Source of the DNA: a virus | Strand: one strand, 5' to 3' | Virus genome (UHGV): UHGV-0038492 | DNA: 64,000 bases | Shown: one piece after another, positions 1-64,000 of the stretch | How the letters are laid out: each line of letters begins with the position of its first letter | How positions within the stretch are numbered: the stretch's first letter is position 1 | Made by a program: the position numbers and the translations under genes | The notes under the pieces: generated by a model | What the model was told of the DNA's origin: nothing | The model's input: only the letters and a program-made list of their open reading frames with translations | The model's database searches: none

Positions 1-2
1 GT

Positions 3-317
3 GTAAGTTATTTCAATGCATCAACAGAGTCCATGGTACTAGGAGTATCCACACACGCAATCAGTCAAACTGAAACGGAATCTAAACGTAACAGCAAAGG
101 CGGTAAAACGGTTAACCTTAACGACCGTACGAAGCACGCTTCTGCATCGCACCTCGAATGCGGTAACGTTTATTACATTCCGAAGTCGTCCCCATTCAAA
201 TGGGGTGTCCTTAACCCGTATATGAAAACTAACCGTCAATTAGTGATGGTTCGTAATCCAAAACTTGACGAGTTAATCCAAGCAACCGAAGAAGACATTG
301 CGAAGATTGGCCGTTAA
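3..317 (+). CDS. hypothetical protein, 3' fragment (ORF open to window start)
   Basis: Frame is open from base 3 to the stop at 315-317; no RBS before the internal ATG at 33, so the gene probably starts upstream of the window. Confidence 0.4.
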   Translation, partial: VSYFNASTESMVLGVSTHAISQTETESKRNSKGGKTVNLNDRTKHASASHLECGNVYYIPKSSPFKWGVLNPYMKTNRQLVMVRNPKLDELIQATEEDIAKIGR

Positions 318-356
318 CCACGAAAGACGTATTAAGACCTATTAGGAGAATTAAGA

Positions 357-1967
357 ATGGCAAGCTACAGCGAAACTCGTGAATTTATCTTGAAAGTTTT
401 TATGGCTAAACAGGATCAGCTGTTGAACTATCTCGTCGACGCGATGAATGCGAAAGGGATAAAAGAAGATCCGTTTGTTAATGCAGCGTGTATTGTGGGT
501 AACTGGTATCTGCAAAACCGTCGTCCTAGCGACCAGACTAACGTTGCGGTTATCGAAACCTTTAAGGCAACGCTCTATAGCCGTCTGTTAGGTTTAGGTC
601 TGACCCCGTTGCAGCCGGACATTCATAGCGCGTTAGAGAAAGCGTTTGTGCTGGCGAATCAGCTTGCAGAAGAAGCTCGTCGTGCCGGGCAGGGTGGCTT
701 CGGTGTACGTACTGAACCGGTTAACTTCGGTATTCAGAATTCGCAAAATGCGCAACCAACTGCACCGATTCAGGGTTCTTCTGTACCAATGGCCAGCTAT
801 ACTCCGGCCGGTGTAACAGTGCAACCTGTACAACCCGCTCCGGTATTCGGTGGTACTCAGCAACCTCAACCTCAACCGCAAACACAGCCTGCTATTATTC
901 AGCCGACTGTTCCGCAGGAAGTGATGAACAAAAGCAAGCCTGTGGATATGAATAAGGAAACGATGGATGATATCATTCAACGTGCTAACCGTCCTCACCA
1001 TGACATTTTGCGGGTAGAAATTGTGGAAGACTATTTAGATCACGAGCTGAAAGAAAAGATTCAGCAAAACGTTGTTTCGCCGAAAGAAGCCAACACACGC
1101 GTCAAGAATTCTGTGTATGCAGAACATCGTGACTGGGGTGATAAGGTTAGTGAACTGGTTGAAGATAACGACAAACAATATTGCTCGTATGACGATGCGG
1201 GTATCATGGTGAAAGTCGAAAGCGAATATCGTCTGTATCCGATGGCACAGACTGAAACTTCTGCGGTGTATCTCCAGGAGTTTTATAGTTCGGTTCGCCA
1301 GATTATCGACGATCTCGATACCGTACGTGATATTGACGATATTGAAAAGCTGATGGAGCGTGTTTCTAATGACGTCTTCAGACTGCGTGATCTTGCACAA
1401 CGTTTGTTAATGTACTTCCTCACCAAATCTGATGAGAATGAAACGTATCGTAGCGAATGTTCAGCGTTTACTCGTCGTTTCATTGCAACATTAACTGTGC
1501 TGGTTCACAACGCCATCTCCGTGGCATCTGCTTATGGTAAAGACGTTCCGGGTACGAAATTCGTACAGTTGGAATGCTGCCTGGATGACATGACCTACTT
1601 TAAAGAGACGGTGTACGGTCGTACCATCGGTGAAAACGGCGTGAGCAAGTCTGCGGATTATTTCCGTGAAATGTTCCTGCTGATCGCGCGTTCTCTGCGT
1701 AAGCTGCACATTCGACTGACCTGCGATAATAAAGCCATTGAACTGTCTCAGGTAACGTACACGATTTCTCTGCAAGCAGATTATCAATCCGCTAACGATC
1801 GCCACATCGTGGAAATCTCATCATTTGGTAATAGCTTCGAACCGATTGTTTCAATCTACGAAGTCATTAACCAGAAAGCACCAGAAGCGTTCATTAAACT
1901 TAAGACCCCGTCTCACGTTTATTCGCTACTGAGCACAGGTGACGTTACTGCACCGGTTCGTTATTAA
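357..1967 (+). CDS. hypothetical protein with central Pro/Gln-rich linker
   Basis: 536-aa ORF; AGGAG RBS about 10 nt upstream of ATG; low-complexity linker PQPQPQTQP between two ordered halves; no catalytic motif recognised. Confidence 0.8.
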   Translation: MASYSETREFILKVFMAKQDQLLNYLVDAMNAKGIKEDPFVNAACIVGNWYLQNRRPSDQTNVAVIETFKATLYSRLLGLGLTPLQPDIHSALEKAFVLANQLAEEARRAGQGGFGVRTEPVNFGIQNSQNAQPTAPIQGSSVPMASYTPAGVTVQPVQPAPVFGGTQQPQPQPQTQPAIIQPTVPQEVMNKSKPVDMNKETMDDIIQRANRPHHDILRVEIVEDYLDHELKEKIQQNVVSPKEANTRVKNSVYAEHRDWGDKVSELVEDNDKQYCSYDDAGIMVKVESEYRLYPMAQTETSAVYLQEFYSSVRQIIDDLDTVRDIDDIEKLMERVSNDVFRLRDLAQRLLMYFLTKSDENETYRSECSAFTRRFIATLTVLVHNAISVASAYGKDVPGTKFVQLECCLDDMTYFKETVYGRTIGENGVSKSADYFREMFLLIARSLRKLHIRLTCDNKAIELSQVTYTISLQADYQSANDRHIVEISSFGNSFEPIVSIYEVINQKAPEAFIKLKTPSHVYSLLSTGDVTAPVRY

Positions 1968-2011
1968 GTTTGGATTGGGGGTGGAAACATCCCCATTTTT
2001 AAGGAGTGCGT

Positions 2012-2260
2012 ATGGCCGCTTATGTTGATTACAGTAAAGCCAAGATAGAGCTAAACGTAATTGATACCGTAGAGCGTTTAAAGCAACAACTTTCTTTGGA
2101 GTTATATCAACTTCGCGTCCGTATTCACGAGCGTGAACAACTTATTGAGAAACGTCCATTATTTATCGACGAGAAGCAGGTAAAACTTATCACTGCGGAG
2201 TTAGAAGTTATGGCCGCAGAGAAACTGTTACTCGAAGAACGTATCGCTGCTATTGGTTAA
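2012..2260 (+). CDS. small coiled-coil protein
   Basis: AAGGAG RBS 5 nt upstream of ATG at 2012 (track start 2006 is a GTG inside the RBS); heptad-like Leu/Glu-rich sequence; followed by hairpin terminator. Confidence 0.6.
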   Translation: MAAYVDYSKAKIELNVIDTVERLKQQLSLELYQLRVRIHEREQLIEKRPLFIDEKQVKLITAELEVMAAEKLLLEERIAAIG

Positions 2261-2270
2261 TCACCACACA

Positions 2271-2302
2271 AGGAGAGCCTAGGCTCTCCTCCTTTCTTTT
2301 TT
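2271..2302 (+). terminator. intrinsic terminator
   Basis: AGGAGAGCCTAGGCTCTCCT stem-loop followed by a T-run. Confidence 0.7.
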
Positions 2303-2344
2303 ATTCCCAAATTTATTATAGTACCCACTCATTAGGGAATTAAG

Positions 2345-2644
2345 ATGATTAAGTATATTGCAATCAATGTAAACTACGAACGTAACCCACGTTTTCGTTT
2401 TGAGTTACCTGAAACCAAAGCAACCATGGAGTTTAATCGTTACCTGTTAGAACATTCAAACACCAAAATCAATCACGGTAGATACTGGCTTATCTACTAT
2501 AATGCCCGTAATGAGTTACTGAAAGCCGTCAAGAAATCAGGTCAGTCAGAACTGTTAGCGAAACTGATGGCGTTTGATGGCGATCCTTTAGCAATAGGAA
2601 TTATGTTAGACCTTGCTATCAATAAAGACGAAATAGCATGGTGA
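2345..2644 (+). CDS. hypothetical protein
   Basis: 99-aa ORF with ATG and weak GGGA RBS; followed by bidirectional terminator. Confidence 0.55.
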   Translation: MIKYIAINVNYERNPRFRFELPETKATMEFNRYLLEHSNTKINHGRYWLIYYNARNELLKAVKKSGQSELLAKLMAFDGDPLAIGIMLDLAINKDEIAW

Positions 2645-2657
2645 AAAAAAGAAAGCT

Positions 2658-2704
2658 ACTCCGACCCCAGAAGGGTCGGAGTAAGCTCGAATTATTTTTT
2701 TTTT
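2658..2704. terminator. bidirectional terminator between convergent genes
   Basis: CTCCGACCC-CAGAA-GGGTCGGAG hairpin flanked by an A-run upstream and T11 downstream. Confidence 0.7.
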
Positions 2705-2709
2705 GCTAT

Positions 2710-5379
2710 TTAGAGAGTTTCATCGGTGTTGTCGTCTGTACCGGTATCCGTCTCGTCCGTGCCCTCAGTTGAAACTTCTTCTTCCGTTGTCGTATCGGTT
2801 TCCGTCGTTTCATCATCGGTCATGTCCAAGTCTTCATCACCGCCCAGATCGTCGCCACCAAAGTCGTTGCCCCCGCCGAAGTTATTGGCGTCTTCAGGAT
2901 TCAAATCAGCCGCTTTTGCTATCGTCTGAACTTTACCGGTCGCACGTTTTGCTAACTGAATCAGCGTCTTCGATGCTGCTGCAATTTCATCAGAAATCAT
3001 CTTGACGTTTTCACCACGTTTATCTTCATCGTAGATCAAATCAAACAGATCGGTTTCGATGCCCTGATTACGTAGCCAGTTGCGCGCGTAGAAGGTCTTA
3101 ACCATCGTCTTGAGGTCATCAGGTGACATTTCAATACCTTCGTTCTGAAGCATATTAGCAATGTCGTCCGTGACCACCAGATCTGCAAGTTTCTCGATAA
3201 ATTCATAGCGTTTATCGAAGAGATCAGCTTGAGATGCTGTTGCAGAAGTATCAGGCGGCGGCAAGGTGACCTTCATACCGTTTATAAACTTCGCCATATA
3301 CTCTGACGTTTGTTTTGTCATCTCTTCGCTAGTTACATTCGGATTCTGCTCACGGATATACTCAACGATAATACGGATGAGTTCTGCTTGCAGTTTCGGT
3401 GAAGCTTGCAGACTGTTTGTAACGTAGCGCGTAAGCGGGGTTGAGAGGATTTCCTGTTTCTTCACAATCTGTTGAGTAACCAACAGCGATTTAGAATAAA
3501 TCTGAGAAGCAAACTCCAGGTTCTCCGGGGTAAGTACAAGGTCAGGATCAACACACGCGATGTGACATGTACGGCGTAACAGGTTCTCGTCAATTTGTTG
3601 ATCAGGAACTTTATACTCCGGCGTGGTATCAGACACAGATACTTTGTGGCTGGCGTAGTAATCGTTACCCGTTACGTTAAAGGCAATCCCCGCGTTAGCC
3701 CCCATTGACCAGGCGTCGTTGATATCACCCCACATCGGCAGGCGACGATTGTAGGAATTAAGGATATCTGATTTAACTTGGTCAACAGTTTTTTGACCGT
3801 TTGCATCATCTGGTGACAGCTCAATGTCGTACTGCATGTGACGTGCCGAGTTCAGTACAGATGAGTTCATCGTTGCGAACAGCAGCGCCATCCTGACAGT
3901 AGAGATAATAAAGGAGCGCTCAGTAATAGAAACCCCGATACCGTCTTCGTTAAAGTCCGTTGCAAAATAGCACAAGTTATTAACCGGAATGTAAACCACC
4001 TGAGTATGACGTTTTGCGAGATGCCGCGCTAACAGAATACGACCGAATGTTTCGGTAATATTCATGCTGATTTCTGCGCCACCTAGTGCCTGACTTAATG
4101 CGCGTGCAAATTCGTTTTCAGCGATTTCACCACAACGTGTACTTAAACGGTTGGCGATTTCCGGGGTAATACGAGAAGTGTTCCCTAAGCCCAGATTAGA
4201 ACGGTTAATGATGCTGTCCGTCATCCCGTCGTTATTCAGGTAGTTCATAAAGTTCGCATCGCCGTACAGCGAGGAGCGAGCATTGATGAAGTTACCCATG
4301 TCATCTACGATGGTCAGATAACCGATAGGGTTACGAACGTCATCGCCAATTACCAGTGGCAGCGTTGACTCTGCGGGCAGTAAACGTTCGATGTATTCGA
4401 TTTTGTTATTCTCATCCATTGAGATAATAGGAATATCACCGTACGTTTGTGTTTTCGGTGTTGACTTATACGCCTCGTTTAAATCACCCAAGTTAATGAA
4501 CCCTTTTTCAGCAGCGTCACGCTGACGGTCATCGAAAGATTGATTAGGGTCGAACGGACTGCCACCGTTTGGTGTAGACGGCTTTTCATATGCGGCTTGC
4601 TCTAATTGCCCGTACAATCCCGTACGTGCGTTCTCATGCGCAATACGACGATACAAATCCGGCAGCATGGTAATGCGCGGGTTATCGGTAATCGTGATTT
4701 CCATCTGGAATTTATCCGAGAACATCGAATCGTGCTTACCGAAATCGATTTTCAATGTTTGTGGACCAGTAACGGCTCCGCGTAAACGGTTGAGAATTGA
4801 TTCTACACCAACTCGCTGCCCTTCTTTCGGCGCATTAATAGGCCCGAGGATACCAAGCTGTTGTTCGAAGAACGCCGTTTGAGAACGACGAATAGATTCA
4901 GTAGCGACCTTTGTATTCAGACCGAATAATTGGTCGAAGCCGGTATCCGAGATTATCATCACTGGACTTGCGCCTTTGGTTTTTAACGCATCGTAAATCC
5001 ACTGATATAATTTCTTAGGTAGCTGACGAATGTTATCGTGATAATCACGGGTCGGTGTCAGTAGCGCGTTACGCAGATCAATGGGGATGTCCGCGAAGTT
5101 GTCGTAAATCAACGTCGTGTTGATTAAGTCTTTTGTTGATAGCAGGCTCGAAGTTGCAATAGTAACGATTGTTTCGAGTTCAGGTAACGCATCAAAGATA
5201 CGTTCCGCATTTTTGATAGTACGAATACGTGAACTCGCAATTGCCGTGAGTTCTTGACGTGTTGGCGTAGAACCACCCTCGCTACGCGTACCGCGTTGTT
5301 GCTGAGGTGCTGGGCCCGTAGTTTTACGAAGAATTGCAGCTACGGCGGGGTCGCCCGTTAATTTACTAATATCGTCCAT
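2710..5379 (-). CDS. large hypothetical protein with strongly acidic C-terminal tail (possible virion protein)
   Basis: 889-aa ORF; last ~55 residues almost entirely D/E/T/G; no P-loop seen; a virion/portal-like role is speculation only. Confidence 0.8.
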   Translation of the reverse strand: MDDISKLTGDPAVAAILRKTTGPAPQQQRGTRSEGGSTPTRQELTAIASSRIRTIKNAERIFDALPELETIVTIATSSLLSTKDLINTTLIYDNFADIPIDLRNALLTPTRDYHDNIRQLPKKLYQWIYDALKTKGASPVMIISDTGFDQLFGLNTKVATESIRRSQTAFFEQQLGILGPINAPKEGQRVGVESILNRLRGAVTGPQTLKIDFGKHDSMFSDKFQMEITITDNPRITMLPDLYRRIAHENARTGLYGQLEQAAYEKPSTPNGGSPFDPNQSFDDRQRDAAEKGFINLGDLNEAYKSTPKTQTYGDIPIISMDENNKIEYIERLLPAESTLPLVIGDDVRNPIGYLTIVDDMGNFINARSSLYGDANFMNYLNNDGMTDSIINRSNLGLGNTSRITPEIANRLSTRCGEIAENEFARALSQALGGAEISMNITETFGRILLARHLAKRHTQVVYIPVNNLCYFATDFNEDGIGVSITERSFIISTVRMALLFATMNSSVLNSARHMQYDIELSPDDANGQKTVDQVKSDILNSYNRRLPMWGDINDAWSMGANAGIAFNVTGNDYYASHKVSVSDTTPEYKVPDQQIDENLLRRTCHIACVDPDLVLTPENLEFASQIYSKSLLVTQQIVKKQEILSTPLTRYVTNSLQASPKLQAELIRIIVEYIREQNPNVTSEEMTKQTSEYMAKFINGMKVTLPPPDTSATASQADLFDKRYEFIEKLADLVVTDDIANMLQNEGIEMSPDDLKTMVKTFYARNWLRNQGIETDLFDLIYDEDKRGENVKMISDEIAAASKTLIQLAKRATGKVQTIAKAADLNPEDANNFGGGNDFGGDDLGGDEDLDMTDDETTETDTTTEEEVSTEGTDETDTGTDDNTDETL

Positions 5380-5390
5380 TGGGGTCTCCG

Positions 5391-7574
5391 ATGCAGAGAT
5401 TTAACATATTTCGTGAACAGAACATCGCGTTGGCGAAATCACTGATTATTAAATCAGAATCAATCGCACAACAGATGAATCTGGCAATAACCGAGAACGG
5501 CGGTTTCGTTTCCGATAACCGAAGTACGTGGCGATACTACCTGCATTTAGCAGGACAACGTCACGAATGGGATAAGCCCATTTACATAACGTCGCTCGAC
5601 ACGCAAGAGCAGATAGAATTAACGACAGCCAACCTGTCCCGTCATAAAAAGACCTCAAACGTATTTCGTTCGAACGGCGAGTACATTGAGGAGCTGATCA
5701 GAACGTATCCTGACTACGCGATTTATATCCGGGGTGTGTTTAATCCGGTGGATATAAACTACGCCATCCGTGTGGCTGACTGCTCTATCCTCTATTACGA
5801 CAGTTCATTAGTGGAGTCGCAAGAGACGTCGCTGATGTCGAGATTGGAAGACAGAATAAGGGCAGCTCACGTTCGCTATATGTCAGAAGGGTGGAAAGTT
5901 CACAACGATGCGTTCGTGTTAGCATTCTACTGTATTCTGTATCCGCAGCTACCCGGCATTATCGGCTATATCCGTTCTTCTTTACAGCATACCACGGAAA
6001 CACATTCTTTTTACGTGACCGAGTTCTTAGCATCACACCAAGAACTTCACGAGTTTATGCCTTATCTGACCCAGAAACAGAAATTCATTCTGTATCGGAA
6101 TATTCGTTACTGGGAGCGTAATTCAGGGAAAGAGGAGATTTTCGACTGGCAGATTGATGCGCTACTGACAGGTTGGGGGATGCCTGCGGTCGGGTATAAT
6201 GTTGCGCAGCAGATACACGAACCGAAGGATGATGACGATTCCACGTTAACACCGTTACCGATTGGTTATCAGCAATCGCTTAACTATACGGAAAAGGATT
6301 CTGGTCGAGACCTTGACATTGTAACGACGACGGACATTATCCAGAAGGAAGTCGCGTTAGCGTACAATAACCCGGCGTACGAACCGGAGTATCAAGAAGA
6401 CTTAGATACCCGTTTAAGTTTAACGCAATACCCTAACCTAAAAACCAAACTCATTGAAGTTACAGCAGTCGATCCAGAAGCGATTGAGCGCTTCGAGTAT
6501 CTGCATAACCTCTTTAACGAATGGGTACATCTCGTCGCGAAAGGGAAATACAACATTTACCACGAGATTCTTAACCCAACAAACGGGGATACCTTAAAGC
6601 TTAGCTCAAAAGAGTTATTGGCGCTGTTCTTGTACGCGGCGTATAAAGGGTATTCTGACGTTGCGTTAGAAGAGATTCCTGTGTTCAACGTATTCGGGGT
6701 GTTAATCAAACGCTGGGTTCCATTCGATGAAATGGAACAACATTTAATCCCGAGCTGGGAAAACCGTTTCGATGCGTTGATTAACTATTATACCGATACG
6801 CACACAGAAGTCGTCGGAACGATTCTTAGTGCTGATGAACTTTACGACACGGTTAATGAAATCATTACCCAGAAACGCCGTCGTTGGCGTTATAGCCAAA
6901 ACCGTCGGAAGATTCCTGACCGCGCTGCGGGCTTGATGCTGTTTAACTACCATTATCGTGATTATCGTTGCGATTTAAAACTGAACTACCGTAACTACGA
7001 TGAGTTCTTTAAAACGTTTGGGTTAGACTATACGTTGGTTTCGGCGGAGACGTGGCAAGACATTGCTATTGATGCGTTTAACACCGCAACTAACCTGGAA
7101 ACCCGCGCAACGATTTCACAGTCTGAGATTCAGCGTGCGATGGTACGACTGATGACGAAGCTGTCATCCTACACCGTACATTTTGCTGCACGAATGGGGT
7201 CAGATTCTTACGACGTTATGGACCCGCTCTGTCCTATCTTAGGGGATATCCCTATGAGTGGGGAGGGGACAATTACAATTATTGAACCCCTCTTAGGCGT
7301 ACAGCAAGTTACGCGTCACCAGTATATGTCCACCGACACTGTGTTACCGGCAGCGCCTGTTATTAAAGAACTGTCGATGCCACAGCACATCAAACTCAGG
7401 ATGAACATTTACATGGGTATCCGAGTGAAAGTAACACAGCAGGTTGTGGTGGATATTAACGAGCCGACTACCGGGGTTGTTAAAGTGAAATCTTCGCTTG
7501 ACGATTGGACGTTAAACGAACAGGTGAAAATTAACGATCTGGACGGCTTCACGCTTGACCAGCTACCTAAGTGA
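5391..7574 (+). CDS. hypothetical protein
   Basis: 727-aa ORF from ATG 5391 (track start 5379 is a TTG); diverges from the 889-aa gene with no intergenic space; no Walker motif seen. Confidence 0.75.
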   Translation: MQRFNIFREQNIALAKSLIIKSESIAQQMNLAITENGGFVSDNRSTWRYYLHLAGQRHEWDKPIYITSLDTQEQIELTTANLSRHKKTSNVFRSNGEYIEELIRTYPDYAIYIRGVFNPVDINYAIRVADCSILYYDSSLVESQETSLMSRLEDRIRAAHVRYMSEGWKVHNDAFVLAFYCILYPQLPGIIGYIRSSLQHTTETHSFYVTEFLASHQELHEFMPYLTQKQKFILYRNIRYWERNSGKEEIFDWQIDALLTGWGMPAVGYNVAQQIHEPKDDDDSTLTPLPIGYQQSLNYTEKDSGRDLDIVTTTDIIQKEVALAYNNPAYEPEYQEDLDTRLSLTQYPNLKTKLIEVTAVDPEAIERFEYLHNLFNEWVHLVAKGKYNIYHEILNPTNGDTLKLSSKELLALFLYAAYKGYSDVALEEIPVFNVFGVLIKRWVPFDEMEQHLIPSWENRFDALINYYTDTHTEVVGTILSADELYDTVNEIITQKRRRWRYSQNRRKIPDRAAGLMLFNYHYRDYRCDLKLNYRNYDEFFKTFGLDYTLVSAETWQDIAIDAFNTATNLETRATISQSEIQRAMVRLMTKLSSYTVHFAARMGSDSYDVMDPLCPILGDIPMSGEGTITIIEPLLGVQQVTRHQYMSTDTVLPAAPVIKELSMPQHIKLRMNIYMGIRVKVTQQVVVDINEPTTGVVKVKSSLDDWTLNEQVKINDLDGFTLDQLPK

Positions 7575-7581
7575 GAAAACC

Positions 7582-8109
7582 ATGGCATATCGCGTCGACT
7601 TAACGAAAACTCCGAAACAAATTCTGGTAGATCGTATTAACTACGTTTTCGGGGTATCCTATACCACTGATAACATCGATTTTAACGATAAAGGTGTGCA
7701 ACCACTGACGAAAGACGAAGCCCGTCGTTACGGACTGGAATCGAAAGTGGCCGCTGACTTTAAAAACGGTGTTACAGGGAACCAGGAATTCATCTTAACC
7801 CGTGTTGACCTGGCAACGTTCTTAGCTGACGAACCGGTTACGGTACCGAAAGGCGAAGTAACCAGCAGCCAAGAACTGGCAGACTATATCGTTGCCCAGA
7901 CCGGTATTGATTTGACCCAAGACGACATTATGATCGAGCCTATCAGTGAGGAACTCGATTCTTATGATGTTCGCTTAGTCCCGAATCACTTATCTTTTAA
8001 AGGAACGATTCCGGTCGTATTTACTGACCCCACACCACGCACGTTGGCGTCTCTCGTGACGAAACTTGCGCTGGACGGGTTCCGCCCTGGAGAATTAATC
8101 AATGTCTAA
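7582..8109 (+). CDS. hypothetical protein, distant member of the fibre-associated small-protein family
   Basis: ATG at 7582; contains the motif ELADYIVAQTGIDLTQDDI resembling the xNLxPxDL motif of ORFs at 27860, 38024, 47326 and 48188. Confidence 0.6.
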   Translation: MAYRVDLTKTPKQILVDRINYVFGVSYTTDNIDFNDKGVQPLTKDEARRYGLESKVAADFKNGVTGNQEFILTRVDLATFLADEPVTVPKGEVTSSQELADYIVAQTGIDLTQDDIMIEPISEELDSYDVRLVPNHLSFKGTIPVVFTDPTPRTLASLVTKLALDGFRPGELINV

Positions 8110-8989
8110 TGTCAAAGTTTACGACGGTAAACTCTCGACGGTAACACTTAATGCGATGCGTCTGGCTACCGCATTAATTACCGGTGCCGATGTGCAATAC
8201 CCACAGAAGTCCACACTGAATGAGTTTTATAAACTCATGCAAACCCCAGTGCCGGACGGTAAAGCACGTCCCCATTTGCAGTACATGGCGATTGGTAACC
8301 GTGGCCATATGGTCGACACATCAGACGTTGTTGCTGATGTTGTTCCTGTAGCTAAAGAACCTATCGCGTCCGGGATGTTTTCACGCGTTCCGTTTGTCCT
8401 GCGTACTAAAGACAACGATTTGTCTGATGAACAGCGTAAGAACTACGCTTTCCGTACTCTGGAAACCATCAACAAACGTGAGTATTGGGCGTACTACTTA
8501 AAACGCATTGACATGCGTGCAGTAAAAACTACCGACTACGACATTAAGCGTGAGAACGGTGTTGAAACTGTAGAAGACTTTGTCTATACGGATACTGAAC
8601 TGAACCCGGTACCGAAAGTGTTGCCGGACTACGATTACGATGATGACGGTACCGTTGCAATTCCTGACGGCCGTTATGTGGAATCAGGTGCAGACCTGGT
8701 TATTCCGTGGACGGACTTTGACGTTCAGGAGTACATGAACGTGACCAGCATTATGCGCGGTAGCCCTCGTAGTTCGATTATCTCTGAACTGGCACTGTGC
8801 TCTGGCTTAGACCAGGTAACGTCCGGTGACTCTGCTACAGGTTCGAAGTTCAGCTACACTGAAGCTATCGGTGTACAAGCCCTGTATTACATTTCGATGT
8901 TTACTAACCTGGCGCAGACGAACGATAAACTGTCACTGACAATCCGTATCGGTCAACCTGCACCGTTCTTCTTAGGGACAGCGAATTAA
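8102..8989 (+). CDS. hypothetical protein
   Basis: 295-aa ORF, GGAGAA RBS, start overlaps upstream stop. Confidence 0.7.
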   Translation: MSNVKVYDGKLSTVTLNAMRLATALITGADVQYPQKSTLNEFYKLMQTPVPDGKARPHLQYMAIGNRGHMVDTSDVVADVVPVAKEPIASGMFSRVPFVLRTKDNDLSDEQRKNYAFRTLETINKREYWAYYLKRIDMRAVKTTDYDIKRENGVETVEDFVYTDTELNPVPKVLPDYDYDDDGTVAIPDGRYVESGADLVIPWTDFDVQEYMNVTSIMRGSPRSSIISELALCSGLDQVTSGDSATGSKFSYTEAIGVQALYYISMFTNLAQTNDKLSLTIRIGQPAPFFLGTAN

Positions 8990-9633
8990 TGTTGATTCCT
9001 GAGCCGAGACTTCCCGATAAAATGGTCAGGATCGCGGCGATAGACCCCGGTACGAGCCATCTCGGGATGGCGGTGCTGGATTGGGAATATGGCAGCGACC
9101 AAGCCGAAGTGGTGTGGGCTGATACCATGCACGTATTAGACCCAACACATCCAAGTGCGTTTGCAGAGTGTGTCGGTAAACGCGACGATCGCTTAGTAAA
9201 ACTCGAAGCGTGCTACCGTGAGTTTCTTCGGATTGCGCGTCCGACGTTTGTTGCAACAGAAACGCCGTTTATGCGGCGGGCAAAACTCTCCGCGTATGAG
9301 TCTGGTGTAGAGTTACAGCTGATGTTAAGACGGGCGTTATGGGACGTGTTTCCAGAGAAAGTGTTACACGGGTTCAATCCGATTATTGTAAAATCATTCG
9401 TCGGTGTGGAAGCGAAAGGAACGGACAAAACAGATATGTTTCGTGCCGTAACGAAGTTGTATCGCGACCACGCGTTGTTTGACATTACAACGTTGGATGA
9501 GCACAGTATCGATGCCGTGGCGGTGGGGAATATCTTTGTCAGGGTAAACCTGTTAAACTTGAATAGTCTCCTACCGCCAAAACAAAAGTCTGCTAAGACA
9601 GCAAAACGGCGGAGAAGACGTCGGAGGAAATAG
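8989..9633 (+). CDS. RuvC/RNase-H-fold protein (putative Holliday-junction resolvase) with poly-Arg C-terminal tail
   Basis: N-terminal RIAAIDPGTSHLGMAVLD resembles the first catalytic strand of RuvC-family resolvases; C-terminus KRRRRRRRK. Confidence 0.5.
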   Translation: MLIPEPRLPDKMVRIAAIDPGTSHLGMAVLDWEYGSDQAEVVWADTMHVLDPTHPSAFAECVGKRDDRLVKLEACYREFLRIARPTFVATETPFMRRAKLSAYESGVELQLMLRRALWDVFPEKVLHGFNPIIVKSFVGVEAKGTDKTDMFRAVTKLYRDHALFDITTLDEHSIDAVAVGNIFVRVNLLNLNSLLPPKQKSAKTAKRRRRRRRK

Positions 9634-9635
9634 CG

Positions 9636-10214
9636 ATGTCGCAACCAACACAAGACGTGTCAGCCGCAATTCTTGACATTCTTATCCAAGCAGGGAACAG
9701 AAAGTTAAGTAAAGAGCAGTCCGAAGAACTGTCTAAGATTCTCAAAGACAACTTCGGTGATGATGTCTCTGTAGACGTAACGCGGTCGGGTACAAAGATT
9801 CTGTCGGAGCTACGCCCAACGCTTCTTGAGAACATTGGAAAGATGGCGGAAAACTTTCAGCAGCAAGCCACAAATGCTGTAGAGAGTTTAGGTGACGAAG
9901 TAAGCAAAGAAACGATGTTGACACTGTGGCCGAAACTTGCCGGTGCACAGAAGTTCATTATTGTTCTGCTTGCACTCGCCACTGTGGTCGTGACAGGCTT
10001 CTTAGCGTACGACACGCATCAGAACTATCCAACAGACAGTATGGAAGTGTTGTTTGTATCCTTACTTCCGCTGTTCGGACTGGTAGTATTTGCAACGTGG
10101 CCGATTAAAACGTTGGCTTACAAGTCGTTGGAGATTGCTACCAAAGTTGTCGAGAAGAAACTTGAGAAATCAGGTCAGGTCGTCGCGAAGACGGAAACAA
10201 AGACAACGAAATAA
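9636..10214 (+). CDS. membrane protein (two predicted TM helices)
   Basis: GGAGG RBS; hydrophobic segments FIIVLLALATVVVTGFLAY and LFVSLLPLFGLVVFATW; followed by terminator. Confidence 0.65.
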   Translation: MSQPTQDVSAAILDILIQAGNRKLSKEQSEELSKILKDNFGDDVSVDVTRSGTKILSELRPTLLENIGKMAENFQQQATNAVESLGDEVSKETMLTLWPKLAGAQKFIIVLLALATVVVTGFLAYDTHQNYPTDSMEVLFVSLLPLFGLVVFATWPIKTLAYKSLEIATKVVEKKLEKSGQVVAKTETKTTK

Positions 10215-10220
10215 AACCAA

Positions 10221-10255
10221 CCTCTACCTTCGGGTAGAGGTTTTCTTCTTTTTAT
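10221..10255 (+). terminator. intrinsic terminator (UUCG tetraloop)
   Basis: CCTCTACC-TTCG-GGTAGAGG followed by T-rich tract. Confidence 0.75.
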
Positions 10256-10302
10256 TTTACAATTTTTGATCATACTGTGAGACTTGAACAAGGAGACTTA
10301 TC

Positions 10303-10956
10303 ATGGAACCACTACGTTTAATGACCAGAACGCTACTGATTCCTATCTGGGAATTGAAGCTTGCCCCATTGTCTGCCTCTAATGGGGAGGTCATTGATTT
10401 TATTAAAGACGAAGAATTTGTGTTGACGGCTTTCCAGGAGACGCTGCATCGTTATTATAATGCAGTGCCTTTATCTGGCGGATTAGATTGCCCTGGTGTA
10501 GAAGGGAGTACGTCTGCGTTAATCGCAGAGTATTTAGAACAGAAAGGAATCGGGGTTGGGAAAGGCCGGGTTTATGTGGACGCCGATAAACTGAGGAGTT
10601 ACCAGATTGAGCTGACGTTTCAGATAAGAAAATTACTTACCCGCTACGGTCTTTTCTCGATTAACTGTAAGGTTGATGACGTACGGATGTTAGACCACGG
10701 TTTTACCACTGTCCTCAAAACCTGTCGCGGTAAAAGATTCGTACAGTTTGCGTGGTGGGTACCAGTATTGCGTGGTGAGAGAAAAACGGTGGAGGGGTTG
10801 TACGGCTGGGCGCTATGGAGCGAAGTTCCAGTAAATAAACTCGATGCAGTTATTCCAAAGCACCGAAACGTTCCGCTTAGCAGTTTATTTACTTCCGGCG
10901 AGAACACTACGTGGGCTGAATTCGTTAATAACGTTATGTCAATTGGGGAACAATAA
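10303..10956 (+). CDS. hypothetical protein
   Basis: 217-aa ORF, AAGGAG RBS. Confidence 0.65.
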   Translation: MEPLRLMTRTLLIPIWELKLAPLSASNGEVIDFIKDEEFVLTAFQETLHRYYNAVPLSGGLDCPGVEGSTSALIAEYLEQKGIGVGKGRVYVDADKLRSYQIELTFQIRKLLTRYGLFSINCKVDDVRMLDHGFTTVLKTCRGKRFVQFAWWVPVLRGERKTVEGLYGWALWSEVPVNKLDAVIPKHRNVPLSSLFTSGENTTWAEFVNNVMSIGEQ

Positions 10957-11432
10957 TGCAGCAATTAGATATTACCGAAGACAAAATCTCCGCTAAATTT
11001 CCACAATTACGTGAATACATCAAAGACTTAAATTCGATACGCGAAACACCGGTCCGCATTACCTTAGCGGTAGAAGATGACATTACACACGGTATTGCGA
11101 TTTGGGAACCGGGCAATCTTATCTATTTGGTGGTGGCGGAAGGTTCTCGACGTTTCGGTGTGGGTTCGTTCTTATTGCAGTACGTTCAGTTGAATTCCGA
11201 TCGTCAAATGGTGACGTGTCGTGTCCACCCTTCGAACATTGACGGCCTGTGTTTCTTTTCGAAAAAAGGCTACCAGATTGACCGTTGGTATATCGCCAGC
11301 GACTCTCGTCGGTATTTTCGTATGACGAACGGTAACGTTGTTTCGTCATACGCCCCGCCGGAAGAAGGATATTTGGTGGATTTTATCGAAAACACGCCCA
11401 TCTTTCTCTCTGTTGCGGATAAAATTTATTAA
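10956..11432 (+). CDS. hypothetical protein, possible GNAT-like fold
   Basis: 158-aa ORF; segment GIAIWEPGNLIYLVVAEGSRRFGVGSFLL loosely resembles a GNAT acetyl-CoA binding core. Confidence 0.45.
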   Translation: MQQLDITEDKISAKFPQLREYIKDLNSIRETPVRITLAVEDDITHGIAIWEPGNLIYLVVAEGSRRFGVGSFLLQYVQLNSDRQMVTCRVHPSNIDGLCFFSKKGYQIDRWYIASDSRRYFRMTNGNVVSSYAPPEEGYLVDFIENTPIFLSVADKIY

Positions 11433-11448
11433 CCGTTGAGAGTCTAAA

Positions 11449-11925
11449 ATGATACGTGTCGAATATGAGACGCGGTGCTTAGAAGACAATCGAGCAAAAG
11501 CATTACGTTGTGTTGAAATCGTCCCCGAGCACGAACTGGATATCCAAGCTGGTAAGGTTCGGGGCGTTCCGGTTAAGATCGTACAACATAGCCATTGTTC
11601 GCAATATAAAGAGAAAGCTGTCCCAGTAGTACGTTCCAGTAAACGAGAAGACTTTTCAGAACTCCGTAAGTGTTTTCAACGACACTACCGTCGGAGTAAA
11701 TGGAAAGTGTTGGTATTAATGTTAGTCGACGATTTCATTAAAGACCTGGTTTGGGAAGAAGTGCTTAAAGAGCGTGGTTTTCAACCCAAACCGTTCTCGT
11801 ATCACTGGGAACGTTTCAAAAAGAAATACCACGAGTCATTGCGTTGGTCTCCGAACACCCGGAATATGATGCCACGTTTGGAATCAATGCCTTGGCTTCG
11901 TGTTTATCTCGATGAGGTAAACTGA
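11449..11925 (+). CDS. hypothetical protein
   Basis: 158-aa ORF with ATG start. Confidence 0.6.
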   Translation: MIRVEYETRCLEDNRAKALRCVEIVPEHELDIQAGKVRGVPVKIVQHSHCSQYKEKAVPVVRSSKREDFSELRKCFQRHYRRSKWKVLVLMLVDDFIKDLVWEEVLKERGFQPKPFSYHWERFKKKYHESLRWSPNTRNMMPRLESMPWLRVYLDEVN

Positions 11926-12314
11926 TGAAACGTTTTATTACTCCATTTCTAATGTTACTTTCGTTTTCTGTATTAGCTGATTTTAAACCTTACGATATCA
12001 GTCGTTACGAACCCGCTGTCCCTGGCGATAAACCGGTTGTGTTTAAAGCAGACGACCAACCCGTCACTGCGGTTCAAAACGATGAGTTTGCAGTGGTGAA
12101 TTACGGCAAAACGGACTTATGTCCTGCGGGTGGATTTTATCTGGTGAACATCAAACGTCGGACTTACCAGTTTGTTGATCCGGGTAGCTGCTCTGCAATG
12201 GTTAAGGTGACGTTAGAAACCGTACCTTACACGAATAAAAACATTAATATACAACGTTTAACCTTTTATGCGGGTGATGAAATCACAGCACGTTATCCGT
12301 TATACGGGTATTAG
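11925..12314 (+). CDS. secreted protein with N-terminal signal peptide
   Basis: MKRFITPFLMLLSFSVLADF has the n/h/c organisation of a Sec signal peptide; ATG overlaps upstream stop. Confidence 0.6.
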   Translation: MKRFITPFLMLLSFSVLADFKPYDISRYEPAVPGDKPVVFKADDQPVTAVQNDEFAVVNYGKTDLCPAGGFYLVNIKRRTYQFVDPGSCSAMVKVTLETVPYTNKNINIQRLTFYAGDEITARYPLYGY

Positions 12315-12337
12315 TGATTAGCCCCCACGGAGTTCGT

Positions 12338-12976
12338 ATGTCTTTTGTAATTGATTTCGACGTTGGCCACAGACAGAACTTACTTAATCTCGTTAGTTAT
12401 TGTAACAGTGACAGTGTACGGAAAAAGCTTTCGGCTGAAAAGGTAGACGTTACGCTCGTCGGTGCCCCAACACCGGAAGGACGCTATAAGGTAAAGTTAA
12501 CGAACCGTAACGACATAAACGATGCGGTACTGATTACCTACACAAAGCTTCAACTGAACGACTTCCTTGAGATTCCTGCCAAGTATCTGGATTGGTTTGA
12601 TTTCGAAAACGGTCAACCTAAGAACTACGATACGTGGGCAGCTTCCGCTAAAGTCGCTGTAGAGAAAATGTGCCAAGACCGAGGTATGGTGATATCTCGC
12701 GCTTGGGACACCGGTTCACAGTGTCACATTGAGTTTGACGAGTCTATCGAACGGTATGTGGTTGTCTACGAGTGCGACTCTTTTATTTATAGTGCGAGAA
12801 ACCGATTCATCTTACCTCTACACTTAGGGCAGGTGATCAACGACACGACATTAGACGGTCTTGATTACAATAACGAACTGAACAAGAAACCATTGGCGGA
12901 TTTGGACGGTGAGTTAGAAGTGTGGATGGGTCAGGCGTTGGTTGAGACAGTCGTCTTAAGCGGCCTGGAAGTATAA
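12338..12976 (+). CDS. hypothetical protein
   Basis: GGAG RBS 6 nt upstream of ATG at 12338 (track start 12314 is a GTG without RBS); terminator downstream. Confidence 0.65.
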   Translation: MSFVIDFDVGHRQNLLNLVSYCNSDSVRKKLSAEKVDVTLVGAPTPEGRYKVKLTNRNDINDAVLITYTKLQLNDFLEIPAKYLDWFDFENGQPKNYDTWAASAKVAVEKMCQDRGMVISRAWDTGSQCHIEFDESIERYVVVYECDSFIYSARNRFILPLHLGQVINDTTLDGLDYNNELNKKPLADLDGELEVWMGQALVETVVLSGLEV

Positions 12977-12986
12977 TAGTAACGGC

Positions 12987-13030
12987 GGGTAGAGAGAGCT
13001 TTCGGGCTCTCTCTACTTTTCTTTTTTTTC
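12987..13030 (+). terminator. intrinsic terminator
   Basis: GGGTAGAGAGAGC...GCTCTCTCTAC hairpin then T9. Confidence 0.75.
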
Positions 13031-13059
13031 CATTATCGACGGTCTTTATGGAGGTGACC

Positions 13060-13614
13060 ATGAAAGACTATAGAATTGCAATCATCGGGTCTCGAGAAAC
13101 ACCGGAAGACGTTATGCAGGAAATGTTAGACACGTTACGGGAAGGGTTTCGAATCTTACGAAAGAAAGGCTACACGATTACCACCCGTTCTGGCGGGTGT
13201 TATAAAGGCCCAGACCAGCTTCAGTTTATGATAGCACGTACCGAGGACGTTAAGAGCGTTTGTTATCTGCCGGATGAAAAGAAAATGTGGTTAGGGAAAA
13301 TACACCCTAAGGTAGAGTTTCGTTATATCCCACAAGACGTTCAGTACCGAGCGATAGTTGCTTCACTTCACCCAAATCCAGATAAGCTCTCACCGATTGC
13401 CTGGGCGCTACACGGCCGTAATCTGAATATCATCGCAGGTGACTGCTTAGACGAACCGGTAGACGCAGTCTATTACTTTAGCGACCACGACAAACACGGA
13501 AACGCAAAAGGTGGTACTGCGATGGGTGTAAAATACGCGAAGTCAATCGACGTTCCTTGTTACTACCATACCGTCGATCGGGATAAGTGGTTGGAAAGTC
13601 TTCGTTTATTATGA
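13060..13614 (+). CDS. SLOG/DprA-like Rossmann-fold protein (tentative)
   Basis: GGAGG RBS 5 nt upstream of ATG at 13060; IAIIGSR followed by RSGGCYKG resembles the glycine-rich strand-loop of DprA/LOG-type Rossmann domains. Confidence 0.45.
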   Translation: MKDYRIAIIGSRETPEDVMQEMLDTLREGFRILRKKGYTITTRSGGCYKGPDQLQFMIARTEDVKSVCYLPDEKKMWLGKIHPKVEFRYIPQDVQYRAIVASLHPNPDKLSPIAWALHGRNLNIIAGDCLDEPVDAVYYFSDHDKHGNAKGGTAMGVKYAKSIDVPCYYHTVDRDKWLESLRLL

Positions 13615-13737
13615 ACTTGACTTTAACCGCGTAGTTGAGTTCAGCGATTCACCGTGCGATGGGAACAGAAGTTACTGTGTATCCGTTAGCAGGGTGAACT
13701 GGGTAAAAGTAAGATCAAAGCAAACGAGTAAATTATC

Positions 13738-14871
13738 ATGTCAACGTTAGATAGCGACTTAGAAGTGCTTTGTGACGATTACGACCGACTCGTAGCGTTA
13801 GAATCCATTGGAGTAAAAGACAATTATCCGGCTATCGTTGCTATCCGTAAACGTTGGCTTTTGGATGATGTGGTTGTTGCGTCAGAGTCTGCGGCCATGA
13901 TGCACCGTGCACAGTTTTTGTCAGACACGGAACCTGATAAAGGGATAGGCAAAGCGGCGGCACGACTCACCGGACGTGCGGTTCGTGGCGTAAGTCGGGT
14001 AGCAGGACGTGCTGCCAGTGCAGGTGCAAAAGCATCGGCGAACTTCGCAGGTAAACATTCCAAACAACTTGCTTTACGTTTTGTGGATTTTGCTGAGGCT
14101 GCGGGTAAAGAAGTCATTAAGGAATTAAAAGAAGCGACGTCTAAAGCGACGACCTTAGAGCGCAAACTGCAAAAGTTAAATGCACGTCTAAATTTAATCG
14201 GTGACAAAGACACCTTAAAACCGGTTGACTGCGACACGGGAAGCTGGACGACCAAAGTTTGTTTAGAAGACAAACCTAACGTAAAAGCGTGTATTGAGTT
14301 CAGTAAGAACCTGAACGCAATGGATGCGATGGTCAACGAGTATACCGTTAAAACGCGCACCATTATCGGTAAGAGCAAGAAAGTTACTGAGAGTGGCTTG
14401 GAGAAAGTAGGTCGCTCAACGAACTGGGCGATTAAACGTAGTGCAGGGCTGTTCGGTATTATCGATCCGTTTAAAACGGTGAAAGCGTATCCGTGGCCAG
14501 GTAACGTGGTGGTCGTTGAACACGACAACGGTAAGATTGAGTGGGCGATTGCCCGTGATGGTGATTTTGGCCACTCAATCAAATCTCTGAACTTACACGA
14601 AATCGGTTCGGCTCTCGAAGCCGTTGAAAAAATTATCCGAGCTTTACGTCAGCGTGGTACGAAGCGACGTAGCGTTGGTTATACCGGTATTTACGATGAA
14701 GTTCAGCGAATGAAAAAAGAGCTGAAGTCGTTAGACGGTCGTGAGTTACGCGATGCTACCGTTCGGTATAAGAACGCACTGCGTTTAGAAGATGCGTTTA
14801 CTACCTCGTTAGTGCGTGTTGCGGAAGGCTTACTGGAATGGTGCAGGTTGTCGCTGATTGAGGTTAAATAA
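13738..14871 (+). CDS. hypothetical protein
   Basis: 377-aa ORF; Ala/Arg-rich low-complexity segment near residue 80. Confidence 0.7.
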   Translation: MSTLDSDLEVLCDDYDRLVALESIGVKDNYPAIVAIRKRWLLDDVVVASESAAMMHRAQFLSDTEPDKGIGKAAARLTGRAVRGVSRVAGRAASAGAKASANFAGKHSKQLALRFVDFAEAAGKEVIKELKEATSKATTLERKLQKLNARLNLIGDKDTLKPVDCDTGSWTTKVCLEDKPNVKACIEFSKNLNAMDAMVNEYTVKTRTIIGKSKKVTESGLEKVGRSTNWAIKRSAGLFGIIDPFKTVKAYPWPGNVVVVEHDNGKIEWAIARDGDFGHSIKSLNLHEIGSALEAVEKIIRALRQRGTKRRSVGYTGIYDEVQRMKKELKSLDGRELRDATVRYKNALRLEDAFTTSLVRVAEGLLEWCRLSLIEVK

Positions 14872-15338
14872 TGCGTATTACTATTATTCTCAAACCCGAC
14901 AGTAAATACGGAAAGTTATACGGCGACCAGGTACTCAAACTGCACAACATGTTGTTCGCAGAAGAGAAAGTGCGTATTAGTCAGTTAACTGGACGTGACA
15001 CGTTCAACCCCATCGAACGTTTAGAAGAGATTTGGCCTCAAGACTATCTCTGTGCGTGTGCGGTGGGTGACAACGAACAGCTTCTGGGATTTATGACGTT
15101 CTCATTGGGTTCTTGCTCAAAAGACACGTTTGTTTACATCGGGAATTACTATGTGATTCCTGAAGCACGTTCTCAAGGGGTAGGGCGTGCGCTTATGGAC
15201 AAAGTCCGTGAATACGGAAAGTCCAAAGGTTGTGGTTGGATGAGTCTGGATGTGTTAGACAACAACGTTAAAGCTATCTCCTTGTATGAGAAAATGGGAT
15301 TCCGTACCGAATGCAGGGAAATGATAAAGGAAATCTAA
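14871..15338 (+). CDS. GNAT-family N-acetyltransferase
   Basis: YVIPEARSQGVGRALMDKVREYGKSKG matches the GNAT motif A (Q/RxxGxG/A acetyl-CoA loop); ATG overlaps upstream stop. Confidence 0.65.
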   Translation: MRITIILKPDSKYGKLYGDQVLKLHNMLFAEEKVRISQLTGRDTFNPIERLEEIWPQDYLCACAVGDNEQLLGFMTFSLGSCSKDTFVYIGNYYVIPEARSQGVGRALMDKVREYGKSKGCGWMSLDVLDNNVKAISLYEKMGFRTECREMIKEI

Positions 15339-15339
15339 A

Positions 15340-15972
15340 ATGGCTGCAAGATTCGTACCGTTTCATGACGGGTCTAGATATACTTTTGGTGTAGAGCGTT
15401 ACGCTGTGGGTTTTCGTCCTGGTTGGAGAGTGGTACGAATCGATAAAGCGTGTTGGTGTTTACCGACCGGCATTTTTGATTACTTTACGCCTGAAGCTTT
15501 AACGCGGTTTGTTTCTCTGGGTTCTCCCACGCAACGTGCTGCGTGGGAAAAGAATATTCGTTGCCGTTATTTGGGTAAAACACGAAACGCGACGGTACGT
15601 GGTGTTTATCACGTAGGGAGTCGTTGGTTACACGTTGAGCCAACACATCCCCGTTGTGCCGTCACACCCTTTAACGGTGAATATCGCGGTCAGGTGTACA
15701 CGGGGTTACATTTTGCGTTCCCGGATAACCCTGACCTTAATTATTTTCTGGCTACCCCGAAAGACGTTACATTAGCCACGTTCTATAAATACCTTTTGTT
15801 CTATCCTGCCTACGTCGTTGCAGAATACGAACACAAAGCATTTCCTCTGCCTTACGGTAGAGACAGGAGATTAGCAGGATGTTCTATCGAGAACTTCAGC
15901 AATACACCGACGCTCTCCGAAAAGCGACCATTGATGCTCACAACAACCTCAGAGATGTCGTTAGCGTTATAG
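15340..15972 (+). CDS. hypothetical protein
   Basis: 210-aa ORF; 3' end overlaps next ORF by 94 nt in another frame. Confidence 0.6.
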   Translation: MAARFVPFHDGSRYTFGVERYAVGFRPGWRVVRIDKACWCLPTGIFDYFTPEALTRFVSLGSPTQRAAWEKNIRCRYLGKTRNATVRGVYHVGSRWLHVEPTHPRCAVTPFNGEYRGQVYTGLHFAFPDNPDLNYFLATPKDVTLATFYKYLLFYPAYVVAEYEHKAFPLPYGRDRRLAGCSIENFSNTPTLSEKRPLMLTTTSEMSLAL

Positions 15973-16250
15973 AACAGTGTTCGGATGTATTGTATGCGGA
16001 AACGATTGAAACGCCAACCCACGACGGTGTGAAATCGCTCCAGCTACACGTTTGTAGTAAACACGGCAGTCTGTCGTTAAACTTCCGTGTAGGTTTAGAT
16101 TATTACATGGTTCGTAAGAGCTATTTAAGTTGTGACGGTGACCTTTATCCGGTTGTCTGGAACAACGATTATTCTAAGTTTGTTTATCCACTTGAAGAAC
16201 ACCGACGCACGGTTTATGAATTTGTGAAAGCTGTTCTCGAGGGGTTCTAA
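15879..16250 (+). CDS. hypothetical protein
   Basis: 123-aa ORF with GGAG-type RBS; overlaps upstream ORF by 94 nt. Confidence 0.5.
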   Translation: MFYRELQQYTDALRKATIDAHNNLRDVVSVIEQCSDVLYAETIETPTHDGVKSLQLHVCSKHGSLSLNFRVGLDYYMVRKSYLSCDGDLYPVVWNNDYSKFVYPLEEHRRTVYEFVKAVLEGF

Positions 16251-16263
16251 AGAGGGTATTGTG

Positions 16264-16869
16264 ATGTCAGAGATGATTCTCGACTCATTACTGCTGATTA
16301 CGGTGGCGTATATCAACAAAACCGGTAAGCTACCAAAGCGTGGGGTGACGATTGAACGGGAGGGGTTTAAGCACCGCTACCCGTTAACGAAAGTTCTCGA
16401 TTTGGCAGCGCGGTTAGCGAAGATGCGTAGACCGACGTCAGACGCAGCACCGAAGTACGTCTTAGTGGTACTCCAACGTGCGATTTCTGAAGTCCGTCGT
16501 GCGCGTCGTCGTGCCTCGTTTCGCTTTTATCCAAACTCTACGCAGCAGGTTGTGGGGGTCTATAACGAAATGGTTGTTGATTTACGTACCGAACACTGTA
16601 ACGTTACAGGACTTGCGTATAACCGCCTCAAACGCATTCTGGACGACTCAGACGCGTTTACCACACCGCAAGAAGGTCAAGCGGCTTTAGCGCTTCTACG
16701 AGGCGCTGAGCTCGTTATTGTGGACACCGCAGTACAGGCCGCAAGAATGCAGCACTATCTTGCTAAGCAAGGATTAGTTTTACTGTGTGTTCCGTCTGCA
16801 CAGGCTGCTAATCTTACCGCACCGGAAACGTCAGAAGTGTGGAGTGGTCCGATTGTTGACCATCAATAA
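16264..16869 (+). CDS. hypothetical protein
   Basis: GAGGG RBS before ATG at 16264; terminator downstream. Confidence 0.65.
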   Translation: MSEMILDSLLLITVAYINKTGKLPKRGVTIEREGFKHRYPLTKVLDLAARLAKMRRPTSDAAPKYVLVVLQRAISEVRRARRRASFRFYPNSTQQVVGVYNEMVVDLRTEHCNVTGLAYNRLKRILDDSDAFTTPQEGQAALALLRGAELVIVDTAVQAARMQHYLAKQGLVLLCVPSAQAANLTAPETSEVWSGPIVDHQ

Positions 16870-16874
16870 AACCT

Positions 16875-16911
16875 TACCCCTACCTATCGGTAGGGGCGGG
16901 TTTCTTTTTTT
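16875..16911 (+). terminator. intrinsic terminator
   Basis: CCCCTACC-TATC-GGTAGGGG then T-run. Confidence 0.75.
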
Positions 16912-17008
16912 ATCCTAAAATTTATTACAACCAATAGCTATTATGTGAACGCCGGTATGGAATAAAGAAGTATCGGTTTAAATTTTTGTGCGTAAAGGTA
17001 AAACGATA

Positions 17009-17632
17009 ATGCTTAAGACAGTGTCTATTGATGGCCCTGACTTTTCTGGGAAATCGACGTTGTGCAAAATAGTAAAAGGTATGCTGGAATCTGCGGGGTT
17101 AAAGGTCTGCATCCGTAATCACCCTACGACGGAGACCGAAGCGGGTATCCGCGCACGCAGTTTAGTCGTTCAGTCCGCAGCAAAAGCAAAAATTGCCGAA
17201 GCGATGTGCGACGATTTCCTTCACACGTTAGACCATGTTGTTGACGATTACGATGTTGTTATTTTCGACAGGTTCTGTCCCTCTACAATCGTTTACCAGG
17301 GTGTCGACGGTAAAGACGAAGTTTTCCGACGTAAGCTAACGCGTCATTTCCACGCACCAGATTTGTACGTTTGGACGGACGTGGATTACGACGGCGCAGT
17401 AGCACGCTTTAAGAAACGGGTAGAAGAACAAGGTAAGAATTGGGACGACGAGGTTCTTACCGTTAAGTATTTAAAAGACAACCAAAGTTGGGAAGCGTTA
17501 CGTGACCACTACCGCTTTGCCCACCACATCCTCACTGAAGGCGGTTGTCTGCACCATTTATTACCCGTGAAGCAAGACGACGATTACCGTTTGAAAGCGG
17601 CTGAAATCGTTGCTTGTATTTTAGAGAATTAA
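17009..17632 (+). CDS. P-loop nucleoside-monophosphate kinase (thymidylate-kinase-like)
   Basis: N-terminal IDGPDFSGKSTL matches the xDGxDGxGKST P-loop of thymidylate/dNMP kinases; start moved to ATG 17009. Confidence 0.6.
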   Translation: MLKTVSIDGPDFSGKSTLCKIVKGMLESAGLKVCIRNHPTTETEAGIRARSLVVQSAAKAKIAEAMCDDFLHTLDHVVDDYDVVIFDRFCPSTIVYQGVDGKDEVFRRKLTRHFHAPDLYVWTDVDYDGAVARFKKRVEEQGKNWDDEVLTVKYLKDNQSWEALRDHYRFAHHILTEGGCLHHLLPVKQDDDYRLKAAEIVACILEN

Positions 17633-17640
17633 TCACATAC

Positions 17641-17674
17641 CCCTACCTTCGGGTAGGGGATTATTTAATTTTTT
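17641..17674 (+). terminator. intrinsic terminator (UUCG tetraloop)
   Basis: CCCTACC-TTCG-GGTAGGG then T-rich tract; immediately upstream of promoter-like motif. Confidence 0.65.
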
Positions 17675-17715
17675 CTCAGATATATATTACCTTAGTGAGA
17701 TTACACAGTAATCTC
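17671..17715 (+). promoter_or_regulatory. promoter-like motif TTTTCTCAGATATATATTACCTTAG followed by hairpin (copy 1)
   Basis: Near-identical 20-nt AT-rich element recurs at 39209 and 43638; hairpin GAGATTA-CACAG-TAATCTC follows; sits just after a terminator and ~55 nt before the HTH gene. Confidence 0.55.
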
Positions 17716-17750
17716 TTTACGACTTGTTCTACAGATTAGGATTAAATATC

Positions 17751-18110
17751 ATGGCTTACAATCACAACTCTATTGTTTTAGCAAAACGTAAATTCGGTCT
17801 TCATCTTTCTTACGTGATTCGTCATTTGACAGCGAAAGACATTACACAGCGTGAACTTGCCCAGCTTGCGAAAGTTTCACAGCCGGTTATTTCATCTATT
17901 AAGAACGATCATAGCGAACGCCTGAGTCTACCAATAATGATGAAGGTTGCTGATGCAATTCGTCTGAAATATCAGATTACGTTTAATTCTGTTAAAGGGC
18001 GTTGCTCAGTAACGGTTCACGTAGAGTCTGCGTTGGACTACGTTGCAAATACGTCCCTTAAACGTACAGCGAAAAATATTCGTTTTGTTACTAACAGCGC
18101 AACACACTAA
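17751..18110 (+). CDS. helix-turn-helix DNA-binding protein (XRE/Cro-like)
   Basis: ITQRELAQLAKVSQPVISSIKN is a typical HTH; gene lies about 55 nt downstream of a promoter-like motif; ATG at 17751. Confidence 0.55.
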   Translation: MAYNHNSIVLAKRKFGLHLSYVIRHLTAKDITQRELAQLAKVSQPVISSIKNDHSERLSLPIMMKVADAIRLKYQITFNSVKGRCSVTVHVESALDYVANTSLKRTAKNIRFVTNSATH

Positions 18111-18131
18111 TCAACCTAAAGGAGTATTATC

Positions 18132-18815
18132 ATGGCACCGAAAACTAAGAAAACTGAAGTTAAAGAAACTGTAGAAAAGCCGACTGATACTAAGGAAGCG
18201 GAAGTTAAGCAGACTGGGCCTAGCAAGAAGCTTGCGCTTATGCCACCCACCACAGAAATACACGGGGATAAAATCTTAAGTTACACTCCGCGCGCGAGTT
18301 TAACGATGGATATTTACCATTACCCGGTATTCGACCTGTACACGCTTGTCTGTCGACTCGACGATGAGATACTGGCAGTCGTTCCAGGTATCCACAAAGA
18401 AAAACTGCTTACGGGTTCAGTCATTAGCGAGATTTTCCTGCGCTTGATGTTTAAATCAGACGATAAGATGATCAGCCAGATTGCTAGTAAATTGACTGAC
18501 TTCTTTGTTGAGGCTTCAACGTGGTTAGGCTTTCACCCAACGGCTTATTTCATTTTCGACACCAAAATGTTGTATGCTGAAATGGGCGATAGCGTTAAGT
18601 ATCCTATCTTGCTTAATGAAGAAGTCGTTCCGTTTTCCCTTACCAGTCCTAACAAACATCTTCGCTTTCATCCTGCGTTAGAAAACCTGATTGAATACAA
18701 TCGGTTGGAAAAATATTACGCTTATCATCGCATGTTCTTTGAACTTCTGCGTGATAAATTAAGAGGCAAAGTTCCAGATTCTAGTGCAGCATTCACTAGT
18801 TCTAAGCTTTGGTAG
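18132..18815 (+). CDS. hypothetical protein with basic Lys/Glu-rich N-terminus
   Basis: AAAGGAG RBS; 227-aa ORF; terminator downstream. Confidence 0.65.
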   Translation: MAPKTKKTEVKETVEKPTDTKEAEVKQTGPSKKLALMPPTTEIHGDKILSYTPRASLTMDIYHYPVFDLYTLVCRLDDEILAVVPGIHKEKLLTGSVISEIFLRLMFKSDDKMISQIASKLTDFFVEASTWLGFHPTAYFIFDTKMLYAEMGDSVKYPILLNEEVVPFSLTSPNKHLRFHPALENLIEYNRLEKYYAYHRMFFELLRDKLRGKVPDSSAAFTSSKLW

Positions 18816-18828
18816 TTTGTAACAAACA

Positions 18829-18856
18829 GGGAGCTTCGGCTCCCTTTTTCTTTTTA
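18829..18856 (+). terminator. intrinsic terminator (UUCG tetraloop)
   Basis: GGGAGC-TTCG-GCTCCC then T-run. Confidence 0.7.
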
Positions 18857-18901
18857 CAACTTTTTCTTTTGTTGTGAGGAAAGCCGATAAGGAGTATTAA
18901 A

Positions 18902-19888
18902 ATGGTATATCGTAAAACGATAGAAAGAACCTCTTCTGATTTAACCGTAGGACGCTTAACCCGTAGAGATATTCGCAATCCTCAGCTTCAGGCATGTTTA
19001 ACGGGGCCTAACGGTGCGGTGATTCGAGAAGCACTGTGTAATACCGAGCTGAATACGTTCTCTTTACAAAAAGGAAAAACAATCCAAGGGTTTATCATCA
19101 CAAAACACATTTACGGCGACCCAACGTTACACTGCTTGTATATGCACGAAATTGTACCTGGGTGTTTGAACAAACTGAGCCTTCTATTGGTACTTGACTA
19201 TACGGGTTTTACGTACCTTAACCGAATTGCCAGAGGTGTGGAAGAAATCGCCGAGCTTAACGATTTAGGGTTTAGACATACCCACACAGCATATCGTTTA
19301 GGTACACGTAAGTTACTGGATGTCACTTTACCGACGAACGTGAAGAACGTCTCCGACGACTTCTATAAAGACTTAACCGGAGCACAACGTGAACAGCTTA
19401 TGATGTTGCTTGGCACTAGCGTCGTTGAAAACATCAATGCTGACCCTGTAACGCGTTCTCGACAAATAATGCCACAAGTTGAAACATTGGTGGAATTAGT
19501 GCGGCACGTCAATCACTACACTTACGTTTGGATGGACGGTAATGACGTTGTGGGTGTGGTGCAAGTTAAATCACGCAATCTTAGCGAGTGCGAACTAAAA
19601 GCCATTGCGGTAAGTGAAACACACCGGGGCCGTGGGATTGGGCGTGCGTTGTTGTACCGTGCTTTACAGATTGCATCGACAACAGCGGCACCATTAGAAA
19701 TAGGGTGTTACAATAACAACCCAGCATTTAGACACCTGGCCGTAGATTTGTTTAAATTCCGTCCCTACGAGTACGAATTTGTTTTAGTGCGCGACGACGA
19801 TGTCGTCAGTTGGGAGCGTCGGAAAAACCGCGTCGAGTTAGTGTTAGGCGACGAAATGTCATCGTTACAAGGCGGAATTAATGCATAA
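18902..19888 (+). CDS. protein with C-terminal GNAT acetyltransferase domain
   Basis: AAGGAG RBS; C-terminal VVGVVQVKS...AIAVSETHRGRGIGRALLYRALQIA matches the GNAT acetyl-CoA loop. Confidence 0.6.
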   Translation: MVYRKTIERTSSDLTVGRLTRRDIRNPQLQACLTGPNGAVIREALCNTELNTFSLQKGKTIQGFIITKHIYGDPTLHCLYMHEIVPGCLNKLSLLLVLDYTGFTYLNRIARGVEEIAELNDLGFRHTHTAYRLGTRKLLDVTLPTNVKNVSDDFYKDLTGAQREQLMMLLGTSVVENINADPVTRSRQIMPQVETLVELVRHVNHYTYVWMDGNDVVGVVQVKSRNLSECELKAIAVSETHRGRGIGRALLYRALQIASTTAAPLEIGCYNNNPAFRHLAVDLFKFRPYEYEFVLVRDDDVVSWERRKNRVELVLGDEMSSLQGGINA

Positions 19889-20696
19889 ACCAATTATAAA
19901 GTGGATGGGTGGCAAATCGCGGATTATCGACACCTTACTACAAGTCTTACCTGAACGTACCACTTTCGTTGAACCGTTTGTTGGCGCAGGGTCAGTGTTT
20001 TTGAACACACGTTATAAACGTTACATTCTTGCTGACTCTAACCCTGACTTAATCCAGTTGCTGAATGTAGCGAAAGACCAACCTGAAGAACTTATCTTGA
20101 AGTCGAAACCGCTATTCGAAGACGGTAACGATTGTATTAAGTATATGGAGAGACGAGAACTGTTTAATCGCGAAACGGATATGGCTCCGTTAGACCGGGC
20201 AGCAATGTTTCTGTACTTAATGCGTCACGGTTTTAACGGGATGTGTCGTTACAACGGCAGCGGGGGTTTTAACGTTCCGTTTGGTCGCTATCCTAACGGT
20301 GTGTATTACCCGTTAGAAGAGATTCGTGGTTGGGCTAAACGTTGTCAAGAACCGGAATACTTAGAAATTGTTTGTGAAGATTTCCGAACAGTTTTAGAGC
20401 GTACGCCGGAAGACAGTGTGATTTACGCAGACCCACCGTATATACCGCTCTCAGAGACCGCTAAACACGCGCAATACCATCGGAAGGAGTTTTCCCAGGC
20501 CGACCATCGGGAACTCGCCAGAGCGCTGTTTAAGCAGGTTGAGAAGGGGAATAGCGTTGTGTTGTCCAATGCGGATACGTTACTAACGCGTGAGATTTAT
20601 TACGGGTTCGAATGGCGTTCTGTGGAAGTTGGCCGATACATGGGTGCGTCAGGTGCTGCTCGTAAAACGGTAACGGAATTGTTAGGAGTGCTCTAA
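19881..20696 (+). CDS. DNA N6-adenine methyltransferase (Dam/D12 class)
   Basis: N-terminal KWMGGK (SAM-binding motif I of Dam/T4 Dam) and catalytic DPPY in VIYADPPYIPL. Confidence 0.8.
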   Translation: MHKPIIKWMGGKSRIIDTLLQVLPERTTFVEPFVGAGSVFLNTRYKRYILADSNPDLIQLLNVAKDQPEELILKSKPLFEDGNDCIKYMERRELFNRETDMAPLDRAAMFLYLMRHGFNGMCRYNGSGGFNVPFGRYPNGVYYPLEEIRGWAKRCQEPEYLEIVCEDFRTVLERTPEDSVIYADPPYIPLSETAKHAQYHRKEFSQADHRELARALFKQVEKGNSVVLSNADTLLTREIYYGFEWRSVEVGRYMGASGAARKTVTELLGVL

Positions 20697-21469
20697 TGCG
20701 TATAGTGGATATCCACGATTATCGTAATGACCATTTAGCGATTGGTGTAGAAGGTAAGATGGTTTCGTTAACCCGTGTACGCAAAGGGTTAATGGAAAAG
20801 GAGATCATTCGGGAGTCCGAAGACCCTACCTTTATCATCCTTTCGAACACTAATCAGTTACAGGGCATCTTTTCAGGGCGTGCTGACGGTAAGATTTTCT
20901 ATATGTCCGCAATCGTTGTGTTTGCGAAGAAGAACATCAACTTTGCCCAACTCAAACGTTTGTTAAACGTGAAGATGTTTGATGTCACCTACCCTGCTAA
21001 TGACCTAAAACGTCGTGATCAGTTAATGGCGTTTTTGGGTATGCAGCCAACGTCAATCGATTATGACCTTACGATTACTGAAAAGCCGGAAGTACGTACT
21101 GACTTACCTGACGTGGTCGACGTTGAATCCCTAACGTTAGAAGAGACGTTTACGATTCCTAAGGTTGTTAATGTCAACCTGGACACGCACTGTTTAGGGT
21201 TGTTAGCCGTAGGTGCAGCAGAAGGGTTGTGTTGTCGTAAAGACGGTAAGGTTGAAGGAATCTTAGTCTATTCGAAAATCAACGAAAAGACGTTTGCCAC
21301 CGAAGGCTTTTTCTATAACGACTGTACTTACGGAAACGCACTACTAACCACGTATTTCCGTATTGCTTATCTGAAAGGCGCAACTGTACGCCTCACGTTT
21401 CCATACACAGCTCCACCGTCTATGGGTGGAGTTGAGGTAGAACCATTAACCGGCCACTTTATCTTTTAA
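20696..21469 (+). CDS. hypothetical protein
   Basis: 257-aa ORF, ATG overlaps upstream stop. Confidence 0.65.
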   Translation: MRIVDIHDYRNDHLAIGVEGKMVSLTRVRKGLMEKEIIRESEDPTFIILSNTNQLQGIFSGRADGKIFYMSAIVVFAKKNINFAQLKRLLNVKMFDVTYPANDLKRRDQLMAFLGMQPTSIDYDLTITEKPEVRTDLPDVVDVESLTLEETFTIPKVVNVNLDTHCLGLLAVGAAEGLCCRKDGKVEGILVYSKINEKTFATEGFFYNDCTYGNALLTTYFRIAYLKGATVRLTFPYTAPPSMGGVEVEPLTGHFIF

Positions 21470-21478
21470 GGATGATGA

Positions 21479-21706
21479 ATGGAAATCAAACGTATTGTAA
21501 CCAAAAACAAACAGATTGTTTACGTCGCAGGTGATAACGAATTCTCGGCGGTAATCAACAGCGAAAATGTGCTCGTTATCGGTTATCCGGGTAAAGTTAT
21601 TACGCGCAGTCACCAACGTGTGATTGACAAACTTATCGCAAAAGCGAAAGCGCGTGACGGTGTTGGTTCAGTACAAACCCACACGGGGTTAACGCTGGCC
21701 CTCTAG
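21479..21706 (+). CDS. small hypothetical protein
   Basis: 75-aa ORF with AAGGA RBS. Confidence 0.5.
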   Translation: MEIKRIVTKNKQIVYVAGDNEFSAVINSENVLVIGYPGKVITRSHQRVIDKLIAKAKARDGVGSVQTHTGLTLAL

Positions 21707-21745
21707 TCAGCAGGTAATATGACCTCTTAACTGGAGACTTTAATA

Positions 21746-22252
21746 ATGAGTGAGACTCTGGATTTTAATCAGCTCGAACAACACGATTTCGACCTCGGTG
21801 TTCGTGATATCGATGCTGATCATGAAACACGTTGTAAAGAGCTGTTTAACCGTTACGGTCAGCTCATCACCGGTGCCTCTGATGACACCGAATTCAGTTT
21901 AGATGAGTTTGAAAAAGTTCTGTCGTGTTTTATCACTGACTGTCTGGCGAAGAAAGCGTTGCTGGTCGAACTGAACTTAGACTCCGTCGAACCTACTGAT
22001 GCCCATGCGGTGTTGAAAGAATCCATTATCCCAACTGATGAGATTATGGACACTGTCGCAGGTATTCGCGGTACGTTTGAAACTGCCGTAGAAGAATACA
22101 CGGAACAGCTTCGTGAATCAGGACTGACGTTGTGTGCGCCAGCAGGTGAGCCTTTACCGTCCGACGAAGAAACTGAAGAAGCGCGTAGTCGCTTAGCGCG
22201 TTATGTTATTACGTCTATCTTGGTAGATGATCGCGAAGAGAATCTGCTATAA
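21746..22252 (+). CDS. acidic hypothetical protein
   Basis: 168-aa ORF, strongly acidic; terminator downstream. Confidence 0.6.
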   Translation: MSETLDFNQLEQHDFDLGVRDIDADHETRCKELFNRYGQLITGASDDTEFSLDEFEKVLSCFITDCLAKKALLVELNLDSVEPTDAHAVLKESIIPTDEIMDTVAGIRGTFETAVEEYTEQLRESGLTLCAPAGEPLPSDEETEEARSRLARYVITSILVDDREENLL

Positions 22253-22256
22253 GCTG

Positions 22257-22294
22257 CCCCTCTCTCCGTTTGGAGAGAGGGTGTATTTATTTTT
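22257..22294 (+). terminator. intrinsic terminator
   Basis: CCCCTCTCTCCG-TTT-GGAGAGAGGG then T-rich tract; near-identical to the hairpin at 23304. Confidence 0.7.
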
Positions 22295-22350
22295 ACGCGT
22301 ATAGCCGTAGTTATGCACAAGTAAACAAAATTAATTGAGGAAACAATCTG

Positions 22351-22668
22351 ATGTGGTTAAGTGCTATTCACCGTGATTTGCCAAAACGTGAAGTGTCGTT
22401 TACTGTTGAGGACGCACCGATTGAGGTAGGCGTCGCGAAATTCGAAAGAATCGAAGAAGGGCAGTTTGTTGTAATGGATGACAACGACAACGAATTTATG
22501 TTGTTCCATCCGGAAGTTGACACGTCTGAAATTTGTGACGGTGTTCTTTTGTTGTCTTGGCAAAACCCTGAAACCAAAGAATGGATGTGGTGTGTTGCTA
22601 AACCGACAAATGAAGCCGAAACTGCATACGTGTTTGGGGAAATTTATGTCGAGCCAGAACCGCACTAA
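22351..22668 (+). CDS. hypothetical protein
   Basis: GAGG RBS; 105-aa ORF. Confidence 0.55.
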   Translation: MWLSAIHRDLPKREVSFTVEDAPIEVGVAKFERIEEGQFVVMDDNDNEFMLFHPEVDTSEICDGVLLLSWQNPETKEWMWCVAKPTNEAETAYVFGEIYVEPEPH

Positions 22669-22957
22669 TACTGATGAGTCCAATATACAGCGCTTGCAAC
22701 GGGCACTAACTGCGCCTCTAGGCGGCGAGATTCACGATCGTTGGGTAATTGCGAGGGTGGTAGAGATTGATTATTCTCAGGGACAGTTAATGTTAAATAA
22801 CTGCTCGACGAACGTGCCTTTCACGTTACCGCGCGATATATTCCGTCTTACGCCCAACGTTGATGAAATACTGACAATTGACAGGAAACTTCTATCGATA
22901 GAACTTCAGCATTTCCCCCTGCCTGGTAAGTCGGTTAACATTGCTTTGTCCAGTTAA
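22646..22957 (+). CDS. hypothetical protein
   Basis: ATG at 22646 overlapping the end of the upstream gene; track start 22478 would overlap most of the upstream ORF. Confidence 0.5.
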   Translation: MSSQNRTNTDESNIQRLQRALTAPLGGEIHDRWVIARVVEIDYSQGQLMLNNCSTNVPFTLPRDIFRLTPNVDEILTIDRKLLSIELQHFPLPGKSVNIALSS

Positions 22958-22966
22958 CGGTCTAAA

Positions 22967-23003
22967 AAATTTAAGATATATTTCATCTATGTGAGAATTC
23001 TCA
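22967..23003 (+). promoter_or_regulatory. variant of the promoter-like motif (TTTAAGATATATTTCATCTATG) with palindrome GTGAGAATTCTCAC
   Basis: Shares AGATATAT and the downstream GTGAGA...CTCAC hairpin and CTCACTTAACTAAA leader with the copy at 43638. Confidence 0.4.
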
Positions 23004-23027
23004 CTTAACTAAATGGAGTAATCTAAA

Positions 23028-23297
23028 ATGGCTAAGATTTACATTGTTGAAAAACGTTCAGGTAATGTTATTTCTTATCACGAAGAAGGTAAACCTGAAA
23101 AAGTTAAAACACTCAAGCTTGAAGGTTTTGATGTGAAAAGCCTGCGTAAAGGCGTGAAGATTACTTTCAAAGGTTTGATTCGTGCAGGTAACTTACACAT
23201 CATCAAAACAGATGGAACGATGGTTGCGTTAGCACCGGCTACCGCTGCGAAAACGACAGCCGGTCGTGGTTGCTACGGCAGCAGTCGTAAGTTTTAA
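23028..23297 (+). CDS. small basic hypothetical protein
   Basis: 89-aa ORF about 25 nt after a promoter-like motif variant and hairpin; terminator downstream. Confidence 0.55.
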   Translation: MAKIYIVEKRSGNVISYHEEGKPEKVKTLKLEGFDVKSLRKGVKITFKGLIRAGNLHIIKTDGTMVALAPATAAKTTAGRGCYGSSRKF

Positions 23298-23303
23298 GCA
23301 GTG

Positions 23304-23342
23304 CCCCTCTCTCCGCTAGGAGAGAGGGTACTTTTATTTTTC
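23304..23342 (+). terminator. intrinsic terminator
   Basis: CCCCTCTCTCCG-CTA-GGAGAGAGGG then T-run. Confidence 0.7.
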
Positions 23343-23355
23343 TTCGAGGTGTGTG

Positions 23356-23844
23356 ATGACAACGGTATTAGTAACAAAGGATTACATTTTAGCCGATCGG
23401 TTGGTTGATTACGGCGGTACAGTTAAAGAGCTTCCTAAATTACACAAATACAAAAACAAATTCGTTGTTTACACTGGGGAACGTGTATTGGACTCTGATC
23501 TCTGGAAAACGATGATAATGTCCGCAGCAGAAAAATATTTAATTGAAGAAAAGCGAACTAAGGTTGAAGGGATATTTAAAGATCTTATCGAAAAAGAACG
23601 ACTTTTCGATCAGGTTATTATTTTTACAGCTAAGGAAACGTTTTGGCTAGGGTTGGTAGCAGATAAATTTGAAGCCCACACATTGAATAAAAACACGGTT
23701 TGGACAACGGGTTCAGGTCAAGGTTTTGCTCGAGCAGCATGGGCATCAGGCATAGCCGAAAAGAATATCGTCCCCTTAGTAGGTTCGATCGATACAGCGA
23801 CATCACAGTCTTACGACTTGTTTTACAGGAAGCATTTACGATGA
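23356..23844 (+). CDS. hypothetical protein
   Basis: 162-aa ORF; ATG at 23356. Confidence 0.6.
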   Translation: MTTVLVTKDYILADRLVDYGGTVKELPKLHKYKNKFVVYTGERVLDSDLWKTMIMSAAEKYLIEEKRTKVEGIFKDLIEKERLFDQVIIFTAKETFWLGLVADKFEAHTLNKNTVWTTGSGQGFARAAWASGIAEKNIVPLVGSIDTATSQSYDLFYRKHLR

Positions 23845-24362
23845 AAATAAATGCGGTTTTAATTGGCGAAGAAATATTCGTGAATACAAAAACACAATAC
23901 TTGTGCTACGAAGGCATTACTGTAATAGATGACTATTACGGTAAGTACGGTTGGTGGATTCCGTCACCTAACTCTTTGCGATTAGAAGAAGCAATAACTG
24001 CCGAAGAAAACAAACTGGATGATGAATGGACTTATATCAGCTCCGTAATTGACGTTAGCGGACGAATTAAAGACGTCTTCTGGGCTAAAGGTATAGGGTG
24101 GCGTGTTACGCTACATCAAGCCACACCGGTAAGATTGTTGTACGACCACACTGACACTTCGGAGTTAGCGTTTACCATTGAGACGCTCTCAGTGCGTAAA
24201 GATTTAGATAACGTAGGTAAAGGGAAGTGGTCGATTGAACGTATAGAGGAAATTCTCAGTCACTTTAAAGCCAACAACCAATTTAAACGTTGGTGTACGC
24301 TACCTGAGTTAGTAGAAGAGTTGAAAAAGCGGGATTGCAAGCCGCTACCTTTTAATCCGTAA
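23841..24362 (+). CDS. hypothetical protein
   Basis: ATGA start/stop overlap with upstream gene; 173 aa. Confidence 0.6.
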   Translation: MKINAVLIGEEIFVNTKTQYLCYEGITVIDDYYGKYGWWIPSPNSLRLEEAITAEENKLDDEWTYISSVIDVSGRIKDVFWAKGIGWRVTLHQATPVRLLYDHTDTSELAFTIETLSVRKDLDNVGKGKWSIERIEEILSHFKANNQFKRWCTLPELVEELKKRDCKPLPFNP

Positions 24363-24406
24363 CTTTTTACGAATGCAGCTATTTTAATGATTAGGAGAAT
24401 ATAGAG

Positions 24407-24802
24407 ATGACAGCAATACTAGGTGTAATGGCAAGAAAAGCCGACATCATTGAAACGTTTATTGAGCAATACAACAACTCGCCGTATACGCGTTTTAGAT
24501 TACATAAACCGAAGAATAGTACAGAATGGGTTCGCTGGTTCAGGATTTGGGATAAAACAATAAGTAAAATTGATCCGTTATTTAGAATAACGGTTGAACC
24601 TGCTTATTGGATTGTAATGGAAATTTCGCTATTACGTATTATCGAAAAACGTCCGATTGACACTATGACGATGTTTGGGAAAGATACGTATAAAATGTTG
24701 ACCAATGGTTTTGTGGGTAATGGGGAACACACGTTGTATCAGGCGATGCTGGAAATGTGTTTGTTCGATTTAGTTACTTACGAATTGGGGATTTCAAAAT
24801 GA
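24407..24802 (+). CDS. hypothetical protein
   Basis: GGAGAA RBS; 131 aa. Confidence 0.6.
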   Translation: MTAILGVMARKADIIETFIEQYNNSPYTRFRLHKPKNSTEWVRWFRIWDKTISKIDPLFRITVEPAYWIVMEISLLRIIEKRPIDTMTMFGKDTYKMLTNGFVGNGEHTLYQAMLEMCLFDLVTYELGISK

Positions 24803-25263
24803 ATTGCTTCGAATCTAAAGAAATTGTTGAGTTGTTTAAGCAACGTGAGAAAACAACATTCCGTGACCTGTACGATTCCGATTACCGTCCTCTGTTTGCG
24901 GTATTGTTGAAACTGGATAAAGAACCCGAAATCGCACTAGCAGAAGTTCAGCATCATCACATCAGTTTCGTGTTAACTGAAAACAAGGAACGTTGGGTAG
25001 ATGACATACTGGGTCGTATTGCGCTTTTGGAAACGCCGCATCGCTGGGAAGTGGTTATTCAGAAATCGTTGTTCCCGCGTGAAGACATTTTCAACAATTA
25101 TCGTCCGAAACAGTATTACAACCACGACGGGTCACCAAAACGTGCTTTTCTGGCACCCCAGCATTTCGTAACCTACGTAACGTTGCGTTACAAAGACACC
25201 GTGGTACCGTTTGACACCTACCTGGAAATGCGTGAGATAATTTTAGGGAAGAATCCAACATGA
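24799..25263 (+). CDS. hypothetical protein
   Basis: ATGA overlap coupling with upstream gene; 154 aa. Confidence 0.6.
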   Translation: MNCFESKEIVELFKQREKTTFRDLYDSDYRPLFAVLLKLDKEPEIALAEVQHHHISFVLTENKERWVDDILGRIALLETPHRWEVVIQKSLFPREDIFNNYRPKQYYNHDGSPKRAFLAPQHFVTYVTLRYKDTVVPFDTYLEMREIILGKNPT

Positions 25264-25742
25264 TTCAATTTTCTGTTGACGCAGAAAGACTGGCGTCGTT
25301 TAAAGAACGTGCTCAGTCTGCAACTAAAAACGGCTATATCGAGAAAGGTGTTCGTGATACCTGTAAACTAATTAACGACCATCCGCACCTGGCGACAATG
25401 TGGAGCTGTGAAGGTCACGGTATGTATTCTAAGTCACCTGGAAATCTGCATATCGTTTTTGCAACAGACGCTATTGGAAGTCAGATTCCAATGCAGGTTA
25501 TGTCCGAACTTGCAAAATCGGATTTACCTAATTTTTGGAATCTTAGTTTGTGTCGTCTTTATATACCAGATTCATACACGGATTTGGTATATCTTGAACC
25601 TGACTATGGGCTAAACACCGACGACACGTCTTACTGGGCTTGGAAAATCGGATACATGTGCTTGATTAATCGGCCAGCATTAATTGAGACACGTCAAGCT
25701 CTTTACAAAGCATTTCACACAGTATTAGTTGAGAATAAATAA
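25260..25742 (+). CDS. hypothetical protein
   Basis: ATGA overlap; 160 aa. Confidence 0.6.
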   Translation: MIQFSVDAERLASFKERAQSATKNGYIEKGVRDTCKLINDHPHLATMWSCEGHGMYSKSPGNLHIVFATDAIGSQIPMQVMSELAKSDLPNFWNLSLCRLYIPDSYTDLVYLEPDYGLNTDDTSYWAWKIGYMCLINRPALIETRQALYKAFHTVLVENK

Positions 25743-26434
25743 TGGCTACCAAACAAAAGAAACCTCGTAACAAAAAGTATAACCCGAAAGCGGCTGCTAA
25801 CCGTACTGCGCACACCATTGCTGAAAATGCGCTAAACCGTATTACTTTCGTCGGTAGCTCTATTCGTCCTATTGGTCCGTACGCAGGCCGTGGTTTCCAG
25901 TTCACAACGTCACCGCGTATGCGCATGGCAGCGACTGATATGTTAATCGGTGGTTTGTTTGACGAACCACGTAACTGGAAACTCTGGGTTGCGCATCTGT
26001 ACGAAACGGATAATGGTGTACAAGCAGAAACCGTCGTGGCAACGCTTGACGACTACACGTTAAGTGACTTCTGTCAACACGGCGACAAAATCATCAAGTC
26101 GTTACGTGAGACAGAAGAAAACTACTTCGGTTACGCTTTCGTTGCTGCACCTAACGAACGCTATGATTTCGACCAGGGAGAAGAACGCTTACTGGAAAAC
26201 TTCATGCATTCTGGACTGTTAGACAAATCCTTACACTTACCTGAAGAAGAACTGATGGTTTCGCGTAAGGATATGGTAACGTTGCTGTTAGCCGACCGTG
26301 GTCGTTTTGATATCACCGAGCCACATGTACGTAAGGTACAGAAACTCGTGGATAAGGTAGACGAAACTGACCTGGACACTAATGAAGTCGCAACGCGTAT
26401 TCAAAGTGTAGTAAACCAGATTGAGGATTACTAA
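25742..26434 (+). CDS. hypothetical protein
   Basis: 230-aa ORF, basic N-terminus, acidic C-terminal half. Confidence 0.65.
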   Translation: MATKQKKPRNKKYNPKAAANRTAHTIAENALNRITFVGSSIRPIGPYAGRGFQFTTSPRMRMAATDMLIGGLFDEPRNWKLWVAHLYETDNGVQAETVVATLDDYTLSDFCQHGDKIIKSLRETEENYFGYAFVAAPNERYDFDQGEERLLENFMHSGLLDKSLHLPEEELMVSRKDMVTLLLADRGRFDITEPHVRKVQKLVDKVDETDLDTNEVATRIQSVVNQIEDY

Positions 26435-26436
26435 AC

Positions 26437-26967
26437 GTGATAGCACGACTTGTGGGTTGGTTTAAGCAACGTCGTGCAAAGGCGGTCGAATGGCCGCCTA
26501 TTACGCATGACGAGAAAGTGGCTCTTTTTTTGGGGTATAACAAAGACTTGGGGAGATTAGGCGAGTTAATGCACTTAACGGAACGCCAGGTTTTTGCTAA
26601 GATTTCGAGCAGCGAGTTGCGTAAAGAAGTAATTCCCCACCTATCCTTTTTAGGGCAGGTTTATGCAAAGACGACAGAGGAATTTTTATCAACCCAAGGT
26701 AGCGAACGGCCACATATTCGGTTTTCCGTCGTAGGTGAACCTGATACGGTAGGTGAAATCGATTTTAAGATGCTGTATCGCAGAATAAAAGATGATGGGT
26801 TTATACATGTTAAACGATTATCAGAAACTTCTGTGGTGATTTATCATCGCACTGATCAGGATTTGTTAGGGTGTGTTATAAAGCTATCAAATTTACATAG
26901 TTTTTACGTTGATTTACTTACGGACTTTTATCCAGAACCTTGGTGCTTTATAGATGAAAATAAATGA
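26437..26967 (+). CDS. hypothetical protein
   Basis: 176-aa ORF with GTG start. Confidence 0.55.
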   Translation: MIARLVGWFKQRRAKAVEWPPITHDEKVALFLGYNKDLGRLGELMHLTERQVFAKISSSELRKEVIPHLSFLGQVYAKTTEEFLSTQGSERPHIRFSVVGEPDTVGEIDFKMLYRRIKDDGFIHVKRLSETSVVIYHRTDQDLLGCVIKLSNLHSFYVDLLTDFYPEPWCFIDENK

Positions 26968-27166
26968 CGGATATATCATTTCAGCAATCGTTTCAACTGC
27001 GTTGATTGTAGCGATGTTGATGTTCTACGTTAAGACGTCTGACGAATCACGTAGAGACTCCCTTTATCGTGAATGTATGTCAGGCACTACTGTAGATAGC
27101 CCACGTTACGCTGAATTAGTAATGGCGTGTACGGAATACGCTAATCGAATGGGAGGAGGGAAATGA
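26954..27166 (+). CDS. small membrane protein (single N-terminal TM helix)
   Basis: 70 aa; IISAIVSTALIVAMLMFYV hydrophobic helix; paralogous to next ORF. Confidence 0.5.
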   Translation: MKINDGYIISAIVSTALIVAMLMFYVKTSDESRRDSLYRECMSGTTVDSPRYAELVMACTEYANRMGGGK

Positions 27167-27360
27167 AAATTTGGTTGCCGATTGTAGTTTTTATCGTTAT
27201 TGCAGGGGCTTTAGCGAATGCCGAGTACGACTCTCGTACTTTAGAAACGAAACGTGAATTGTACCAGGACTGTATAAAGGATTATACACCGGGCACAGAA
27301 CTTCATGCGCAAGCTGTAAAAAGCTGTGCGCTGATGGCTGAATCGCAGACTCGTTCCTAA
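27163..27360 (+). CDS. small membrane protein, tandem paralog
   Basis: 65 aa; WLPIVVFIVIAGALA helix; shares RxxLYxxC...C pattern with the previous ORF. Confidence 0.5.
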   Translation: MKIWLPIVVFIVIAGALANAEYDSRTLETKRELYQDCIKDYTPGTELHAQAVKSCALMAESQTRS

Positions 27361-27734
27361 TGCGTATCTGGACGCTACAACTCGCTAAGTGGCGGTTAGC
27401 TAAGCAGAAAGGATTTCACGCAGTGGATATCACTGTGAAGTCAGGGCGGAAGGAACTCGCCCCCGACTGGGATTTCCTAATGGCGTATAAAAACTCTGCC
27501 CAAGACGCCGCCGCTGAGCGTGAATACACGATAAAGTATTTGTACAAGCTCGAACGACTGTTAGATGCCGATGCCGAAACGTTGGTCTCGTTGCTTAGAC
27601 ACGAAGATTTGGTTTTGATGTGTTATTGTCCCGCAGGTAAGTTTTGTCATCGTCACCTACTGGCGAGCAAACTTCAAGAAGTAGGAATGATGTTCGGTAT
27701 CGATGTTGAGTTGTGTGGCGAATTAACCGAATGA
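27360..27734 (+). CDS. hypothetical protein with Cys/His cluster
   Basis: 124 aa; CYCPAGKFCHRH could be a metal-binding site; terminator downstream. Confidence 0.55.
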   Translation: MRIWTLQLAKWRLAKQKGFHAVDITVKSGRKELAPDWDFLMAYKNSAQDAAAEREYTIKYLYKLERLLDADAETLVSLLRHEDLVLMCYCPAGKFCHRHLLASKLQEVGMMFGIDVELCGELTE

Positions 27735-27796
27735 AAAACTTTATCAAAACCTTCCGAAAATCACCAATCGTTCTTGATTTTTAAGTACAGAATAGT

Positions 27797-27843
27797 CTCC
27801 TACCGCCCGATTCTATGGGCGGTAGGTGTTTTATTTTTTTTTC
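27797..27843 (+). terminator. intrinsic terminator
   Basis: CTACCGCCC...GGGCGGTAG hairpin then T10. Confidence 0.75.
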
Positions 27844-27859
27844 GATCTTGGAGGGTTAA

Positions 27860-28423
27860 GTGGCCACATCTTACGTACCTGATTTGAGTCTGACCTCAGC
27901 AGAGCTAGTGGTCGCTTTAATCAATCATGATAACGGGTTACAGCTTACACTAAACGAAATCCGTATTAGCGGAACTGTAACAAACCCATCCCCAACAACT
28001 TCGCGACGTAACACTATCACCGAAATCAGTAAAATCAGAAAACCAGATGGTGCGTCTGTTGTGGTTTACTACGACAGACTTGACGCCGATGAGGTATTAA
28101 CGTCCGAACCTATTTTGATTTCGTTAGACGGTACCGAAGCGAACATTCGTGATGTGCTTAGTGTTGTAAATGAATACTGCGGTACGAATTTACAACCTGA
28201 GGACTTACGTGCCTCAGATATTACTTCAGGTAATGATCCTATTGCTATTAACGTTGCTGACGATTCTCCTGCCTGGATGAATGCGTTTATGGTGACGTTG
28301 TTTGATAAAACCGAACGTGCGTTAGCGAACGAAGAAGATGAAATCTTCTGCATCGGTGACGATAGCGTTCTTACATTCGAGGTTACAGATGGCGACAGCA
28401 CTGAAGAAGACGAGACTCCATGA
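27860..28423 (+). CDS. fibre-associated small protein, family member 1
   Basis: GTG start after GGAGGG; homologous to ORF 38024 (PDLSLTS..., ...NLQPEDL); directly precedes a fibre gene. Confidence 0.65.
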   Translation: MATSYVPDLSLTSAELVVALINHDNGLQLTLNEIRISGTVTNPSPTTSRRNTITEISKIRKPDGASVVVYYDRLDADEVLTSEPILISLDGTEANIRDVLSVVNEYCGTNLQPEDLRASDITSGNDPIAINVADDSPAWMNAFMVTLFDKTERALANEEDEIFCIGDDSVLTFEVTDGDSTEEDETP

Positions 28424-28850
28424 GCTCGAAAGCTACGCAGGCACACCCCAAGGCGGGGTACTGCTGTATAGCAAAGACAATAAAGAATATAAAATTGATG
28501 TTGATAAGTTAGCCCCGGTTGCGACAGTCACCACGGTTAACGGTTCGAATAATGCCGCCACGTTGGATTTCAATACCAGCACTGACATTATTCTGGTGTT
28601 AAACGATCCTAACACTACAGTGACGTTCGCAGCCCTTACCAACGTTGCAGAAAATACCCGTTTCGAAGTAATGCTAACGATTAAGCAAGGAACAGGGGCG
28701 AATAAAGTAACCTGGCCTGAAAACGTTAAATGGCCTCACGGTGCACAACCGGTTTTATCCTACGCGGCAAATGCGGAAGACACTCTGTCGCTTTATACCC
28801 TTGATGGGGGTGCCACCTGGAAAGGTTCTCTTCTTGCAGCGGGTTACTAA
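28389..28850 (+). CDS. short tail-fibre-like protein with conserved N-terminal anchor motif
   Basis: Internal ATG at 28389 with GAGG RBS gives MATALKKTRLHELESYAGTPQGGVLLYSKD, homologous to the N-termini of ORFs 31938 and 38539. Confidence 0.6.
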   Translation: MATALKKTRLHELESYAGTPQGGVLLYSKDNKEYKIDVDKLAPVATVTTVNGSNNAATLDFNTSTDIILVLNDPNTTVTFAALTNVAENTRFEVMLTIKQGTGANKVTWPENVKWPHGAQPVLSYAANAEDTLSLYTLDGGATWKGSLLAAGY

Positions 28851-31800
28851 ATGAGAAAACATTTTCAGCGTCACGCGATTAGCTACGCGTTATCGTTAGC
28901 TTACGGACACCAATCCTTCGTTACCCGGAATACGGGAACGACTCACGACGCGCACAACGAACACTATATTCAAAACGAAGAAGGTGTTCTGTCGAATAAC
29001 CGTCATTTCATTGCTGACACTATGGCGGAATACCAACCGAACGGGGATGCGACGACCGAGGGTCAGTCGTTACACGTTATTGGTTACTGCCACATGTATA
29101 TCGCGACGAAAGACGAAAGATGGTTAGATGCGGCGAAACGTGCCTGGGATGCGTACAACACGTACTTCTACGTCGGACAACCTATTCCGACCACACCCCA
29201 GCGTCGTATTTGTAACTGGTTGGTAAACGGGAAAGAACCGGTATTAGCACATTATCCAATACATCCTACAGAACCTACCCAAGGTGGGTATAAAAGCGTT
29301 CCTGTAAGGTTTACAAACGGACAGTGTAAAATACCGCATGGTGCACCGTTCTGGGGAGAGTATTTGGATACCTTTACGTTTGCGCATCGTGGTCACCCTG
29401 CCTGGGAAGCCATTAACGCAGACGTACAGATTATCAAGGAAGACAAAGAAGGGTCAATTAATTGGGAAGATGTTTTAACTCACGTTATTACCAATCCTGA
29501 TAAACCCTACGAGGCCAAAGCGTGGGTTGATTGGCCTACGTTATTAAACAACGCTACAGGGTACACCCCGCTTTGGGGTGGGAGCGCAACAAAAGCCCCT
29601 AAACACGACGTTGACTGGATAATTGCCTGGACAGGTAACAAAATCCAGGACAGTGAGATTATTGAAACAGGATTAGCAGATGCTGATAAAGGTACCGTAC
29701 AGTTAAAAGACACGCAGTTAAACGGTGTCTATTTGATTAACTACGCGGTAAAACTGCCTGTCGAACACGGTGGTTACGAGTTTAAACGTAACGAACCGTG
29801 GCACAACCGTCCAGTTCACACGCCGTTCTTAGGATCGAAAAACCAATACGGTAACGCCGCTGATGCTGAACTGTGGTTTATTGACGCCTGTTATTTGCTG
29901 TGGCGAATCACGGGTGAAGAGAAATACAAACAAGCATTAGACTGTACTTTCTACACAGCACACGAGTACACGTATATTGATGCGGTAGATAAATTCTTCC
30001 GTCGTTCTACCGCTGCGGAAACACCGTTTACGGACGGCATTTCGTACGACTTCAATTACCCGGACACCGTAAGTGCTACATACGGCCGTGATGAGAATGG
30101 GGATATTACCATCCATGTGCCTGAAGCGGCACAACACTTTATGGAGCAGAAAGCGGTTCGATTCAGGATTAACAAAGACTCCAAACTACGTGTCACGTAC
30201 GGCGGGGTTTGTAAGAACGGCGATCCTGTCTACTGTAAAGCAATGGTAAACATTAACCCTGTGAAAGCTGATACCGAGGAAGTAAACTGGTACGGTTTAA
30301 CTTTACCTCGGTCTACGGTAAATACCGTTAAGCAGTACGATGTTGACTTAGGCCAACTTGCCCGTATTAGCACCCCAGAAGGGGAAGATTACCTGATAGC
30401 TGATGACCGTGCGTGTTCGGACTATGGTGGTTGTACGTGGGAAGAACGTTTTGAGGACAGCATTTACGACGGTCGCGCGGGTACCGTTATAGAAGCTGAA
30501 TTTCCTGATGACGGTGCCGGGTTTATTATCGGGTTCTGGTTAACCGCTGAAGAGAAGGTAAAACCGGTTTCTATTGTCTACCGTGCGGACGCAGATTTTA
30601 ACCTGCGTTTAGCTGACAGCGATAAGTGGCGTTGGTGGTGGATGTTACCCAACACAAACAACGAATGGCGTCAGGTAACGTTAAATCCGGATGATGCCAC
30701 ACTTTCCAGTTATCAGCCGGACCACACAGACGACGACCCTAAACCGGCAGCGCCGAATTTCGATAAGGTGGATCAGGTCACGATTCTCCCTGACTCTACG
30801 GTTGACCATGCGCACTTTGCTTACTATTGTGTTAACGATGTTCCACCGCTCTTTAATAAAGACGACGGTTATATTCTCACCTTCCGTATTGGGTTACGCG
30901 GCGGTGGAGAGTTTGATGCGAAGGTCGGCGACTGTACGATCAAAGATTACCGTTTGGATTCGTTAGCGTATTGTCCGGGTACGATACCGTTCTCGAACAA
31001 CTATTCAGAAGGTTCAGAACAGTTAGGTGCTTGGCACGGGATGCCTTATCCGGGTTATCAGTATCCGTTTATGTACACTATCCACAAAGACGACCGGTAT
31101 AAGCTGTGGTTAGATAACCAGATTCAATTCATGTACGATTCGCAGTTGGCTTACCAACGGCAGCTCGGTGAATTAGGGCCTGGTTGTGCAGCTTATATTT
31201 GGAACCGTTGGGACAACTACACCTACGGAGAAGCGGATACCTGGACAACGTTCCATTGGAGCGACGACCATCCGTGGCCAGGGTATCAACCTCGTGCGTT
31301 TCATGCTGCGTGTCGTTGCTGGTACGAACTGAAACTAAGAGGTAAAGAGGTTCCTGAAGCGTTAACAAGCTATATTGAAAACTGGGTGAATTGGCTAGGT
31401 GGGTTTGTGGATCGGTTTAACGGACACACCCCTAACGAGTTTCCTACAGCACCGAATAAACCCGTTTGGGTGGAAGATGACTTCAACGCACATATGTGTG
31501 CGTTGTGGTTAGCAGGCTGTTGTTGGGCATTACTCGCTGGTGCAACGAATCCGAACTACGATAAGGTAGTTAATGCGGCAATTAAGGAGTTAGGTGAAGG
31601 GTTTACGATTACCTCAATTCCGAATAAGCCGATTAACGGGGCGTGGTCTCCAGCCGCTCGAGAGTCTTCCGATAACGGTATGGCTTTTGGGTTCTACAGT
31701 GGGGAAGCGTTCCGTGCGTTAGGTCTCTACGTTACTTACAAAACTTACGGAGCCAACGCTAATATTTATCGTGACTTAGCGATTACTGACCACAGTCAAG

Positions 31801-31856
31801 CGGTTTTAGACGTTACGTTAACGATAGAAGACGATGCATTAAAACCAGAGCAATAA
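28851..31856 (+). CDS. large tail-associated protein, possible glycan hydrolase/depolymerase
   Basis: 1001-aa ORF between two fibre genes; Trp/Tyr/Asp-rich composition typical of carbohydrate-active enzymes; no motif-level proof. Confidence 0.7.
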   Translation: MRKHFQRHAISYALSLAYGHQSFVTRNTGTTHDAHNEHYIQNEEGVLSNNRHFIADTMAEYQPNGDATTEGQSLHVIGYCHMYIATKDERWLDAAKRAWDAYNTYFYVGQPIPTTPQRRICNWLVNGKEPVLAHYPIHPTEPTQGGYKSVPVRFTNGQCKIPHGAPFWGEYLDTFTFAHRGHPAWEAINADVQIIKEDKEGSINWEDVLTHVITNPDKPYEAKAWVDWPTLLNNATGYTPLWGGSATKAPKHDVDWIIAWTGNKIQDSEIIETGLADADKGTVQLKDTQLNGVYLINYAVKLPVEHGGYEFKRNEPWHNRPVHTPFLGSKNQYGNAADAELWFIDACYLLWRITGEEKYKQALDCTFYTAHEYTYIDAVDKFFRRSTAAETPFTDGISYDFNYPDTVSATYGRDENGDITIHVPEAAQHFMEQKAVRFRINKDSKLRVTYGGVCKNGDPVYCKAMVNINPVKADTEEVNWYGLTLPRSTVNTVKQYDVDLGQLARISTPEGEDYLIADDRACSDYGGCTWEERFEDSIYDGRAGTVIEAEFPDDGAGFIIGFWLTAEEKVKPVSIVYRADADFNLRLADSDKWRWWWMLPNTNNEWRQVTLNPDDATLSSYQPDHTDDDPKPAAPNFDKVDQVTILPDSTVDHAHFAYYCVNDVPPLFNKDDGYILTFRIGLRGGGEFDAKVGDCTIKDYRLDSLAYCPGTIPFSNNYSEGSEQLGAWHGMPYPGYQYPFMYTIHKDDRYKLWLDNQIQFMYDSQLAYQRQLGELGPGCAAYIWNRWDNYTYGEADTWTTFHWSDDHPWPGYQPRAFHAACRCWYELKLRGKEVPEALTSYIENWVNWLGGFVDRFNGHTPNEFPTAPNKPVWVEDDFNAHMCALWLAGCCWALLAGATNPNYDKVVNAAIKELGEGFTITSIPNKPINGAWSPAARESSDNGMAFGFYSGEAFRALGLYVTYKTYGANANIYRDLAITDHSQAVLDVTLTIEDDALKPEQ

Positions 31857-31880
31857 TAACCCGCTTATAAAAAAAATATT

Positions 31881-31905
31881 GGGGGGGGGGTAAGCTACTC
31901 CCCCC
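31881..31905 (+). other. G10...C6 homopolymer hairpin upstream of the long fibre gene
   Basis: GGGGGGGGGG TAAGCTACT CCCCCC about 35 nt before ATG 31938. Confidence 0.6.
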
Positions 31906-31937
31906 GATCTTTAGCTCCCGATAGAGAACTTAATATC

Positions 31938-34900
31938 ATGGCAAAAGCGGTAAAGAAAATACGATTACATAATCTTAGACCATATACCGGTGATATCGGT
32001 GAAGGCGTTTTACTTTTCTCCAAGGATGAGAAAGATTATAAGTTACCAGTCCGTGAGATCATTGCGGATATTGACACCGTACGTAATGCGGTGGCTGAAG
32101 CACAGACAGCAGCAACACAATCACAAGAAGCTGCAACTCAGGCTACACAAGCAAAGAATTTAGCAGAAACAGCAAAACAACAAACTGACACCGTTGCAGC
32201 TACGGTTGCTCAACAAGCGCAAACTGTAACCGAAAAAGCAACTGAAGTCGGTACAAAACACACTGAAGTGTTAGCCGCGAAAACTGCGGTAGACGAAGTA
32301 TCAGTGTCGGTGAATGAGAAGGCTCAAGCTGTCGCCGCAAGCGAACAATCGGTGACGGCTGCTGCGGCTGATGTAACTAAGAAAGCAGAAACGGTTGCGC
32401 AACAGGCCGGACAAGTTCAACAGACGGCTACCAGCGTCGCAAATACTGCGGCATCAGTTGAGGCCAGTAAAGGTGCAGTGGAGAAAATTGCTGCGCAGGT
32501 CACGAAAGATAAAGAAACGTCGGAGGGCGCGGCTACCCGCTCAGAAGCGGCCGCACAACGTGCTGAGAAAATCGCCGCCCAAGGCTTAGTTGACGCTAGT
32601 ACGATCGGTAAAGGCATCGTTAAACTTAACGATACCCTGACTAGTGAATCCGTGACGGAGGCTGCCACGCCGTCCACGGTTAAACAGCTGAACGACGAAT
32701 TACAGTTAAAAGCCAATAAACATTCGCCGAATTTTACGGGTAAACCGACATCCCCAAAACCGCCGAAGGACTCGAATGACACGAGCATCTCCACAACGTC
32801 CTGGGTGCGTGACGCGATTGCTGAATTGGTTGGTTCCTCACCCGAGACGTTAAATACCTTAGCGGAATTAGCAGAGGCGTTAGGTAATGACCCTAACTTC
32901 GCAACAACGATCACTGAGGAGCTTGCGCAGAAGCAACCTATCAGCCCATTACTCACCGCAATCGCTGCGGTTACAAGTGCAGCAAACAAACTCCTGTATT
33001 TCACGGGCTCTAATAAAGTCGAGTTAACCGATTTTACAGAAACTGCCAGATCCTTGTTAGCGAAAGGGTCAACTGCGGATATTATTAACTTCCTGGGTTT
33101 GAAACCCACCGTTGATAAAGCAAACGGCGCACTACAGAAAAACTCTAACGGTGCTGATATCCCAAATAAAGAAACTTTTGCTCGCAACATCGGCCTATCT
33201 CCTGATACCTATCTGCGTTTCCGTGGCAAAATGCCTGTAGATGCTGATATTAACACATTTGCTCCAGATGCTAATTACACAGGAACGTGGTCTAAGTCGA
33301 CATCAACCAATGCGTCGATGGCAAAACACTTCCCAGAAGACGGTGCAGTCGGTTATCTGGAAGTGTATAAAGCGGGCAACTACAGTGGCGCGCAACGTTT
33401 TACCTGTCGTAATGGTAACGTGTACAACCGTATGTTGTCAGCCGCGTGGAACGGAACTAATGGCCCGTGGTCGCCGTGGAGAATGGTAACTACCGGTGTA
33501 CGCCCGTTATCTACATCGATTGATCTGAACTCTTTAGGCGGTGCCGAACACATGGGTAACTGGCGTAACTCGTCCAGTTCGTTAGCGGTGTTTGACAGAC
33601 ATTATCCTGAAGAGGGCGGTGGCGCTCAAGGTGTTCTGGAAGTCATGGAAGGTGGTCTTTACGGACGGTTGCAGCGATACACTACGCGTCGTGGCACAAT
33701 GTATGTCCGTGGTTTGACTGCAACATGGGATTCATCAAACCCACAATGGGAAGATTGGATTCAGGTTGGTTATCAGACTGACGGTGCTTTCTTTAAAGCC
33801 AATTTTAACGATCTCGTTAAACCGGGTCGTTTCAGTGTCACTGGTCAGGCAACTAACGGCCCACTTACCGGTTCTTCTGGCGAAACCATATTAGGCGTTT
33901 GTGAAGTTACCTTACGCTTAGACGGTACAGGGGTCGAACAGAATTATACCACATACGGCACGGGTGCAGAAACTAAAGGTCGTAAATTCCAACGTATCCG
34001 TACGGGTAACATTTGGAGCGATTGGCGTGAGGTTTTCACATCCTATTCGCTTCCGTTGGCCTTAGGTATCGGTGGGGTTGCTGCCAAGGTCGATCCGTTA
34101 GACTGGCAAACCTTCGACTTCGTTCCTGGCCAGATGATAAGCACACCGTTGAATACCATGAAAAACATTCCTGCGGGAATGGATTGGGGTGTTATTGACG
34201 GTAACTTGGTCACTATTCTTGTAGGGGCGTCGGAGGACACCGGTACTGGTCGGAGTATGTTGGTCTGGCGTGGTACAGTGTCTACTGCTAACTATCGCTT
34301 CTTTGCAGTACGTATCGCCGGTGAGAAGGGTAGCCGTACGATTACGCCACGACAGATGCCTGTGTTAAATGCAGCACACACTTGGGCCGAGAAACAAACG
34401 TTCTCTAAAGGCTTAGCGGGTGAATTGACAGGTAATGCGTCAACGGCAACGAAACTGAAAACAGCCCGTTTAATCGGTGGTGTAAGTTTCGACGGCACTA
34501 GCGACATTCCACTCCCTGGTGTTAACCAGCAAGGTAATCAAAACACCACTGGGAACGCGGGAACCGCAACCAAATTACAAACGGCTCGAAACATCAACGG
34601 TGTGAAATTCGATGGCTCTAGAGACATCAATATCAACACCTTGGTAGGACGTGGACGTGTTACTGCACTGACGGGATCAAACAAAGGTACGCCTGGTATT
34701 CAGATGTACGAAGTTTACAATAACGGTTATCCGACCGCTTATGGTAACTTATTGCATTTGGGTGGTGCTACTGCGCTAGGCGAAGGCGAGTTGTTAATCG
34801 GATGGTCGGGGACGAGTGGTGCGCACGCGCCAGTTTATATTCGTAGCCGACGTGATACGGCTGACGCGCCGTGGTCAGATTGGGCACAAGTTTATACTGC

Positions 34901-36497
34901 CCGTGACAGCATTCCTGGCGTAAATGCCACAGGTAATCAAGATACTACCGGCAATGCCGCTACCGCGACGAAACTGAAAACCGCTCGCAGAATTGGAGGC
35001 GTTACCTTTGACGGTACTGGGGATATCAATTTACCGGGGGTTAACCAAGCCGGTAACCAGAATACGTCAGGTAATGCTGCGACAGCGACTAAACTTCAGA
35101 CTGCGCGAAATATAGGCGGTGTGGCTTTTGATGGTACTAAAGACATCAGTTTACCTGGTGTAAACCAGACGGGTAATCAGTCGACTACCGGAAACGCAGC
35201 CACGGCCACAAAGTTGCAGACAGCTCGTACCATTAACGGTATCCCATTTGACGGCACTAGAAATATATCGTTAGGGCCTGCCGATATAGGTTGCCCGGCA
35301 TCACCTAGTGGTTGGTTAGAAACTGGCGCTGATGGCGCTGCAATAACTACAGCACAGCTAGTGACGTTATTGAAAAATAACGGCGCGTTTACCACAAGAT
35401 CGTGGGTTGCTCGCTGCGCATGGGCTTATGCCGCTAGTGCAAGTATACCTCATAGCGAGACGGGTTGTGGTGTTATTCCATTAGCTGGGGCTGTTATAGA
35501 AGTGATTAGTAACGGCAACAGCACAAACAACTACACGATCCGTATAACGACCGCCACAACGACGAGCGTCTCCGGCGCACTCACTAATGCGGAGTTTATC
35601 TACGTATTTAACGGCGATACTTACTCACCAGGTTGGCGTCGCGTGTACAATACGAGAAACAAGCCAACTGCTGCGGATGTTGGGGCGTTGCCATTATCTG
35701 GCGGTCAGTTGAATGGCGCGTTGGGTATTGGAACCACTAATGCTTTAGGTGGGAACTCCATAGTTTTAGGGGATAATGACACCGGCCTTAAGCAGAACGG
35801 GGATGGCGTTCTAGATGTTTACGCCAATAATGCTCATGTTTTACGCTTTACGAGTGGGGCTGTTCAAAGCAATAAACCTCTCAACGTTACCGGAGATATA
35901 AGAACCAATACTTGGGTTTATGCAAATAGATATTCTATTAACAGCAACTCAGGTTCTTGGATTAGCATGAGAGACCATAACGTTATTTTTGGTCTTAATC
36001 CGGTAGGAACTAGTTCTGCTCAGGCATTGTTAAGACAAGACCATGCTGATAGGAAATTTTTTGTTGGTGGTTTAGGTAACTATCAATTCGGCTTTTACAT
36101 GATAAACAACTCACGTACTGATAATGGCACCGATGCTAATGCTTATTTGCAAAACGACGGTACTTGGGTTTGTGGTGGGAACGGTAACTTTAACGACGTT
36201 TATATACGATCTGACGCCCGGCTGAAAAGTAATTTCTCTCCAATAACTAATGCATTGGAGAAGGTAAAGGAATTGTCAGGTTTAATATACGACAAAAAGG
36301 AGAACTTTAAATCCACTAATGTTCATCGTGAGGCTGGTGTTGTAGCGCAGACCTTACAAAAAGTGTTACCTGAAGCAGTTTCTACTTATAAAGACGCTAA
36401 TGGTGAGGACGTTTTGACGGTCTCTAACTCTGCACAAATAGCTCTACTTATTGAAGCAATAAAGGAGTTGGCGGAGATAATTGAGACCAAGTTATAA
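31938..36497 (+). CDS. long tail fibre protein with C-terminal intramolecular chaperone (peptidase S74-like) domain
   Basis: 1519 aa; conserved N-terminal anchor; Ala/Gln/Thr-rich helical stretch; four knob-like repeats ending W-x-x-W; five copies of the TGNAATATKLQTAR...FDG fibre repeat; C-terminal SDARLKSN motif of endosialidase/T5-fibre-type self-cleaving chaperones. Confidence 0.9.
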   Translation: MAKAVKKIRLHNLRPYTGDIGEGVLLFSKDEKDYKLPVREIIADIDTVRNAVAEAQTAATQSQEAATQATQAKNLAETAKQQTDTVAATVAQQAQTVTEKATEVGTKHTEVLAAKTAVDEVSVSVNEKAQAVAASEQSVTAAAADVTKKAETVAQQAGQVQQTATSVANTAASVEASKGAVEKIAAQVTKDKETSEGAATRSEAAAQRAEKIAAQGLVDASTIGKGIVKLNDTLTSESVTEAATPSTVKQLNDELQLKANKHSPNFTGKPTSPKPPKDSNDTSISTTSWVRDAIAELVGSSPETLNTLAELAEALGNDPNFATTITEELAQKQPISPLLTAIAAVTSAANKLLYFTGSNKVELTDFTETARSLLAKGSTADIINFLGLKPTVDKANGALQKNSNGADIPNKETFARNIGLSPDTYLRFRGKMPVDADINTFAPDANYTGTWSKSTSTNASMAKHFPEDGAVGYLEVYKAGNYSGAQRFTCRNGNVYNRMLSAAWNGTNGPWSPWRMVTTGVRPLSTSIDLNSLGGAEHMGNWRNSSSSLAVFDRHYPEEGGGAQGVLEVMEGGLYGRLQRYTTRRGTMYVRGLTATWDSSNPQWEDWIQVGYQTDGAFFKANFNDLVKPGRFSVTGQATNGPLTGSSGETILGVCEVTLRLDGTGVEQNYTTYGTGAETKGRKFQRIRTGNIWSDWREVFTSYSLPLALGIGGVAAKVDPLDWQTFDFVPGQMISTPLNTMKNIPAGMDWGVIDGNLVTILVGASEDTGTGRSMLVWRGTVSTANYRFFAVRIAGEKGSRTITPRQMPVLNAAHTWAEKQTFSKGLAGELTGNASTATKLKTARLIGGVSFDGTSDIPLPGVNQQGNQNTTGNAGTATKLQTARNINGVKFDGSRDININTLVGRGRVTALTGSNKGTPGIQMYEVYNNGYPTAYGNLLHLGGATALGEGELLIGWSGTSGAHAPVYIRSRRDTADAPWSDWAQVYTARDSIPGVNATGNQDTTGNAATATKLKTARRIGGVTFDGTGDINLPGVNQAGNQNTSGNAATATKLQTARNIGGVAFDGTKDISLPGVNQTGNQSTTGNAATATKLQTARTINGIPFDGTRNISLGPADIGCPASPSGWLETGADGAAITTAQLVTLLKNNGAFTTRSWVARCAWAYAASASIPHSETGCGVIPLAGAVIEVISNGNSTNNYTIRITTATTTSVSGALTNAEFIYVFNGDTYSPGWRRVYNTRNKPTAADVGALPLSGGQLNGALGIGTTNALGGNSIVLGDNDTGLKQNGDGVLDVYANNAHVLRFTSGAVQSNKPLNVTGDIRTNTWVYANRYSINSNSGSWISMRDHNVIFGLNPVGTSSAQALLRQDHADRKFFVGGLGNYQFGFYMINNSRTDNGTDANAYLQNDGTWVCGGNGNFNDVYIRSDARLKSNFSPITNALEKVKELSGLIYDKKENFKSTNVHREAGVVAQTLQKVLPEAVSTYKDANGEDVLTVSNSAQIALLIEAIKELAEIIETKL
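34428..35272 (+). repeat. in-frame tandem tail-fibre repeats (about 38 aa each), five copies interrupted by one knob-like domain
   Basis: Protein-level repeats GNQNTTGNAGTATKLQTARNINGVKFDGSRDI and variants; nucleotide copies are diverged. Confidence 0.8.
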
Positions 36498-36501
36498 TTA
36501 T

Positions 36502-36524
36502 CAGTGAGGGGTTCCCCCTCACTG
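36502..36524 (+). terminator. hairpin after the long fibre gene (no T-run)
   Basis: CAGTGAGGGG-TT-CCCCTCACTG perfect palindrome directly after the stop codon. Confidence 0.4.
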
Positions 36525-36544
36525 ACTCACAAGTACGTTATAAG

Positions 36545-37336
36545 GTGGTTATTTTGTCTGTATCAGCGACTCCCGGATGGATTGGTTCTTCAGCAAAAGC
36601 TGAAGCTGGTAATGGTTGGATGTCTGGCGCGATGCACACACTCGGTGTGCCAGTTCCAGGCTGGATGTCGCAATTGGCGGGAAAATCAAAAGAGGCTCAG
36701 TATTCGATCGGGGCTAATCACAATTACAATAAAGATACGCTTATTAACTATTTACGTTCCATAGGCTCTACTGCTGTCGTTGTGACCATTACAGGGGATT
36801 TAGTGTCTTATAGTAGCGGGGTTCCTTGTTTAGAGTTCCCTAGCAATCTTCCAAATTCGTATATTACCCTCATCATCAATCCTGGGGTTACAGTATACGG
36901 CAGAGGAGGCAACGGCGGTTCTAACTCACCAGGCGGTGCAGGTGGAACCGCAATACAGAACGGAATAGGAAACAGACTGCGTATAACCAACCGTGGCGCT
37001 ATTGCCGGAGGCGGTGGCGGCGGTGGCGGCGGTAACAGGGGTAGACTAATATTTGGTGGTGGCGGTGGTCGCCCATTCGGTGCTGGTGGGTCTTCCTCTC
37101 ATATGAGTTCCGGTGCGGCTGCTGGTACTATTTCCGCTCCTGGTAGAGGATCTGTTGGTGAGGGGTCTCTTAGTGCATATACAGGCGGTTCGGGTGGTAA
37201 TGTCGGTGCTGGTGGAGGAAGATGTAATACTCATGGTAACGGTACAGAATATAACGGCGGAGCAGCTGGTGCAGCTGTTACTGGTAATGCGCCAAGATGG
37301 GACGCAGTAGGTGCAATATACGGTTCACGTGTTTAA
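36545..37336 (+). CDS. glycine-rich fibre-associated protein
   Basis: 263 aa; run of nine Gly encoded by (GGN)9 and overall Gly/Ala/Ser-rich C-terminal part; N-terminus homologous to next ORF; start may be GTG 36545 or TTG 36554. Confidence 0.65.
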   Translation: MVILSVSATPGWIGSSAKAEAGNGWMSGAMHTLGVPVPGWMSQLAGKSKEAQYSIGANHNYNKDTLINYLRSIGSTAVVVTITGDLVSYSSGVPCLEFPSNLPNSYITLIINPGVTVYGRGGNGGSNSPGGAGGTAIQNGIGNRLRITNRGAIAGGGGGGGGGNRGRLIFGGGGGRPFGAGGSSSHMSSGAAAGTISAPGRGSVGEGSLSAYTGGSGGNVGAGGGRCNTHGNGTEYNGGAAGAAVTGNAPRWDAVGAIYGSRV

Positions 37337-37352
37337 TTAAAAAGGAGGGTAG

Positions 37353-37865
37353 ATGGGGGTAGCGTCAGGATGGGTCGGATCTTCAGCTAAGAATGAAACT
37401 GGCCAACAATGGATGAGCGCTGCGGGTAGTAAATTAGGATTGGGTAGACCTTTTATGATGAGCCAAATGGTAGGCAAGTCCGTAGGTTGCAAAATAGCAA
37501 CAGCTTATTATAAAACGTCAAATACTGATAAAGTAGAGAACTGGGGTGCTGTCGGAGCCGATTGGCCGTTGGTAGATAAGAACAAAGGAACGCTTTCTGG
37601 TGCCTCGAACTGTGGCTTAGGACGTTTAGTGGGGATCGTACTTACGCAAGCTCACTACATTTCTGGTGTTCCACCCACTGCGGCTTTATACATCGCAGGA
37701 GGAAGGGCAAGTAATATTACAGTAACAGTTGGTGGTGTTTCGCAAGCATTTACTTACGATAGTGTTATTAACGGTTTTCACTATTATTGGCAAGGAACGC
37801 CTAGTTCGGCCTTTATAGCGGCAATGAAGAAGACGGGTGTTACACAAGATTTGAAAGTTAGCTAA
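37353..37865 (+). CDS. paralog of the Gly-rich protein N-terminal domain
   Basis: AAAGGAGGG RBS; MGVASGWVGSSAKNETGQQWMSAAG aligns with SVSATPGWIGSSAKAEAGNGWMSGA of the upstream ORF. Confidence 0.65.
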   Translation: MGVASGWVGSSAKNETGQQWMSAAGSKLGLGRPFMMSQMVGKSVGCKIATAYYKTSNTDKVENWGAVGADWPLVDKNKGTLSGASNCGLGRLVGIVLTQAHYISGVPPTAALYIAGGRASNITVTVGGVSQAFTYDSVINGFHYYWQGTPSSAFIAAMKKTGVTQDLKVS

Positions 37866-38023
37866 CTAATTGGGGTAAAACGATAACTAAAACTAGTAAA
37901 ATAAGAGTTCGTGAATTCGTAATTCAATAATTTTTTATAGAAAGATTGATTTATTAGAATCGGAGGGGTGCGATGTTTTTAGCCAACATTTTACGTCTCC
38001 CCAATCATAGGAGGTAACCATAC

Positions 38024-38536
38024 GTGGAACAATTCACGCCAGATTTGTCGTTAACTTCACTTAACATGGTTATTTCACTGGTTAACCATGACCTCCAGCT
38101 TGACTTGCAAGAGAACGAGGTTGAAGTCAGCGACGTAAAGACCAGTAACGAAATGGATCGTGACACCACTGCTGTTGTAAAGATAAAACGTCCCGGTAAC
38201 AGAACGTTACAAATCTATTACAACCGTTTAACCGCAGAACGTTGGTTAAACCAGCAACCTATTCTGGTGCAAGTAACTGGAGAGGGGTTTAACACACACG
38301 ATTTAATCGATGCGATTAACGCAGCCTGTGGTAGTAACCTGCAACCCGAAGATCTTCAGGACGATTCATTTACAGTAGGAAAAGACGCTGTAACGTTACA
38401 GGTATCACCTAACTCCCTAAGTTATAAAGGCCAATTCTCTGTTTTGGTTTTTGGTAACGGCGAAGAGGCCGCAGTAACAAAAGATGACAACCTAATCGTT
38501 ACCGCAGATAATCGCGTCTTAACCTTTGGAGGTTAA
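38024..38536 (+). CDS. fibre-associated small protein, family member 2
   Basis: GTG start after AGGAGG; homologous to ORF 27860; precedes a fibre gene. Confidence 0.65.
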   Translation: MEQFTPDLSLTSLNMVISLVNHDLQLDLQENEVEVSDVKTSNEMDRDTTAVVKIKRPGNRTLQIYYNRLTAERWLNQQPILVQVTGEGFNTHDLIDAINAACGSNLQPEDLQDDSFTVGKDAVTLQVSPNSLSYKGQFSVLVFGNGEEAAVTKDDNLIVTADNRVLTFGG

Positions 38537-38538
38537 CA

Positions 38539-39159
38539 GTGGCTGAACTGGTAGGAAAGGTACGCATTCACGAGCTACCGTCACTTTCAGAAGACATTAC
38601 TGGTGTGGTGGTGTTAGCGTCTAAGGAACAAACCGAATACCAACTCCCGATTGAGAATTTAGGGGGTGGTGAGGTTACAGTGAGTCCGTCAGCGAATAAC
38701 ATCCTTAAGTCTAACAGCGATGGACTGTTTGTTGATGGCGCACATCCTATTGTACCGAAAATGGATGCAAAAACCTTATCGGGAAATATGGTGGTAGAAA
38801 AAACGCTGACAGGTGGTGCGGTAATCTGCAAAACAACGGTTGACGTTAATAATAGGCTGGGGATTTCGCAATTATCTGGGGTGTCAATTTATAGCCAGTG
38901 CCTGCTGGAAAATAAATTGGTTTACCTGGCAGAAGACGGCAGTATTATTGATGCGTACTTCTACATTAGTAATACAAAGAACACGGCCAGTACAATAACC
39001 CACACCATTCGGGTTGTCTTAGCGAAAGTACCTTCTAAAGTTGTCGATATCACCGATTTATCTGAAACTGAGGTGCAGTATCAGGATGCTAATTTGCCTG
39101 TTAAGATCGTTATTAAGCATCTTACAGGGACAACACTTTCCCAGAACGGAATGAAATAA
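38539..39159 (+). CDS. short tail-fibre-like protein with conserved N-terminal anchor motif
   Basis: GTG start after GGAGG; N-terminus MAELVGKVRIHELPSLSEDITGVVVLASKEQTEYQL homologous to ORFs 28389 and 31938; terminator downstream. Confidence 0.65.
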   Translation: MAELVGKVRIHELPSLSEDITGVVVLASKEQTEYQLPIENLGGGEVTVSPSANNILKSNSDGLFVDGAHPIVPKMDAKTLSGNMVVEKTLTGGAVICKTTVDVNNRLGISQLSGVSIYSQCLLENKLVYLAEDGSIIDAYFYISNTKNTASTITHTIRVVLAKVPSKVVDITDLSETEVQYQDANLPVKIVIKHLTGTTLSQNGMK

Positions 39160-39163
39160 GTTA

Positions 39164-39210
39164 TAGGTAGTAGGGGCTAAGCCCCTACTACCTTTCTTTT
39201 TTTTTATTTT
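39164..39210 (+). terminator. intrinsic terminator
   Basis: GTAGTAGGGGC-TAA-GCCCCTACTAC then T-run; ends the fibre module. Confidence 0.75.
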
Positions 39211-39258
39211 TTCTCAGATATATATTACCTAGAGGAGAGCGAAATTTACATTCGCTCT
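39209..39258 (+). promoter_or_regulatory. promoter-like motif TTTTCTCAGATATATATTACCTAG followed by hairpin (copy 2)
   Basis: Identical core to copy 1; hairpin AGAGCGAA...TTCGCTCT; sits after a terminator and ~50 nt before ORF 39286. Confidence 0.55.
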
Positions 39259-39285
39259 ATTAGTTATAGCCGAAAGGAGGATTAG

Positions 39286-40137
39286 ATGTATCACCCGTAT
39301 TATCTCCCGCACATTCTAGCAAATAGGGACCCTGATTACTACTACGAACAAACAAAAGGATCTTTTAATCGGCTCTACATTCGCGAATTTAATACCGATG
39401 AAATGACGGACGACCAGTATCTGGAGTATCTAAAAGACCTTTACGGTTTTTCAAAATCGAATAAAGGTGACTTTGGACGTTCCGCAGTCATTAGGGTTGG
39501 TGAATATCGACATTTGGCTAAGCCTGTTACGTATCCTATTGTTACACGCGCCTATACATCGGATAGGCAATATATTGCTGAACTAAAATTTCCTTTACGG
39601 ATAGACGGGCCCCAAATTAGCGCTATAGAAGTAGAGATTCAACCAATTGCTGAAGACTATATTGAAGACTACTTCAAGAAAGCTAAAGACGTACTCGAGG
39701 AGGGTTTAAGCTACTCTGAAGAAGGAACGATTTGTCTTCTCTCGTTACTCTCGAAGACTTATGTCACAGCAAATTTCCGTATCTCCGATTCCAGTAACTA
39801 CAATACACTTACCCCCTCTAAAACAAAACCTGTTTATTGGGACGATCGGTTAGTCGACAGACAACGCTGGCTTACTATCTTAGATAAAGTAAAATTCGAA
39901 CCCCCTAAACACACCGAAGACGATTTTATTTTATTGCACAACTTTGAACCAATTTATATTCCGACGCATTTTGATCAAGCCTTACGTCATCGGTTGAAGT
40001 ATGTGTTGGAATTACGGTACGGAAAGATAAACGGACTAACCTGTTCCGGTGAATTGGGTGAAGAAGAACGCGAGAAGATAAAAATCGTGTTTGATAAGTT
40101 GGTTGAAGATTACATTAAGAAGGAAGGACAAATATGA
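39286..40137 (+). CDS. hypothetical protein (first gene after promoter-like motif)
   Basis: AAAGGAGG RBS; 283 aa. Confidence 0.65.
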   Translation: MYHPYYLPHILANRDPDYYYEQTKGSFNRLYIREFNTDEMTDDQYLEYLKDLYGFSKSNKGDFGRSAVIRVGEYRHLAKPVTYPIVTRAYTSDRQYIAELKFPLRIDGPQISAIEVEIQPIAEDYIEDYFKKAKDVLEEGLSYSEEGTICLLSLLSKTYVTANFRISDSSNYNTLTPSKTKPVYWDDRLVDRQRWLTILDKVKFEPPKHTEDDFILLHNFEPIYIPTHFDQALRHRLKYVLELRYGKINGLTCSGELGEEEREKIKIVFDKLVEDYIKKEGQI

Positions 40138-40577
40138 AACCAAATACTACTAATGGCATTATGCTACTTTGTGATTCTGAAACGTTAGCAAACCGTATTC
40201 GTGGTTTGATGGAAGTACGTTGGAAGCAAAAGGTTCGCGTGGACTATGCTGCACCGTTTGTTCACGTTACTTGGTTACCAGAAGCTAACGATTTCAAAGA
40301 AAATATCACCACGAAAAGAATTAAAAATTGGTTAATGGCAATCATTAACAAACAGATTACCGTTATCAATTTCCAGTTGTTCGGTAGTAAAGAAGAACAT
40401 GAAACCTTAAAACGCTGTTTAAGGGGATTGGATCTTGCCTTTTCTGTTCGTGGAAACTGTTACACAGCGTTCTTCATCGGTTCTCTTGAGTTATTTCAGG
40501 GAACATTAAACATTCAACTAAAAGAAGATTACGGGATTGTAAATAAGATTGATTTCGAATTCCCAGCAATGATTTAA
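40134..40577 (+). CDS. hypothetical protein
   Basis: ATGA overlap; 147 aa. Confidence 0.6.
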   Translation: MKPNTTNGIMLLCDSETLANRIRGLMEVRWKQKVRVDYAAPFVHVTWLPEANDFKENITTKRIKNWLMAIINKQITVINFQLFGSKEEHETLKRCLRGLDLAFSVRGNCYTAFFIGSLELFQGTLNIQLKEDYGIVNKIDFEFPAMI

Positions 40578-40588
40578 GGAGTAGTAAC

Positions 40589-41431
40589 ATGTTTCAGTTC
40601 GAACTAACCGAAGAAGAAAAGGTTATCAACAAGTTTAAAATTTCCCCTATCCCTACTGAAGAACAAATTAAGGAAATCGCTGAGCTACAAAACACGTACA
40701 CGTTTTACTATAAAGTTAAATCAGAAGCGTTTAACATTTTCTGGGTAGAAGGCGAGGTCGATTTCCCTAACAAGCTCATTAGTGCGGTTATGGATATTTT
40801 AGTACGGCCTGTTGAGACGCCTAAAGATCCAGAAATTCCGGATCAAATGACTTGTAGGCTAAAAGACAAGCCAACTGCGAAAGACGTCGCTTACTTCACA
40901 GACGAGATTCTACTTACCCCAAAACAAGCAGGCAAAGTTGAACCAATAATAGACCTTTTTTTCAGTGACGAATTCACTTATGTGGCTGAAGACAACAAGC
41001 TAAAAGTGAGCTATGAGAGTGCTTGTTGTCACTCTCTTTTAAAAGATCTATTGGAAGACATAGAGGATGAAAGAATTCTGCTATTTACCGTTGAAAATAT
41101 TACCGAACTCGATGCTGATGTATTTATCCACGACGTGGATGATGAAATTGGACGTTTTGTAATGGCAATTTGTCAACAAAAATATCTTGAAGGTAACTTG
41201 CATCTCTTGGTCAAAAACGAACCACGGGTTCTTAAAGTTTTGAAGTCCCATGTACGGAAAATTAAGAGAAATAATGAATTATATAAACGTGTTTTCGAGA
41301 AATACGAAAAGGAAGTCAGACAACGTTTTTCACGCCATTGTTCCGGCTGGTTCGAAAATCACGGTGTGGAACTCGCCCAGCTGTTTGATCAGTTTTATAA
41401 TGAGATGAGGAAGATTCAAGATCTTAAATAA
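40589..41431 (+). CDS. hypothetical protein
   Basis: AAGGAG RBS; 280 aa. Confidence 0.65.
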   Translation: MFQFELTEEEKVINKFKISPIPTEEQIKEIAELQNTYTFYYKVKSEAFNIFWVEGEVDFPNKLISAVMDILVRPVETPKDPEIPDQMTCRLKDKPTAKDVAYFTDEILLTPKQAGKVEPIIDLFFSDEFTYVAEDNKLKVSYESACCHSLLKDLLEDIEDERILLFTVENITELDADVFIHDVDDEIGRFVMAICQQKYLEGNLHLLVKNEPRVLKVLKSHVRKIKRNNELYKRVFEKYEKEVRQRFSRHCSGWFENHGVELAQLFDQFYNEMRKIQDLK

Positions 41432-41465
41432 AGGGTTGAAACCCACTTTCGATAATTATTAAACA

Positions 41466-41487
41466 GGGGAATTTACCCCCCCCCTCC
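41466..41487 (+). other. GGGGA...C9 homopolymer hairpin
   Basis: GGGGAATTTACCCCCCCCC about 30 nt before ATG 41518. Confidence 0.5.
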
Positions 41488-41517
41488 ACATAGAGTAAAT
41501 CCCTAAAGGAGCATTAA

Positions 41518-42033
41518 ATGTCTGTAACAATCAACATGAATCTTTATACCAAACGTGAACGTCAAATCTTGGCTAATCAGCCAGGCGTTACTACTATCGA
41601 CGGTAAACCTATCGACCCATTAAAAGTCGTTGTCGCACACAACTGTTTCGAGAAAGACTGGGACATCATGTATTTCCGTTGCCGTTCTGTCGCAAACGCA
41701 CTTACCCAGCTCTCGAATTATCATCCTGGTCCAGTATTAAAAGACTGGGTTTGGTTAGTCCCTAAAACACCTTCAGCGATTGAGTATCCGTCGGGTATGG
41801 TCTATATTCGTCCTGTCGCTTATCCAGAACGTTTAAAAGAATATCTGGAGGTTATCTGGGACCGACCTCGTAAAGAGCTGGTGACGATTATCCGTTTACT
41901 TCAAATGTGCGATATCCCCAATGTTTCGAATCTGAAACTTACGTCTCGCGATGTTAACCAGGCTTACTGGGAACTGGAGTGGACTGAAATGAAATTCGAA
42001 AACACTAACCGCATTTTCTTGCACCGGGGGTAA
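41518..42033 (+). CDS. hypothetical protein
   Basis: AAAGGAG RBS; 171 aa. Confidence 0.65.
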   Translation: MSVTINMNLYTKRERQILANQPGVTTIDGKPIDPLKVVVAHNCFEKDWDIMYFRCRSVANALTQLSNYHPGPVLKDWVWLVPKTPSAIEYPSGMVYIRPVAYPERLKEYLEVIWDRPRKELVTIIRLLQMCDIPNVSNLKLTSRDVNQAYWELEWTEMKFENTNRIFLHRG

Positions 42034-42035
42034 AA

Positions 42036-42317
42036 ATGTTAGATTGGTTGTTGGGCTTAATTAACTCACGTCAACAGGAGCTTTATAAAGAAAACACGCG
42101 GTTACGGCAGCAGCTTAGTAACAATCGTCAAACCAAACGACAATTAATTCGGATGGTAAAACAACAGGCGCGCTGTATACGCGATATCGATTATCAGTAT
42201 CACCGTCTGAATACCTTAGACCCAACAACAAAAGCTTTAGGTAGTACGATTGGACACGCACGTAAAGTCAGTCACGATGCGTTAGTTCGAATCGATACAG
42301 TCGAAGAGAAACTGTGA
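42036..42317 (+). CDS. small coiled-coil protein
   Basis: 93 aa, Gln/Arg-rich helical; hairpin downstream. Confidence 0.55.
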   Translation: MLDWLLGLINSRQQELYKENTRLRQQLSNNRQTKRQLIRMVKQQARCIRDIDYQYHRLNTLDPTTKALGSTIGHARKVSHDALVRIDTVEEKL

Positions 42318-42321
42318 TTAG

Positions 42322-42348
42322 CTCTCCCTCGGGATTACCGAGGGAGAT
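42322..42348 (+). terminator. hairpin (no T-run)
   Basis: CTCTCCCTCGG-GATTA-CCGAGGGAGA. Confidence 0.35.
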
Positions 42349-42360
42349 AAGGCGATTTAC

Positions 42361-42750
42361 ATGATGCGTTTATCTTACATTAAAAGACGTTTGTTACTAA
42401 AAGCTCAACTGTATGCTAACGGGAAAGTTAAAAACTGGCTATGCGGTGAAAGGGTACAACGTATCGTTAGTGAGGGCGACTGGTATACAGAAATCGTGGT
42501 TTCACCAAACGGTGAGCTTATAAACGTTACTATTCGTGACGTTTTAGTTAAGATTGGCAGGGCAGGTGGCCTGCTGTTTGAATCGGAAACTACAAAAGTC
42601 GTTGCTAAACAATTGAAAGAAGGTCGGGTTATATTCAATGTCACCGCCCAGAAATATTACGACCATTTATTCGAATGTCAACGAGCTTTGGACAGAATGA
42701 CCCGTGAGATGCGAAGAATGCACATCACGGAGATCACTATAGGGGTTTAA
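42361..42750 (+). CDS. hypothetical protein
   Basis: 129-aa ORF. Confidence 0.6.
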   Translation: MMRLSYIKRRLLLKAQLYANGKVKNWLCGERVQRIVSEGDWYTEIVVSPNGELINVTIRDVLVKIGRAGGLLFESETTKVVAKQLKEGRVIFNVTAQKYYDHLFECQRALDRMTREMRRMHITEITIGV

Positions 42751-43061
42751 TGATGGAAAGTAAAATCACGAACACAACGACACCTGAGAACATTGTCAAC
42801 TACATTCTCAGTGGCGGGTTATTAGAAGACAACAAAGAAACGTGCGATAAACTCGTTTCTCAACTACTGCCGATTCGTTCAGAATACTGCGAAGTCGTTA
42901 TCCTGGGTTCTGAGTATTGCGTACGTTCCTACTGTCGTCGTTTCGAAGCCTTACGTGTTCCACGTACGTTAGGTGGCGTGATACTCTTAGTCTCTAACTT
43001 TCACAATGCACACGTTCGTGTTGCAACCTGGATTGCTAACGGTGGTGACAATGGTTTTTAA
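42750..43061 (+). CDS. hypothetical protein
   Basis: 103 aa; ATG overlaps upstream stop. Confidence 0.55.
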   Translation: MMESKITNTTTPENIVNYILSGGLLEDNKETCDKLVSQLLPIRSEYCEVVILGSEYCVRSYCRRFEALRVPRTLGGVILLVSNFHNAHVRVATWIANGGDNGF

Positions 43062-43359
43062 ATTGTTAGGTTTCGGAAAATGCAAAGAGTGCGCAAAGCA
43101 CGAAGAATATATCAAGTTATTAGAAGAAACGGTTGAAACGCAAAAAGAACTTATCTCTGAATACCGCGCGAAAACCGGTTCAGTGGAATATCTGACCATC
43201 CTTGTTTGTGCTATTGCTGAATTGGGTTGTGAGGGAAAATTACCTAAAGAAGAGATATTAAAATTATTAAAAGAAAAAACAGAGTTCTACCGTAAAGAAA
43301 TTGATGATTATAAACGTGAAGTTATAAGAGCGAATTGGGAGGTTATTAATGAAGCGTGA
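43051..43359 (+). CDS. hypothetical protein
   Basis: ATG at 43051 overlapping upstream gene end; 102 aa. Confidence 0.55.
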   Translation: MVFKLLGFGKCKECAKHEEYIKLLEETVETQKELISEYRAKTGSVEYLTILVCAIAELGCEGKLPKEEILKLLKEKTEFYRKEIDDYKREVIRANWEVINEA

Positions 43360-43630
43360 AACAGTTGTATTTCGTAGCAACGGTGATGTGGTTTTGTATC
43401 GTGGTAAGAAACGTATTCGTACGTTAGAATACCGAGAAGCAAAACGTTTTGTTGAAGAGTGTGCATGGTTAATGCATTACGAAGGGAACTATCGAGCTAT
43501 CTTAGAAGCACCGCGTTTAGAACGTGCGGTTGCACAGATGGCAATAGGTAATCCTAAGAACTGTTACCTGGCACGTAAGCCAAAATACCTACAGCGGCTT
43601 TCGTTAGGCAGCTTTATTGCTGGATTTTAA
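43349..43630 (+). CDS. hypothetical protein
   Basis: 93 aa; overlaps upstream gene end. Confidence 0.55.
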   Translation: MKRETVVFRSNGDVVLYRGKKRIRTLEYREAKRFVEECAWLMHYEGNYRAILEAPRLERAVAQMAIGNPKNCYLARKPKYLQRLSLGSFIAGF

Positions 43631-43637
43631 TAAAAAT

Positions 43638-43682
43638 AATTTCAGATATATATTACCTAGGTGAGAGTTCAGCTACTCTCAC
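43638..43682 (+). promoter_or_regulatory. promoter-like motif ATTTCAGATATATATTACCTAG followed by hairpin (copy 3)
   Basis: Identical 18-nt core; hairpin GTGAGAG...CTCTCAC; ~50 nt before ORF 43712. Confidence 0.55.
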
Positions 43683-43711
43683 TTAACTAAACCATTTTAG
43701 GAGCATATACC

Positions 43712-44206
43712 ATGAACTTCACTAGACTTGATTACACTAACGAATTAGTTGACAAAGAAAAATACAAATTCACCGTTGATTTGGGTTACGGATTACTGGA
43801 CGTAGAAAAAGATGTTCTGCACAAAGAATTCCGTGAGCAGTTCGGTGCTTTGTTCTGCGCAGGTTTCCGCAGAAACACTATTGATATCGGCTATAGCGCA
43901 ACAGCGTATACCGACGAAGAAATGTTTAAGCTGGTAACACAGATTGTCGGAACGCGTGGAGCCAAACGACTCAACTATTCCAATGAGCTTGTTTCGAAAG
44001 AACATTACAAGTTCACCGTTAGACTACCTGTTCACCTCACAGAAGAAGATAAGAACATCCTCTATAAAGCTCTTCAAACCGAATTCGGTAAAACGCTCAA
44101 AGTAGGGTTCCGTAGTCGTAGTATCGACATCGGGATTAGTGTAGACGTATGCAGTGACGATGACCTTTACGAACTAGTTTCGGAAGTTATCGGAAAACAT
44201 CTTTAA
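43712..44206 (+). CDS. hypothetical protein built from two tandem ~78-aa repeats
   Basis: Two halves align (YTNELVDKEKYKFTVDLGYGLL...FRRNTIDIGYS versus YSNELVSKEHYKFTVRLPVHL...FRSRSIDIGIS); preceded by promoter-like motif. Confidence 0.65.
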   Translation: MNFTRLDYTNELVDKEKYKFTVDLGYGLLDVEKDVLHKEFREQFGALFCAGFRRNTIDIGYSATAYTDEEMFKLVTQIVGTRGAKRLNYSNELVSKEHYKFTVRLPVHLTEEDKNILYKALQTEFGKTLKVGFRSRSIDIGISVDVCSDDDLYELVSEVIGKHL

Positions 44207-44250
44207 CGTAAATTAACACTTCGACTTGTAAATCTAAAAGGAAAAATAAA

Positions 44251-45042
44251 ATGGCTACTTTAACTATTGCTAATACTCTTACTCCTCGTAAAATGAAACG
44301 TCTTACGACTTTTATCTCTCGCTGCACACCTAGCGTCAAATTGGAAACGACCTCTGACAAAATCACGTTTTGGACTTATAGTGACGTAGAACTTGAAACT
44401 GTGAAAGGGTTTGTTAATGGGCTAGTTGAAAATACCGCATCATCGCTCGTTATTAGCTTCACTAGCGAAAATAGCGAGATGAACGAAGCAACAATTTCGG
44501 ATGCAATCTATTACGCGACTGGCAATAATTTTGATACCGCCGACAGACTTAATCTTTCTAATAACCTTTGTAAAATCGACGACAAGACTTACATCCTATA
44601 TTTTAATAGTCCGTTCCCACAAATCGGAGGTTTTAAACATTATCTTTCAATGAAACCTATCTTGGGTATAGAAGTTTTCTCTACGGATCTTGAAGACAAT
44701 GTACAGCTAAACCGTATTCGTTATCGCGGTAAACGTCCAACCGAAACAGATTCTGAATACGGTGCTTGTGCTGAATATATTCTGGTTCATAAAGATCGCT
44801 TCGCTTACTACAACCAAGACGATATTGAACGTCTTGTAGAAGCCGTCAATTTATACACTCGTGATTTTGCATTCCGATTGGTTTATAACACTTATCCGAA
44901 TGGTGTAACGGCTTTCTATATCCCTCCCTACCTTTTCGACAAGGTTTATTGTATTCTGTCTAAAGAACTGGAAAAAATTAAACCGGTTTTCGTGGGCGAA
45001 GACGCTATGGCTTATATCAGGAGTGGTGCTAATGTCCTCTAA
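44251..45042 (+). CDS. hypothetical protein
   Basis: 263-aa ORF. Confidence 0.65.
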   Translation: MATLTIANTLTPRKMKRLTTFISRCTPSVKLETTSDKITFWTYSDVELETVKGFVNGLVENTASSLVISFTSENSEMNEATISDAIYYATGNNFDTADRLNLSNNLCKIDDKTYILYFNSPFPQIGGFKHYLSMKPILGIEVFSTDLEDNVQLNRIRYRGKRPTETDSEYGACAEYILVHKDRFAYYNQDDIERLVEAVNLYTRDFAFRLVYNTYPNGVTAFYIPPYLFDKVYCILSKELEKIKPVFVGEDAMAYIRSGANVL

Positions 45043-45463
45043 ACTTAAAGATGAATTGCGTGATTACATTCGTAAATACCCAGCCAGTATTCCGGTACTG
45101 GCTTCACTCTCTTTATCGGGTATGGACCTTAATACCTTAACGGTAGAAAAATTCCACGAAGTGGTAAAATCGTCGTATCAAATTGTTACCGATATGTCAG
45201 TGCGGAAACGTGCTGACTACCCAGACGGTGATTTCGGTACAGAGATGTTCACAGACTACGCAGTTGCGTATCTGATGGGACGTCACTTTATCGATAAGCT
45301 CAATACAGCTGTAGAAGGAGAAACCGTTACGGAAATTGTCAATGCTTGGCAACAACGTATTGTGAGTGACGCTTACTGTCGTCAAGCCTTAAAGAAAATG
45401 TCGGCGGTAGCATTAACCAACGACCAACGTGCTTTAGAGTTCCTTAAGCACAATTACGAATAA
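45032..45463 (+). CDS. hypothetical protein, paralog A
   Basis: GGAG RBS; paralogous to ORF 46727 (shared N-terminal L-K-D-x-(L/I)-R-(D/N)-Y-I-R-K/N motif). Confidence 0.6.
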   Translation: MSSKLKDELRDYIRKYPASIPVLASLSLSGMDLNTLTVEKFHEVVKSSYQIVTDMSVRKRADYPDGDFGTEMFTDYAVAYLMGRHFIDKLNTAVEGETVTEIVNAWQQRIVSDAYCRQALKKMSAVALTNDQRALEFLKHNYE

Positions 45464-45484
45464 TTTACCAAAAGGAAAAGTACC

Positions 45485-46657
45485 ATGTTTAATATTGAGA
45501 TTACACCGCTCGTTAAAACTGAAATCCGTCCGGTTCCTGAAGCACAGTTACTCGATCAACTTTATCGTATATTCCTGGATAAAGGTGTGCATTTCCGTGT
45601 AGAACAGGTCAATGACGAAAGCATCGTGTTCTACTGGACTCACAGCAACGATTATCTTTGCGATACTATCGCGAAAGAAATTGGTGAGTTGCTCAACCCA
45701 GCAGCCACGAACGCCAAGGTAGAAACGACCGAGACTGAACAACCGAAAGTCGAAGAACAGCAGTGGCCTGAAACCAGCGCCGACAACCCGCTCGTCTATC
45801 GGTATGGTGCCGAAACGAATGAGAAAATTAAAGAAACATTAGAGGCTCTCTATCCTGATTATTTAACCATCAGTCAACAATGCGACGTGTTAGTTATCTG
45901 GATGAATGATTTCGAACCCAAGCTCATTAAAGCTATTCGCATCACCGTTGCACTGATCGTCAAAGACGCCGTTCGCCTTATTTCGTTTGAAGGTATCGGT
46001 CGACGTGACGCGGATGATTTCATGCGTGATGTCGTTCACGAACACAAGGAGAAAATTCTTCGGTCTAATTATGTTGGTGACACTCTAATTGTGCTTGTTG
46101 ATAATGATCCCGTTATTATTAATCAGCTGAACATCCGTATGCGTAAGTTAACAAAGAAAATTTTTCTTAAAGGGGAGCAATCGCTTGAAGAGTCCAAAGT
46201 GTCTAAAGTCTTTACTTACACTGGTCCAGATGCCAAAGCGATTAACGATACTTTGGCAGCTTTCTATTCTAGCAAAGTAGAGACTAAACTCGAGGGCGAA
46301 GAACTCACCATTAAATGGAAATGGTGGGACATTGCTCTTGAAGAAGAAATTCATAGTCTTATTAAAGAGATTGTTGACAATCGTCTACGTCTTCTAACAA
46401 TCACTACTATCGGTGGAGAAGATGCCGATGCGTTTATAAGCGGGGTTCTTCGCGCGTATCCTGAGAAAGTCCGTCAATGGACTTACAATGACGATACACT
46501 TATCATCCTGCTCAACTATGAACCTGGCCTTATTGGGAAATTGAAGGATCGTCTACGCGATCTGTGGTACAAACGATTTCTTAAGGATGGGTCGAAAGAG
46601 CTCATTAAACGATTGTTTTCTGATTGCAACTGTCCTATATGTCAGAAGCATCGCTAA
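45485..46657 (+). CDS. hypothetical protein
   Basis: 390-aa ORF; C-terminal CNCPICQKH. Confidence 0.65.
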   Translation: MFNIEITPLVKTEIRPVPEAQLLDQLYRIFLDKGVHFRVEQVNDESIVFYWTHSNDYLCDTIAKEIGELLNPAATNAKVETTETEQPKVEEQQWPETSADNPLVYRYGAETNEKIKETLEALYPDYLTISQQCDVLVIWMNDFEPKLIKAIRITVALIVKDAVRLISFEGIGRRDADDFMRDVVHEHKEKILRSNYVGDTLIVLVDNDPVIINQLNIRMRKLTKKIFLKGEQSLEESKVSKVFTYTGPDAKAINDTLAAFYSSKVETKLEGEELTIKWKWWDIALEEEIHSLIKEIVDNRLRLLTITTIGGEDADAFISGVLRAYPEKVRQWTYNDDTLIILLNYEPGLIGKLKDRLRDLWYKRFLKDGSKELIKRLFSDCNCPICQKHR

Positions 46658-46674
46658 TTAACTAAATTCGTACA

Positions 46675-46710
46675 AGGGGTGGTTTACCACCCCTCTATTA
46701 TTGTATTTAC
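46675..46710 (+). terminator. intrinsic terminator (weak T tract)
   Basis: AGGGGTGG-TTTA-CCACCCCT. Confidence 0.5.
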
Positions 46711-46726
46711 CTAAAGGAGTATTAAA

Positions 46727-47158
46727 ATGTTTTTCGTATTAAAAGATGATATTCGTAACTACATTCGTAACAATCCGATTGCTCTAGGCGTTTTAGCAGG
46801 TTTCTGTCGTCCAAATACTGACTTCGATTTAGTTAAGTTAGAAGAATATCAAGAAATTGTGAATACTACCTACCTGCACATCTGTAGCTGGGGTAAACGT
46901 CCTCGTGAAGAGTACCCTGTGGGTGAGTTAGGTGACACCATGCACCGTGACCAGAATCTGATGCACGAATTCGTTGAATACACACTGGAAAATCTTAACT
47001 ATCCGCTCCTGGTCGACACTGTACCAGAAATGGTTGACGAATGGTTAAAACGTGTTTATAGCGATCCTACCGCCAACAAGTTACTGAGCCAGATGTCACA
47101 AACTTCTCGTGACATCGACACTCGTACGCTGATGTACTTAGCACATAATGTTCGCTAA
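46727..47158 (+). CDS. hypothetical protein, paralog B
   Basis: AAAGGAG RBS; paralog of ORF 45032; terminator downstream. Confidence 0.6.
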   Translation: MFFVLKDDIRNYIRNNPIALGVLAGFCRPNTDFDLVKLEEYQEIVNTTYLHICSWGKRPREEYPVGELGDTMHRDQNLMHEFVEYTLENLNYPLLVDTVPEMVDEWLKRVYSDPTANKLLSQMSQTSRDIDTRTLMYLAHNVR

Positions 47159-47165
47159 CCTCTTT

Positions 47166-47220
47166 CCGCTATAGGCTTCGGTCTATAGCGGAATTAATTT
47201 TCTTCCCCTTTTCTTTTTTT
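47166..47220 (+). terminator. intrinsic terminator
   Basis: CCGCTATAG...CTATAGCGG hairpin then T-rich tract. Confidence 0.6.
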
Positions 47221-47325
47221 GTTATTTTGACACCACTTTACTTACACCCTACCCGACTATTCCTATGCTGGCTGAGGGATGTAAAACGACCTCTTAAACC
47301 TTTTTACTTACTGTGAGTTAACGCG

Positions 47326-48174
47326 ATGTCTCTTACGTCAAAACAGAAACTGCTAAAACTCATCAACACTGAAAACAATATTATTCCACCGTTGACTTTC
47401 AGTGATGTTGAAATCGGGGAACCTACCGGTACTGGGGTTGATACCCAGGTGGTTCTGACCTCTAAACTTAAAGGCGATGAGTCTACTACTTTAACAGTGA
47501 CTTACCACCGTCGTAACTTACCTGACTACCTAACCGGTGAGTTGGTATTCGGTAACGACAGTGTGGTAACCGCATCAGATTTGCTTAATGCGATTAACGC
47601 AAAATACAACCTAAATATTTTACCCTCGGATATCGTTGACGCAAAAGTTGAAGGCGAAACCCATCAGCTTACCGCTAACGAGAAATCTTACGAGTGGTGC
47701 GGTGTAGTAACGCTTACGCTGCGCGATCCTATTGACCTGACTGAACTGTTACCGGTTACTCAATTAGAGAATCTGGTAGAGTATCCGTCCACGAAGAAAG
47801 GTAACGCGGCGGTTTATTCTCACCCGATTGATTTCACCGCAGAAAAAGATTACCTTGACCCGATTACTATCAACGACGCTGTAGACTTGGTAGAATTAGC
47901 TACTAAACTGGATAGCGTCGTTGACGAGAAATGGGTAAGCGTACCTAAGAACGCGGCTAACAACCTGTACGGAGCGAAGATTATTTACGATGGTCCAACC
48001 GCAGGTTACGAAGGCGCAAATACGAAGTTCACTCGTGTGTTGGTGCTAACACTCAGCCCGCTGTGTTCTAACCTGACCGGTAACCTGTTAATTCACTTTA
48101 ACGGGACCGATCGTCCGAAGTCGAAGATTGAATTAGCACAGACTAATCCGGTCTTACCGGGATTCTTAGATTAA
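47326..48174 (+). CDS. hypothetical protein, fibre-associated small-protein family (extended)
   Basis: 282 aa; contains SDLLNAINAKYNLNILPSDI matching the family motif. Confidence 0.65.
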   Translation: MSLTSKQKLLKLINTENNIIPPLTFSDVEIGEPTGTGVDTQVVLTSKLKGDESTTLTVTYHRRNLPDYLTGELVFGNDSVVTASDLLNAINAKYNLNILPSDIVDAKVEGETHQLTANEKSYEWCGVVTLTLRDPIDLTELLPVTQLENLVEYPSTKKGNAAVYSHPIDFTAEKDYLDPITINDAVDLVELATKLDSVVDEKWVSVPKNAANNLYGAKIIYDGPTAGYEGANTKFTRVLVLTLSPLCSNLTGNLLIHFNGTDRPKSKIELAQTNPVLPGFLD

Positions 48175-48187
48175 GAGGATTACAGTA

Positions 48188-48667
48188 ATGGCCAATCAAG
48201 AAACTATCTTCGACCTTATTAAAAAGGCTAACCCGGACGCTGAGTTCGACACCACCAAAGTCACACTGGGTGAACCGGTTGTGACCACCGGTACTTACAA
48301 TACCGAAATTACGGTTGCGTCGATTAAGAATCTCGGTTATGTTAATAAGCAAACGTTCCAGTATAACCGCATTGACGCAGGTTTGTATTTCCTGAACGTA
48401 TTACCGAAATTGTTGGTAGAATCTGCAACGACTACCGCTGACTTACTGCCCGTCATTAACGAGCAGTACAGCCTAACCCTTACAGAAGACGACGTGTGGG
48501 TAGAACAGGTTGGTGAGTTACCGTTAGACGGTAGCGCAATCGAACACGGTATTTTCTTCCGTCCTGAGTGTCTGACCTGGGTTGGTGGTTTTACAGTGCG
48601 TGTTGCGCGTAAACCGGCTGACGCCACACCGCCAAAGACGGCGTCTCGCGCTAAAAAGAAAAAATAA
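48188..48667 (+). CDS. hypothetical protein, same family
   Basis: 159 aa; ADLLPVINEQYSLTLTEDDV motif; Lys-rich C-terminus; terminator downstream. Confidence 0.6.
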   Translation: MANQETIFDLIKKANPDAEFDTTKVTLGEPVVTTGTYNTEITVASIKNLGYVNKQTFQYNRIDAGLYFLNVLPKLLVESATTTADLLPVINEQYSLTLTEDDVWVEQVGELPLDGSAIEHGIFFRPECLTWVGGFTVRVARKPADATPPKTASRAKKKK

Positions 48668-48671
48668 TCAC

Positions 48672-48706
48672 AGGGTGGGGTAATCCCCACCCTCTTTTCT
48701 TTTTTG
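48672..48706 (+). terminator. intrinsic terminator
   Basis: AGGGTGGGG-TAAT-CCCCACCCT then T-run. Confidence 0.75.
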
Positions 48707-48729
48707 TGTAAAATAGGAGTTAAACGAAA

Positions 48730-49320
48730 ATGGCCGAACGTTGGACTAAAGAAGGTATTATTGAATCCAAAACCGATTTGGAAGGTGGGTACGTCAACGA
48801 CCCTGACGACAAAGGTGGAGAAACCTGTCACGGGGTAACACTGACAACTGCACGCGAATACGGGTACAAAGGAAGAATGAAAGATCTGACCCGTGCGCAA
48901 GCGTTTGACATTTACGATCGTGGTTGGTGGAAGAAACTTAAACTCGATGAGATTTTCGCTATCTCGCCGATACTCGCCGACCGGATGTTTGATTTTGCTA
49001 TTAACTCTGGCCGTGTTAACTGTGTGAAGTCATTACAACGTATTCTCAACGTTTTAAATAACGAAGGGAAACTTTACGCAGATATTGACACCGACGGTGG
49101 TATGGGACCTAAAACACTAGGTGCTCTGAATGCTTATCTAAATTACCGTAAAGGCGAGGGATTAGGCATCTTAATCTTTGCGTTAATCTCACACCAGGTA
49201 ACCTACTACACGGAAATCTCCGAAAAGCGTAAGAAGAATGAAAAATTCGCTTACGGCTGGTACGGACGTGTGTACAGGGAAATGCCGGATTATGTAGTGA
49301 AGGCGGGGTTAGTAAAATGA
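48730..49320 (+). CDS. endolysin-like peptidoglycan hydrolase (GH108-type N-acetylmuramidase)
   Basis: N-terminal EGGYVNDPDDKGGETCHGVT matches the conserved GH108 signature (EGGYxNDPxDxGGxTxxG). Confidence 0.7.
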   Translation: MAERWTKEGIIESKTDLEGGYVNDPDDKGGETCHGVTLTTAREYGYKGRMKDLTRAQAFDIYDRGWWKKLKLDEIFAISPILADRMFDFAINSGRVNCVKSLQRILNVLNNEGKLYADIDTDGGMGPKTLGALNAYLNYRKGEGLGILIFALISHQVTYYTEISEKRKKNEKFAYGWYGRVYREMPDYVVKAGLVK

Positions 49321-49421
49321 ATTGGTTTGCTAAACTCTTAGCGTTATTGTGGAAAGCGTTAACGTCTGGTCGAAAACGTAAAGACGAAAAACGTGGGCAA
49401 GAATTCTTCTGGTTTTTGTAA
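49317..49421 (+). CDS. 34-aa amphipathic peptide (possible lysis accessory)
   Basis: ATGA overlap with endolysin stop; MNWFAKLLALLWKALTSGRKRKDEKRGQEFFWFL; too short for the ORF track. Confidence 0.3.
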   Translation: MNWFAKLLALLWKALTSGRKRKDEKRGQEFFWFL

Positions 49422-49436
49422 GGAAAGGTGTGGGTA

Positions 49437-50102
49437 ATGGAAAAGCTTCAATATAAACGTTTAGATGATAAGTGGTTTGTATTAACGGAGGATTACCATT
49501 ATCCGTTTACGTTACGTGAGATTTATCACGACCACGTACACTTAGACCGTGCGGTTTATTTAACCGGTGTATTACCTGACACGCAACTGTGGTTAACCGC
49601 TCCGAAAGGGTTCGTAACGGACTTAGCGTCGATACCCGAACACTTACAGGGAATTTTCCATCCTGACGGGCCTTGGGCACCGGCTGCGTGTATTCACGAC
49701 TTGTTATACCAGAAATGCAGTACGGAACGTAGCTACCCTATGACGCCCGGTGGAAACGTTTCTCGCATTATCGATAAAGAGTTCGCTGACTTAACGTTTC
49801 TGCGTATTATGCAGTCGTTAGAAATCTCACCGTATATCTGCCAAACGTTTTATAAAGCCGTTGTAGGATTCGGTTGGGATGCTTACGTAGACCCTAACGC
49901 GAAACCGTCTTATACCACTAACGACTACCGTACGTTAGATTACAATCGAAACTATTTGTTCGTTCGCGAGTTTAAGGAGCCTGCTATTCCTGACCACGAA
50001 CGAGTTGATATCACCACAGGTTGTCCCGTTAATGTCAAATACCTGAACATTAAACGGGCTTTTCTGTCTGGGAGGGAAGATGTTTCATCCAAATCCGAGT
50101 AA
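49437..50102 (+). CDS. hypothetical protein (DUF1353-like, tentative)
   Basis: AAGGAAAGG RBS before ATG 49437; segment GFVTDLASIP resembles DUF1353-type phage proteins. Confidence 0.55.
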   Translation: MEKLQYKRLDDKWFVLTEDYHYPFTLREIYHDHVHLDRAVYLTGVLPDTQLWLTAPKGFVTDLASIPEHLQGIFHPDGPWAPAACIHDLLYQKCSTERSYPMTPGGNVSRIIDKEFADLTFLRIMQSLEISPYICQTFYKAVVGFGWDAYVDPNAKPSYTTNDYRTLDYNRNYLFVREFKEPAIPDHERVDITTGCPVNVKYLNIKRAFLSGREDVSSKSE

Positions 50103-50595
50103 CTTTAAAATCAAAGAGTTAGTACCGCAATCGTACATCACCAAATACGGTGATTCTGCAATTCGGTTTATGAACCCGCTGTTAATGATTTCGCTACAGC
50201 AGATTCGTAACCGTTTCGGCAGAATGGTAATTAACTCGTCTGCTGCGCAACAACGTGGTTTAAGAACCTTAGACTTTTTCATCAACCAAGAAAAGCCTAA
50301 GGGTGGTAACTATAAACAACGTGCTTTACAACTCTATTCCGATTCAGGAAGTCAGCACAAGTTCGGTAACGCGTTCGACGCAACATTGTTAGATTCAACG
50401 GTAAAACAAGTCCACGATTACATCGCCGCCAATCCTGATGAGTTTCCGTTTATTCACTTTATTGAATGCGACATCAGTTGGTTACATATCGATGTTCGTA
50501 ACCAACCGAATATCACGTTCTGGTCACCGAATCGGGGTACTGTGAAAGTCGCGAAACAAAGCCCTATCGATTGGAGCGCCTTAGTTAAAATCTAA
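50080..50595 (+). CDS. peptidase M15-like (LAS-type zinc peptidoglycan peptidase)
   Basis: SQHKFGNAFD fits the SxHxxGxAxD zinc-binding motif and a later WLHID provides the second His. Confidence 0.5.
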   Translation: MFHPNPSNFKIKELVPQSYITKYGDSAIRFMNPLLMISLQQIRNRFGRMVINSSAAQQRGLRTLDFFINQEKPKGGNYKQRALQLYSDSGSQHKFGNAFDATLLDSTVKQVHDYIAANPDEFPFIHFIECDISWLHIDVRNQPNITFWSPNRGTVKVAKQSPIDWSALVKI

Positions 50596-50679
50596 GCGCA
50601 TATTCCTTAACTTAGGGTGATTGTACCTTATTTTGTATAAACCGTCTTAGAACGCGTTCTAGCGCGCTCTACGGACAAA

Positions 50680-50718
50680 ATAAACCTACCCTCCTGCTTA
50701 GCAGGAGGGTATTTATTA
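50680..50718. terminator. bidirectional terminator between convergent genes
   Basis: ACCCTCCTGC-TTA-GCAGGAGGGT flanked by A-rich and T-rich tracts. Confidence 0.7.
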
Positions 50719-51195
50719 TTCTACCGGGTGCAGCATAGTGCCGGTATCTGGAATGCTGCCTTCGTGACATCTGAAGAACGTTACACCTTTACCTTCACCT
50801 GTTTTGTAGTTGATGGTAGAATACGCAAACGTTGGGGTTTTCGACAGTAACCCGTTTACACGGTAATAGCGCTCACCGGTAACAACGTTTAAGTTACCGT
50901 CCACTTTACCTAACAGGTCTTTATAAAGTTGCGGAGATTCAATTTTACCTTCGTCCCATGTAGCGACCCAATTCGCTCCTGTATCCATGACTAACACCGA
51001 AAGGGGCATCAGTTTTAGGCTAGACGGTACCGGTTTAAAATCAGCGAATTCTTGAGAAGCACCTGTACAGGTGTAAATGACCATATCGTGTTGGTCAACA
51101 GGTACGGTGGAGAACTGACCTTCTGCGTTCGGCTGAATAGCACAACTTGCCAATGTCATTACAAAAGCAACGACCACGAGAATGCGTTTTAGCAT
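50716..51195 (-). CDS. lipoprotein (signal peptide with lipobox LASC)
   Basis: AAGGATGAG RBS before ATG at 51195; MLKRILVVVAFVMTLASC; lone minus-strand gene between two plus-strand blocks with terminators on both sides. Confidence 0.65.
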   Translation of the reverse strand: MLKRILVVVAFVMTLASCAIQPNAEGQFSTVPVDQHDMVIYTCTGASQEFADFKPVPSSLKLMPLSVLVMDTGANWVATWDEGKIESPQLYKDLLGKVDGNLNVVTGERYYRVNGLLSKTPTFAYSTINYKTGEGKGVTFFRCHEGSIPDTGTMLHPVE

Positions 51196-51334
51196 AATCT
51201 CATCCTTATTAAAATTAAGAAAAATTAATTTTTTCAGGTTAGCGCTTACTGCCAACCGTCATATCTATATTTTAGGAAATGTCTAAAATAACATTCTTAT
51301 GCAATCCACCCCTGCCACTTACGAGGTAAAAACG

Positions 51335-51871
51335 ATGGCTAAAGCCTTCAAACAGCAGCTCATCGAAGCTGTAATTGCTAAAAACTCAGAAACCGCTTCT
51401 AATCTGACGGTTGCTGATGTTGATTTTGGCGCTGTTGCTGAGTTCAGCGGAGACGCTGGCCGCAACACTAAAATTACCCTGACCGCCAAGGCAGAAAGCC
51501 AGAACTTCAAAGGCGAGAAAGAATTCCACTACATTCGTCTGGCTTCTCAAGACCTGATCGGTGCTAAAGCTTACGAACAAGCCGGTAGCCTCGATCTGGA
51601 AAACTCTGCCATTGTAACCAAACTGAACGAAGAAATGGTTACTAAAGGTTATGTCGATGACGAGTTTGCAGAGAGCGAACTGTCCATTGAGAAATCCGAA
51701 GGCGACAGCGGTGCTAAAGTTTACACTGTCAAAGTAAGCGAAGGTCACATCAAATTCCTGGCTGGTACCATTGCCACCTTCACTTATTCCAACCCAGCTC
51801 CTGAGAAGGTAGCACTGAGCGGTCTGGAAGGTGAACTTGATGGCTTCACTGCGCCGGGTGTCGGTGGCTAA
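51335..51871 (+). CDS. hypothetical protein, paralog 1 (C-terminal GELDGFTA motif)
   Basis: GAGGT RBS before ATG 51335; host-like high-expression codon choice; paralogous to ORF 51943. Confidence 0.65.
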   Translation: MAKAFKQQLIEAVIAKNSETASNLTVADVDFGAVAEFSGDAGRNTKITLTAKAESQNFKGEKEFHYIRLASQDLIGAKAYEQAGSLDLENSAIVTKLNEEMVTKGYVDDEFAESELSIEKSEGDSGAKVYTVKVSEGHIKFLAGTIATFTYSNPAPEKVALSGLEGELDGFTAPGVGG

Positions 51872-51883
51872 GTAAGTTAAATC

Positions 51884-51904
51884 GGGGGGGGGGTGACCTC
51901 CCCC
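51884..51904 (+). other. G10...C5 homopolymer hairpin between the GELDGFTA paralogs
   Basis: ATCGGGGGGGGGG TGACCT CCCCCGAT about 40 nt before ATG 51943. Confidence 0.6.
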
Positions 51905-51942
51905 GATATTTCTTTAACTCGTATTATTAAGGACCTAAGATA

Positions 51943-52473
51943 ATGGCCGCTACTAACCAGATGATGTTGGTCGCGCTTTATAATGCTGCTAACACTGAGC
52001 TACCGCATCAGATTACAGATAAAGAAGTGTCCTTTGGTTTGCCTGCTGCGCTGGAAGGCGAAGGTAAGAATACCAAAGTTACCATGACCGCACTACCGGG
52101 TTCTGAGAATTTCAAAGGCGAAATCGAACTGCATTACGATCGTCTGGAGCCAGGTGTTGTAGGACGGATTGAACTAACTGACGATCTGTCTCGCTGGGTT
52201 CAAGAAAATGAACTCCGTGCTTGGTTACAGTATTACATCAACAAAGTAAAACCTGACGACGCTATCGCACCAGGCGACGTTGTGTACAACACCGAAGACC
52301 AGAAAGACGAACATGAAAACGTCACTCTGCGTACCGTGACGTGCACCGTTACTGAAAAGAACCTCCGTTATAAACCAGGTGTAATGGCAACTTTCGTAAT
52401 TACACCGAAGGTTGTCGATAATCGTATTGACCTGGCCACCACCAACGGTGAGTTGGACGGCTTTACTGCTTAA
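51943..52473 (+). CDS. hypothetical protein, paralog 2 (C-terminal GELDGFTA motif)
   Basis: AAGGA RBS; shares TK(I/V)T(L/M)TA...ENFKGE and the C-terminal motif with ORF 51335. Confidence 0.65.
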   Translation: MAATNQMMLVALYNAANTELPHQITDKEVSFGLPAALEGEGKNTKVTMTALPGSENFKGEIELHYDRLEPGVVGRIELTDDLSRWVQENELRAWLQYYINKVKPDDAIAPGDVVYNTEDQKDEHENVTLRTVTCTVTEKNLRYKPGVMATFVITPKVVDNRIDLATTNGELDGFTA

Positions 52474-52510
52474 TCGCTAAGTCAACTACTATAACAAAAA
52501 ATAATAAGTT

Positions 52511-52546
52511 TACCTACCTCCGTAAAGGAGGTAGGTATTTTTTTTT
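52511..52546. terminator. bidirectional terminator between convergent genes
   Basis: TACCTACCTCC-GTAAA-GGAGGTAGGTA flanked by an A-run and T9. Confidence 0.75.
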
Positions 52547-52554
52547 GCCGCTAA

Positions 52555-53226
52555 TTACAGCCCTTGCTCTAATGCAAACGCTTTAATTGAATCGTAATCA
52601 CGGGCTTCGGCCCAAGCTCTGACTTCTTTTTTCTGTTCCGTCATTGCCTGATGCAGTTGCTGGTCGCGTTGCACAATAGCACCCAGCAGTGTTTTGCACT
52701 GCTCTAACGTAAACGGTTCGATACGGGTGTTGTTGGCCGTTAACCAATACGCTGGCGCGGTTTCTGACTGAATATAACGACTCAGTGCTACCTGTGACTT
52801 CTCATCTGCCTGGAAAGTGAAATCACCCACTTGAATCTCGGCATACCGCGCATCCTGATAACGGAATTCCAATGCGCTTAGGATTTTCTGAACATCGGTA
52901 AAGATATACCGCACAGTGGAGCGTAAACCCGTACGAATCTCTTCCAGGTCAATTCCCAACGTGTCGTTAACAAAGTCTTTCGCTTTCTGTAACGTAAATC
53001 GTGCTTCGATTTCAGACATGTCGTAGTTACGCATTTGTTCCAATGCTTCACGATCGGACATCCCATCAATCAATTTATAGTGCAGTAACGCACAAAAACC
53101 CGTACGACCATGATCTTCGCTACCGATTTTTTCCATATAGTTACCATGGCGGTCAATCGGTAAATCGTGCTCAAAATAACGACGACGGATTTCTTCTTTC
53201 GTTAAGCCTTCACCAGTAGCAGACAT
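52555..53226 (-). CDS. hypothetical protein, last gene of the fibre/radical-SAM operon
   Basis: 223-aa ORF overlapping the upstream gene by 25 nt; terminator downstream. Confidence 0.6.
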   Translation of the reverse strand: MSATGEGLTKEEIRRRYFEHDLPIDRHGNYMEKIGSEDHGRTGFCALLHYKLIDGMSDREALEQMRNYDMSEIEARFTLQKAKDFVNDTLGIDLEEIRTGLRSTVRYIFTDVQKILSALEFRYQDARYAEIQVGDFTFQADEKSQVALSRYIQSETAPAYWLTANNTRIEPFTLEQCKTLLGAIVQRDQQLHQAMTEQKKEVRAWAEARDYDSIKAFALEQGL

Positions 53227-53774
53227 TCATCGTCTCCTTTAATCAATCCTAATTCGATTAACAGTTCAAAATCGATATGACGGAATCTTGTATCAAAATC
53301 CGATTCCCAATCGATGCGGATACCCTGGCACTCTTCTGATGTTAGCTCGGGAAAAATTACGGTATTAAATTTCTCACGCTCATCGTAAAACCCATCAATC
53401 GGTGAGTTCGGGTTACGCGTTGCGAAAATAGTAATACCAGGGAAAGATAATGCTAACACAGTGATAGATTCTGCGCTGGGCTCACTTAAAGAGCGGCGTA
53501 GAAACGCAATTTTGTGGCGTGGGAAGTCCAATACGCGTTCTTCAAACCCTGGATTACGTTTTTCGATTTCCGCTACCGACAGGTCAGTAAGTTCGGTGCA
53601 ATACATTGGGATGATTACAGTCACGCCGTGGCGAATCAGTAAACGTTTTACGTCATCGGTAAAATCTTCGCCGTTAATCATCACGTAACAACCGAACAGC
53701 TTACTGTTTTCCAGAAACTTATCCAGAAGTCGAATTCTACGCTTCGTAATATTGTTGATCAGAATTGGTTTCAT
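53202..53774 (-). CDS. hypothetical protein co-operonic with radical-SAM enzymes
   Basis: 190-aa ORF overlapping both neighbours. Confidence 0.6.
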   Translation of the reverse strand: MKPILINNITKRRIRLLDKFLENSKLFGCYVMINGEDFTDDVKRLLIRHGVTVIIPMYCTELTDLSVAEIEKRNPGFEERVLDFPRHKIAFLRRSLSEPSAESITVLALSFPGITIFATRNPNSPIDGFYDEREKFNTVIFPELTSEECQGIRIDWESDFDTRFRHIDFELLIELGLIKGDDECLLLVKA

Positions 53775-55059
53775 CTTTGGCTTCTCTTAATAATTTTTCC
53801 TTTTGGGCGCGTTCACGAACACAGCGTGGGCAATAACACATACTCGTGTCGTGGAACGCTTTTGCTGACGTCGTACCCATCTTCTGTTTCCAGTATTCCG
53901 CCACCATCAGTTTCGCTGTCGTCCACCCGCACTGACGTCGCTCAGCGTGATACGCTTTACGGTCTTCCAGTGTCCCTTCACCGTTTTCGTAAGAAGCCGC
54001 AGCGCAGCTACCACAAGCGTGTTTCATCGGACAACCTAAGCACGTCTCTGGATAGTTGGTATATTGTGTTTGAATCTCTTCTAACAATTTACCGTTGTCC
54101 AGGCTGACGAATTCCCGACCTACCAACTCAAATACCGCAGAACGTGATGTTACGGTTGACATAAAGCGATTGCAACCGAAGATCTTACGGTCAAAACCTA
54201 AACACGTCATGTGTGTTAATGTCCCACAGAACGGACGTAAACGTTCTGGGTTCAACCGCACCGTGTCATTATAAAGTAATTGATCACGCCAGTTCGGTTC
54301 CCAAATCGTATCGAAATCCAACCCTTCTGGGATGATGTGCGATAAGATATTACGTGGGTTGGTGTGTAATCCTTTCTCGACCCAATAATCAATCACATCC
54401 ATCATCTGCAATGCAATTGAAGTAGCCATCCCACGTGGCATAATGTCTTCGAAGGTTACGTTGCCGGAGATAGTTCCGCCACCAGTAATATCAATTAATG
54501 ACTTCATTCCGGCAGCATAGTACGGTAACGTTTCTAACGTAAAGGTCGCCTTTACGCCAAGCTCTGCAATGCCAACCTCTTTTAAGTAGTTATAGCCTCG
54601 TACTGCGGCTTCGTAAGAACCCTGGCGCGTCGTTGTAAAGATACGATAACGGTCATGGGACTCAGGTAAGCCGTCAATTGAAACCCCAACCGAAAGTTTG
54701 TCTTTCCAACGCTCTACGATCTCACGGTTCAACGGGCGATCTAACAACGTCCCGTTTGTGGAAATACTAAACATAAACGGCCGATTATGTTCTTTACACA
54801 ACTGCTCGGCGGTTTCAAATGCAGCCAGCAGCAACTTAGGCTGCATGAACGGTTCACCACCGATAATGTCAATAATAACTTCAACATTCGGTTCGTTTTT
54901 ATCGCGTTCAAAACAGGCGTGCAAGAAATCAACAATATCTGCCGCTTTGTTGTTACGCGGGTACTTACGTTCGTAACAATATTCGCAGTCCAGGTTACAC
55001 GAAAGGTTCGTTACAATCTGATACGTTAGCTGCTTAGGGAATTCATTTACCTGACTCAT
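53737..55059 (-). CDS. radical SAM enzyme with C-terminal SPASM-like Cys cluster (anSME/peptide-maturase-like)
   Basis: N-terminal CNLDCEYC (CxxxCxxC), GGEPFM SAM-binding motif, and C-terminal cysteines (CLGCPMKHACGSC...CYCPRC) typical of auxiliary Fe-S clusters. Confidence 0.75.
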   Translation of the reverse strand: MSQVNEFPKQLTYQIVTNLSCNLDCEYCYERKYPRNNKAADIVDFLHACFERDKNEPNVEVIIDIIGGEPFMQPKLLLAAFETAEQLCKEHNRPFMFSISTNGTLLDRPLNREIVERWKDKLSVGVSIDGLPESHDRYRIFTTTRQGSYEAAVRGYNYLKEVGIAELGVKATFTLETLPYYAAGMKSLIDITGGGTISGNVTFEDIMPRGMATSIALQMMDVIDYWVEKGLHTNPRNILSHIIPEGLDFDTIWEPNWRDQLLYNDTVRLNPERLRPFCGTLTHMTCLGFDRKIFGCNRFMSTVTSRSAVFELVGREFVSLDNGKLLEEIQTQYTNYPETCLGCPMKHACGSCAAASYENGEGTLEDRKAYHAERRQCGWTTAKLMVAEYWKQKMGTTSAKAFHDTSMCYCPRCVRERAQKEKLLREAKDETNSDQQYYEA

Positions 55060-55966
55060 TTGCCGCCCCTCTATTACGACCTGCCATCACTACGCGACGA
55101 ATATATTCGTACGCCTCTACACCGATAGAGAAGGCCAGTTGGTTACACCCGGATTCCAGTACGTTAGGTGCGTTCTGGAGCTGGTGCTCACCACCGTCTG
55201 CATTAATCCAGAGACTTTCGCTGCAAACGTTACACCCTTCTTCAAACACTTTACTTACCGTAAAACCACATTCACGACTGTTTACTACATTCAGTCGTTC
55301 AATGTTGTCCTGAACCCGATAGTAGCCGTAAATAAAGTTCATGACGTGGTCAGGTGATAAAGGCTTTGGCATTTTCGCATCTAAGAGTAACGTCATTGCT
55401 CGGAAACCGTAATGGTAAATCGCGCTGTGCAGCTGAATAATATCTTCATGCCAACGTTTATCCCCCAAACGGTCCCGTGTCAAGACACCCCAAGTCTGGA
55501 CATTATCCAGCTCGTAGATCGTTTCCAGTGCTTCGTAACAGCCTTCGTCAATAAAGCGCATAAATGGACGCTCAGACGACTTAAACCCATCGATGCTAAC
55601 GTAGACATTGTCAAACTGTTTTAGCAACGGGAGATGCGATTTACGCATCTTTAAGCCATTGGTATACAACTGGTGTTTGAGTTCTGGACGAATCACTTTT
55701 AATTCGTCAACAAACGCCTCAATTTTACGGGTTGCCAATAGTGGCTCACCACCCGTCCACTGAATTTCGGTAATGGTTGGATTAGCTTCCAGCGCTTCCA
55801 AAATTCGCTCACGTTGAAACTCTCGCGGAGAATCTTCACGATTCATGTAATAGGCTCCACCGCAGAAGCTACAATCCAGGTTACACTTGGACGTAGCGAC
55901 TACGGACAATACGGTGGGTTTATCGTATAAACGATTCGATAACCTTGGTTCTGCATTGGTTGTCAT
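55043..55966 (-). CDS. radical SAM enzyme, paralog of the 440-aa enzyme
   Basis: CNLDCSFC and GGEPLL motifs; C-terminal Cys pairs (CGFTVSKVFEEGCNVC...GC); overlaps downstream gene by 17 nt. Confidence 0.75.
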   Translation of the reverse strand: MTTNAEPRLSNRLYDKPTVLSVVATSKCNLDCSFCGGAYYMNREDSPREFQRERILEALEANPTITEIQWTGGEPLLATRKIEAFVDELKVIRPELKHQLYTNGLKMRKSHLPLLKQFDNVYVSIDGFKSSERPFMRFIDEGCYEALETIYELDNVQTWGVLTRDRLGDKRWHEDIIQLHSAIYHYGFRAMTLLLDAKMPKPLSPDHVMNFIYGYYRVQDNIERLNVVNSRECGFTVSKVFEEGCNVCSESLWINADGGEHQLQNAPNVLESGCNQLAFSIGVEAYEYIRRVVMAGRNRGAANESGK

Positions 55967-55987
55967 TGCAGGTGACTCCGGTCGTTT

Positions 55988-56887
55988 TTAAATATAATCA
56001 ATGGCGAACAAAGGATCGTCGTCTACGTTAGCACCAGGGGTTAACAAGAATGGAGAGTTATACGCTTCCAAAATACGGTTAAGGTCTTTATAACGGACAT
56101 TTAAACGTTCTAAATCCGCTAACGTTACGTTACGGTCCAACACCGCCGACACTGCTGCTTTCTCTTCGTCAGTTAACGTGACTTTCGTCATTAAGAAACT
56201 AACGAGTTTTGCCAGATCCGCTTCTGTTGACGGATGCTCGCCGATACGCGTTTGAATCAAATGCTGCATCCATGGTTTACGGATGCGTTTTGTGATCTCA
56301 TGTTCATCCGTTAGGGCAACCCACACGGAACGTTCACGATCCCACACGAACTTATAGCTATACGCCATTAAATCCGCTAAACAATTAATCCCTAAGGCTT
56401 CGTACCCTTCAATTTCAATATACGATTCCGTATCGAAATAGTTCTTCGTTTCTGGTGTTACCAGGGTAAAGAAATACGGGAACGAGCCCAAGTAATCTGG
56501 TGACCACCAACGACGGGCAACCGGTTTTGCACCCATTTCTTCAAACGGGGTAAAGAACAATTCCATATCCACGGAGTTATTCAAAATCCCATCACTAAAG
56601 AAATATTTACCTGCAACCAATTTACCACGCAACTCAGAGTCACCGGTAAATACCACTACACTTTCTGCCGTCAGATCACGAATCTTAAACGTATTTTCTA
56701 CACGATAGTTTTTACGATCGGTAAAGAAACGTCCGCGCACTTTAGGCCATTCGCCTGGCAATTGCGTCAGCAGACGAACTTCATCTGCTAAGTGTGCACG
56801 TACGGAATCAGGGGAAGAAATGTGAAGTGGATGATTGAAAATCGTTTTGTACGCTAAATGTAAATCATTCTTCATTGATTGCTCCAA
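55988..56887 (-). CDS. hypothetical protein between Cys-rich proteins and radical-SAM enzymes
   Basis: 299-aa ORF; no motif recognised. Confidence 0.6.
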   Translation of the reverse strand: MEQSMKNDLHLAYKTIFNHPLHISSPDSVRAHLADEVRLLTQLPGEWPKVRGRFFTDRKNYRVENTFKIRDLTAESVVVFTGDSELRGKLVAGKYFFSDGILNNSVDMELFFTPFEEMGAKPVARRWWSPDYLGSFPYFFTLVTPETKNYFDTESYIEIEGYEALGINCLADLMAYSYKFVWDRERSVWVALTDEHEITKRIRKPWMQHLIQTRIGEHPSTEADLAKLVSFLMTKVTLTDEEKAAVSAVLDRNVTLADLERLNVRYKDLNRILEAYNSPFLLTPGANVDDDPLFAIDYI

Positions 56888-56910
56888 CTATTTTACGGTC
56901 AAACGGACGT

Positions 56911-57120
56911 TCAGGGTATAGAACCCACCCCGCCATTGTCTGCCGGTAACTTGAAACTCAGCAGTAAACCCATTCGATTTACTCGGTTGCTGGTTAATCG
57001 CCATACTACCGCCGGAATTCTTAAAACCTCTAAAGAGATAGAAGCAGAAGTCGCATTACCGATTGAGTCTATCTTAAAACTAGCCGCATCTGTAAAATTG
57101 ACAGTAATACCATCACCCAT
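56911..57120 (-). CDS. possible small ORF filling the gap in the operon
   Basis: 69-aa ORF spaced about 22 nt from both neighbours in a tightly packed operon; weak RBS. Confidence 0.3.
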   Translation of the reverse strand: MGDGITVNFTDAASFKIDSIGNATSASISLEVLRIPAVVWRLTSNRVNRMGLLLSFKLPADNGGVGSIP

Positions 57121-57142
57121 CGCAACTCGGGGAAAGGCTTAC

Positions 57143-57349
57143 TTACCGCCCCCCTGCTCCCTTACTACAGCTACCGCTGCACGACCAGCTACATCCACCG
57201 TTACAGTTGTAGTGGCTTAAAGGTAAACCGGCAAGGTTATTGGTTGAAGACACGGTACCCTGGTTTGCAATATAGTTGTTTGCGTTAGCGGTCGTAATAT
57301 ACCCTTCCGCTGTTACTAAACGATCACGAAGGTTCTTAAGGCTAATCAC
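57143..57349 (-). CDS. Cys-rich protein, short copy 3
   Basis: GTG start 6 nt after GGGAGG (which is also the last two codons of the upstream gene); leader ISLKNLRDRL... then NCNGGCSWSCSGSCSKGAGGR. Confidence 0.55.
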   Translation of the reverse strand: MISLKNLRDRLVTAEGYITTANANNYIANQGTVSSTNNLAGLPLSHYNCNGGCSWSCSGSCSKGAGGR

Positions 57350-57351
57350 AA

Positions 57352-57750
57352 TTACCTCCCAGAACACCCACCGGAACAAGAACCTGAACAGCCTGAAGAA
57401 CAGTTCCCTGTACACGCGTTAGAACAGCTCCCCGTGCAACTTCCTGAACACCCACCGGAGCAGGTATTCGAACATCCGCTACAGCCCGCGCTACAACCTG
57501 ATACGCAGTTTGCAGAACACGAGGAACCACAACCACCGGATGCGTTTCCTGTGCAGCCACCAGAACAACTCGAACACGTCCAGCTACAACTACCTCCGCA
57601 GTCGTAGTGATTGCGGGCCTGTCCTCCGAATAAGTCTGCGTTGTTTGTCGCTTTCCCGCGAATATAGTTTTGTACTGCACCCGTATTCTTCAATGCAGTG
57701 CTGTCAATGTTATTTAACCGCGCTTGTAGCGCAGGTAATCCAATTGCCAT
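57352..57750 (-). CDS. Cys/Gly/Ser-rich protein, copy 2
   Basis: 132 aa; ~50-aa N-terminal leader-like region ending DCGG, then about 80 residues with 20 Cys in a C-x2-3 periodicity. Confidence 0.7.
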   Translation of the reverse strand: MAIGLPALQARLNNIDSTALKNTGAVQNYIRGKATNNADLFGGQARNHYDCGGSCSWTCSSCSGGCTGNASGGCGSSCSANCVSGCSAGCSGCSNTCSGGCSGSCTGSCSNACTGNCSSGCSGSCSGGCSGR

Positions 57751-57760
57751 TTTTCACCTC

Positions 57761-58156
57761 TTAGGTTGGGCCAGAACAGCCGCCAGAGCAGGCACCAGAA
57801 CAACCCGTAGAACAACGGCCTGAGCAAGCACCCCCACAGGTTCCGCTACAACCTGAACACCCACCTGAACACGTTGAGCTACATCCAGTACATTGGTTAC
57901 CGCACGCAGAGGAGCAGCTGCCTACACACACAGACGTACAAGTACCCGAACAGCTCGTACAACCATGCGTACAGCCGTTTGAGCACGTCCAGCTACAACT
58001 ACCTCCGCAGTCTAACCGGTTTGGCGTCCAACCCGAAAATGTGTCGGCTGCATTATGTGCTTTCGACGCAACTTGCGGATCAACACGTGGGCCAGTTGCC
58101 ATTTGGTTCTCTACGTTGGTGATTCGGTCACGTACGTTTTTAACACTGATCGCCAT
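57761..58156 (-). CDS. Cys/Gly/Ser-rich protein, copy 1
   Basis: AAGGA RBS before ATG 58156; leader MAISVKNVRDRITNV...LDCGG then 21 Cys in about 80 residues. Confidence 0.7.
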   Translation of the reverse strand: MAISVKNVRDRITNVENQMATGPRVDPQVASKAHNAADTFSGWTPNRLDCGGSCSWTCSNGCTHGCTSCSGTCTSVCVGSCSSACGNQCTGCSSTCSGGCSGCSGTCGGACSGRCSTGCSGACSGGCSGPT

Positions 58157-58223
58157 CACGTATCCTTAAAATAAAAAAGAATGGAGGACTACGTCCATAA
58201 ACATAGTTCCTCCTGTAATTAAA

Positions 58224-59429
58224 TTATTTCGTACCCGCTTCCGCCTGTACGTCATCACGAGACGTCAGGTTAGCGTTAACGTGTACTGCGGCCTGAACCA
58301 CGCCACCGTATTTCTTGTGGAGATAACCGGTGTGTGGGTTATCTGCCGCAATGTGGTTTTGTAGGTTTTGGTTCGCTTGACTGATTGCGTTCGTGTTATT
58401 GTTAACCTGCTGTTTAAGCGCATCCAGGCTTTGTTGTACCTGATTGATTTTCTGATCGGTTTCTTGACCCTGTTGCTCTAACGCGTCAACACGCTGAATA
58501 ACCTGATTCAGTTTTGTGTTTAAATCGTTGATGTTCTTTTGCAGCTGTAACACTAACGAGTTCAGGTTCGCTAACGCTAAGGCCATTTTCTGGTAGTTTT
58601 GAGCAACCACGTTAAGTTGGTCGTTCCACGCTTCCAGAGAGTTGACAACAGCGTCAATACGTTTACCTAAAGCTTCGTCCGCTTTCTTCAGTGCATTGAT
58701 TTCCGTAATCGTTGCATCGATAGCAGACTGAACGTCACGAATAAGCGCACGGATTTCAGTTTCTCTTAACCCGTTAACCTGGTGAATATCAAGATGGTGA
58801 ACGTTACCCGTTGCGTTGATGTGTGCATTTAAAGCATCTAAGAAGTCATTTTTCAGACTTTCTAAAATCGCTTTAATGTTCTCTAACTGTACCGCGTCAC
58901 CAGAACTGATCGCATCTTTAATCCCCGCCAATACGGTGATGATATATTCAAAACCGTAGATGTCACCCACGTCTTTATACGTCGGTGCAGACGGGAATGT
59001 ATCCGGTACGTTACGTAAGTCTTTAAACGCAATCGTACGGTTATCGAGGTTTAACTCAGCAATCGCCTGTTCGATAGCCACGATGTTCGCAGACTGTGGA
59101 CCACCAACGACCTGCGCAGATACCGTAATATCTGTTGGAATCGCTGTGTTAGTGACCACCACCGCCATAACAATCTCGCGGTTTTTAGTCAGCTTTTCAT
59201 AAGTCGGGTGTGCAAAAATCAACTCATAATCGGTACCACGTTCGTAGGTTGCTTCCGGTCGGTTAGCAACGCGTAAACGGAACGTGTCCGCAAAGAACGG
59301 ACCATCAGGAAAAGCAAAAGCACGGTTTACTTTACCTGTACCTAACGTAATCTGACGCTCCACAGCGTTAGACGTTAGCGAGCCCGTTAAATCTAAAGGA
59401 TATTGATAAACAATGGAGGCCATGGCCAC
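58224..59429 (-). CDS. tail fibre protein with long coiled-coil
   Basis: 401 aa; central heptad-rich Asn/Gln/Leu region typical of fibre shafts. Confidence 0.7.
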   Translation of the reverse strand: MAMASIVYQYPLDLTGSLTSNAVERQITLGTGKVNRAFAFPDGPFFADTFRLRVANRPEATYERGTDYELIFAHPTYEKLTKNREIVMAVVVTNTAIPTDITVSAQVVGGPQSANIVAIEQAIAELNLDNRTIAFKDLRNVPDTFPSAPTYKDVGDIYGFEYIITVLAGIKDAISSGDAVQLENIKAILESLKNDFLDALNAHINATGNVHHLDIHQVNGLRETEIRALIRDVQSAIDATITEINALKKADEALGKRIDAVVNSLEAWNDQLNVVAQNYQKMALALANLNSLVLQLQKNINDLNTKLNQVIQRVDALEQQGQETDQKINQVQQSLDALKQQVNNNTNAISQANQNLQNHIAADNPHTGYLHKKYGGVVQAAVHVNANLTSRDDVQAEAGTK

Positions 59430-59463
59430 TCTCCTTTATTCGAGACGTCCTTGTCCCGAGTCA

Positions 59464-62400
59464 TTAAGATGTAAACATAAGATTGAACTGGAGTTTGTCG
59501 ATATCGCGAGTTTCTGCTGGATTCACACCATCGTACGCGGTCGCTACGTAAACCGTTAGCGTGCCGTTAGCGTAAGACGATTTCACCGGTGGGTTAGTTC
59601 CAGTCTGACCATCTCGCACAATGAGTGTAGGTTCACTTGGGAGATTATCAAACTGACCCTTGACCGCTTTATACACCAAACCAGATTGCGCAGACAGTTC
59701 AGTGTCCGTAAAGACAAAGAACGGTGTGTCGATATCAGCCTGTTTAATCGTGGTACCGGTCTCGACGTCAATCAACTGTACCGCCCCAAACTTCGTACGA
59801 TAACTTTCATACTCGTTCTTCGGAATAACGAACGTGACGTGAACGCGAACCTCCTCGGCAGGTTTAAACCCAGCGTGCTCTTTTTCCAGGTACTGGTTGG
59901 CGGTTAACGTGACGTCCTGCTCTTTCATCGTACCACCGGCCTGGTTTAATGCATAGCGAGCTTCAACAATACCGGTTGGCGCAGCAAGTCGCAGTTTCAG
60001 AGCACGATTTGCCGTTCCTGGATTACCTGGCACCTGAACGCGCAAACTCAATGCTAAGTAAACATTCGTTCCGGTAGTCGGTTTCGTATACGCACCAATC
60101 CATTTCATGTTCGCAGACGCTGCCTGCGTGTTCTCAGAAGCAGTGGCTGTCGCAATGTTAGCAGCTACCGCTTTCTGCCAGAATTGGTCAGCGCAGTTCT
60201 CATACGCTACCCTGGCCACGCTCTTATAACCCGAATACGTTTCCTGAATTGGTAACTTAGGACGCGTCGTAATACCAGACAATGAACCCCATTTTTGACC
60301 GTCAACATACCCTTCGCCCTTCGACGCAGACGCCGTAGGCGCTTTAACGGGTTTGTTAACCAGTGTTAATAGAGGACCCGTCTTTCTGTCAAACGCTGCT
60401 GCAACATCATGTTGGTCGATAATTGCTGCGTGGTCTTCCAGTTCTTTCACACGACCCAAACGTTTTACTTTGTCGATGTTGATACCAGTAATACGGCTGG
60501 AATCGGTGGTTACTGACCCGACGAACAGTCTTGTTGAAGTGTCAGCTAACTGCTCCAAACCGATACGGTATTGCGCAGTAGAACCTGACACCTCAGCGTG
60601 CACGTAGAACGTCTGGTTAGCGTGGTTAGACGGGAATTCGCTGCTTAAATCCACAGACCACGTTGGGAGTGTGTAACTGCTGCTACCGAAGTCTAACTTG
60701 ACTTCTTCTGTCAAATACAGAATCCAGCCTTCTGCTGTCTCCACACCGGCAATAATAACAGCCTGACCTCCGGTTGAGAACCTCGTGTCGTTAACGAACT
60801 CTGCGGCTGTATACGCGTTACCTGAACAGAAAACACGGTCAGCTTTAGAGTAAATCAACGCCATCTTGTCCCAATTACCCGCACCCATATAGCACCCAGA
60901 TTCTGGGTTATGTGCAGGGGCCATCTGTCGTAACTGTGACTTACCAGGAACGCGAGACCAACCTGAACCTGGGTCGTAGGTATACTTCGCGGCGTAACCT
61001 AGTGCATTTAAGTCCCCGATATTTCGGATAGTTAACGTATAAGGTAGCCAAATACCGAAGTTTACACCGTCGGCAGAAGCAAAAATTGGCTGACCGACAC
61101 GTCGTGTTTTATTACCCGCTTCTTCCCTCAGAGACTGATAACTTAAACCATAATCGAGGTCTAAGAACCAGTCCACCAACTTAAAGGTGGCTGAGTTGAA
61201 ACGTAAGTAGCCGTTCTCTTTAGATGGACTCACCATGAAGTAATAGATGTCAAGAATTCGACGTCCGTTACTTGAGGTTTTCATGCACGAAACTTGCAAC
61301 AAGTCAAATTCGCACACGGTGTTGATACCCAACATCCAAAGAGCAAACAGTGCATTACCGGTTTGATGTGCAGCACTGATGCGCTCATTCGCGTAACCAT
61401 TTGCTTGACCAGATGGCGCACCGTCAACGATCATCCGAATCATTTTCTGACGATCGGCTTCTTCTAGCGTTAAGCGTTCGGAAGACAATGCGAAATTACC
61501 GTAGATGTTACGATACGGGAACGTTTCTGCTTTGGTCAAATACCAACCGTTTAGCTGCCCGTGACGCTCCTCAGGAGTCATGCACGCAGCCATACAGCTA
61601 AGCTGCTCGTAGAGCGTTGGATCGACTTCACGACGGTTGTTGTTCGGACCGTATCCGCTATAACCCGGAACATCGTAAGGTTTGTTCGGATCAACTTCTA
61701 CTTCGATGGTGTAACGGTTACGTGGGTTAGACAACCACACTTTATTCGAACCGCCTATTCCGACAGGATGGGAAAGACCGATGGTGTAAATAGAACCGCG
61801 ACCTTTATCCCAGGTAAACGTTCCTTCGCCCGAGGTGTTGTTTGGGTTATCGTAACGCAGATAATCGAAAAGCTCTTTGCCTTGTGTACCCTTAATAGAA
61901 ACATTAGGCATTTGGTCCGCATCGTTAATCTGCCAGCAGGAAAGCATCATTCCTGTACCGTTAGGTTTTGCATACGTCGCGAAACAACGGTTGTTTGCCT
62001 GACCACCACCCCACTTACGACTGGTTTCTACAGTTGAACCATCCGCGAACGAGAGTGCAGTAGCATCAGCCTTGATGGGGAAGCGTTCGCGGCCTTCTAA
62101 CGTAACCTTGCCCGTCAACGTATCGATTGTAAAACTTGTTGCCCATTGACGAAAGTTAATTTGTGAGCTGTCGGCCGCTGCAAACCACACAGTAGGCATA
62201 TGGTTCACACGAATCACGCTTTCGCGTACCGCACACGCGTGGTTACATTCTGGCCCGTGAACAAAGTTGTGGCCAATTGTCCATTTAGCCCGTGCTTCCG
62301 GCGTCAAATACGTAAAGAATTGACCCGTCTGCGACTCTTCGGTTTTCTGGCCAATACGTAGGCAGAGGTTATCTCCGAATTGTCCCATTTCACCGGTTAG

Positions 62401-64000
62401 TGTTACACGTTCAAATTCTAACGTAGTGTTAGTAGACAAATCGTCTTTACGTAAGCGCCATGCTGCAACAGCGTAAGCAGAGTTATTTACCGTGGAGCGG
62501 AGAAGATAAACATAGTCCTCAACCAACACAACGTCATCGGCTTCTGGCCACGGATTCCAGGTTTGTTCTGTAGTACCGCTGGGGTTACCGTTACGGTACA
62601 TAGGCATCGTGACACGACATACCACCGTGTGTTTAGTGTGGTCCATCGAACCATTAAACAGCACCAAATAACGATTATTGTCAGAACCCAGGCAAATAAT
62701 CGCTTCCTGACCACCGATCAATATCGCTTTTAGGGTCACTCCAGGATATTTACTCATCCCGGCAGGGTGATATTTCACTGAGGTCTGCTGCGGATTTACA
62801 AACGCGTTTGAGGTGTTAATGTCCGCGTAGCCGTAATAAATGGCTTCTGTACCCGGCACGCCATTAGAACCGTTACGTAGCGAATAAACCTTACCCTGCT
62901 GATACCCAACAACCCCTTTCTGGTAAGACTGGTTTTTGGTATAGCCCGCGTAGTTACCTAACGCTGGGATAGGTAAGAAGTTCTTATTACCGAACTTCGC
63001 ACCGCCTACCGTCCATGCCGGTAAGATGGTATTCAGTTTATCAGAGACTTTCTTAATCTCTTTTGCGAACAACCACCCTTGACGTGACGTGACAGCTTTA
63101 TCATTAGTGGTGTCAATTGCATCCCACAGCTGTAAGACACCGTCAACCGTTGCACTACCAATTGGGACGTTATCCAAGTCAGCAGTGGTGTGGGTGTGCG
63201 TTTTCAAACTCTTGTTTTTCAACACGTTCGTTAACGCTTTTGTCACAGGCTTAGCACTCGGTATGGTGTTATCCATCTTATCGATACCGAAATCGGTTTT
63301 CGTTAAGGTTAACACCATCTTGTCGCCCGTCTTAACAAACCCTTTACCGTTAACGGTATAGTCATCGTCAACGTACAGGTCCAAACGGTCTTTTAGTTCG
63401 GTTACGGCTTTCTGGGAGATGGCAGTACCTAACGCCGCAGACGTAGAGATGTTCGTAATCGAGAACAACCCATAAACTGATTCGGACGCTGTGGGAATAT
63501 TCGCGTTTAACGTGACCGGGTTAGTCTGTTTTGCAGTACCGTACGGTTTTACGGTGTCTGACGCTTTGAAATACGCGTTTGCTTCAAGCAACGTTACTGA
63601 CGTCAGATACATGTTCACCATTTCTGGCGTGACCAGGTACACGGAGTTATAAACCGGTGCTAATACATCCTGTTCTGACCCCGAGTGAACCCAAAGCGTA
63701 TTCAGACCCGCACTAAACTCCACCGCTAAACCTGATTCGTTATTGTCCTGGTCTGCTTTAATCACTAACGGTTGCGGTGAGGTAATTAACCACTTATCAC
63801 CACGAATACTGATGATGTGACCACCTGACGTTTTAAACGTTAATTCATTACCGTTCGTGGTACCCCATCGACCGTAAACAGTACCGAGGGCTTCACCCAT
63901 TAACTGATCAACGTCGGATTGCTCGATACCCGCTGAACCCATCAGCGTAGCCAATTCGTCAATCGTCAACCCAAATGCTTTTGTGGCGTCAACAGCGCGT
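59464..64000 (-). CDS. very large tail fibre/receptor-binding protein, 5' end outside window
   Basis: More than 1500 codons open to the window edge (track start at 63969 is a TTG and the frame stays open); Thr/Ser/Gly/Asn-rich beta-type composition. Confidence 0.8.
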   Translation of the reverse strand, partial: RAVDATKAFGLTIDELATLMGSAGIEQSDVDQLMGEALGTVYGRWGTTNGNELTFKTSGGHIISIRGDKWLITSPQPLVIKADQDNNESGLAVEFSAGLNTLWVHSGSEQDVLAPVYNSVYLVTPEMVNMYLTSVTLLEANAYFKASDTVKPYGTAKQTNPVTLNANIPTASESVYGLFSITNISTSAALGTAISQKAVTELKDRLDLYVDDDYTVNGKGFVKTGDKMVLTLTKTDFGIDKMDNTIPSAKPVTKALTNVLKNKSLKTHTHTTADLDNVPIGSATVDGVLQLWDAIDTTNDKAVTSRQGWLFAKEIKKVSDKLNTILPAWTVGGAKFGNKNFLPIPALGNYAGYTKNQSYQKGVVGYQQGKVYSLRNGSNGVPGTEAIYYGYADINTSNAFVNPQQTSVKYHPAGMSKYPGVTLKAILIGGQEAIICLGSDNNRYLVLFNGSMDHTKHTVVCRVTMPMYRNGNPSGTTEQTWNPWPEADDVVLVEDYVYLLRSTVNNSAYAVAAWRLRKDDLSTNTTLEFERVTLTGEMGQFGDNLCLRIGQKTEESQTGQFFTYLTPEARAKWTIGHNFVHGPECNHACAVRESVIRVNHMPTVWFAAADSSQINFRQWATSFTIDTLTGKVTLEGRERFPIKADATALSFADGSTVETSRKWGGGQANNRCFATYAKPNGTGMMLSCWQINDADQMPNVSIKGTQGKELFDYLRYDNPNNTSGEGTFTWDKGRGSIYTIGLSHPVGIGGSNKVWLSNPRNRYTIEVEVDPNKPYDVPGYSGYGPNNNRREVDPTLYEQLSCMAACMTPEERHGQLNGWYLTKAETFPYRNIYGNFALSSERLTLEEADRQKMIRMIVDGAPSGQANGYANERISAAHQTGNALFALWMLGINTVCEFDLLQVSCMKTSSNGRRILDIYYFMVSPSKENGYLRFNSATFKLVDWFLDLDYGLSYQSLREEAGNKTRRVGQPIFASADGVNFGIWLPYTLTIRNIGDLNALGYAAKYTYDPGSGWSRVPGKSQLRQMAPAHNPESGCYMGAGNWDKMALIYSKADRVFCSGNAYTAAEFVNDTRFSTGGQAVIIAGVETAEGWILYLTEEVKLDFGSSSYTLPTWSVDLSSEFPSNHANQTFYVHAEVSGSTAQYRIGLEQLADTSTRLFVGSVTTDSSRITGINIDKVKRLGRVKELEDHAAIIDQHDVAAAFDRKTGPLLTLVNKPVKAPTASASKGEGYVDGQKWGSLSGITTRPKLPIQETYSGYKSVARVAYENCADQFWQKAVAANIATATASENTQAASANMKWIGAYTKPTTGTNVYLALSLRVQVPGNPGTANRALKLRLAAPTGIVEARYALNQAGGTMKEQDVTLTANQYLEKEHAGFKPAEEVRVHVTFVIPKNEYESYRTKFGAVQLIDVETGTTIKQADIDTPFFVFTDTELSAQSGLVYKAVKGQFDNLPSEPTLIVRDGQTGTNPPVKSSYANGTLTVYVATAYDGVNPAETRDIDKLQFNLMFTS

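Follow-up and report, generated by a model that had tools for sequence, protein, structure and literature searches.

The window examined here, a 64,000-nucleotide stretch of viral DNA, carries the mosaic long tail fibre gene of a "Seoul-like" (SPN3US/Asesino-related) jumbo phage, with two gp38-type adhesin genes directly 3' of it that a preliminary description of this DNA had missed. From comparative analysis we consider it likely that the gene encodes the shaft of the long tail fibre, that the protein would cleave off its own C-terminal chaperone, and that the shaft would then be capped by either of the two downstream adhesins. The fibre itself is of an ordinary type, with widely shared modules, and the paired adhesins are an unusual detail of this otherwise known arrangement. 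The features discussed are as follows.

28389..28850, +: 153-aa protein with the fibre's N-terminal anchor, directly upstream of the 1001-aa tail protein
28851-31856: 1001-aa tail protein
31938..36497, +: long tail fibre gene (ORF, ATG start, 1519 aa)
31938..32072, +: N-terminal anchor, aa 1-45, lineage-specific module for putative baseplate attachment
32070..32582, +: heptad coiled coil, aa 45-215, rich in Ala/Thr/Val/Gln
32610..32981, +: Phage_fiber_2 repeat, aa 225-261, and conserved collar-type motif SPETLNTLAELAEALGNDPNFATT, aa ~278-348
33210..34037, +: three tandem pyocin-type knobs, aa 425-518, 519-611 and 612-700, each ending W-x-x-W-x-x-V
34107..34409, +: fourth β-rich domain, aa 724-824, P2 gpH-like (AF2)
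34410..34649, +: fibre repeats R1-R2, aa 825-904, 40 aa each, TATKLxTAR...FDG
34650..34928, +: knob 4, aa 905-997, within the repeat array (motif at aa 979)
34929..35288, +: fibre repeats R3-R5, aa 998-1117
35289..35705, +: globular distal domain, aa 1118-1256, Mu S'-like, ending GWRRVYN
35706..36209, +: distal shaft and tip, aa 1257-1424, Mu S / SSU5_021 / S16 gp37-like, ending NGNFNDVYIR, a putative docking strand
36210..36494, +: intramolecular chaperone Peptidase_S74, aa 1425-1519, 10.4 kDa, Ser1425/Lys1430 dyad
36545..37336, +: adhesin 1, T2/T6/S16-type full gp38 (attachment domain plus Gly-rich/hypervariable receptor-binding domain)
37353..37865, +: adhesin 2, gp38 N-terminal attachment domain (aa 1-43) fused to a different ~125-aa β-rich domain
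38539..39159, +: 206-aa protein with the fibre's N-terminal anchor, the third anchor-bearing tail protein

The 1519-aa ORF and all of the motifs previously listed for it are present, far beyond chance, and the domain map bears out the earlier picture of a long fibre that is mosaic in build and rich in repeats. In order, it comprises the anchor, the heptad coiled coil, a triplet of pyocin-type knobs, an R-R-knob-R-R-R array, a Mu S'/S-like distal shaft and Peptidase_S74. In PHROG, 61 tail-fibre families match the ORF. The precursor has a mass of 160.7 kDa, and the predicted mature form (aa 1-1424) of 150.3 kDa. The anchor already described as conserved is real, being 98% conserved across fibre orthologues, and these first ~45 residues recur at the N-termini of two other window genes, starting at 28389 and 38539; in a phage database search it was restricted to SPN3US/Asesino-like jumbo phages. 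The tract that follows, reported earlier as helical and rich in Ala/Gln/Thr, contains 27% Ala and no Pro, and its hydrophobic period is exactly 3.5 residues (power 147 versus 23 ± 11 in shuffled sequences, 0/500 of which reach this value); it is therefore a canonical coiled coil, and it gives weak matches to Rad50/SMC coiled coils. Beyond it, the Phage_fiber_2 repeat (Pfam PF03406, E=6.9e-9) lies in a region, 32610..32981, that matches the solved tail-collar/fibre chains 9D93 and 6V8I.

W-x-x-W-x-x-V occurs at aa 511, 604, 693 and 979, that is four times against 0.026 expected per composition-preserving shuffle. These terminal motifs uphold the four knob-like repeats of the preliminary description, but the period is ~90 aa by AF2 domain limits and not ~75 aa. 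The AF2 model of the knob triplet comprises three ~90-aa β domains with a mean pLDDT of 81, and a Foldseek search with it returned the R2/R1 pyocin fibres 6CL6/6CL5 (E about 3e-6, probability 1.00), which likewise have knob-type β domains along the fibre. Sequence identity to the pyocin fibres is low, at 14-16%, and the TM-scores are low too, since only one monomer of the multi-domain trimer was modelled; a pyocin fibre also ends in a lectin-like foot, with no chaperone end. Homologues of the knobs are named 'pyocin knob domain-containing' by NCBI, and the triplet, held in common with P2 gpH, is 63% identical to P2-like gpH. Knobs 1 and 2 are the sole clear sequence homologues among the four (z=28), and knobs 3 and 4 have little in common past the terminal Trp motif (z 1.5-3.6). 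The β-rich domain at aa 724-824 matches P2-like H and T4-like gp37 by blastp. Thereafter TATKLxTAR recurs in a 40-aa register at aa 836, 876, 1009, 1049 and 1089, confirming five repeats, the second and third of which are separated by one knob (aa ~905-997); across orthologues, repeat copy number in the R3-R5 region ranges from 2 to 4.

Towards the distal end, aa 1118-1256 match residues 207-335 of the solved Mu S/S' chimera 8JU3. This is the most variable part of the fibre across orthologues (identity down to 0.79-0.87), with the highest dN/dS of any segment (0.23). The distal shaft matches residues 320-447 of solved Mu S (5YVQ) and S16 gp37 (6F45_A); just before the tip it is Mu S-like, not S16-like, and the docking region is unlike the one solved complex except in its last ~13 residues. 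The homology to Mu S ends exactly at the predicted cleavage site, from which an S74 chaperone continues. The presence of such a chaperone, proposed previously, is supported by Pfam (Peptidase_S74, aa 1425-1481, E=6.8e-15, 55.6 bits with a cut-off of 22). The motif SDARLK begins at aa 1425 (nt 36210), and both Ser and Lys align with the catalytic positions of the S16 gp37 chaperone, the 8JOV fibre and MYRF 7DC3. The predicted scissile bond lies between Arg1424 and Ser1425 (nt 36209 and 36210), just before codon 36210-36212, which agrees with the cut formerly placed near 36210-36215 and with the published S16 and fPS junctions, DLNVS^SDRRIKK and DVYIR^SDGRLKI (PMC7917993). The fibre junction, NDVYIR^SDARLK, matches the known T2/S16-type gp37 cleavage junction; its SDARLK motif is kept in 120/120 orthologues, and the chaperone segment has a dN/dS of 0.096.

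Adhesin 1, whose true start is probably the TTG at 36554 behind the ribosome-binding site AAGGTGG, matches Pfam GP38 (PF05268, 6e-69) and Gp38_N (PF21721, 2e-11) as well as solved S16 gp38 (6F45_D, E=7.5e-50), and is 75-80% identical to RB49/JSE and CMS-2020a gp38. Adhesin 2 carries the same attachment domain (PF21721, E=1.8e-20), and for its ~125-aa β-rich receptor-binding domain no solved structural relative was found. Modelled alone, the attachment domain of adhesin 2 is disordered, which matches expectation for a docking peptide. The fibre's tip motif is identical in four other adhesin-capped fibres, and an identical tip motif followed by one Gp38_N adhesin is seen in SSU5, two CMS-2020a phage-plasmids, a T4-like phage and Stx phage P8983.

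The steps set out here, cleavage and docking included, all rest on homology. Three chains would attach to the baseplate by the ~45-aa anchor and extend through the coiled coil, pyocin-type knobs, 40-aa β-helical repeats and Mu S-like distal shaft seen in the domain map. By analogy with S16/T2 gp37, K1F endosialidase and T5 pb1, the C-terminal 95-aa chaperone would drive trimer folding and then be lost through a cut made by Ser1425/Lys1430. This would leave a flat tip of three ...NFNDVYIR strands, a putative surface on which gp38-type adhesins dock by their Trp-bearing N-terminal attachment domain, so that one monomer of either adhesin may cap each fibre and perform receptor recognition. Adhesin 1 is of the polyglycine T6/S16 type, relatives of which bind outer-membrane proteins, and adhesin 2 of the SSU5_022 / Stx-phage type. 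Recombination appears to have built the fibre out of modules that also occur in P1, P2, Mu, T-even phages and SSU5-like phage-plasmids, joining them to an anchor that belongs to the jumbo phage itself. Since separate adhesins would cap the tip and recognise the receptor, the fibre is most likely a scaffold rather than the receptor binder; some of the binding could also come from the variable Mu S'-like domain. The general fibre-chaperone-adhesin paradigm is stated in PMC7917993 and bioRxiv 10.64898/2026.05.12.724579.

The downstream genes change the functional reading, as chaperone removal would expose a docking surface, unlike in T5 pb1 or the endosialidases. S74 chaperones often lie directly behind a receptor-binding or enzymatic domain, and the implicit model of the preliminary description was that the fibre itself binds the receptor, as in T5 pb1/K1F endosialidase, its chaperone being freed from a receptor-binding tip and the small downstream genes being irrelevant or mere assembly factors. 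The variable, least constrained Mu S'-like domain behaves as a binding surface would. We nevertheless find this model unlikely: in a complete 221,873-bp relative, only a single fibre bears a chaperone, the Gp38_N genes number exactly two and immediately follow that fibre, and they have no other possible partner; unrelated fibres, each with a Gp38_N adhesin behind it, have the identical NFNDVYIR strand; and adhesin 1 varies between relatives from different hosts solely in its hypervariable segments. It is possible, although somewhat doubtful, that only one adhesin serves the fibre, the other being a spare or decaying recombination cassette or part of a different structure. All comparator phages have just one adhesin behind the fibre, one relative (L008) holds the adhesin 2 type alone, and in adhesin 2 the third conserved Trp of S16 gp38 is replaced by Met. 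Yet neither gene is disrupted, the adhesin 2 family is most conserved in its attachment domain, the 222-kb relative offers no second chaperone-bearing fibre, and the pair is kept at four of five orthologous loci (L005, L006, L007 and L009) from E. coli, Salmonella and metagenomic relatives, with adhesin 2 94-97% identical.

Two further readings concern the history of the gene. Knob 4 breaks an otherwise regular 40-aa array, and was previously thought to look like a recent domain shuffle; one orthologue, P0103, does have an unbroken array. A recent insertion is contradicted and highly improbable, since knob 4 is present in 119/120 orthologues and is among the best-conserved stretches (95-99% identity, dN/dS 0.07). 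A P1-like S fibre, 65% identical over aa 762-1262, shares the R-R-knob-R-R order as well as the Mu S'-like domain, and SSU5_021 carries R-knob. The repeats flanking the knob, like all five, are just 47-69% identical to each other in DNA and were not detected by Tandem Repeats Finder, on which grounds we regard the five as old. P0103, the single knob-less case, holds a hybrid repeat 2/repeat 3 unit; as this is a deletion signature, its state reflects a deletion by recombination between these repeats and is not ancestral. It is scarcely credible that this is an inactive gene left over on a plasmid-like element, even though the element is deposited in bacterial genomes as a circular 'plasmid' (isolates of Escherichia, Shigella, Salmonella and Enterobacter yield the Seoul-like phage as circular contigs of ~222 kb). 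More than 100 orthologues of 83-100% identity have an intact ORF, dN/dS is 0.12 for the whole gene (versus a Salmonella-associated orthologue) and below 0.25 in every segment, and the element carries a full SPN3US-like structural gene set and belongs among the Seoul-like jumbo phages, which are persistent but virion-forming (bioRxiv 10.1101/2024.12.31.630880).

Among known systems, S16/T2-T6 gp37 and gp38 (PDB 6F45) share with the present fibre the C-terminal S74 chaperone with its S-D-x-R-x-K dyad, a cleavage junction adjoining a short tip strand, and a downstream monomeric adhesin with a Trp-bearing attachment domain and polyglycine/hypervariable receptor-binding domain. Our fibre differs in consisting of one 1519-aa chain that carries a baseplate anchor of its own and stands outside any gp34-gp37 complex, in its Mu S-like shaft before the tip, in being followed by two adhesins of different classes instead of one, and in belonging to a nucleus-forming-type jumbo phage rather than Straboviridae. 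In K1F endosialidase and T5 pb1 the chaperone is also C-terminal and released after trimerisation; they share the Peptidase_S74 (PF13884) family and dyad, but their mature C-terminus is enzymatic or receptor-binding, whereas here it is a strand on which separate adhesins would dock. The fibres P1 S, Mu S/S' and P2 gpH end instead in a receptor-binding domain, which a chaperone encoded apart from them, Tfa/U, folds. For the distal third, the nearest relatives are SSU5_021 + SSU5_022 and the E. coli SSU5-like phage-plasmids (CMS-2020a, ~110 kb), with 63% identity over aa 1255-1515, 74% over aa 826-987, and a tip motif, NGSFNDVYIR^SD, counted as identical to the NGNFNDVYIR seen here. Their fibre N-terminal halves and anchors are unrelated, their virion type is different, and each element has one adhesin, of either type. 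Parts reach 81-84% nucleotide identity, and adhesin 1 is 80% identical to that of CP053388 and adhesin 2 85% to that of CP054387.

The fibre gene is a real open reading frame with an ATG start, and all motifs listed for it in the preliminary description were recovered by a direct motif scan. Two further genes, both missed in that description, lie directly behind it, and the three are as follows.

31938-36497 (+), fibre, 1519 aa
36545-37336 (+), adhesin 1, matching GP38 (PF05268) over the full profile (1-218/218, E=6e-69) and Gp38_N (PF21721, E=2e-11)
37353-37865 (+), adhesin 2, with the attachment domain Gp38_N (PF21721, E=1.8e-20) fused to an unrelated domain of ~125 aa

The C-terminal chaperone of endosialidase type was confirmed as a Peptidase_S74 domain (PF13884; aa 1425-1481, 55.6 bits vs a cut-off of 22, E=6.8e-15), beginning at the SDARLK motif (aa 1425, nt 36210). 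When the last 115 aa are aligned with the chaperone of S16 gp37 (6F45_A), a second fibre (8JOV) and the auto-cleaving domain of MYRF (7DC3), Ser1425 and Lys1430 take the places of the catalytic dyad in S16 gp37 SDRRIK, 8JOV SDERLK and the MYRF site. The catalytic Ser/Lys pair on which the proposed self-cleavage depends is thus present on alignment, and S-D-x-R-x-K is kept in 120/120 orthologues. Autoproteolysis is predicted from the sequence to yield products of 150.3 kDa (aa 1-1424) and 10.4 kDa (aa 1425-1519). S16 gp37 is reported to be cut at DLNVS^SDRRIKK, and the T4-like fPS phages to have DVYIR^SDGRLKI, where the DVYIR strands form a flat tip that takes gp38 tryptophans (PMC7917993); the window fibre junction, NFNDVYIR^SDARLKSN, agrees with the fPS-phage junction in that source. 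The tip NG(N/S)FNDVYIR^SD is common to the window fibre, T4-like gp37, SSU5_021 and CMS-2020a, and reads NGSFNDVQIR^SD in Stx phage P8983. No receptor-binding domain follows the tip; the chaperone is the end of the fibre.

Both adhesins match the N-terminus of S16 gp38. Adhesin 1 matches the solved S16 gp38 (6F45_D, E=7.5e-50) and PP01 gp38, and has 75-80% identity to gp38 of RB49, JSE and CMS-2020a; the Gly-rich motifs do not vary in the way the rest does, and where it departs from the Salmonella-associated orthologue the changes fall in the hypervariable stretches separating those conserved motifs. Adhesin 2 lacks the polyglycine/hypervariable receptor-binding domain PF05268. Its relatives are found in a CMS-2020a phage-plasmid (85%), Stx phage P8983 (66%), SSU5_022 (31%) and T4-like phages of Klebsiella and Enterobacter (32-39%), and across this family the first 41 aa hardly change, in contrast to the variable remainder. 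AlphaFold gave a beta sandwich for the C-terminal domain (pLDDT 70-92), for which a comparison with solved folds returned no convincing match, and modelled the attachment domain as disordered. One of the two adhesin genes has been left as a 'hypothetical protein' in deposited records.

A complete 221,873-bp relative was assembled and then scanned by tblastn for fibre and adhesin genes. A single fibre with a chaperone was found there, along with exactly two Gp38_N genes that both lie immediately behind it, and the fibre query found no further fibre-like gene. The adhesin pair is conserved at four of the related loci carrying an orthologous fibre (L005, L006, L007 and L009), whereas all comparators (SSU5, two CMS-2020a elements, a T4-like phage and P8983) have a single adhesin. 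In the phage database, adhesin 1 matched 694 places in 690 records and adhesin 2 matched 493 places in 493 records, so that at most four phage records could hold two such genes. In the part of the literature that was covered, no paper described a gp38-type adhesin from a jumbo phage or such adhesins in pairs, which is a weak negative given the partial coverage. A fifth related locus, L008, has a variant arrangement in which an adhesin 2-type gene lies behind a shorter fibre (1436 aa) whose tip is unchanged; this alternative receptor-binding cassette (L008 10509-12408) also includes a protein of 273 aa that bears the anchor, and a tail-fibre-assembly-like DUF4376 protein.

The paradigm of a chaperone-cleaved fibre with a gp38 cap is documented for S16 and T2/T6 (PMC7917993; bioRxiv 10.64898/2026.05.12.724579). 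By homology, the anchor (the first ~45 aa) would fix the fibre trimer to the baseplate, and the chaperone would nucleate folding of the distal beta-helix from the C-terminus before cutting itself out between Arg1424 and Ser1425. The exposed DVYIR tip would then be capped by one monomer, of either adhesin 1 or adhesin 2, for receptor recognition. We tentatively propose that the two adhesins could be rivals for the one docking site that the cleaved tip offers, giving a virion with mixed fibres and two unrelated receptor-binding domains, and that NFNDVYIR^SD could be a universal splice point. If this is true, the phage would have a built-in dual specificity that needs no invertible segments or duplicated fibres, which could help a persistent jumbo-phage lineage to occupy Escherichia, Shigella, Salmonella and Enterobacter, and the junction would let adhesin cassettes move among myo-, sipho-, podo- and jumbo-virus fibres. 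Use of both adhesins would be a compact route to dual receptor specificity, which would matter for how these phages persist in isolates from several genera and for fibre engineering by exchange at the conserved DVYIR^SD junction. In this widespread, clinically co-isolated lineage, host range is probably not set by the 1519-aa fibre but more likely by the pair of small genes that follows it.

Like the gp37-gp38 system of T2/T6/S16, the window fibre ends in a chaperone after a conserved tip strand and is accompanied by separate Gp38_N adhesin genes, here two, of which adhesin 1 has the PF05268 domain; by this analogy the system would work like a gp37-gp38 tip. The fibre is nonetheless not a Straboviridae gp37, which is the distal subunit of gp34-gp35-gp36-gp37, because it is a single chain with its own jumbo-phage anchor, shared with tail proteins, in an SPN3US/Asesino-like genome. 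It also differs from the Mu S and P2 H fibres, which have a C-terminal receptor-binding domain and a downstream Tfa: homology to Mu S stops exactly at the predicted cleavage site, and the genes downstream are Gp38_N adhesins rather than Tfa, although a DUF4376 gene is present elsewhere in the window, at 52555-53226 (-). The YIR^SD junction looks like a shared recombination joint. Mu S residues ~440-447 read YVR-DVRLG against YIR^SDARLK in the window (36195-36230, aa 1420-1431), and Mu may retain a relic of that junction. The nearest relatives of the tip cassette are in SSU5-like phage-plasmids, with 81-84% nucleotide identity in places, and these sequences document a recent exchange of the cassette with such ~110-kb elements of the same hosts. 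These data extend the T-even-type system of chaperone-cleaved fibre and gp38 adhesin to a Chimalliviridae-type jumbo phage, the noteworthy aspects being the paired adhesins and the cassette exchange across morphotypes.

The fibre was mapped by BLASTP against reference fibres and by a solved-structure search.

Mosaic map of the fibre protein (segment, related fibre, identity or method)
aa 120-419, P1-like S, 37%
aa 388-859, P2-like gpH, 63%
aa 417-823, T4-like gp37, 52%
aa 762-1262, P1-like S, 65%
aa 826-987, SSU5_021, 74%
aa 1122-1256, Mu S' (PDB 8JU3), solved-structure search
aa 1255-1515, SSU5_021, 63%
aa 1302-1430, Mu S (PDB 5YVQ), solved-structure search
aa 1349-1516, T4-like gp37, 45%

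At most 51% of the protein is covered by any single phage record. Phage_fiber_2 was found at aa 225-261 (Pfam), and 61 PHROG tail-fibre families match various portions of the fibre. Between segments, synonymous divergence from the Salmonella-associated orthologue varies from 0.05 to 2.0, a spread that shows recombination to be ongoing and indicates that segments have often been replaced among otherwise close relatives. Against L006 10001-14554 the spread is 40-fold, from 0.05 in the chaperone through 1.3 in the first two TATKLxTAR repeats to 2.0 in aa 216-424. Purifying selection acts on the whole gene, since dN/dS relative to the Salmonella-associated orthologue is 0.12 for the complete fibre and no segment reaches 0.25. 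Apart from the tip cassette and the adhesin pair, the fibre is an ordinary mosaic of known modules.

Four knob-like repeats of ~75 aa, each ending W-x-x-W-x-x-V, had been described. The motif occurs at aa 511, 604, 693 and 979 (4 observed vs 0.026 expected per composition-preserving shuffle), and the domains are probably knob-like, to judge from a structural model and from homologue names, but with a spacing of ~90 aa. In the AlphaFold2 model of aa 425-830 (mean pLDDT 81, from a 41-sequence alignment), a fourth domain comes after three beta domains of ~90 aa each. Foldseek matched this model to two pyocin fibres, R2 (6CL6) and R1 (6CL5), at E about 3e-6 and probability 1.00, with TM-scores of only 0.23-0.25 because the model is a monomeric multi-domain chain. 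NCBI labels homologues as 'pyocin knob domain-containing', and no Pfam knob model matched the window fibre at E<=1. The count of four would hold at the level of motif and fold but not of sequence, where similarity is clear only between knobs 1 and 2 (z=28) and knobs 3 and 4 have little in common past the terminal Trp motif (z 1.5-3.6). Knob 3, knob 4, aa 724-824 and aa 1122-1246 were rejected as sequence homologues of knobs 1 and 2, the homology being marginal or absent.

The motif scan also bore out the five TATKLxTAR repeats (aa 836, 876, 1009, 1049 and 1089, in a 40-aa register), with knob 4 (aa ~905-997) between repeats 2 and 3. The proposal that this knob reflects a recent domain shuffle is not supported: it has the same position in 119/120 orthologues, is 95-99% conserved among them and has a dN/dS of 0.07. 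The order of two repeats, knob and two repeats is also seen in the P1-like S fibre, and that of repeat and knob in SSU5_021. Recent duplication of the 40-aa repeats was likewise rejected, as Tandem Repeats Finder found no DNA-level repeat matching these units, whose pairwise nucleotide identity is only 47-69%. The lone knob-less orthologue, P0103 (1386 aa), contains a hybrid unit that begins as repeat 2 (QGNQNTTGNA) and goes on as repeat 3 (ATATKLKTARRIGGVTFDG...), and because of this we read it as a 133-aa deletion by recombination between repeats. Orthologues have 2 to 4 repeats after knob 4. The array is recombinogenic, but knob 4 has long held its place.

At the other end of the protein, the described conserved anchor holds: the ~45 N-terminal aa recur in two other genes.

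start 28389, 153-aa anchor-bearing protein, N-terminal match, directly before the 1001-aa tail protein
38539-39159, 206-aa anchor-bearing protein, N-terminal match

Related loci also have an anchor shared among these tail proteins. Among 50,697 phage records the anchor motif is confined to SPN3US/Asesino-like jumbo phages, once in each, where it sits in a small protein preceding the tail protein; the fibre therefore joins imported fibre modules to the putative baseplate anchor of its own lineage. The Ala/Gln/Thr-rich helical tract noted after the anchor (aa 45-215; 27% Ala, 0 Pro) has a hydrophobic period of exactly 3.5 residues, reached by 0/500 shuffles, and is for this reason a canonical heptad coiled coil. 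NCBIfam returned only sub-threshold coiled-coil matches for the fibre, and none for the adhesins and anchor proteins. An antisense ORF (32417-33190 (-), 257 aa) was rejected as a gene; it lies wholly within the Ala-rich coiled-coil coding region, has no support and is most likely a compositional artefact.

Paralogues of the DUF7941 'virion structural protein' occur at 27860-28423, 38024-38536, 47326-48174 and 48188-48667 in the window. One precedes each of the anchor-bearing genes 28389 and 38539, and one directly precedes the fibre in L005 and L008, which suggests a repeated cassette of DUF7941 adaptor and anchor-bearing fibre. The 206-aa gene is absent from the E. coli 98232 relative (L009/L014; alignment gap 38536-39125), so the number of anchor-bearing tail proteins differs among close relatives. 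In the metagenomic loci L005 (5763-5840) and L008 (5761-5838), the 153-aa and 1001-aa genes are missing between DUF7941 and the fibre, the sole remnant being 26 aa of the anchor of the 153-aa protein; in some relatives this conserved 1001-aa 'tail protein' may therefore be unnecessary or have moved elsewhere.

By its structural genes the window genome is SPN3US/Asesino-like, and the 1001-aa protein just upstream of the fibre has 77% identity with Erwinia phage Asesino gp141 and 72% with SPN3US gp124. At the syntenic position both phages lack a fibre gene. By Megablast none of 50,697 phage records matched the fibre gene, and for the 22 kb flanking/upstream of it the sole match was a weak one to Asesino. 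An exact-sequence search found no identical entry on record for the window fibre protein or its orthologue P0001. More than 100 fibre orthologues (83-100% identity) come from contigs of 220-226 kb in assemblies of Shigella and Salmonella isolates. The same element is on deposit as a circular 'plasmid', with a length of 221,873 bp in E. coli 98232 and of 222,441 bp in Enterobacter ludwigii. It fits the 'Seoul-like persistent jumbo phages', for which 299 genomes are described, 84% from bacterial assemblies and mostly from Salmonella (bioRxiv 10.1101/2024.12.31.630880). The window has ~93% identity to the E. coli 'plasmid' across 58 kb (NZ_CP173450.1, loci L009 and L014-L018); the record NZ_CP134650.1 belongs to the same set of relatives. 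The deposited element is annotated as a plasmid, with nearly all its proteins labelled hypothetical.

GC-rich inverted repeats that lack T-runs flank the fibre gene, one upstream at ~31883-31905 (G10...C6) and one right after the stop codon at 36502-36525 (CAGTGAGGGG-TT-CCCCTCACTG); these may be phage-specific terminators or RNA-processing sites. A scan for sigma-70 promoters and terminators gave counts at or below shuffle expectation and is uninformative; jumbo phages use their own polymerases. Finally, the DUF4376 (Tfa-like) gene and an adjoining 190-aa ORF neighbour two radical SAM enzymes (53737-55059 and 55043-55966 (-)), and of the whole window it is the radical SAM segment that has diverged most from the E. 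coli relative (75% nucleotide identity).

Follow-up and report, generated by a model that had tools for sequence, protein, structure and literature searches.

A T2/S16-style fibre tip with two candidate alternative adhesins in a jumbo phage

Two adhesin genes behind one long tail fibre

The window analysed here (the whole stretch of DNA under study, 64 kb long) carries a long tail fibre gene followed by two small genes on the same strand, and we consider it fairly probable that together they form a fibre-tip system of the T2/S16 style in which two adhesins are alternatives. Judged by its sequence, the first small gene, ORF1, encodes an ordinary tail fibre tip adhesin of the well-known gp38 family. 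The second, ORF2, encodes what appears to be a complete adhesin of a second class, in which the attachment domain (plug) shared with ORF1 is joined to an unrelated predicted beta domain of ~125 residues. Sequence comparison establishes the family identity and architecture of both proteins, the conservation of the pair and its modular diversification. The family is a known one and the genomic setting is new: the window belongs to the ~225 kb genome of a jumbo phage, a relative of Seoulvirus/phiEaH2 that is found in Salmonella isolate assemblies. Among the switchable determinants of host range in T-even phages, Gp38 adhesins are the best understood, and both engineering and receptor prediction make use of them. 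We found no description in the literature of gp38-type adhesins in jumbo phages, or of 'two adhesins'.

The fibre and its distal end

31938..36497, + strand: mosaic long tail fibre of 1519 aa whose distal end resembles gp37
36174..36209, + strand: C-terminal 12 residues of the mature fibre, GGNGNFNDVYIR, which may form the base on which the adhesin plug docks
36210..36494, + strand: predicted intramolecular chaperone, aa 1425-1519, first residues SDARLK (Pfam Peptidase_S74)
36502..36524, + strand: GC-rich hairpin between the fibre stop codon and ORF1, 10-bp arms, 3-nt loop, no U-tail

The fibre matches Pfam Phage_fiber_2 and Peptidase_S74 and many PHROG tail fibre families, among them the distal subunit of the long tail fibre, and segments of it match PDB 8JU3, 5YVQ (tail fibre protein S) and 6F45_A (S16 gp37). 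The Peptidase_S74 match covers aa 1425-1481 (6.8e-15), with Ser1425 at nt 36210. From what is known of this family the chaperone is expected to cut itself off before Ser1425; in T2, T6 and S16, gp37 is cleaved and then capped by gp38 (PMC3157838; bioRxiv 10.64898/2026.05.12.724579). Proteins of the Gp38 family cap the fibre tip after the C-terminal chaperone has been lost (PMC3157838, PMC6851490). The preliminary description had placed both small genes directly after a chaperone-bearing fibre and had suggested a fibre-tip protein, and both points agree with our results: the two genes lie 3' of the 1519-aa fibre with its C-terminal Peptidase_S74, and ORF1 is a Gp38 adhesin by its Pfam and 6F45 matches.

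At the expected cleavage site the fibre reads ...GNGNFNDVYIR|SDARLK and then continues into the C-terminal chaperone. Among 30 distinct fibre tips located 5' of either adhesin class, 29 have ...GNG(S/N)FNDV(Y/Q)IR immediately before SDxRxK, the sole exception being L058, a contig of T-even type. The fibre end GGNGNFNDVYIR may thus be the docking base for the plug. A tblastn search of the 64-kb window, with the sequences of the tip and the chaperone as queries, gave no second fibre tip or chaperone; as the window is part of a ~225 kb genome, another fibre may lie beyond it. The hairpin upstream of ORF1 has a predicted RNA fold of -27.2 kcal/mol (z=-3.5, 11 pairs) and is restricted to relatives with tip type A, in which the gap is 59 nt. 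A scan of 36300-38700 for promoters and terminators gave none above shuffled expectation.

ORF1 is a Gp38 adhesin

36554..37336, + strand: ORF1, Gp38 adhesin of the T2/S16 type, 260 aa when read from the TTG, with the Shine-Dalgarno sequence AAGGTGG at 36542-36548
36575..36679, + strand: ORF1 Gp38_N attachment domain (Pfam PF21721, 2e-11, 44.1 bits against a cut-off of 25)
36896..37333, + strand: ORF1 glycine-rich-motif / hypervariable-loop domain, aa 115-260, putative receptor-binding part

The open frame of ORF1 spans 36545-37336 on the + strand. The frame described earlier is real, but the start is likely to lie at the TTG at 36554, 57 nt past the fibre stop codon; we prefer this start because of its Shine-Dalgarno sequence and because gene callers and NCBI use the TTG in identical or near-identical proteins. 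The exact protein is present in public data, and an H28R allele that differs at this one residue (P0021) carries the NCBI name 'receptor-recognizing protein'. ORF1 matches Pfam GP38 (PF05268) over the complete profile (6e-69, 232.6 bits against a cut-off of 25, 1-218/218) and PHROG 2056 at 4.5e-90, and it aligns with S16 gp38 (PDB 6F45_D, 7.5e-50, query 11-261 to chain 6-247) through all three domains. The plug tryptophans W9, W22 and W37 (260-aa numbering) align with W7, W20 and W36 of S16 gp38 (S16 positions by our own count), in which three tryptophans fill three pockets on the gp37 base (PMC6851490).

ORF1 resembles the T2/T6/S16 Gp38 proteins (PF05268 with PF21721; 6F45_D) in its length, in the order of plug, beta-helix and polyglycine sandwich, in the alternation of glycine-rich motifs with hypervariable segments around a long central glycine run, and in the location of its gene right after a fibre with a C-terminal self-cleaving chaperone, the cleavage being inferred here. 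It differs from them in that it is encoded by a jumbo phage of ~225 kb rather than by a member of the Straboviridae, in that parts of the mosaic fibre resemble the Mu/P1 S fibre, and in that a second adhesin gene follows. The plug is also specific to the jumbo-phage clade. Residues 115-260 are 82-88% identical to the gp38 proteins of the T-even phages FL18, FL20, PaulHMueller and JSE, whereas for the N-terminal domain the identity is only 42-57%. When 11 adhesins are aligned, the motifs GRGGNGG, GAGG, G9, G5RPFG, GGNVGA and GGAAG are invariant and the intervening segments vary. FL18 and FL20 are OmpA-dependent (PMC12032242), and because the hypervariable loops of ORF1 are near-identical to theirs, we propose OmpA as its likely receptor.

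The nine-glycine run and deletions in relatives

37007..37033, + strand: nine-glycine run in ORF1, counterpart of helix 3 in the polyglycine-II sandwich
36934..36945, + strand: direct repeat CGGTGCnGGTGG (GAGG codons), left copy, 144 nt from the right copy
37078..37089, + strand: direct repeat CGGTGCnGGTGG, right copy, 144 nt from the left copy

Glycine makes up 25% of ORF1 and 36% of its C-terminal 146 residues. The nine consecutive glycines and the many GG motifs reported earlier are there, the former encoded at 37007-37033 by GGA GGC GGT GGC GGC GGT GGC GGC GGT and the latter amounting to 22 GG dipeptides. Such a tract could be thought prone to slippage, so that ORF1, at the fibre tip or as a decoration protein, would vary in length, and ORF2 would be its truncated duplicate. 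Tandem Repeats Finder indeed reports a perfect 9-nt unit repeated 2.7 times (37010-37033), and relatives have in-frame contractions and, in one of them, a frameshift at the glycine runs (P0078, P0085, P0096, P0120). The run itself, however, does not vary as slippage would have it. Its length is nine in 15 of 15 close alleles sampled from a 238-member cluster and stays at nine in relatives and loci at 80-99% identity, contrary to the earlier proposal that the (GGN)9 tract expands and contracts; across the family it is six to nine in 113 of 121 representatives. The run also aligns with the glycine run 151-GGGGGGGG-158 of S16 gp38, which the S16 authors named helix 3 (PMC6851490), and matches this structural helix in both position and length. 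The whole of ORF1 and the position of the run are conserved over hundreds of homologues, so that the run is not a chance feature. From its alignment with helix 3 and its invariant length in the 15 alleles we conclude that at the sequence level the run behaves as a structural element and not as a slippery tract. As no repeat-number polymorphism was seen in the 15 alleles or in the 80-99% identical loci, we reject a slipped-strand contingency repeat, and since ORF2 is full-length for its own family (see below) the reading as a whole is very improbable.

The contractions seen in relatives are of another kind. They are deletions of 48 and 84 residues and fusions of glycine runs, large events between repeats that take out whole structural elements. 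An apparent deletion of ~62 residues is also seen among the relatives. The two CGGTGCnGGTGG copies flank the 48-codon in-frame deletion of relatives L045, P0052 and P0055. This pattern argues for recombination between different glycine-rich repeats and not for slippage within a run. The suggestion of a protein of variable length therefore survives in so far as gp38 contracts in frame in relatives, but the route is inter-repeat recombination.

ORF2 is an adhesin of a second class

37353..37865, + strand: ORF2, putative second adhesin, 170 aa, ATG start, strong Shine-Dalgarno AAGGAGG at 37342-37348
37353..37472, + strand: ORF2 Gp38_N attachment domain (PF21721, 1.8e-20, 73.1 bits, 1-40/40)
37482..37862, + strand: ORF2 C-terminal domain, predicted beta-sandwich, aa 44-170, putative receptor-binding part

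As had been noticed, the N-termini of ORF1 and ORF2 are homologous (BLASTP, 42% over 59 aa, E=9e-11) and the glycine-rich part is absent from ORF2; both N-termini match Pfam Gp38_N, the fibre-docking domain. The ORF2 plug matches residues 1-44 of PDB 6F45_D and has Trp7 and Trp20, with Met35 at the position of the third tryptophan of S16 and ORF1, a position that is M, N, Y or W among ORF2 homologues. ORF2 had been taken for a truncated paralog of ORF1. A truncated gp38 is ruled out, since ORF2 covers the profile of its own family end to end (PHROG 1121 'tail fiber adhesin', 4.3e-54, residues 1-169 on profile 1-179/181) and its homologues of 167-171 aa are the only post-fibre adhesin in other phages. 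At least 80% of ORF2 is covered by 141 phage records. The exact protein occurs in nine public contigs, and gp38 adjoins it wherever flanking sequence exists. An AlphaFold prediction for ORF2 was confident in one of five models, and no solved structural analogue of the predicted beta-sandwich was found. In the jumbo-phage clade the plug is 95-100% conserved, while the C-terminal domain has 48-54% identity where the plug has 95%. With its unrelated C-terminal domain, ORF2 probably binds a receptor different from that of ORF1.

It could be argued that ORF2 is an assembly factor or a capping competitor whose plug sits only transiently at the fibre end, and not a receptor-binding protein of the virion. 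Many homologues go by a legacy product name, 'distal long tail fiber assembly catalyst', and we found no receptor-binding experiments on any short-class Gp38_N protein in the literature. The fibre has its own chaperone, however, and in Stx prophages and many Straboviridae no adhesin candidate other than the short class follows such fibres. In addition, the C-terminal domain of ORF2 diversifies against its conserved plug as a receptor-binding domain would, and the ORF2-type gene stays intact where gp38 has been deleted. We therefore consider a role in assembly quite unlikely.

Conservation of the pair and its possible use

Four IMG/VR jumbo contigs and further public contigs share the tandem of fibre, gp38 and short adhesin. 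The order is conserved over the jumbo clade, with ORF2 16 nt 3' of ORF1 in every relative, and the two genes lie in one late gene block with good ribosome-binding sites on both. Across the clade the N-terminal plugs are conserved and each receptor domain diverges independently; in addition, gp38 hypervariable loops have been exchanged inside the clade (L065 compared with the window).

These observations make it plausible that both adhesins cap the same fibre. We infer a scheme in which the 1519-aa fibre would trimerise with the help of its own C-terminal chaperone, which would then cut before Ser1425 to leave a blunt trimeric end, ...GNGNFNDVYIR. A single adhesin molecule would cap this end through its ~40-residue N-terminal plug. 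ORF1 would do so as a classical Gp38 composed of plug, beta-helix and polyglycine-II sandwich, in which the glycine runs, the nine-glycine run included, would be structural helices and the segments between them receptor-binding loops, and ORF2 would use that plug with a small, unrelated beta domain behind it. The two proteins would compete for the same fibre ends, which would result in virions with two receptor specificities.

Two points speak against a good fit of ORF2 to this fibre. One is Met35 in the ORF2 plug, in place of the third tryptophan of S16 and ORF1. The other concerns the tips: in single-adhesin loci, '...VYIR' tips accompany the GRM class and '...VQIR' tips the short class, and the tip in the window is '...VYIR'. 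Taken with the lock-and-key rule (Trojet 2011), this pairing suggests that ORF2 may fit the window's own tip poorly. The same pairing of tip and class, and the fact that the window covers 64 kb of ~225 kb, would suit an arrangement with one dedicated adhesin per fibre, in which ORF2 caps another fibre encoded beyond the window. Against this, the short adhesin keeps its 16-nt distance from gp38 throughout the relatives, the window has no second tip or chaperone, and an identical ORF2 stands beside fibres of either tip type (L061 compared with the window). Winklervirus phage Kc304 likewise has two such adhesins after a single gp37. A separate fibre for ORF2 is therefore unlikely.

A further alternative is that each lineage has one functional adhesin and its partner is carried along as a tolerated passenger or recombination reservoir, giving redundancy without dual specificity. 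Six of the ten clade gp38 cluster representatives have deletions or a frameshift; all five of the defective representatives with a known N-terminus carry the haplotype linked to the '...VQIR' tip, and the short adhesin 3' of the defective gp38 is intact in the four contexts inspected (L045, P0052, P0073, P0078). Counted by member sequences, however, intact gp38 predominates (~97%, 485 intact against 17 defective), the exchange of loops within the clade suggests ongoing selection, and both genes keep good ribosome-binding sites. We regard a passenger role as improbable.

Returning to capping of the same fibre by both proteins, we tentatively suggest, as a possibility, that virions are mosaic, each fibre end being capped at random by either of the two unrelated adhesins. 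The plug would then be a universal one for ...FNDVxIR ends and would allow bet-hedged dual receptor use. If so, the series of gp38 deletions with an intact second adhesin would be a record of interchangeable caps, and the plug and fibre end would form a portable 'socket' shared among Straboviridae, Stx prophages, ~108 kb circular phages and jumbo phages.

The arrangement is of interest on three counts. The gp38 fibre-end/plug system has moved into a jumbo phage, two structurally unrelated adhesins with a common plug are kept side by side there, and recombination uses the plug and the glycine-rich motifs as joints. Should both caps be in use, dual receptor specificity would be reached by simple means, and jumbo phages would offer a ready socket for adhesin swaps; if they are not, ORF1 is merely one more gp38 homologue.

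Relation to known systems

The closest counterparts of ORF2 are single adhesins. The 'tail fibre adesine' ORF66 of Stx phage P8983 is 66% identical to it and has the same post-fibre position. In CMS-2020a, one variant has the short class as sole adhesin, 85% identical to ORF2, and another has a GRM-type gp38 in the slot. The 'tail fiber adhesin' of Klebsiella, Enterobacter and Cronobacter Straboviridae (PHROG 1121) is the family that ORF2 matches end to end, and its receptor-binding role is an annotation. These phages have a single adhesin, whereas in the window the short class is the second of a pair.

The name gp38 has also been given to proteins outside these families. T4 gp38 shares with the ORF1 and ORF2 families only the gene number and the legacy assembly-catalyst name; it is an unrelated protein that does not remain on the fibre (PMC6851490, PMC12032242). 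A T4 gp38-type chaperone was considered and rejected, as the Pfam, PHROG and PDB matches are only to adhesin-type gp38 (S16, PP01), T4 gp38 being set apart by its description (PMC6851490). A paper on the 'gp38' of vB_EcoM_SD286 concerns an unrelated protein of a Rosemountvirus.

The nearest parallel to the pair is found in Winklervirus (Kosakonia phage Kc304; Serratia phage LC53 gp252/gp253), where, as in the window, a gp37 with S74 is followed by two small Gp38_N genes with different C-terminal domains, annotated without analysis (PMC10132071). Both members of the Winklervirus pair are of the short type, whereas the window combines one polyglycine and one short type. Two Gp38_N matches occurred in 22 of 791 records.

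A glycine-rich adhesin and its possible receptor

Features of the fibre and adhesin locus
31938-36497, +, long tail fibre of 1519 aa, 5' of ORF1 and ORF2, with a Peptidase_S74 chaperone at residues 1425-1481 (Pfam)
36210, +, chaperone start (Ser1425), at the junction between …GGNGNFNDVYIR and SDARLK
36502-36524, +, strong GC hairpin CAGTGAGGGG-TTC-CCCCTCACTG (z=-3.5), 3' of the fibre stop and 5' of ORF1, lacking a U-tail
36545-37336, +, ORF1
36554, +, probable TTG start of ORF1 (260-aa product), with Shine-Dalgarno-like AAGGTGG at 36542-36548
36934 and 37078, +, GAGG-encoding repeat CGGTGCnGGTGG in ORF1, two copies 144 nt apart
37007-37033, +, nine-glycine run in ORF1 (GGA GGC GGT GGC GGC GGT GGC GGC GGT)
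37353-37865, +, ORF2, the next ORF 3' of ORF1

The product of ORF1 is a classic Gp38 adhesin, of the T2/S16 type. One residue in four (25%) is glycine, and in the C-terminal 146 residues the share rises to 36%. The protein matches the whole Pfam GP38 profile (PF05268; 6e-69, positions 1-218 of 218), Gp38_N (PF21721) and PHROG 2056 'tail fiber protein; host specificity' (4.5e-90), and S16 gp38 (PDB 6F45 chain D) aligns with it end to end (E=7.5e-50). In S16 gp38, the three tryptophans of the N-terminal attachment domain enter three equivalent pockets on the trimeric gp37 base; this domain is followed by a beta-helix and then by a three-layered polyglycine-II sandwich of glycine-rich motifs, and the hypervariable loops are the proposed receptor-binding site (PMC6851490). 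The N-terminal fibre-docking domain of ORF1, the plug, carries all three tryptophans (W9, W22 and W37 in the 260-aa numbering). Gene callers and NCBI choose the same start for identical and near-identical proteins. ORF1 is not new: the family is well described, the exact 260-aa protein is present in public collections, and a name of this kind has already been given by NCBI, where the H28R allele, one residue different and in the same 238-member cluster (90% identity), is a 'receptor-recognizing protein'.

Identity to the gp38 of Krischvirus, Mosigvirus and Tequatrovirus coliphages is high in the receptor-binding half of ORF1 (82-88% for protein, 78-90% for DNA) but falls to 42-57% in the plug. 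As judged from sequence, this contrast is the known pattern of gp38 exchange at conserved glycine-rich motifs (PMC3157838). Because the loops are nearly equal to those of FL18 and FL20, which need OmpA (PMC12032242), OmpA is our best guess for the ORF1 receptor. Inside the clade both plugs stay conserved, and the two receptor domains vary independently of each other; homologues of ORF2 have 95% identity in the plug and as little as 48-54% in the C-domain, and the gp38 of the related locus L065 has loops wholly different from those in the window.

ORF2 is a complete adhesin of a second class

The preliminary description took ORF2 for a truncated paralog of ORF1. The N-terminal homology on which this was based is confirmed by BLASTP (42% identity over 59 residues, E=9e-11), and the glycine-rich part is indeed missing. 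A truncated gp38 copy is, however, ruled out by the end-to-end match to PHROG 1121 'tail fiber adhesin' (4.3e-54, residues 1-169 on profile positions 1-179 of 181) together with a complete Gp38_N domain in the first 40 residues (1.8e-20). Among solved structures ORF2 resembles only the S16 gp38 plug, residues 1-44. Proteins covering at least 80% of ORF2 come from 141 phage records, mostly Straboviridae of Klebsiella, Enterobacter, Cronobacter and Citrobacter, and in Stx phage P8983 a 'tail fibre adesine' 66% identical to ORF2 is encoded directly 3' of the tail fibre. Although the class is widespread, we found no experimental work on it in the literature.

The fibre and its tip

The adhesin genes do follow a chaperone-containing fibre, as had been described, the 1519-aa fibre having a Peptidase_S74 domain. 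The fibre C-termini of 57 related loci represent 30 distinct tip sequences, in 29 of which ...GNG(S/N)FNDV(Y/Q)IR lies immediately 5' of SDxRxK, where the chaperone starts (the exception is L058, a T-even-type contig). This motif is independent of the class of adhesin encoded downstream. Loss of the chaperone in T2, T6 and S16 exposes a new fibre end that gp38 caps (PMC3157838; bioRxiv 10.64898/2026.05.12.724579), and the predicted junction at Ser1425 fits this pattern. Upstream of the tip the fibre is a mosaic: residues ~1302-1415 are like tail fibre protein S (PDB 5YVQ), an earlier part resembles PDB 8JU3 and a short stretch resembles S16 gp37. In the fibre of the close relative L038 (148-4770), a ~150-residue central block following repeated GNxxTxGNAATATKLQTAR units is swapped for unrelated sequence, the rest being ~98% identical, and the distal ~170 residues have two unrelated forms in the clade. 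An antisense ORF of 257 aa (32417-33190, -) in the stretch of the gene that encodes its Ala/Thr/Gln-rich coiled coil is probably a by-product of biased composition and not a gene.

The tips of the clade are of two types. Type A is Mu-S-like, ends in ...VYIR and has a 59-nt gap with a hairpin before a gp38 starting MSVSATPGW; type B ends in ...VQIR, and the fibre stop overlaps the start of a gp38 beginning MAVVGVGGW. The hairpin at 36502-36524 is confined to relatives with type A tips. Identical ORF2 is found with both types. Where a locus has just one adhesin, ...VYIR tips accompany the polyglycine class and ...VQIR tips the short class. Two records of the circular ~108 kb Escherichia phage CMS-2020a, L002 (CP054387) and L003 (CP053388), differ in their fibres and have either a short adhesin or a polyglycine gp38 in the same slot, which is a natural cassette swap.

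Two adhesins proposed for one fibre

Four IMG/VR jumbo contigs (151-225 kb) have the order fibre, gp38, short adhesin, as do several more public contigs. We think that ORF1 and ORF2 can both cap the same fibre, which would give two receptor specificities. The fibre would trimerise and then shed its own chaperone, and a single adhesin monomer would plug onto the exposed end. With ORF1 as the cap the fibre would display OmpA-type loops borne by a polyglycine sandwich, with ORF2 a different beta domain. Against this, the correlation with tip type hints at preferred fibre/adhesin partners, and the plug of ORF2 has Met at the position of the third tryptophan. A second fibre may lie elsewhere in the genome; the 64-kb window has one tip and one chaperone and no second of either was detected there, but this result covers only the window, and ~160 kb of the genome lies beyond it. 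ORF2 may instead have a role in assembly or regulation, or one of the two adhesins may be a passenger. Since a complete plug is present on each and the pair has been kept together, we favour capping of one fibre by both.

Tandem Gp38_N pairs are found beyond this phage and so are not unique to it. In Kosakonia phage Kc304 (Winklervirus) two Gp38_N genes, 28% identical to each other, come after a gp37 that has an S74 domain. This phage belongs to the Straboviridae, and its tandem short genes (locus L071, 4001-5203) are both annotated just 'tail fiber protein'. With ORF1 as the query, tblastn matched 791 records in 813 places, and no more than 22 of the records had more than one; of the two such records listed, Kc304 was inspected and holds the pair. 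We found neither gp38-type adhesins in jumbo phages nor an explanation of such pairs in the literature. What appears to be new is a known kind of adhesin in a new genomic background, together with a candidate reading in which both adhesins cap one fibre.

Conservation and rearrangement of the glycine-rich region

The nine consecutive glycine codons previously noted in ORF1 are seen at 37007-37033, where Tandem Repeats Finder gives a 9-nt unit in 2.7 copies. In the alignment to 6F45 chain D the run is in exact register with the helix-3 run of S16, whose authors assign '151-GGGGGGGG-158' to helix 3 of the polyglycine-II sandwich (PMC6851490). The suggestion that the tract varies in length in frame does not hold: it is invariant in all 15 alleles read from the 238-member cluster, where the nine-glycine run and a five-glycine run keep their positions, and both are kept in relatives in other phage types down to ~80% identity. 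Across 121 family representatives the long run has nine glycines in 65, eight in 29, seven in 16 and six in 3, and is absent from 8. The tract is conserved and structural, and its constant length is what the preliminary description had itself named as evidence against variation, as far as the tract is concerned.

The wider idea that glycine-coding repeats allow in-frame change holds in part, in that relatives of ORF1 have large in-frame deletions with junctions in glycine-rich motifs. The 48 residues between the two GAGG repeats are lost in the related locus L045 and in the family representatives P0052 and P0055. P0073 lacks 84 residues, P0078 has the glycine run joined to the downstream ASGG, and in P0085 and P0120 (a T-even-type allele) the nine- and five-glycine runs are joined and the first hypervariable loop is gone; P0096 has a single frameshift 3' of the run. 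The 48-residue deletion is identical in its three carriers despite differences at other residues, so the deleted allele has lasted and diverged. Among member sequences 485 gp38 are intact and 17 rearranged. All five rearranged gp38 with a known N-terminus carry the type-B haplotype, and the short adhesin is intact downstream in the four contexts inspected (L045, P0052, P0073 and P0078).

Genomic setting

The window is part of a jumbo phage. Its virion genes have ~73% DNA identity to those of Erwinia phages phiEaH2, Stratton and Asesino and of SPN3US-like Salmonella phages, and no close relative was found in the phage collection searched. In the Seoulvirus Erwinia phage pEa_SNUABM_29 (L070) the upstream 1001-aa tail protein has a homologue that is not followed by any fibre or adhesin gene, so the ~6 kb fibre-adhesin-adhesin block is an addition in the clade of the window. 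Proteins of the 238-member cluster lie on 220-226 kb contigs in Salmonella enterica Enteritidis and Wangata assemblies and on a shorter contig in Infantis. The ~225 kb phage is near-complete, on contigs of 220-226 kb, in many S. enterica isolate assemblies (Enteritidis, Wangata and Typhimurium), suggesting that it is carried along with the isolates (carrier state, pseudolysogeny) or is a contaminant.

The 170-aa ORF after the adhesins (38024-38536, +; DUF7941, PHROG 'virion structural protein') matches just the last ~170 residues of a 644-aa protein that L038 encodes at this place (6217-8151). Most relatives have the short form, and the N-terminal ~470 residues of the long form have no Pfam match. 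An N-terminal motif of ~40-50 residues (MA..V.K.R.H.L...) is common to a 170-aa ORF 5' of the 1001-aa tail protein, the long fibre and a 206-aa ORF (28338-28850, 31938-32100 and 38539-38661, +; tblastn 47% and 37% identity), and is probably a shared anchor to the baseplate or to an adaptor. A radical SAM domain protein (53737-55059, -; PHROG 1802, 7.8e-116) has no relation to the adhesin locus.

What the first reader, a model, noticed from the sequence alone, without database searches (positions are those of the whole stretch)
39286..47158. 8 kb block of 14 small ORFan genes behind promoter-like motifs, wedged between fibre and lysis modules
ORFs 39286-47158 have no recognisable motifs, are tightly coupled (ATGA overlaps), sit behind two copies of the TATATTAC element and carry internal duplications and paralog pairs. 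This is the signature of an early host-takeover or anti-defence region, which in large phages is rich in uncharacterised inhibitors. Its position between structural modules is unusual.
Basis: inference. Interest (0 to 1): 0.55.

Follow-up and report, generated by a model that had tools for sequence, protein, structure and literature searches.

The report
Early-gene island of a jumbo phage
This 8 kb stretch is a real cluster of 14 small genes of unknown function in a giant Salmonella/E. coli phage, probably switched on first after infection from two copies of a known early promoter; some of its genes are swapped or lost between close relatives, so it is a plausible but unproven place to look for host-takeover or anti-immunity proteins.

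Summary
The window comes from an unisolated ~225 kb relative of Salmonella phage SPN3US, a phiKZ-like nucleus-forming jumbo phage. It is colinear with SPN3US 75-150 kb. All 14 ORFs look like real genes: dN/dS against close relatives is 0-0.6.

The block is organised as terminator, promoter P1, leader hairpin, o1-o9, promoter P2, leader hairpin, o10-o14, terminator. Both promoters carry TCAGATATATATTACCTAG, whose core is the published phiKZ early promoter consensus read by the injected virion RNA polymerase.

The block is the syntenic counterpart of SPN3US gp125-137. None of those 13 proteins was detected in SPN3US virions, although both flanking modules were. Its position is therefore conserved, not unusual.

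- **Shared genes:** six (o4, o5, o7, o9, o12, o14) have SPN3US-group homologues.
- **Clade-restricted genes:** the other eight are found only in this phage's own clade.
- **Variable slots:** o1, o3, o6, o8, o11, o13 and o14 are lost, replaced or highly divergent among relatives whose other genes are 90-100% identical.

No function could be assigned. Pfam, PHROGs, PADLOC and PDB gave nothing, and two AlphaFold models had no informative structural match.

Early timing rests on motif identity and is inferred. The host-takeover or anti-defence role is plausible but untested. This is a new member of a known kind.

The parts
39165..39203 (+). Intrinsic terminator that closes the upstream tail-fibre module (13-bp stem with 8 G-C pairs, followed by a T-run)
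   Evidence: sequence read; conserved in L004 and L005
39214..39232 (+). Early promoter P1, TCAGATATATATTACCTAG, preceded by an A/T tract
   Evidence: 3 copies of the 19-mer against 0.01 expected. Its core is the phiKZ early consensus. An orthologous variant promoter follows the gp124 terminator in SPN3US and Stratton.
39236..39258 (+). Leader stem-loop 1, AGAGCGAAATTTACATTCGCTCT, starting 7 nt after the TAC of the promoter
   Evidence: A compensatory C-G to T-A change is seen in L005, L131-L135 and L108.
39286..40137 (+). o1, 283 aa. Accessory gene restricted to this clade.
   Evidence: Absent from L004, L005 and L135, with different deletion scars in L004 and L005, which implies independent losses. 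It is 95-97% identical in L131, L132 and L134 and 49% in L133. No Pfam or PHROG hit.
40134..40577 (+). o2, 147 aa. Clade-restricted and present in every relative examined.
   Evidence: 80-99% identity in 7 relatives; dN/dS 0.11-0.24
40589..41431 (+). o3, 280 aa. Variable slot. Its C-terminal domain (aa 162-227) is a paralogue of domains R3/R5 of o13.
   Evidence: Replaced by an unrelated 175-aa gene in L004 and L134; 70-88% identical elsewhere.
41518..42033 (+). o4, 171 aa. Conserved core gene, homologue of SPN3US gp127 and Stratton gp143 (phrog_8180).
42036..42317 (+). o5, 93 aa, basic, with weak below-threshold Pfam matches to coiled-coil families. Its N-terminus is homologous to SPN3US gp128.
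42324..42346 (+). Intercistronic stem-loop, CTCCCTCGG-GATTA-CCGAGGGAG, with no T-run
   Evidence: sequence read
42361..42750 (+). o6, 129 aa. Variable-allele slot.
   Evidence: 86-98% identity in five relatives but only 40-43% in L131 and L133
42750..43061 (+). o7, 103 aa. Conserved core gene, homologue of SPN3US gp131 (phrog_9649).
43051..43359 (+). o8, about 102 aa. Hypervariable slot. The mechanical ORF starts at 43006, but the likely start is ATG 43051.
   Evidence: 35-49% identity in five relatives whose neighbouring genes are 93-100% identical. The start is inferred from the Shine-Dalgarno sequence and from PGAP gene calls.
43349..43630 (+). o9, 93 aa, basic. Its N-terminus is homologous to SPN3US gp133.
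   Evidence: 97-100% identity in relatives
43642..43660 (+). Early promoter P2, TCAGATATATATTACCTAG
   Evidence: The surrounding 36-47 nt are 93-100% identical to intergenic sites in SPN3US, Erwinia and other jumbo phages.
43661..43682 (+). Leader stem-loop 2, GTGAGAG-TTCAGCTA-CTCTCAC
   Evidence: The 40 nt after the promoter, which include this stem-loop, fold at -15.5 kcal/mol. Relatives keep the stem but vary the loop.
43712..44206 (+). o10, 164 aa. Internal tandem duplication of two 82-aa units. Clade-restricted and conserved.
   Evidence: z = 33; 93-99% identity in relatives
44251..45042 (+). o11, 263 aa. Cassette slot.
   Evidence: 99% identical in L131. Replaced by an unrelated 157-aa gene in L004, L005, L132 and L135, and by a 254-aa protein only 23-24% identical in L133 and L134.
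45032..45463 (+). o12, about 143 aa. Paralogue of o14 (phrog_8484). The mechanical ORF starts at GTG 45023.
45485..46657 (+). o13, 390 aa. Five beta-alpha-beta-beta-alpha domains (R1-R5), with R2-R3 duplicated as R4-R5. Residues 91-160 are hypervariable. A conserved C-terminal CxCxxC motif is present.
   Evidence: Relatives L131 and L132 have a 253-255 aa form.
46675..46694 (+). Stem-loop with a weak T tail between o13 and o14. It could be a partial terminator or an RNA-stabilising element.
46727..47158 (+). o14, 143 aa. Homologue of SPN3US gp135 and Stratton gp153 (phrog_8484).
   Evidence: In SPN3US this gene has its own copy of the early promoter. Identity is only 57-73% in L131 and L132.
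47164..47193 (+). Intrinsic terminator that closes the block
47264..47267 (+). TATG within a conserved TATGCTGGC...ACGACCTC element upstream of the first head-paralogue gene. It resembles the phiKZ late promoter and lies outside the block.
   Evidence: consensus from PMC7598289
17676..17694 (+). Third copy of the early promoter (2 mismatches), again following a terminator and followed by a hairpin, upstream of the SPN3US gp101 homologue

Best explanation
The block consists of two tandem early transcription units of an SPN3US-like jumbo phage of the phiKZ / nucleus-forming (Chimalliviridae) type.

**Proposed sequence of events (inferred)**
1. After DNA injection, the virion-packaged multisubunit RNA polymerase initiates at P1 (39214) and P2 (43642). 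Each promoter is an A/T tract followed by TCAGATATATATTAC.
2. Transcription starts a few nucleotides downstream, so each mRNA begins with a stable stem-loop. This probably protects the 5' end from host RNases or is part of the initiation signal.
3. Unit 1 encodes o1-o9 and unit 2 encodes o10-o14. Strong terminators at 39165 and 47164 insulate the block from the tail-fibre genes upstream and the late head genes downstream.
4. The products are soluble proteins that are not part of the virion.

**Composition (shown)**
- A conserved backbone is present in all relatives: o2, o4, o5, o7, o9, o10, o12.
- It is interspersed with slots that are deleted, replaced or exchanged for old divergent alleles by recombination: o1, o3, o6, o8, o11, o13, o14.

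**Proposed role (inferred)**
The proteins act in the host cytoplasm during the first minutes of infection. The variable ones most likely bind host targets or face host immune sensors.

**Status of the claims**
- Shown here: real genes, the promoter-hairpin-terminator architecture, synteny with SPN3US, non-virion status of the SPN3US homologues, and gene flux.
- Inferred: early timing, the role of the hairpin, and the host-directed function.
For: **Promoter identity**
- The 19-mer occurs 3 times in the window against 0.01 expected.
- Its core TATATTAC equals the phiKZ early promoter consensus read by the virion polymerase.
- It is 93-100% conserved in SPN3US and Erwinia phages.
- SPN3US has 6 strict copies, all on the + strand and all upstream of genes whose products were not found in virions.
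- Variant copies in SPN3US lie upstream of the non-virion polymerase genes gp34/35 and directly after the gp124 terminator, at the position orthologous to P1.
- The window belongs to a phage with split RNA polymerases. Its first ORF is 82% identical to the C-terminus of SPN3US gp77, a non-virion polymerase beta fragment.

**Leader hairpin**
- In 49 unique promoter-like sites from related contigs, the downstream 32 nt have mean MFE -7.5 kcal/mol, z = -2.9 against shuffles, and 78% fold at -5 kcal/mol or better.
- In 68 chance sites the values are -3.1 kcal/mol, z = -0.4 and 16% (Mann-Whitney p = 8e-11).
- Stem sequences differ between sites while the position is kept.

**Insulation**
- Terminators flank the block.
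- A late-type TATG element precedes the next gene.

**Non-virion status**
- SPN3US gp125-137 are absent from the virion mass spectrometry list, while gp124 and gp138-155 are present.

**Real genes**
- dN/dS values are well below 1.

**Gene flux**
- The identity matrix across 7 relatives shows flanking structural genes at 89-100% while o6, o8, o11, o13 and o14 fall to 23-60% or are replaced.
- o1 was lost at least twice, with different deletion scars.
- The block is the lowest-GC 7.9 kb stretch of the window: 40.5% against 45.6%.

**Biological context**
- Early transcription occurs in the EPI vesicle, and host sensors (Juk, Avs5) target early proteins (PMC13282480).
Against: - No transcript, transcription start site or proteome time-course is available for this clade. 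The SPN3US time-course paper (PMC6384053) is not held.
- Only 6 strict promoter copies exist in SPN3US, so the statistical link to non-virion genes is weak.
- No protein resembles any known takeover or anti-defence factor.
- The two structure models gave only generic matches or none.
- The variability of o13 reflects old alleles shuffled by recombination. In the hypervariable domain dS is 1.0-1.5 in most pairwise comparisons and dN/dS is 0.3-0.6. This is not demonstrable positive selection.
- Absence from virions is also compatible with assembly factors.
Confidence: 0.65

Rival explanations
1. The function is the same early cluster, but the variable slots are not inhibitors. They are early proteins that host immune sensors recognise, and they diversify or are lost so that the phage escapes detection.
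For: - The review PMC13282480 reports that JukA senses early phage proteins at the EPI vesicle, and that Avs5 is activated by an early protein of unknown function.
- The observed pattern is loss (o1), replacement (o3, o11) and allele swapping (o6, o8, o13, o14). This is what escape from recognition would produce.
Against: - Loss alone would be the simplest escape, yet most slots remain occupied and under purifying selection (dN/dS 0.2-0.6). This implies that each allele has a function.
- No homology to JADA or to Juk targets could be tested.
Confidence: 0.2
2. The genes encode non-structural morphogenesis helpers (chaperones or assembly factors) for the neighbouring tail-fibre and head-paralogue modules, and they are expressed in the middle or late phase.
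For: - The block lies between a tail-fibre module and head genes.
- Assembly factors would also be absent from virions.
- The tail-fibre module upstream is itself swapped among relatives.
Against: - The block has its own terminator-bounded units behind the early-type promoter, whereas the adjacent head gene has a different, late-type TATG element.
- Block alleles do not co-vary with fibre type. L131 carries a different fibre, yet o1, o2, o4, o5, o7 and o9-o12 are 97-100% identical to the window.
- SPN3US keeps the block although it has no fibre module at that place.
Confidence: 0.1
3. The products are packaged or ejected virion proteins, such as internal head proteins, encoded next to structural genes.
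For: SPN3US-like heads carry many paralogous and ejected proteins encoded nearby, for example gp138-154.
Against: - None of the 13 SPN3US counterparts gp125-137 was detected in two independent virion preparations, although proteins with as few as 3-6 spectra were listed.
- There is no similarity to DUF7941 or to other virion PHROGs.
Confidence: 0.04

Closest known systems
phiKZ early operons driven by the virion RNA polymerase (early promoter consensus TATATTAC with a T/A-rich upstream tract)
   Same: - The core motif is identical, with an A/T-rich tract upstream.
- The promoter is intergenic, lies after a terminator, and heads operons of small hypothetical proteins.
- The phage has the same split multisubunit RNA polymerases.
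   Different: - The conserved element here is longer: TCAGATATATATTAC followed by yTAGGTGA.
- It is followed at a fixed distance by a stem-loop that the phiKZ and 201phi2-1 transcriptome papers I read do not describe.
- Far fewer copies exist: 6 strict copies in SPN3US against 28-32 in phiKZ.
- Timing has not been measured in this clade.
- No protein homology to phiKZ early genes was found by tblastn.
Salmonella phage SPN3US gp125-gp137, and the corresponding Erwinia phage Stratton gp142-gp154
   Same: - The genomic position is the same, between the gp124 tail protein and the DUF7941 head paralogues.
- The orientation is the same, and a promoter follows the gp124 terminator in each phage.
- Six homologous genes occur in the same order: gp127, gp128, gp131, gp133 and gp135 correspond to o4, o5, o7, o9 and o12/o14.
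   Different: - Eight of the 14 genes here have no counterpart in those phages.
- The gp135 family is duplicated here.
- The second promoter precedes o10 rather than the gp135 homologue.
- A tail-fibre module is inserted upstream, and the head-paralogue family downstream is cut from 17 genes to 2.
Hyperplastic regions of T4-like phages: clusters of small, early-expressed, non-essential ORFans that differ between close relatives (my own knowledge; Comeau et al. 2007, Virology)
   Same: - Small co-oriented genes lie behind early promoters.
- GC content is low.
- Presence/absence and replacement occur among otherwise near-identical genomes.
- Most functions are unknown.
   Different: - The polymerase and promoter system are different, and there is no sequence relationship.
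- Here a fixed backbone of conserved genes alternates with the variable slots.
Known jumbo-phage anti-defence proteins (Tad1 of phiKZ is the only one listed in the 2026 review)
   Same: They would be small soluble phage proteins that act early in infection.
   Different: - No similarity could be shown.
- Tad1 is reported to be injected, whereas the SPN3US counterparts of this block are not found in virions.

Membership tests
phiKZ-type early promoter read by the virion RNA polymerase | Conserved AT-rich element with a TATATTAC core and a T/A-rich tract upstream | tested here: met
   The 19-mer is identical at 39214 and 43642, and a third copy lies at 17676: 3 hits against 0.01 expected. Consensus taken from PMC7058600 and PMC7598289.
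phiKZ-type early promoter read by the virion RNA polymerase | The phage encodes split multisubunit virion and non-virion RNA polymerases | tested here: met
   The window is colinear with SPN3US 75-150 kb. ORF 33-317 is 82% identical to the C-terminus of SPN3US gp77, a non-virion polymerase beta fragment. The virion polymerase genes themselves lie outside the window.
phiKZ-type early promoter read by the virion RNA polymerase | The motif lies upstream of genes that must be early, such as the non-virion polymerase subunits | tested here: met
   In SPN3US the variant CAGATAGATATTAT lies 46 nt upstream of gp34, which with gp35 is annotated as an RNA polymerase beta/beta' subunit and is not among the virion polymerase subunits. 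This was tested in the relative, not in the window.
phiKZ-type early promoter read by the virion RNA polymerase | A transcription start about 6-10 nt downstream, with transcripts present in the first minutes and independent of the host RNA polymerase | not testable with these tools
   No transcript data were found for the SPN3US clade. PMC6384053 is not held.
Syntenic block SPN3US gp125-137 | Same flanking genes and same gene order | tested here: met
Syntenic block SPN3US gp125-137 | Products absent from purified virions | not tested
   Shown for SPN3US only (Table S4 of PMC5105663). No virion data exist for this phage.
Anti-defence or host-takeover gene island | Similarity of at least one product to a characterised inhibitor or takeover factor | tested here: not met
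   - No Pfam hit, and only unknown-function PHROGs.
- No PDB sequence hit.
- No dedicated anti-defence library was available.
Anti-defence or host-takeover gene island | Accessory character: presence/absence and allele replacement among close relatives | tested here: met
Anti-defence or host-takeover gene island | Demonstrated inhibition of a host process or defence system | not testable with these tools
   This requires experiments.
Phage-borne defence system (PADLOC families) | A match to a defence-system protein model | tested here: not met
   No hit for 13 of the 14 proteins. For o13 there is only a marginal match (E 0.0097, 14 bits) with no matched stretch passing the cut-off on its own.

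The most novel reading that the evidence does not exclude
The variable slots (o1, o3, o6, o8, o11, the hypervariable domain of o13, and o14) could form a recombining arsenal of early cytoplasmic binders. These would neutralise, or hide the phage from, host immune factors during the vulnerable interval before the phage nucleus is built. In this reading o13 is a modular array of small beta-alpha-beta-beta-alpha domains whose swappable second domain sets target specificity. Separately, the fixed-position 5' stem-loop may be an undescribed functional part of the early promoter or leader in this phage group.
Probability: 0.25. Interest if true: 0.7.

Novelty: new member of a known kind. Interest (0 to 1): 0.38.

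Why it matters
- **Open question it bears on.** Nucleus-forming jumbo phages resist DNA-targeting immunity, but they are exposed before the nucleus forms. A 2026 review lists only one anti-defence protein for all jumbo phages and asks what their many small genes do.
- **What this block offers.** It gives a defined, testable shortlist in an Enterobacteriaceae phage clade that is common in sequence data. Seven slots vary among near-identical genomes, and seven backbone genes are invariant.
- **The promoter-hairpin module.** It is compact and strongly conserved, and it could be used to predict early genes across SPN3US-like phages.
- **What it is not.** None of this is a new kind of system. It is the expected early accessory region of such a phage, characterised here in more detail.

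Tried and rejected
- **Chance ORFs or non-coding DNA:** rejected by dN/dS.
- **Family searches:** Pfam, PHROGs and PADLOC for all 14 proteins, and a PDB sequence search of the concatenated proteins, gave nothing functional.
- **o4 family reach:** a profile search of 1.84 billion representatives found only 24 relatives, and the distant ones carry no Pfam domain.
- the afdb50 fold library was not available.
- **Domain sharing within the block:** I tested whether o2, o10 and o11 share the o13 domain at the sequence level. They do not; only o3 does.
- **SPN3US and Stratton:** neither has the o13/o3 domain.
- **RNA genes:** Rfam and tRNA scans of the window found nothing.
- **Positive selection in the o13 hypervariable domain:** not supported, because dS is also raised.
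- **Membrane proteins or superinfection exclusion:** no transmembrane segments were found.
- **Sigma-70 promoters:** not enriched, 27 found against 26.4 expected.
- **SPN3US infection time-course proteome (PMC6384053):** could not be read.

Full report
**What the window is.** No phage in the GenBank phage collection is closely related to this window at the DNA level. At the protein level, however, the window is colinear with Salmonella phage SPN3US from about 75 to 150 kb. Core proteins are 45-84% identical. The first ORF (33-317) is 82% identical to the C-terminus of SPN3US gp77, which Thomas et al. describe as a fragment of the non-virion RNA polymerase beta subunit. The window therefore comes from an SPN3US-like member of the phiKZ-related, nucleus-forming jumbo phages.

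Many close relatives exist in metagenome and read-archive assemblies as contigs of about 222-230 kb. Two complete RefSeq assemblies contain the phage as a circular 'plasmid': E. coli 98232 (221,873 bp) and Enterobacter ludwigii (222,441 bp).

**Checking the observation.** Fourteen co-oriented ORFs occupy 39286-47158. They are real genes. Against two IMG/VR relatives (L004 at about 95% and L005 at about 89% nucleotide identity), dN/dS is 0.00-0.28 for o2, o4-o7, o9, o10, o12 and o14, and 0.28-0.58 for o3 and o13. o8 gave 0.19 against L004.

TATATTAC on its own is not significant: 5 hits against 2.5 expected. The full 19-mer TCAGATATATATTACCTAG is identical at 39214 and 43642 and recurs with two mismatches at 17676. 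That is 3 hits against 0.01 expected.

The internal duplications are real:
- The two halves of o10 align with a score of 180 against 25.6 +/- 4.7 for shuffles.
- In o13 the two-domain unit R2-R3 is repeated as R4-R5 (hhalign probability 96.5% and 98.9%).

The paralogue pairs are real: o12/o14 (E 3e-25) and the C-terminal domain of o3 with R3/R5 of o13. No Pfam family matches any of the 14.

Four corrections are needed:
- There is a single ATGA overlap, between o1 and o2. The other junctions are different overlaps or gaps of 2-86 nt.
- o8 probably starts at 43051 and o12 at 45032. This follows from the Shine-Dalgarno positions, from the o12/o14 N-terminal alignment, and from PGAP calls in the E. 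coli record.
- Six genes are not orphans in the strict sense (see the synteny section below).
- The downstream neighbours are two head-paralogue (DUF7941) genes. Only after them comes a GH108 + PG_binding_3 hydrolase.

**Anatomy.** The block runs as follows:
1. A strong intrinsic terminator at 39165-39203 ends the tail-fibre module.
2. An A/T tract and promoter P1 follow at 39214-39232.
3. A stem-loop lies at 39236-39258, and the Shine-Dalgarno sequence and start of o1 at 39286.
4. Genes o1-o9 are closely packed, with two intercistronic stem-loops.
5. After the stop of o9 come P2 (43642-43660), a second stem-loop (43661-43682), and o10 at 43712.
6. o10-o13 follow. A stem-loop with a weak T tail (46675-46694) precedes o14. 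A clear terminator at 47164-47193 closes the block.

The next gene, a DUF7941 head paralogue at 47326, is preceded by TATGCTGGC...ACGACCTC. That element is conserved upstream of the equivalent SPN3US gene. It contains the TATG that defines phiKZ late promoters (PMC7598289).

The block is the lowest-GC 7.9 kb stretch of the window: 40.5% against 45.6% for the rest. The accessory genes o1, o2, o3, o8 and o11 are lowest, at 36.5-39.8%.

**The promoter.** TATATTAC is listed as the phiKZ promoter consensus (PMC7058600 table 2). Reviews state that in every RNA-polymerase-encoding jumbo phage a conserved AT-rich motif centred near -10 marks the early promoters read by the virion polymerase. This was confirmed wherever transcripts were mapped (PMC7598289. 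PMC8244752).

The 36-47 nt around P2 are 93-100% identical to intergenic sites in SPN3US, Erwinia, Proteus and Escherichia jumbo phages, although nothing else in the block matches them at the DNA level.

In the complete SPN3US genome the strict element occurs six times. All six copies are on the + strand, each is followed by a hairpin, and they lie upstream of gp55, gp66, gp101, gp135, gp180 and gp249. None of those proteins is in the virion list.

Two-mismatch variants lie upstream of gp5 and upstream of gp34. gp34/35 are annotated as RNA polymerase beta/beta' subunits and are not among the virion polymerase subunits, so they are presumed early genes. In Stratton a two-mismatch variant, and in SPN3US a three-mismatch variant read directly from the sequence, lie immediately after the gp124 terminator. 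That is the position orthologous to P1. The window's third copy, at 17676, precedes the gp101 homologue exactly as in SPN3US.

I take this as good indirect evidence that P1 and P2 are early promoters. The timing itself is inferred. I found no transcript data for this clade, and the SPN3US infection time-course proteome is not held.

**The leader stem-loop.** All three copies in the window are followed within a few nucleotides by a stem-loop whose sequence differs between copies. I collected matches to TCAGATATATATTAC from IMG/VR and split them into two groups:
- **49 unique promoter-like sites** (downstream N4-RTGA). The 32 nt downstream have mean MFE -7.5 kcal/mol and z = -2.9 against shuffles, and 78% fold at -5 kcal/mol or better.
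- **68 chance sites.** The corresponding values are -3.1 kcal/mol, z = -0.4 and 16% (Mann-Whitney p = 8e-11).

The stem starts 0-6 nt after the TAC in 44 of the 49 promoter-like sites. Orthologous P1 leaders show a compensatory C-G to T-A change.

If the transcription start lies about 6-8 nt after the motif, as in phiKZ, these mRNAs begin with a 5'-terminal hairpin. The most economical reading is protection against 5'-end-dependent decay. A role in initiation cannot be excluded. The phiKZ and 201phi2-1 transcriptome papers I read do not mention such a hairpin.

**Synteny and virion status.** tblastn and phmmer place six genes in SPN3US and Erwinia phage Stratton, in the same order:

| Window gene | SPN3US | Stratton |
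|---|---|---|
| o4 | gp127 (45% identity) | gp143 (57%) |
| o5 | gp128 (N-terminus only) | |
| o7 | gp131 (48%) | |
| o9 | gp133 (N-terminus only) | |
| o12, o14 | gp135 | gp153 |

The SPN3US block gp125-137 sits between gp124 (a tail protein) and the 17-member head-paralogue family gp138-154. This is the same place as in the window. The position is therefore conserved rather than unusual, and the SPN3US authors note that splitting of functional modules is typical of these genomes.

In the published mass spectrometry of two SPN3US virion preparations, 83 proteins were found. They include gp123, gp124 and all of gp138-155, but none of gp125-137 (Table S4 of PMC5105663).

The other eight genes (o1-o3, o6, o8, o10, o11, o13) have no detectable relative outside the window's own clade.

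**Gene flux.** I compared the block in seven relatives (L004, L005, L131-L135).
- **Flanking structural genes** are 89-100% identical throughout.
- **Backbone genes:** o4, o5, o7, o9, o10 and o12 are 88-100% identical, and o2 is 80-99%.
- **o1** is absent from three relatives. L004 keeps remnants of both its ends, with the start codon mutated, whereas L005 keeps only the 3' remnant. This implies independent deletions. It is 49% identical in L133.
- **o3** is replaced by an unrelated 175-aa gene in two relatives.
- **o6** drops to 40-43% identity in two relatives.
- **o8** is 35-49% identical in five relatives.
- **o11** is replaced by an unrelated 157-aa gene in four relatives and by a protein only 23-24% identical in two.
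- **o13** ranges from 50 to 94% identity. In L131 and L132 it is only 253-255 aa long.
- **o14** drops to 57-73% identity in two relatives and is split in one.

The pattern is mosaic. L131 is 97-100% identical to the window in nine of the genes, but only 40-60% identical in o6, o8, o13 and o14.

The o13 family has 253 clusters at 90% identity. The o14 search found 12 and the o4 search 6. Variability in o13 is concentrated in residues 91-160. In that segment dS is also high in most pairwise comparisons (1.0-1.5, against 0.1-0.6 in the rest of the gene) and dN/dS is 0.3-0.6. The diversity therefore reflects old alleles exchanged by recombination, not demonstrable point-mutation positive selection.

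**The proteins themselves.** All 14 are predicted to be soluble, with no transmembrane segment. None matches PADLOC defence models beyond one marginal hit or any PDB sequence.

**Interpretation.**
- **Best supported (about 0.65):** the block is two early transcription units read by the injected virion polymerase. It is insulated by terminators and encodes soluble non-virion proteins. A conserved backbone alternates with slots that recombine or are lost.
- **Plausible but unproven (about 0.4):** the products act on the host in the first minutes, as takeover factors, as counter-defence, or as targets that evade sensors. This fits the biology summarised in PMC13282480. There, early transcription occurs in the EPI vesicle, the host sensors Juk and Avs5 target early proteins, and only one jumbo-phage anti-defence protein is known.
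- **Disfavoured rivals:** assembly helpers for the neighbouring structural modules, and packaged virion proteins. The promoter class, the lack of co-variation with fibre type, and the SPN3US virion data argue against them.

**Verdict.** The claim of an unusual position is wrong. This is a new, well-delimited member of a known kind: the early accessory region of a phiKZ-like phage. It has two modestly new details, a fixed-position leader hairpin and a backbone-plus-slots organisation. Interest is moderate.

Noticed in passing
whole window; L137 (NZ_CP173450.1); NZ_CP134650.1: This roughly 222-227 kb jumbo-phage clade has no close isolate in the GenBank phage collection. It does appear as circular 'plasmids' in complete RefSeq assemblies: E. 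coli 98232 from urine (221,873 bp) and Enterobacter ludwigii from a gull (222,441 bp). It also appears as contigs of about 224 kb in Salmonella and Shigella isolate assemblies. For a phage type regarded as strictly lytic, this suggests a carrier state, pseudolysogeny or culture contamination.
   Followed up: partly
window 31938-39159: A tail-fibre module sits between the gp124 homologue and the early block, where SPN3US has nothing. It comprises a 1519-aa fibre with an S74 chaperone domain, two T4-type gp38 adhesins, a DUF7941 paralogue and one more gene. The adhesin region is about 77-85% identical in DNA to the corresponding region of RB49/JSE-like T-even phages. Relatives L131 and L133 carry a different fibre (709 aa plus DUF4376) at the same site. 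This points to exchange of host-range cassettes across phage families.
   Followed up: partly
window 39236-39258, 43661-43682, 17696-17714; loci L006-L125: Every early-promoter copy is followed within 0-6 nt by a stem-loop whose sequence varies while its position is fixed. In 49 sites the mean MFE is -7.5 kcal/mol with z = -2.9. The phiKZ and 201phi2-1 transcriptome papers I read do not mention such a leader hairpin.
   Followed up: yes
window 47326-48667 compared with SPN3US 115-133 kb: The 17-member head-paralogue family of SPN3US (gp138-154, DUF7941) is represented here by only two adjacent genes, plus scattered copies at 38024, 51299 and 51943. This accounts for much of the smaller genome size.
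   Followed up: no
window 47264-47300; SPN3US about 115,330: TATGCTGGC...TAAAA..ACGACCTC is conserved upstream of the first DUF7941 gene in both phages. It contains the TATG of phiKZ late promoters and may be a late-promoter element for this clade.
   Followed up: no
window 39244, 41471, 42355, 45463, 46705: ATTTAC occurs within 70 nt upstream of the start codon in 7 of 75 genes in the window, and five of those seven are in the block (o1, o4, o6, o13, o14). It is often in or next to hairpin loops. Its meaning is unknown.
   Followed up: partly
window 45485-46657 (o13); L131 9162-9923; L132 9157-9924: Relatives carry a 253-255 aa form of o13. The family ends in an invariant CxCxxC motif (C381, C383, C386), which may bind a metal.
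   Followed up: partly
window 53737-55966 (- strand): Two radical-SAM genes, homologues of SPN3US gp163 and gp164, are 69-82% identical and are conserved in all relatives examined.
   Followed up: no
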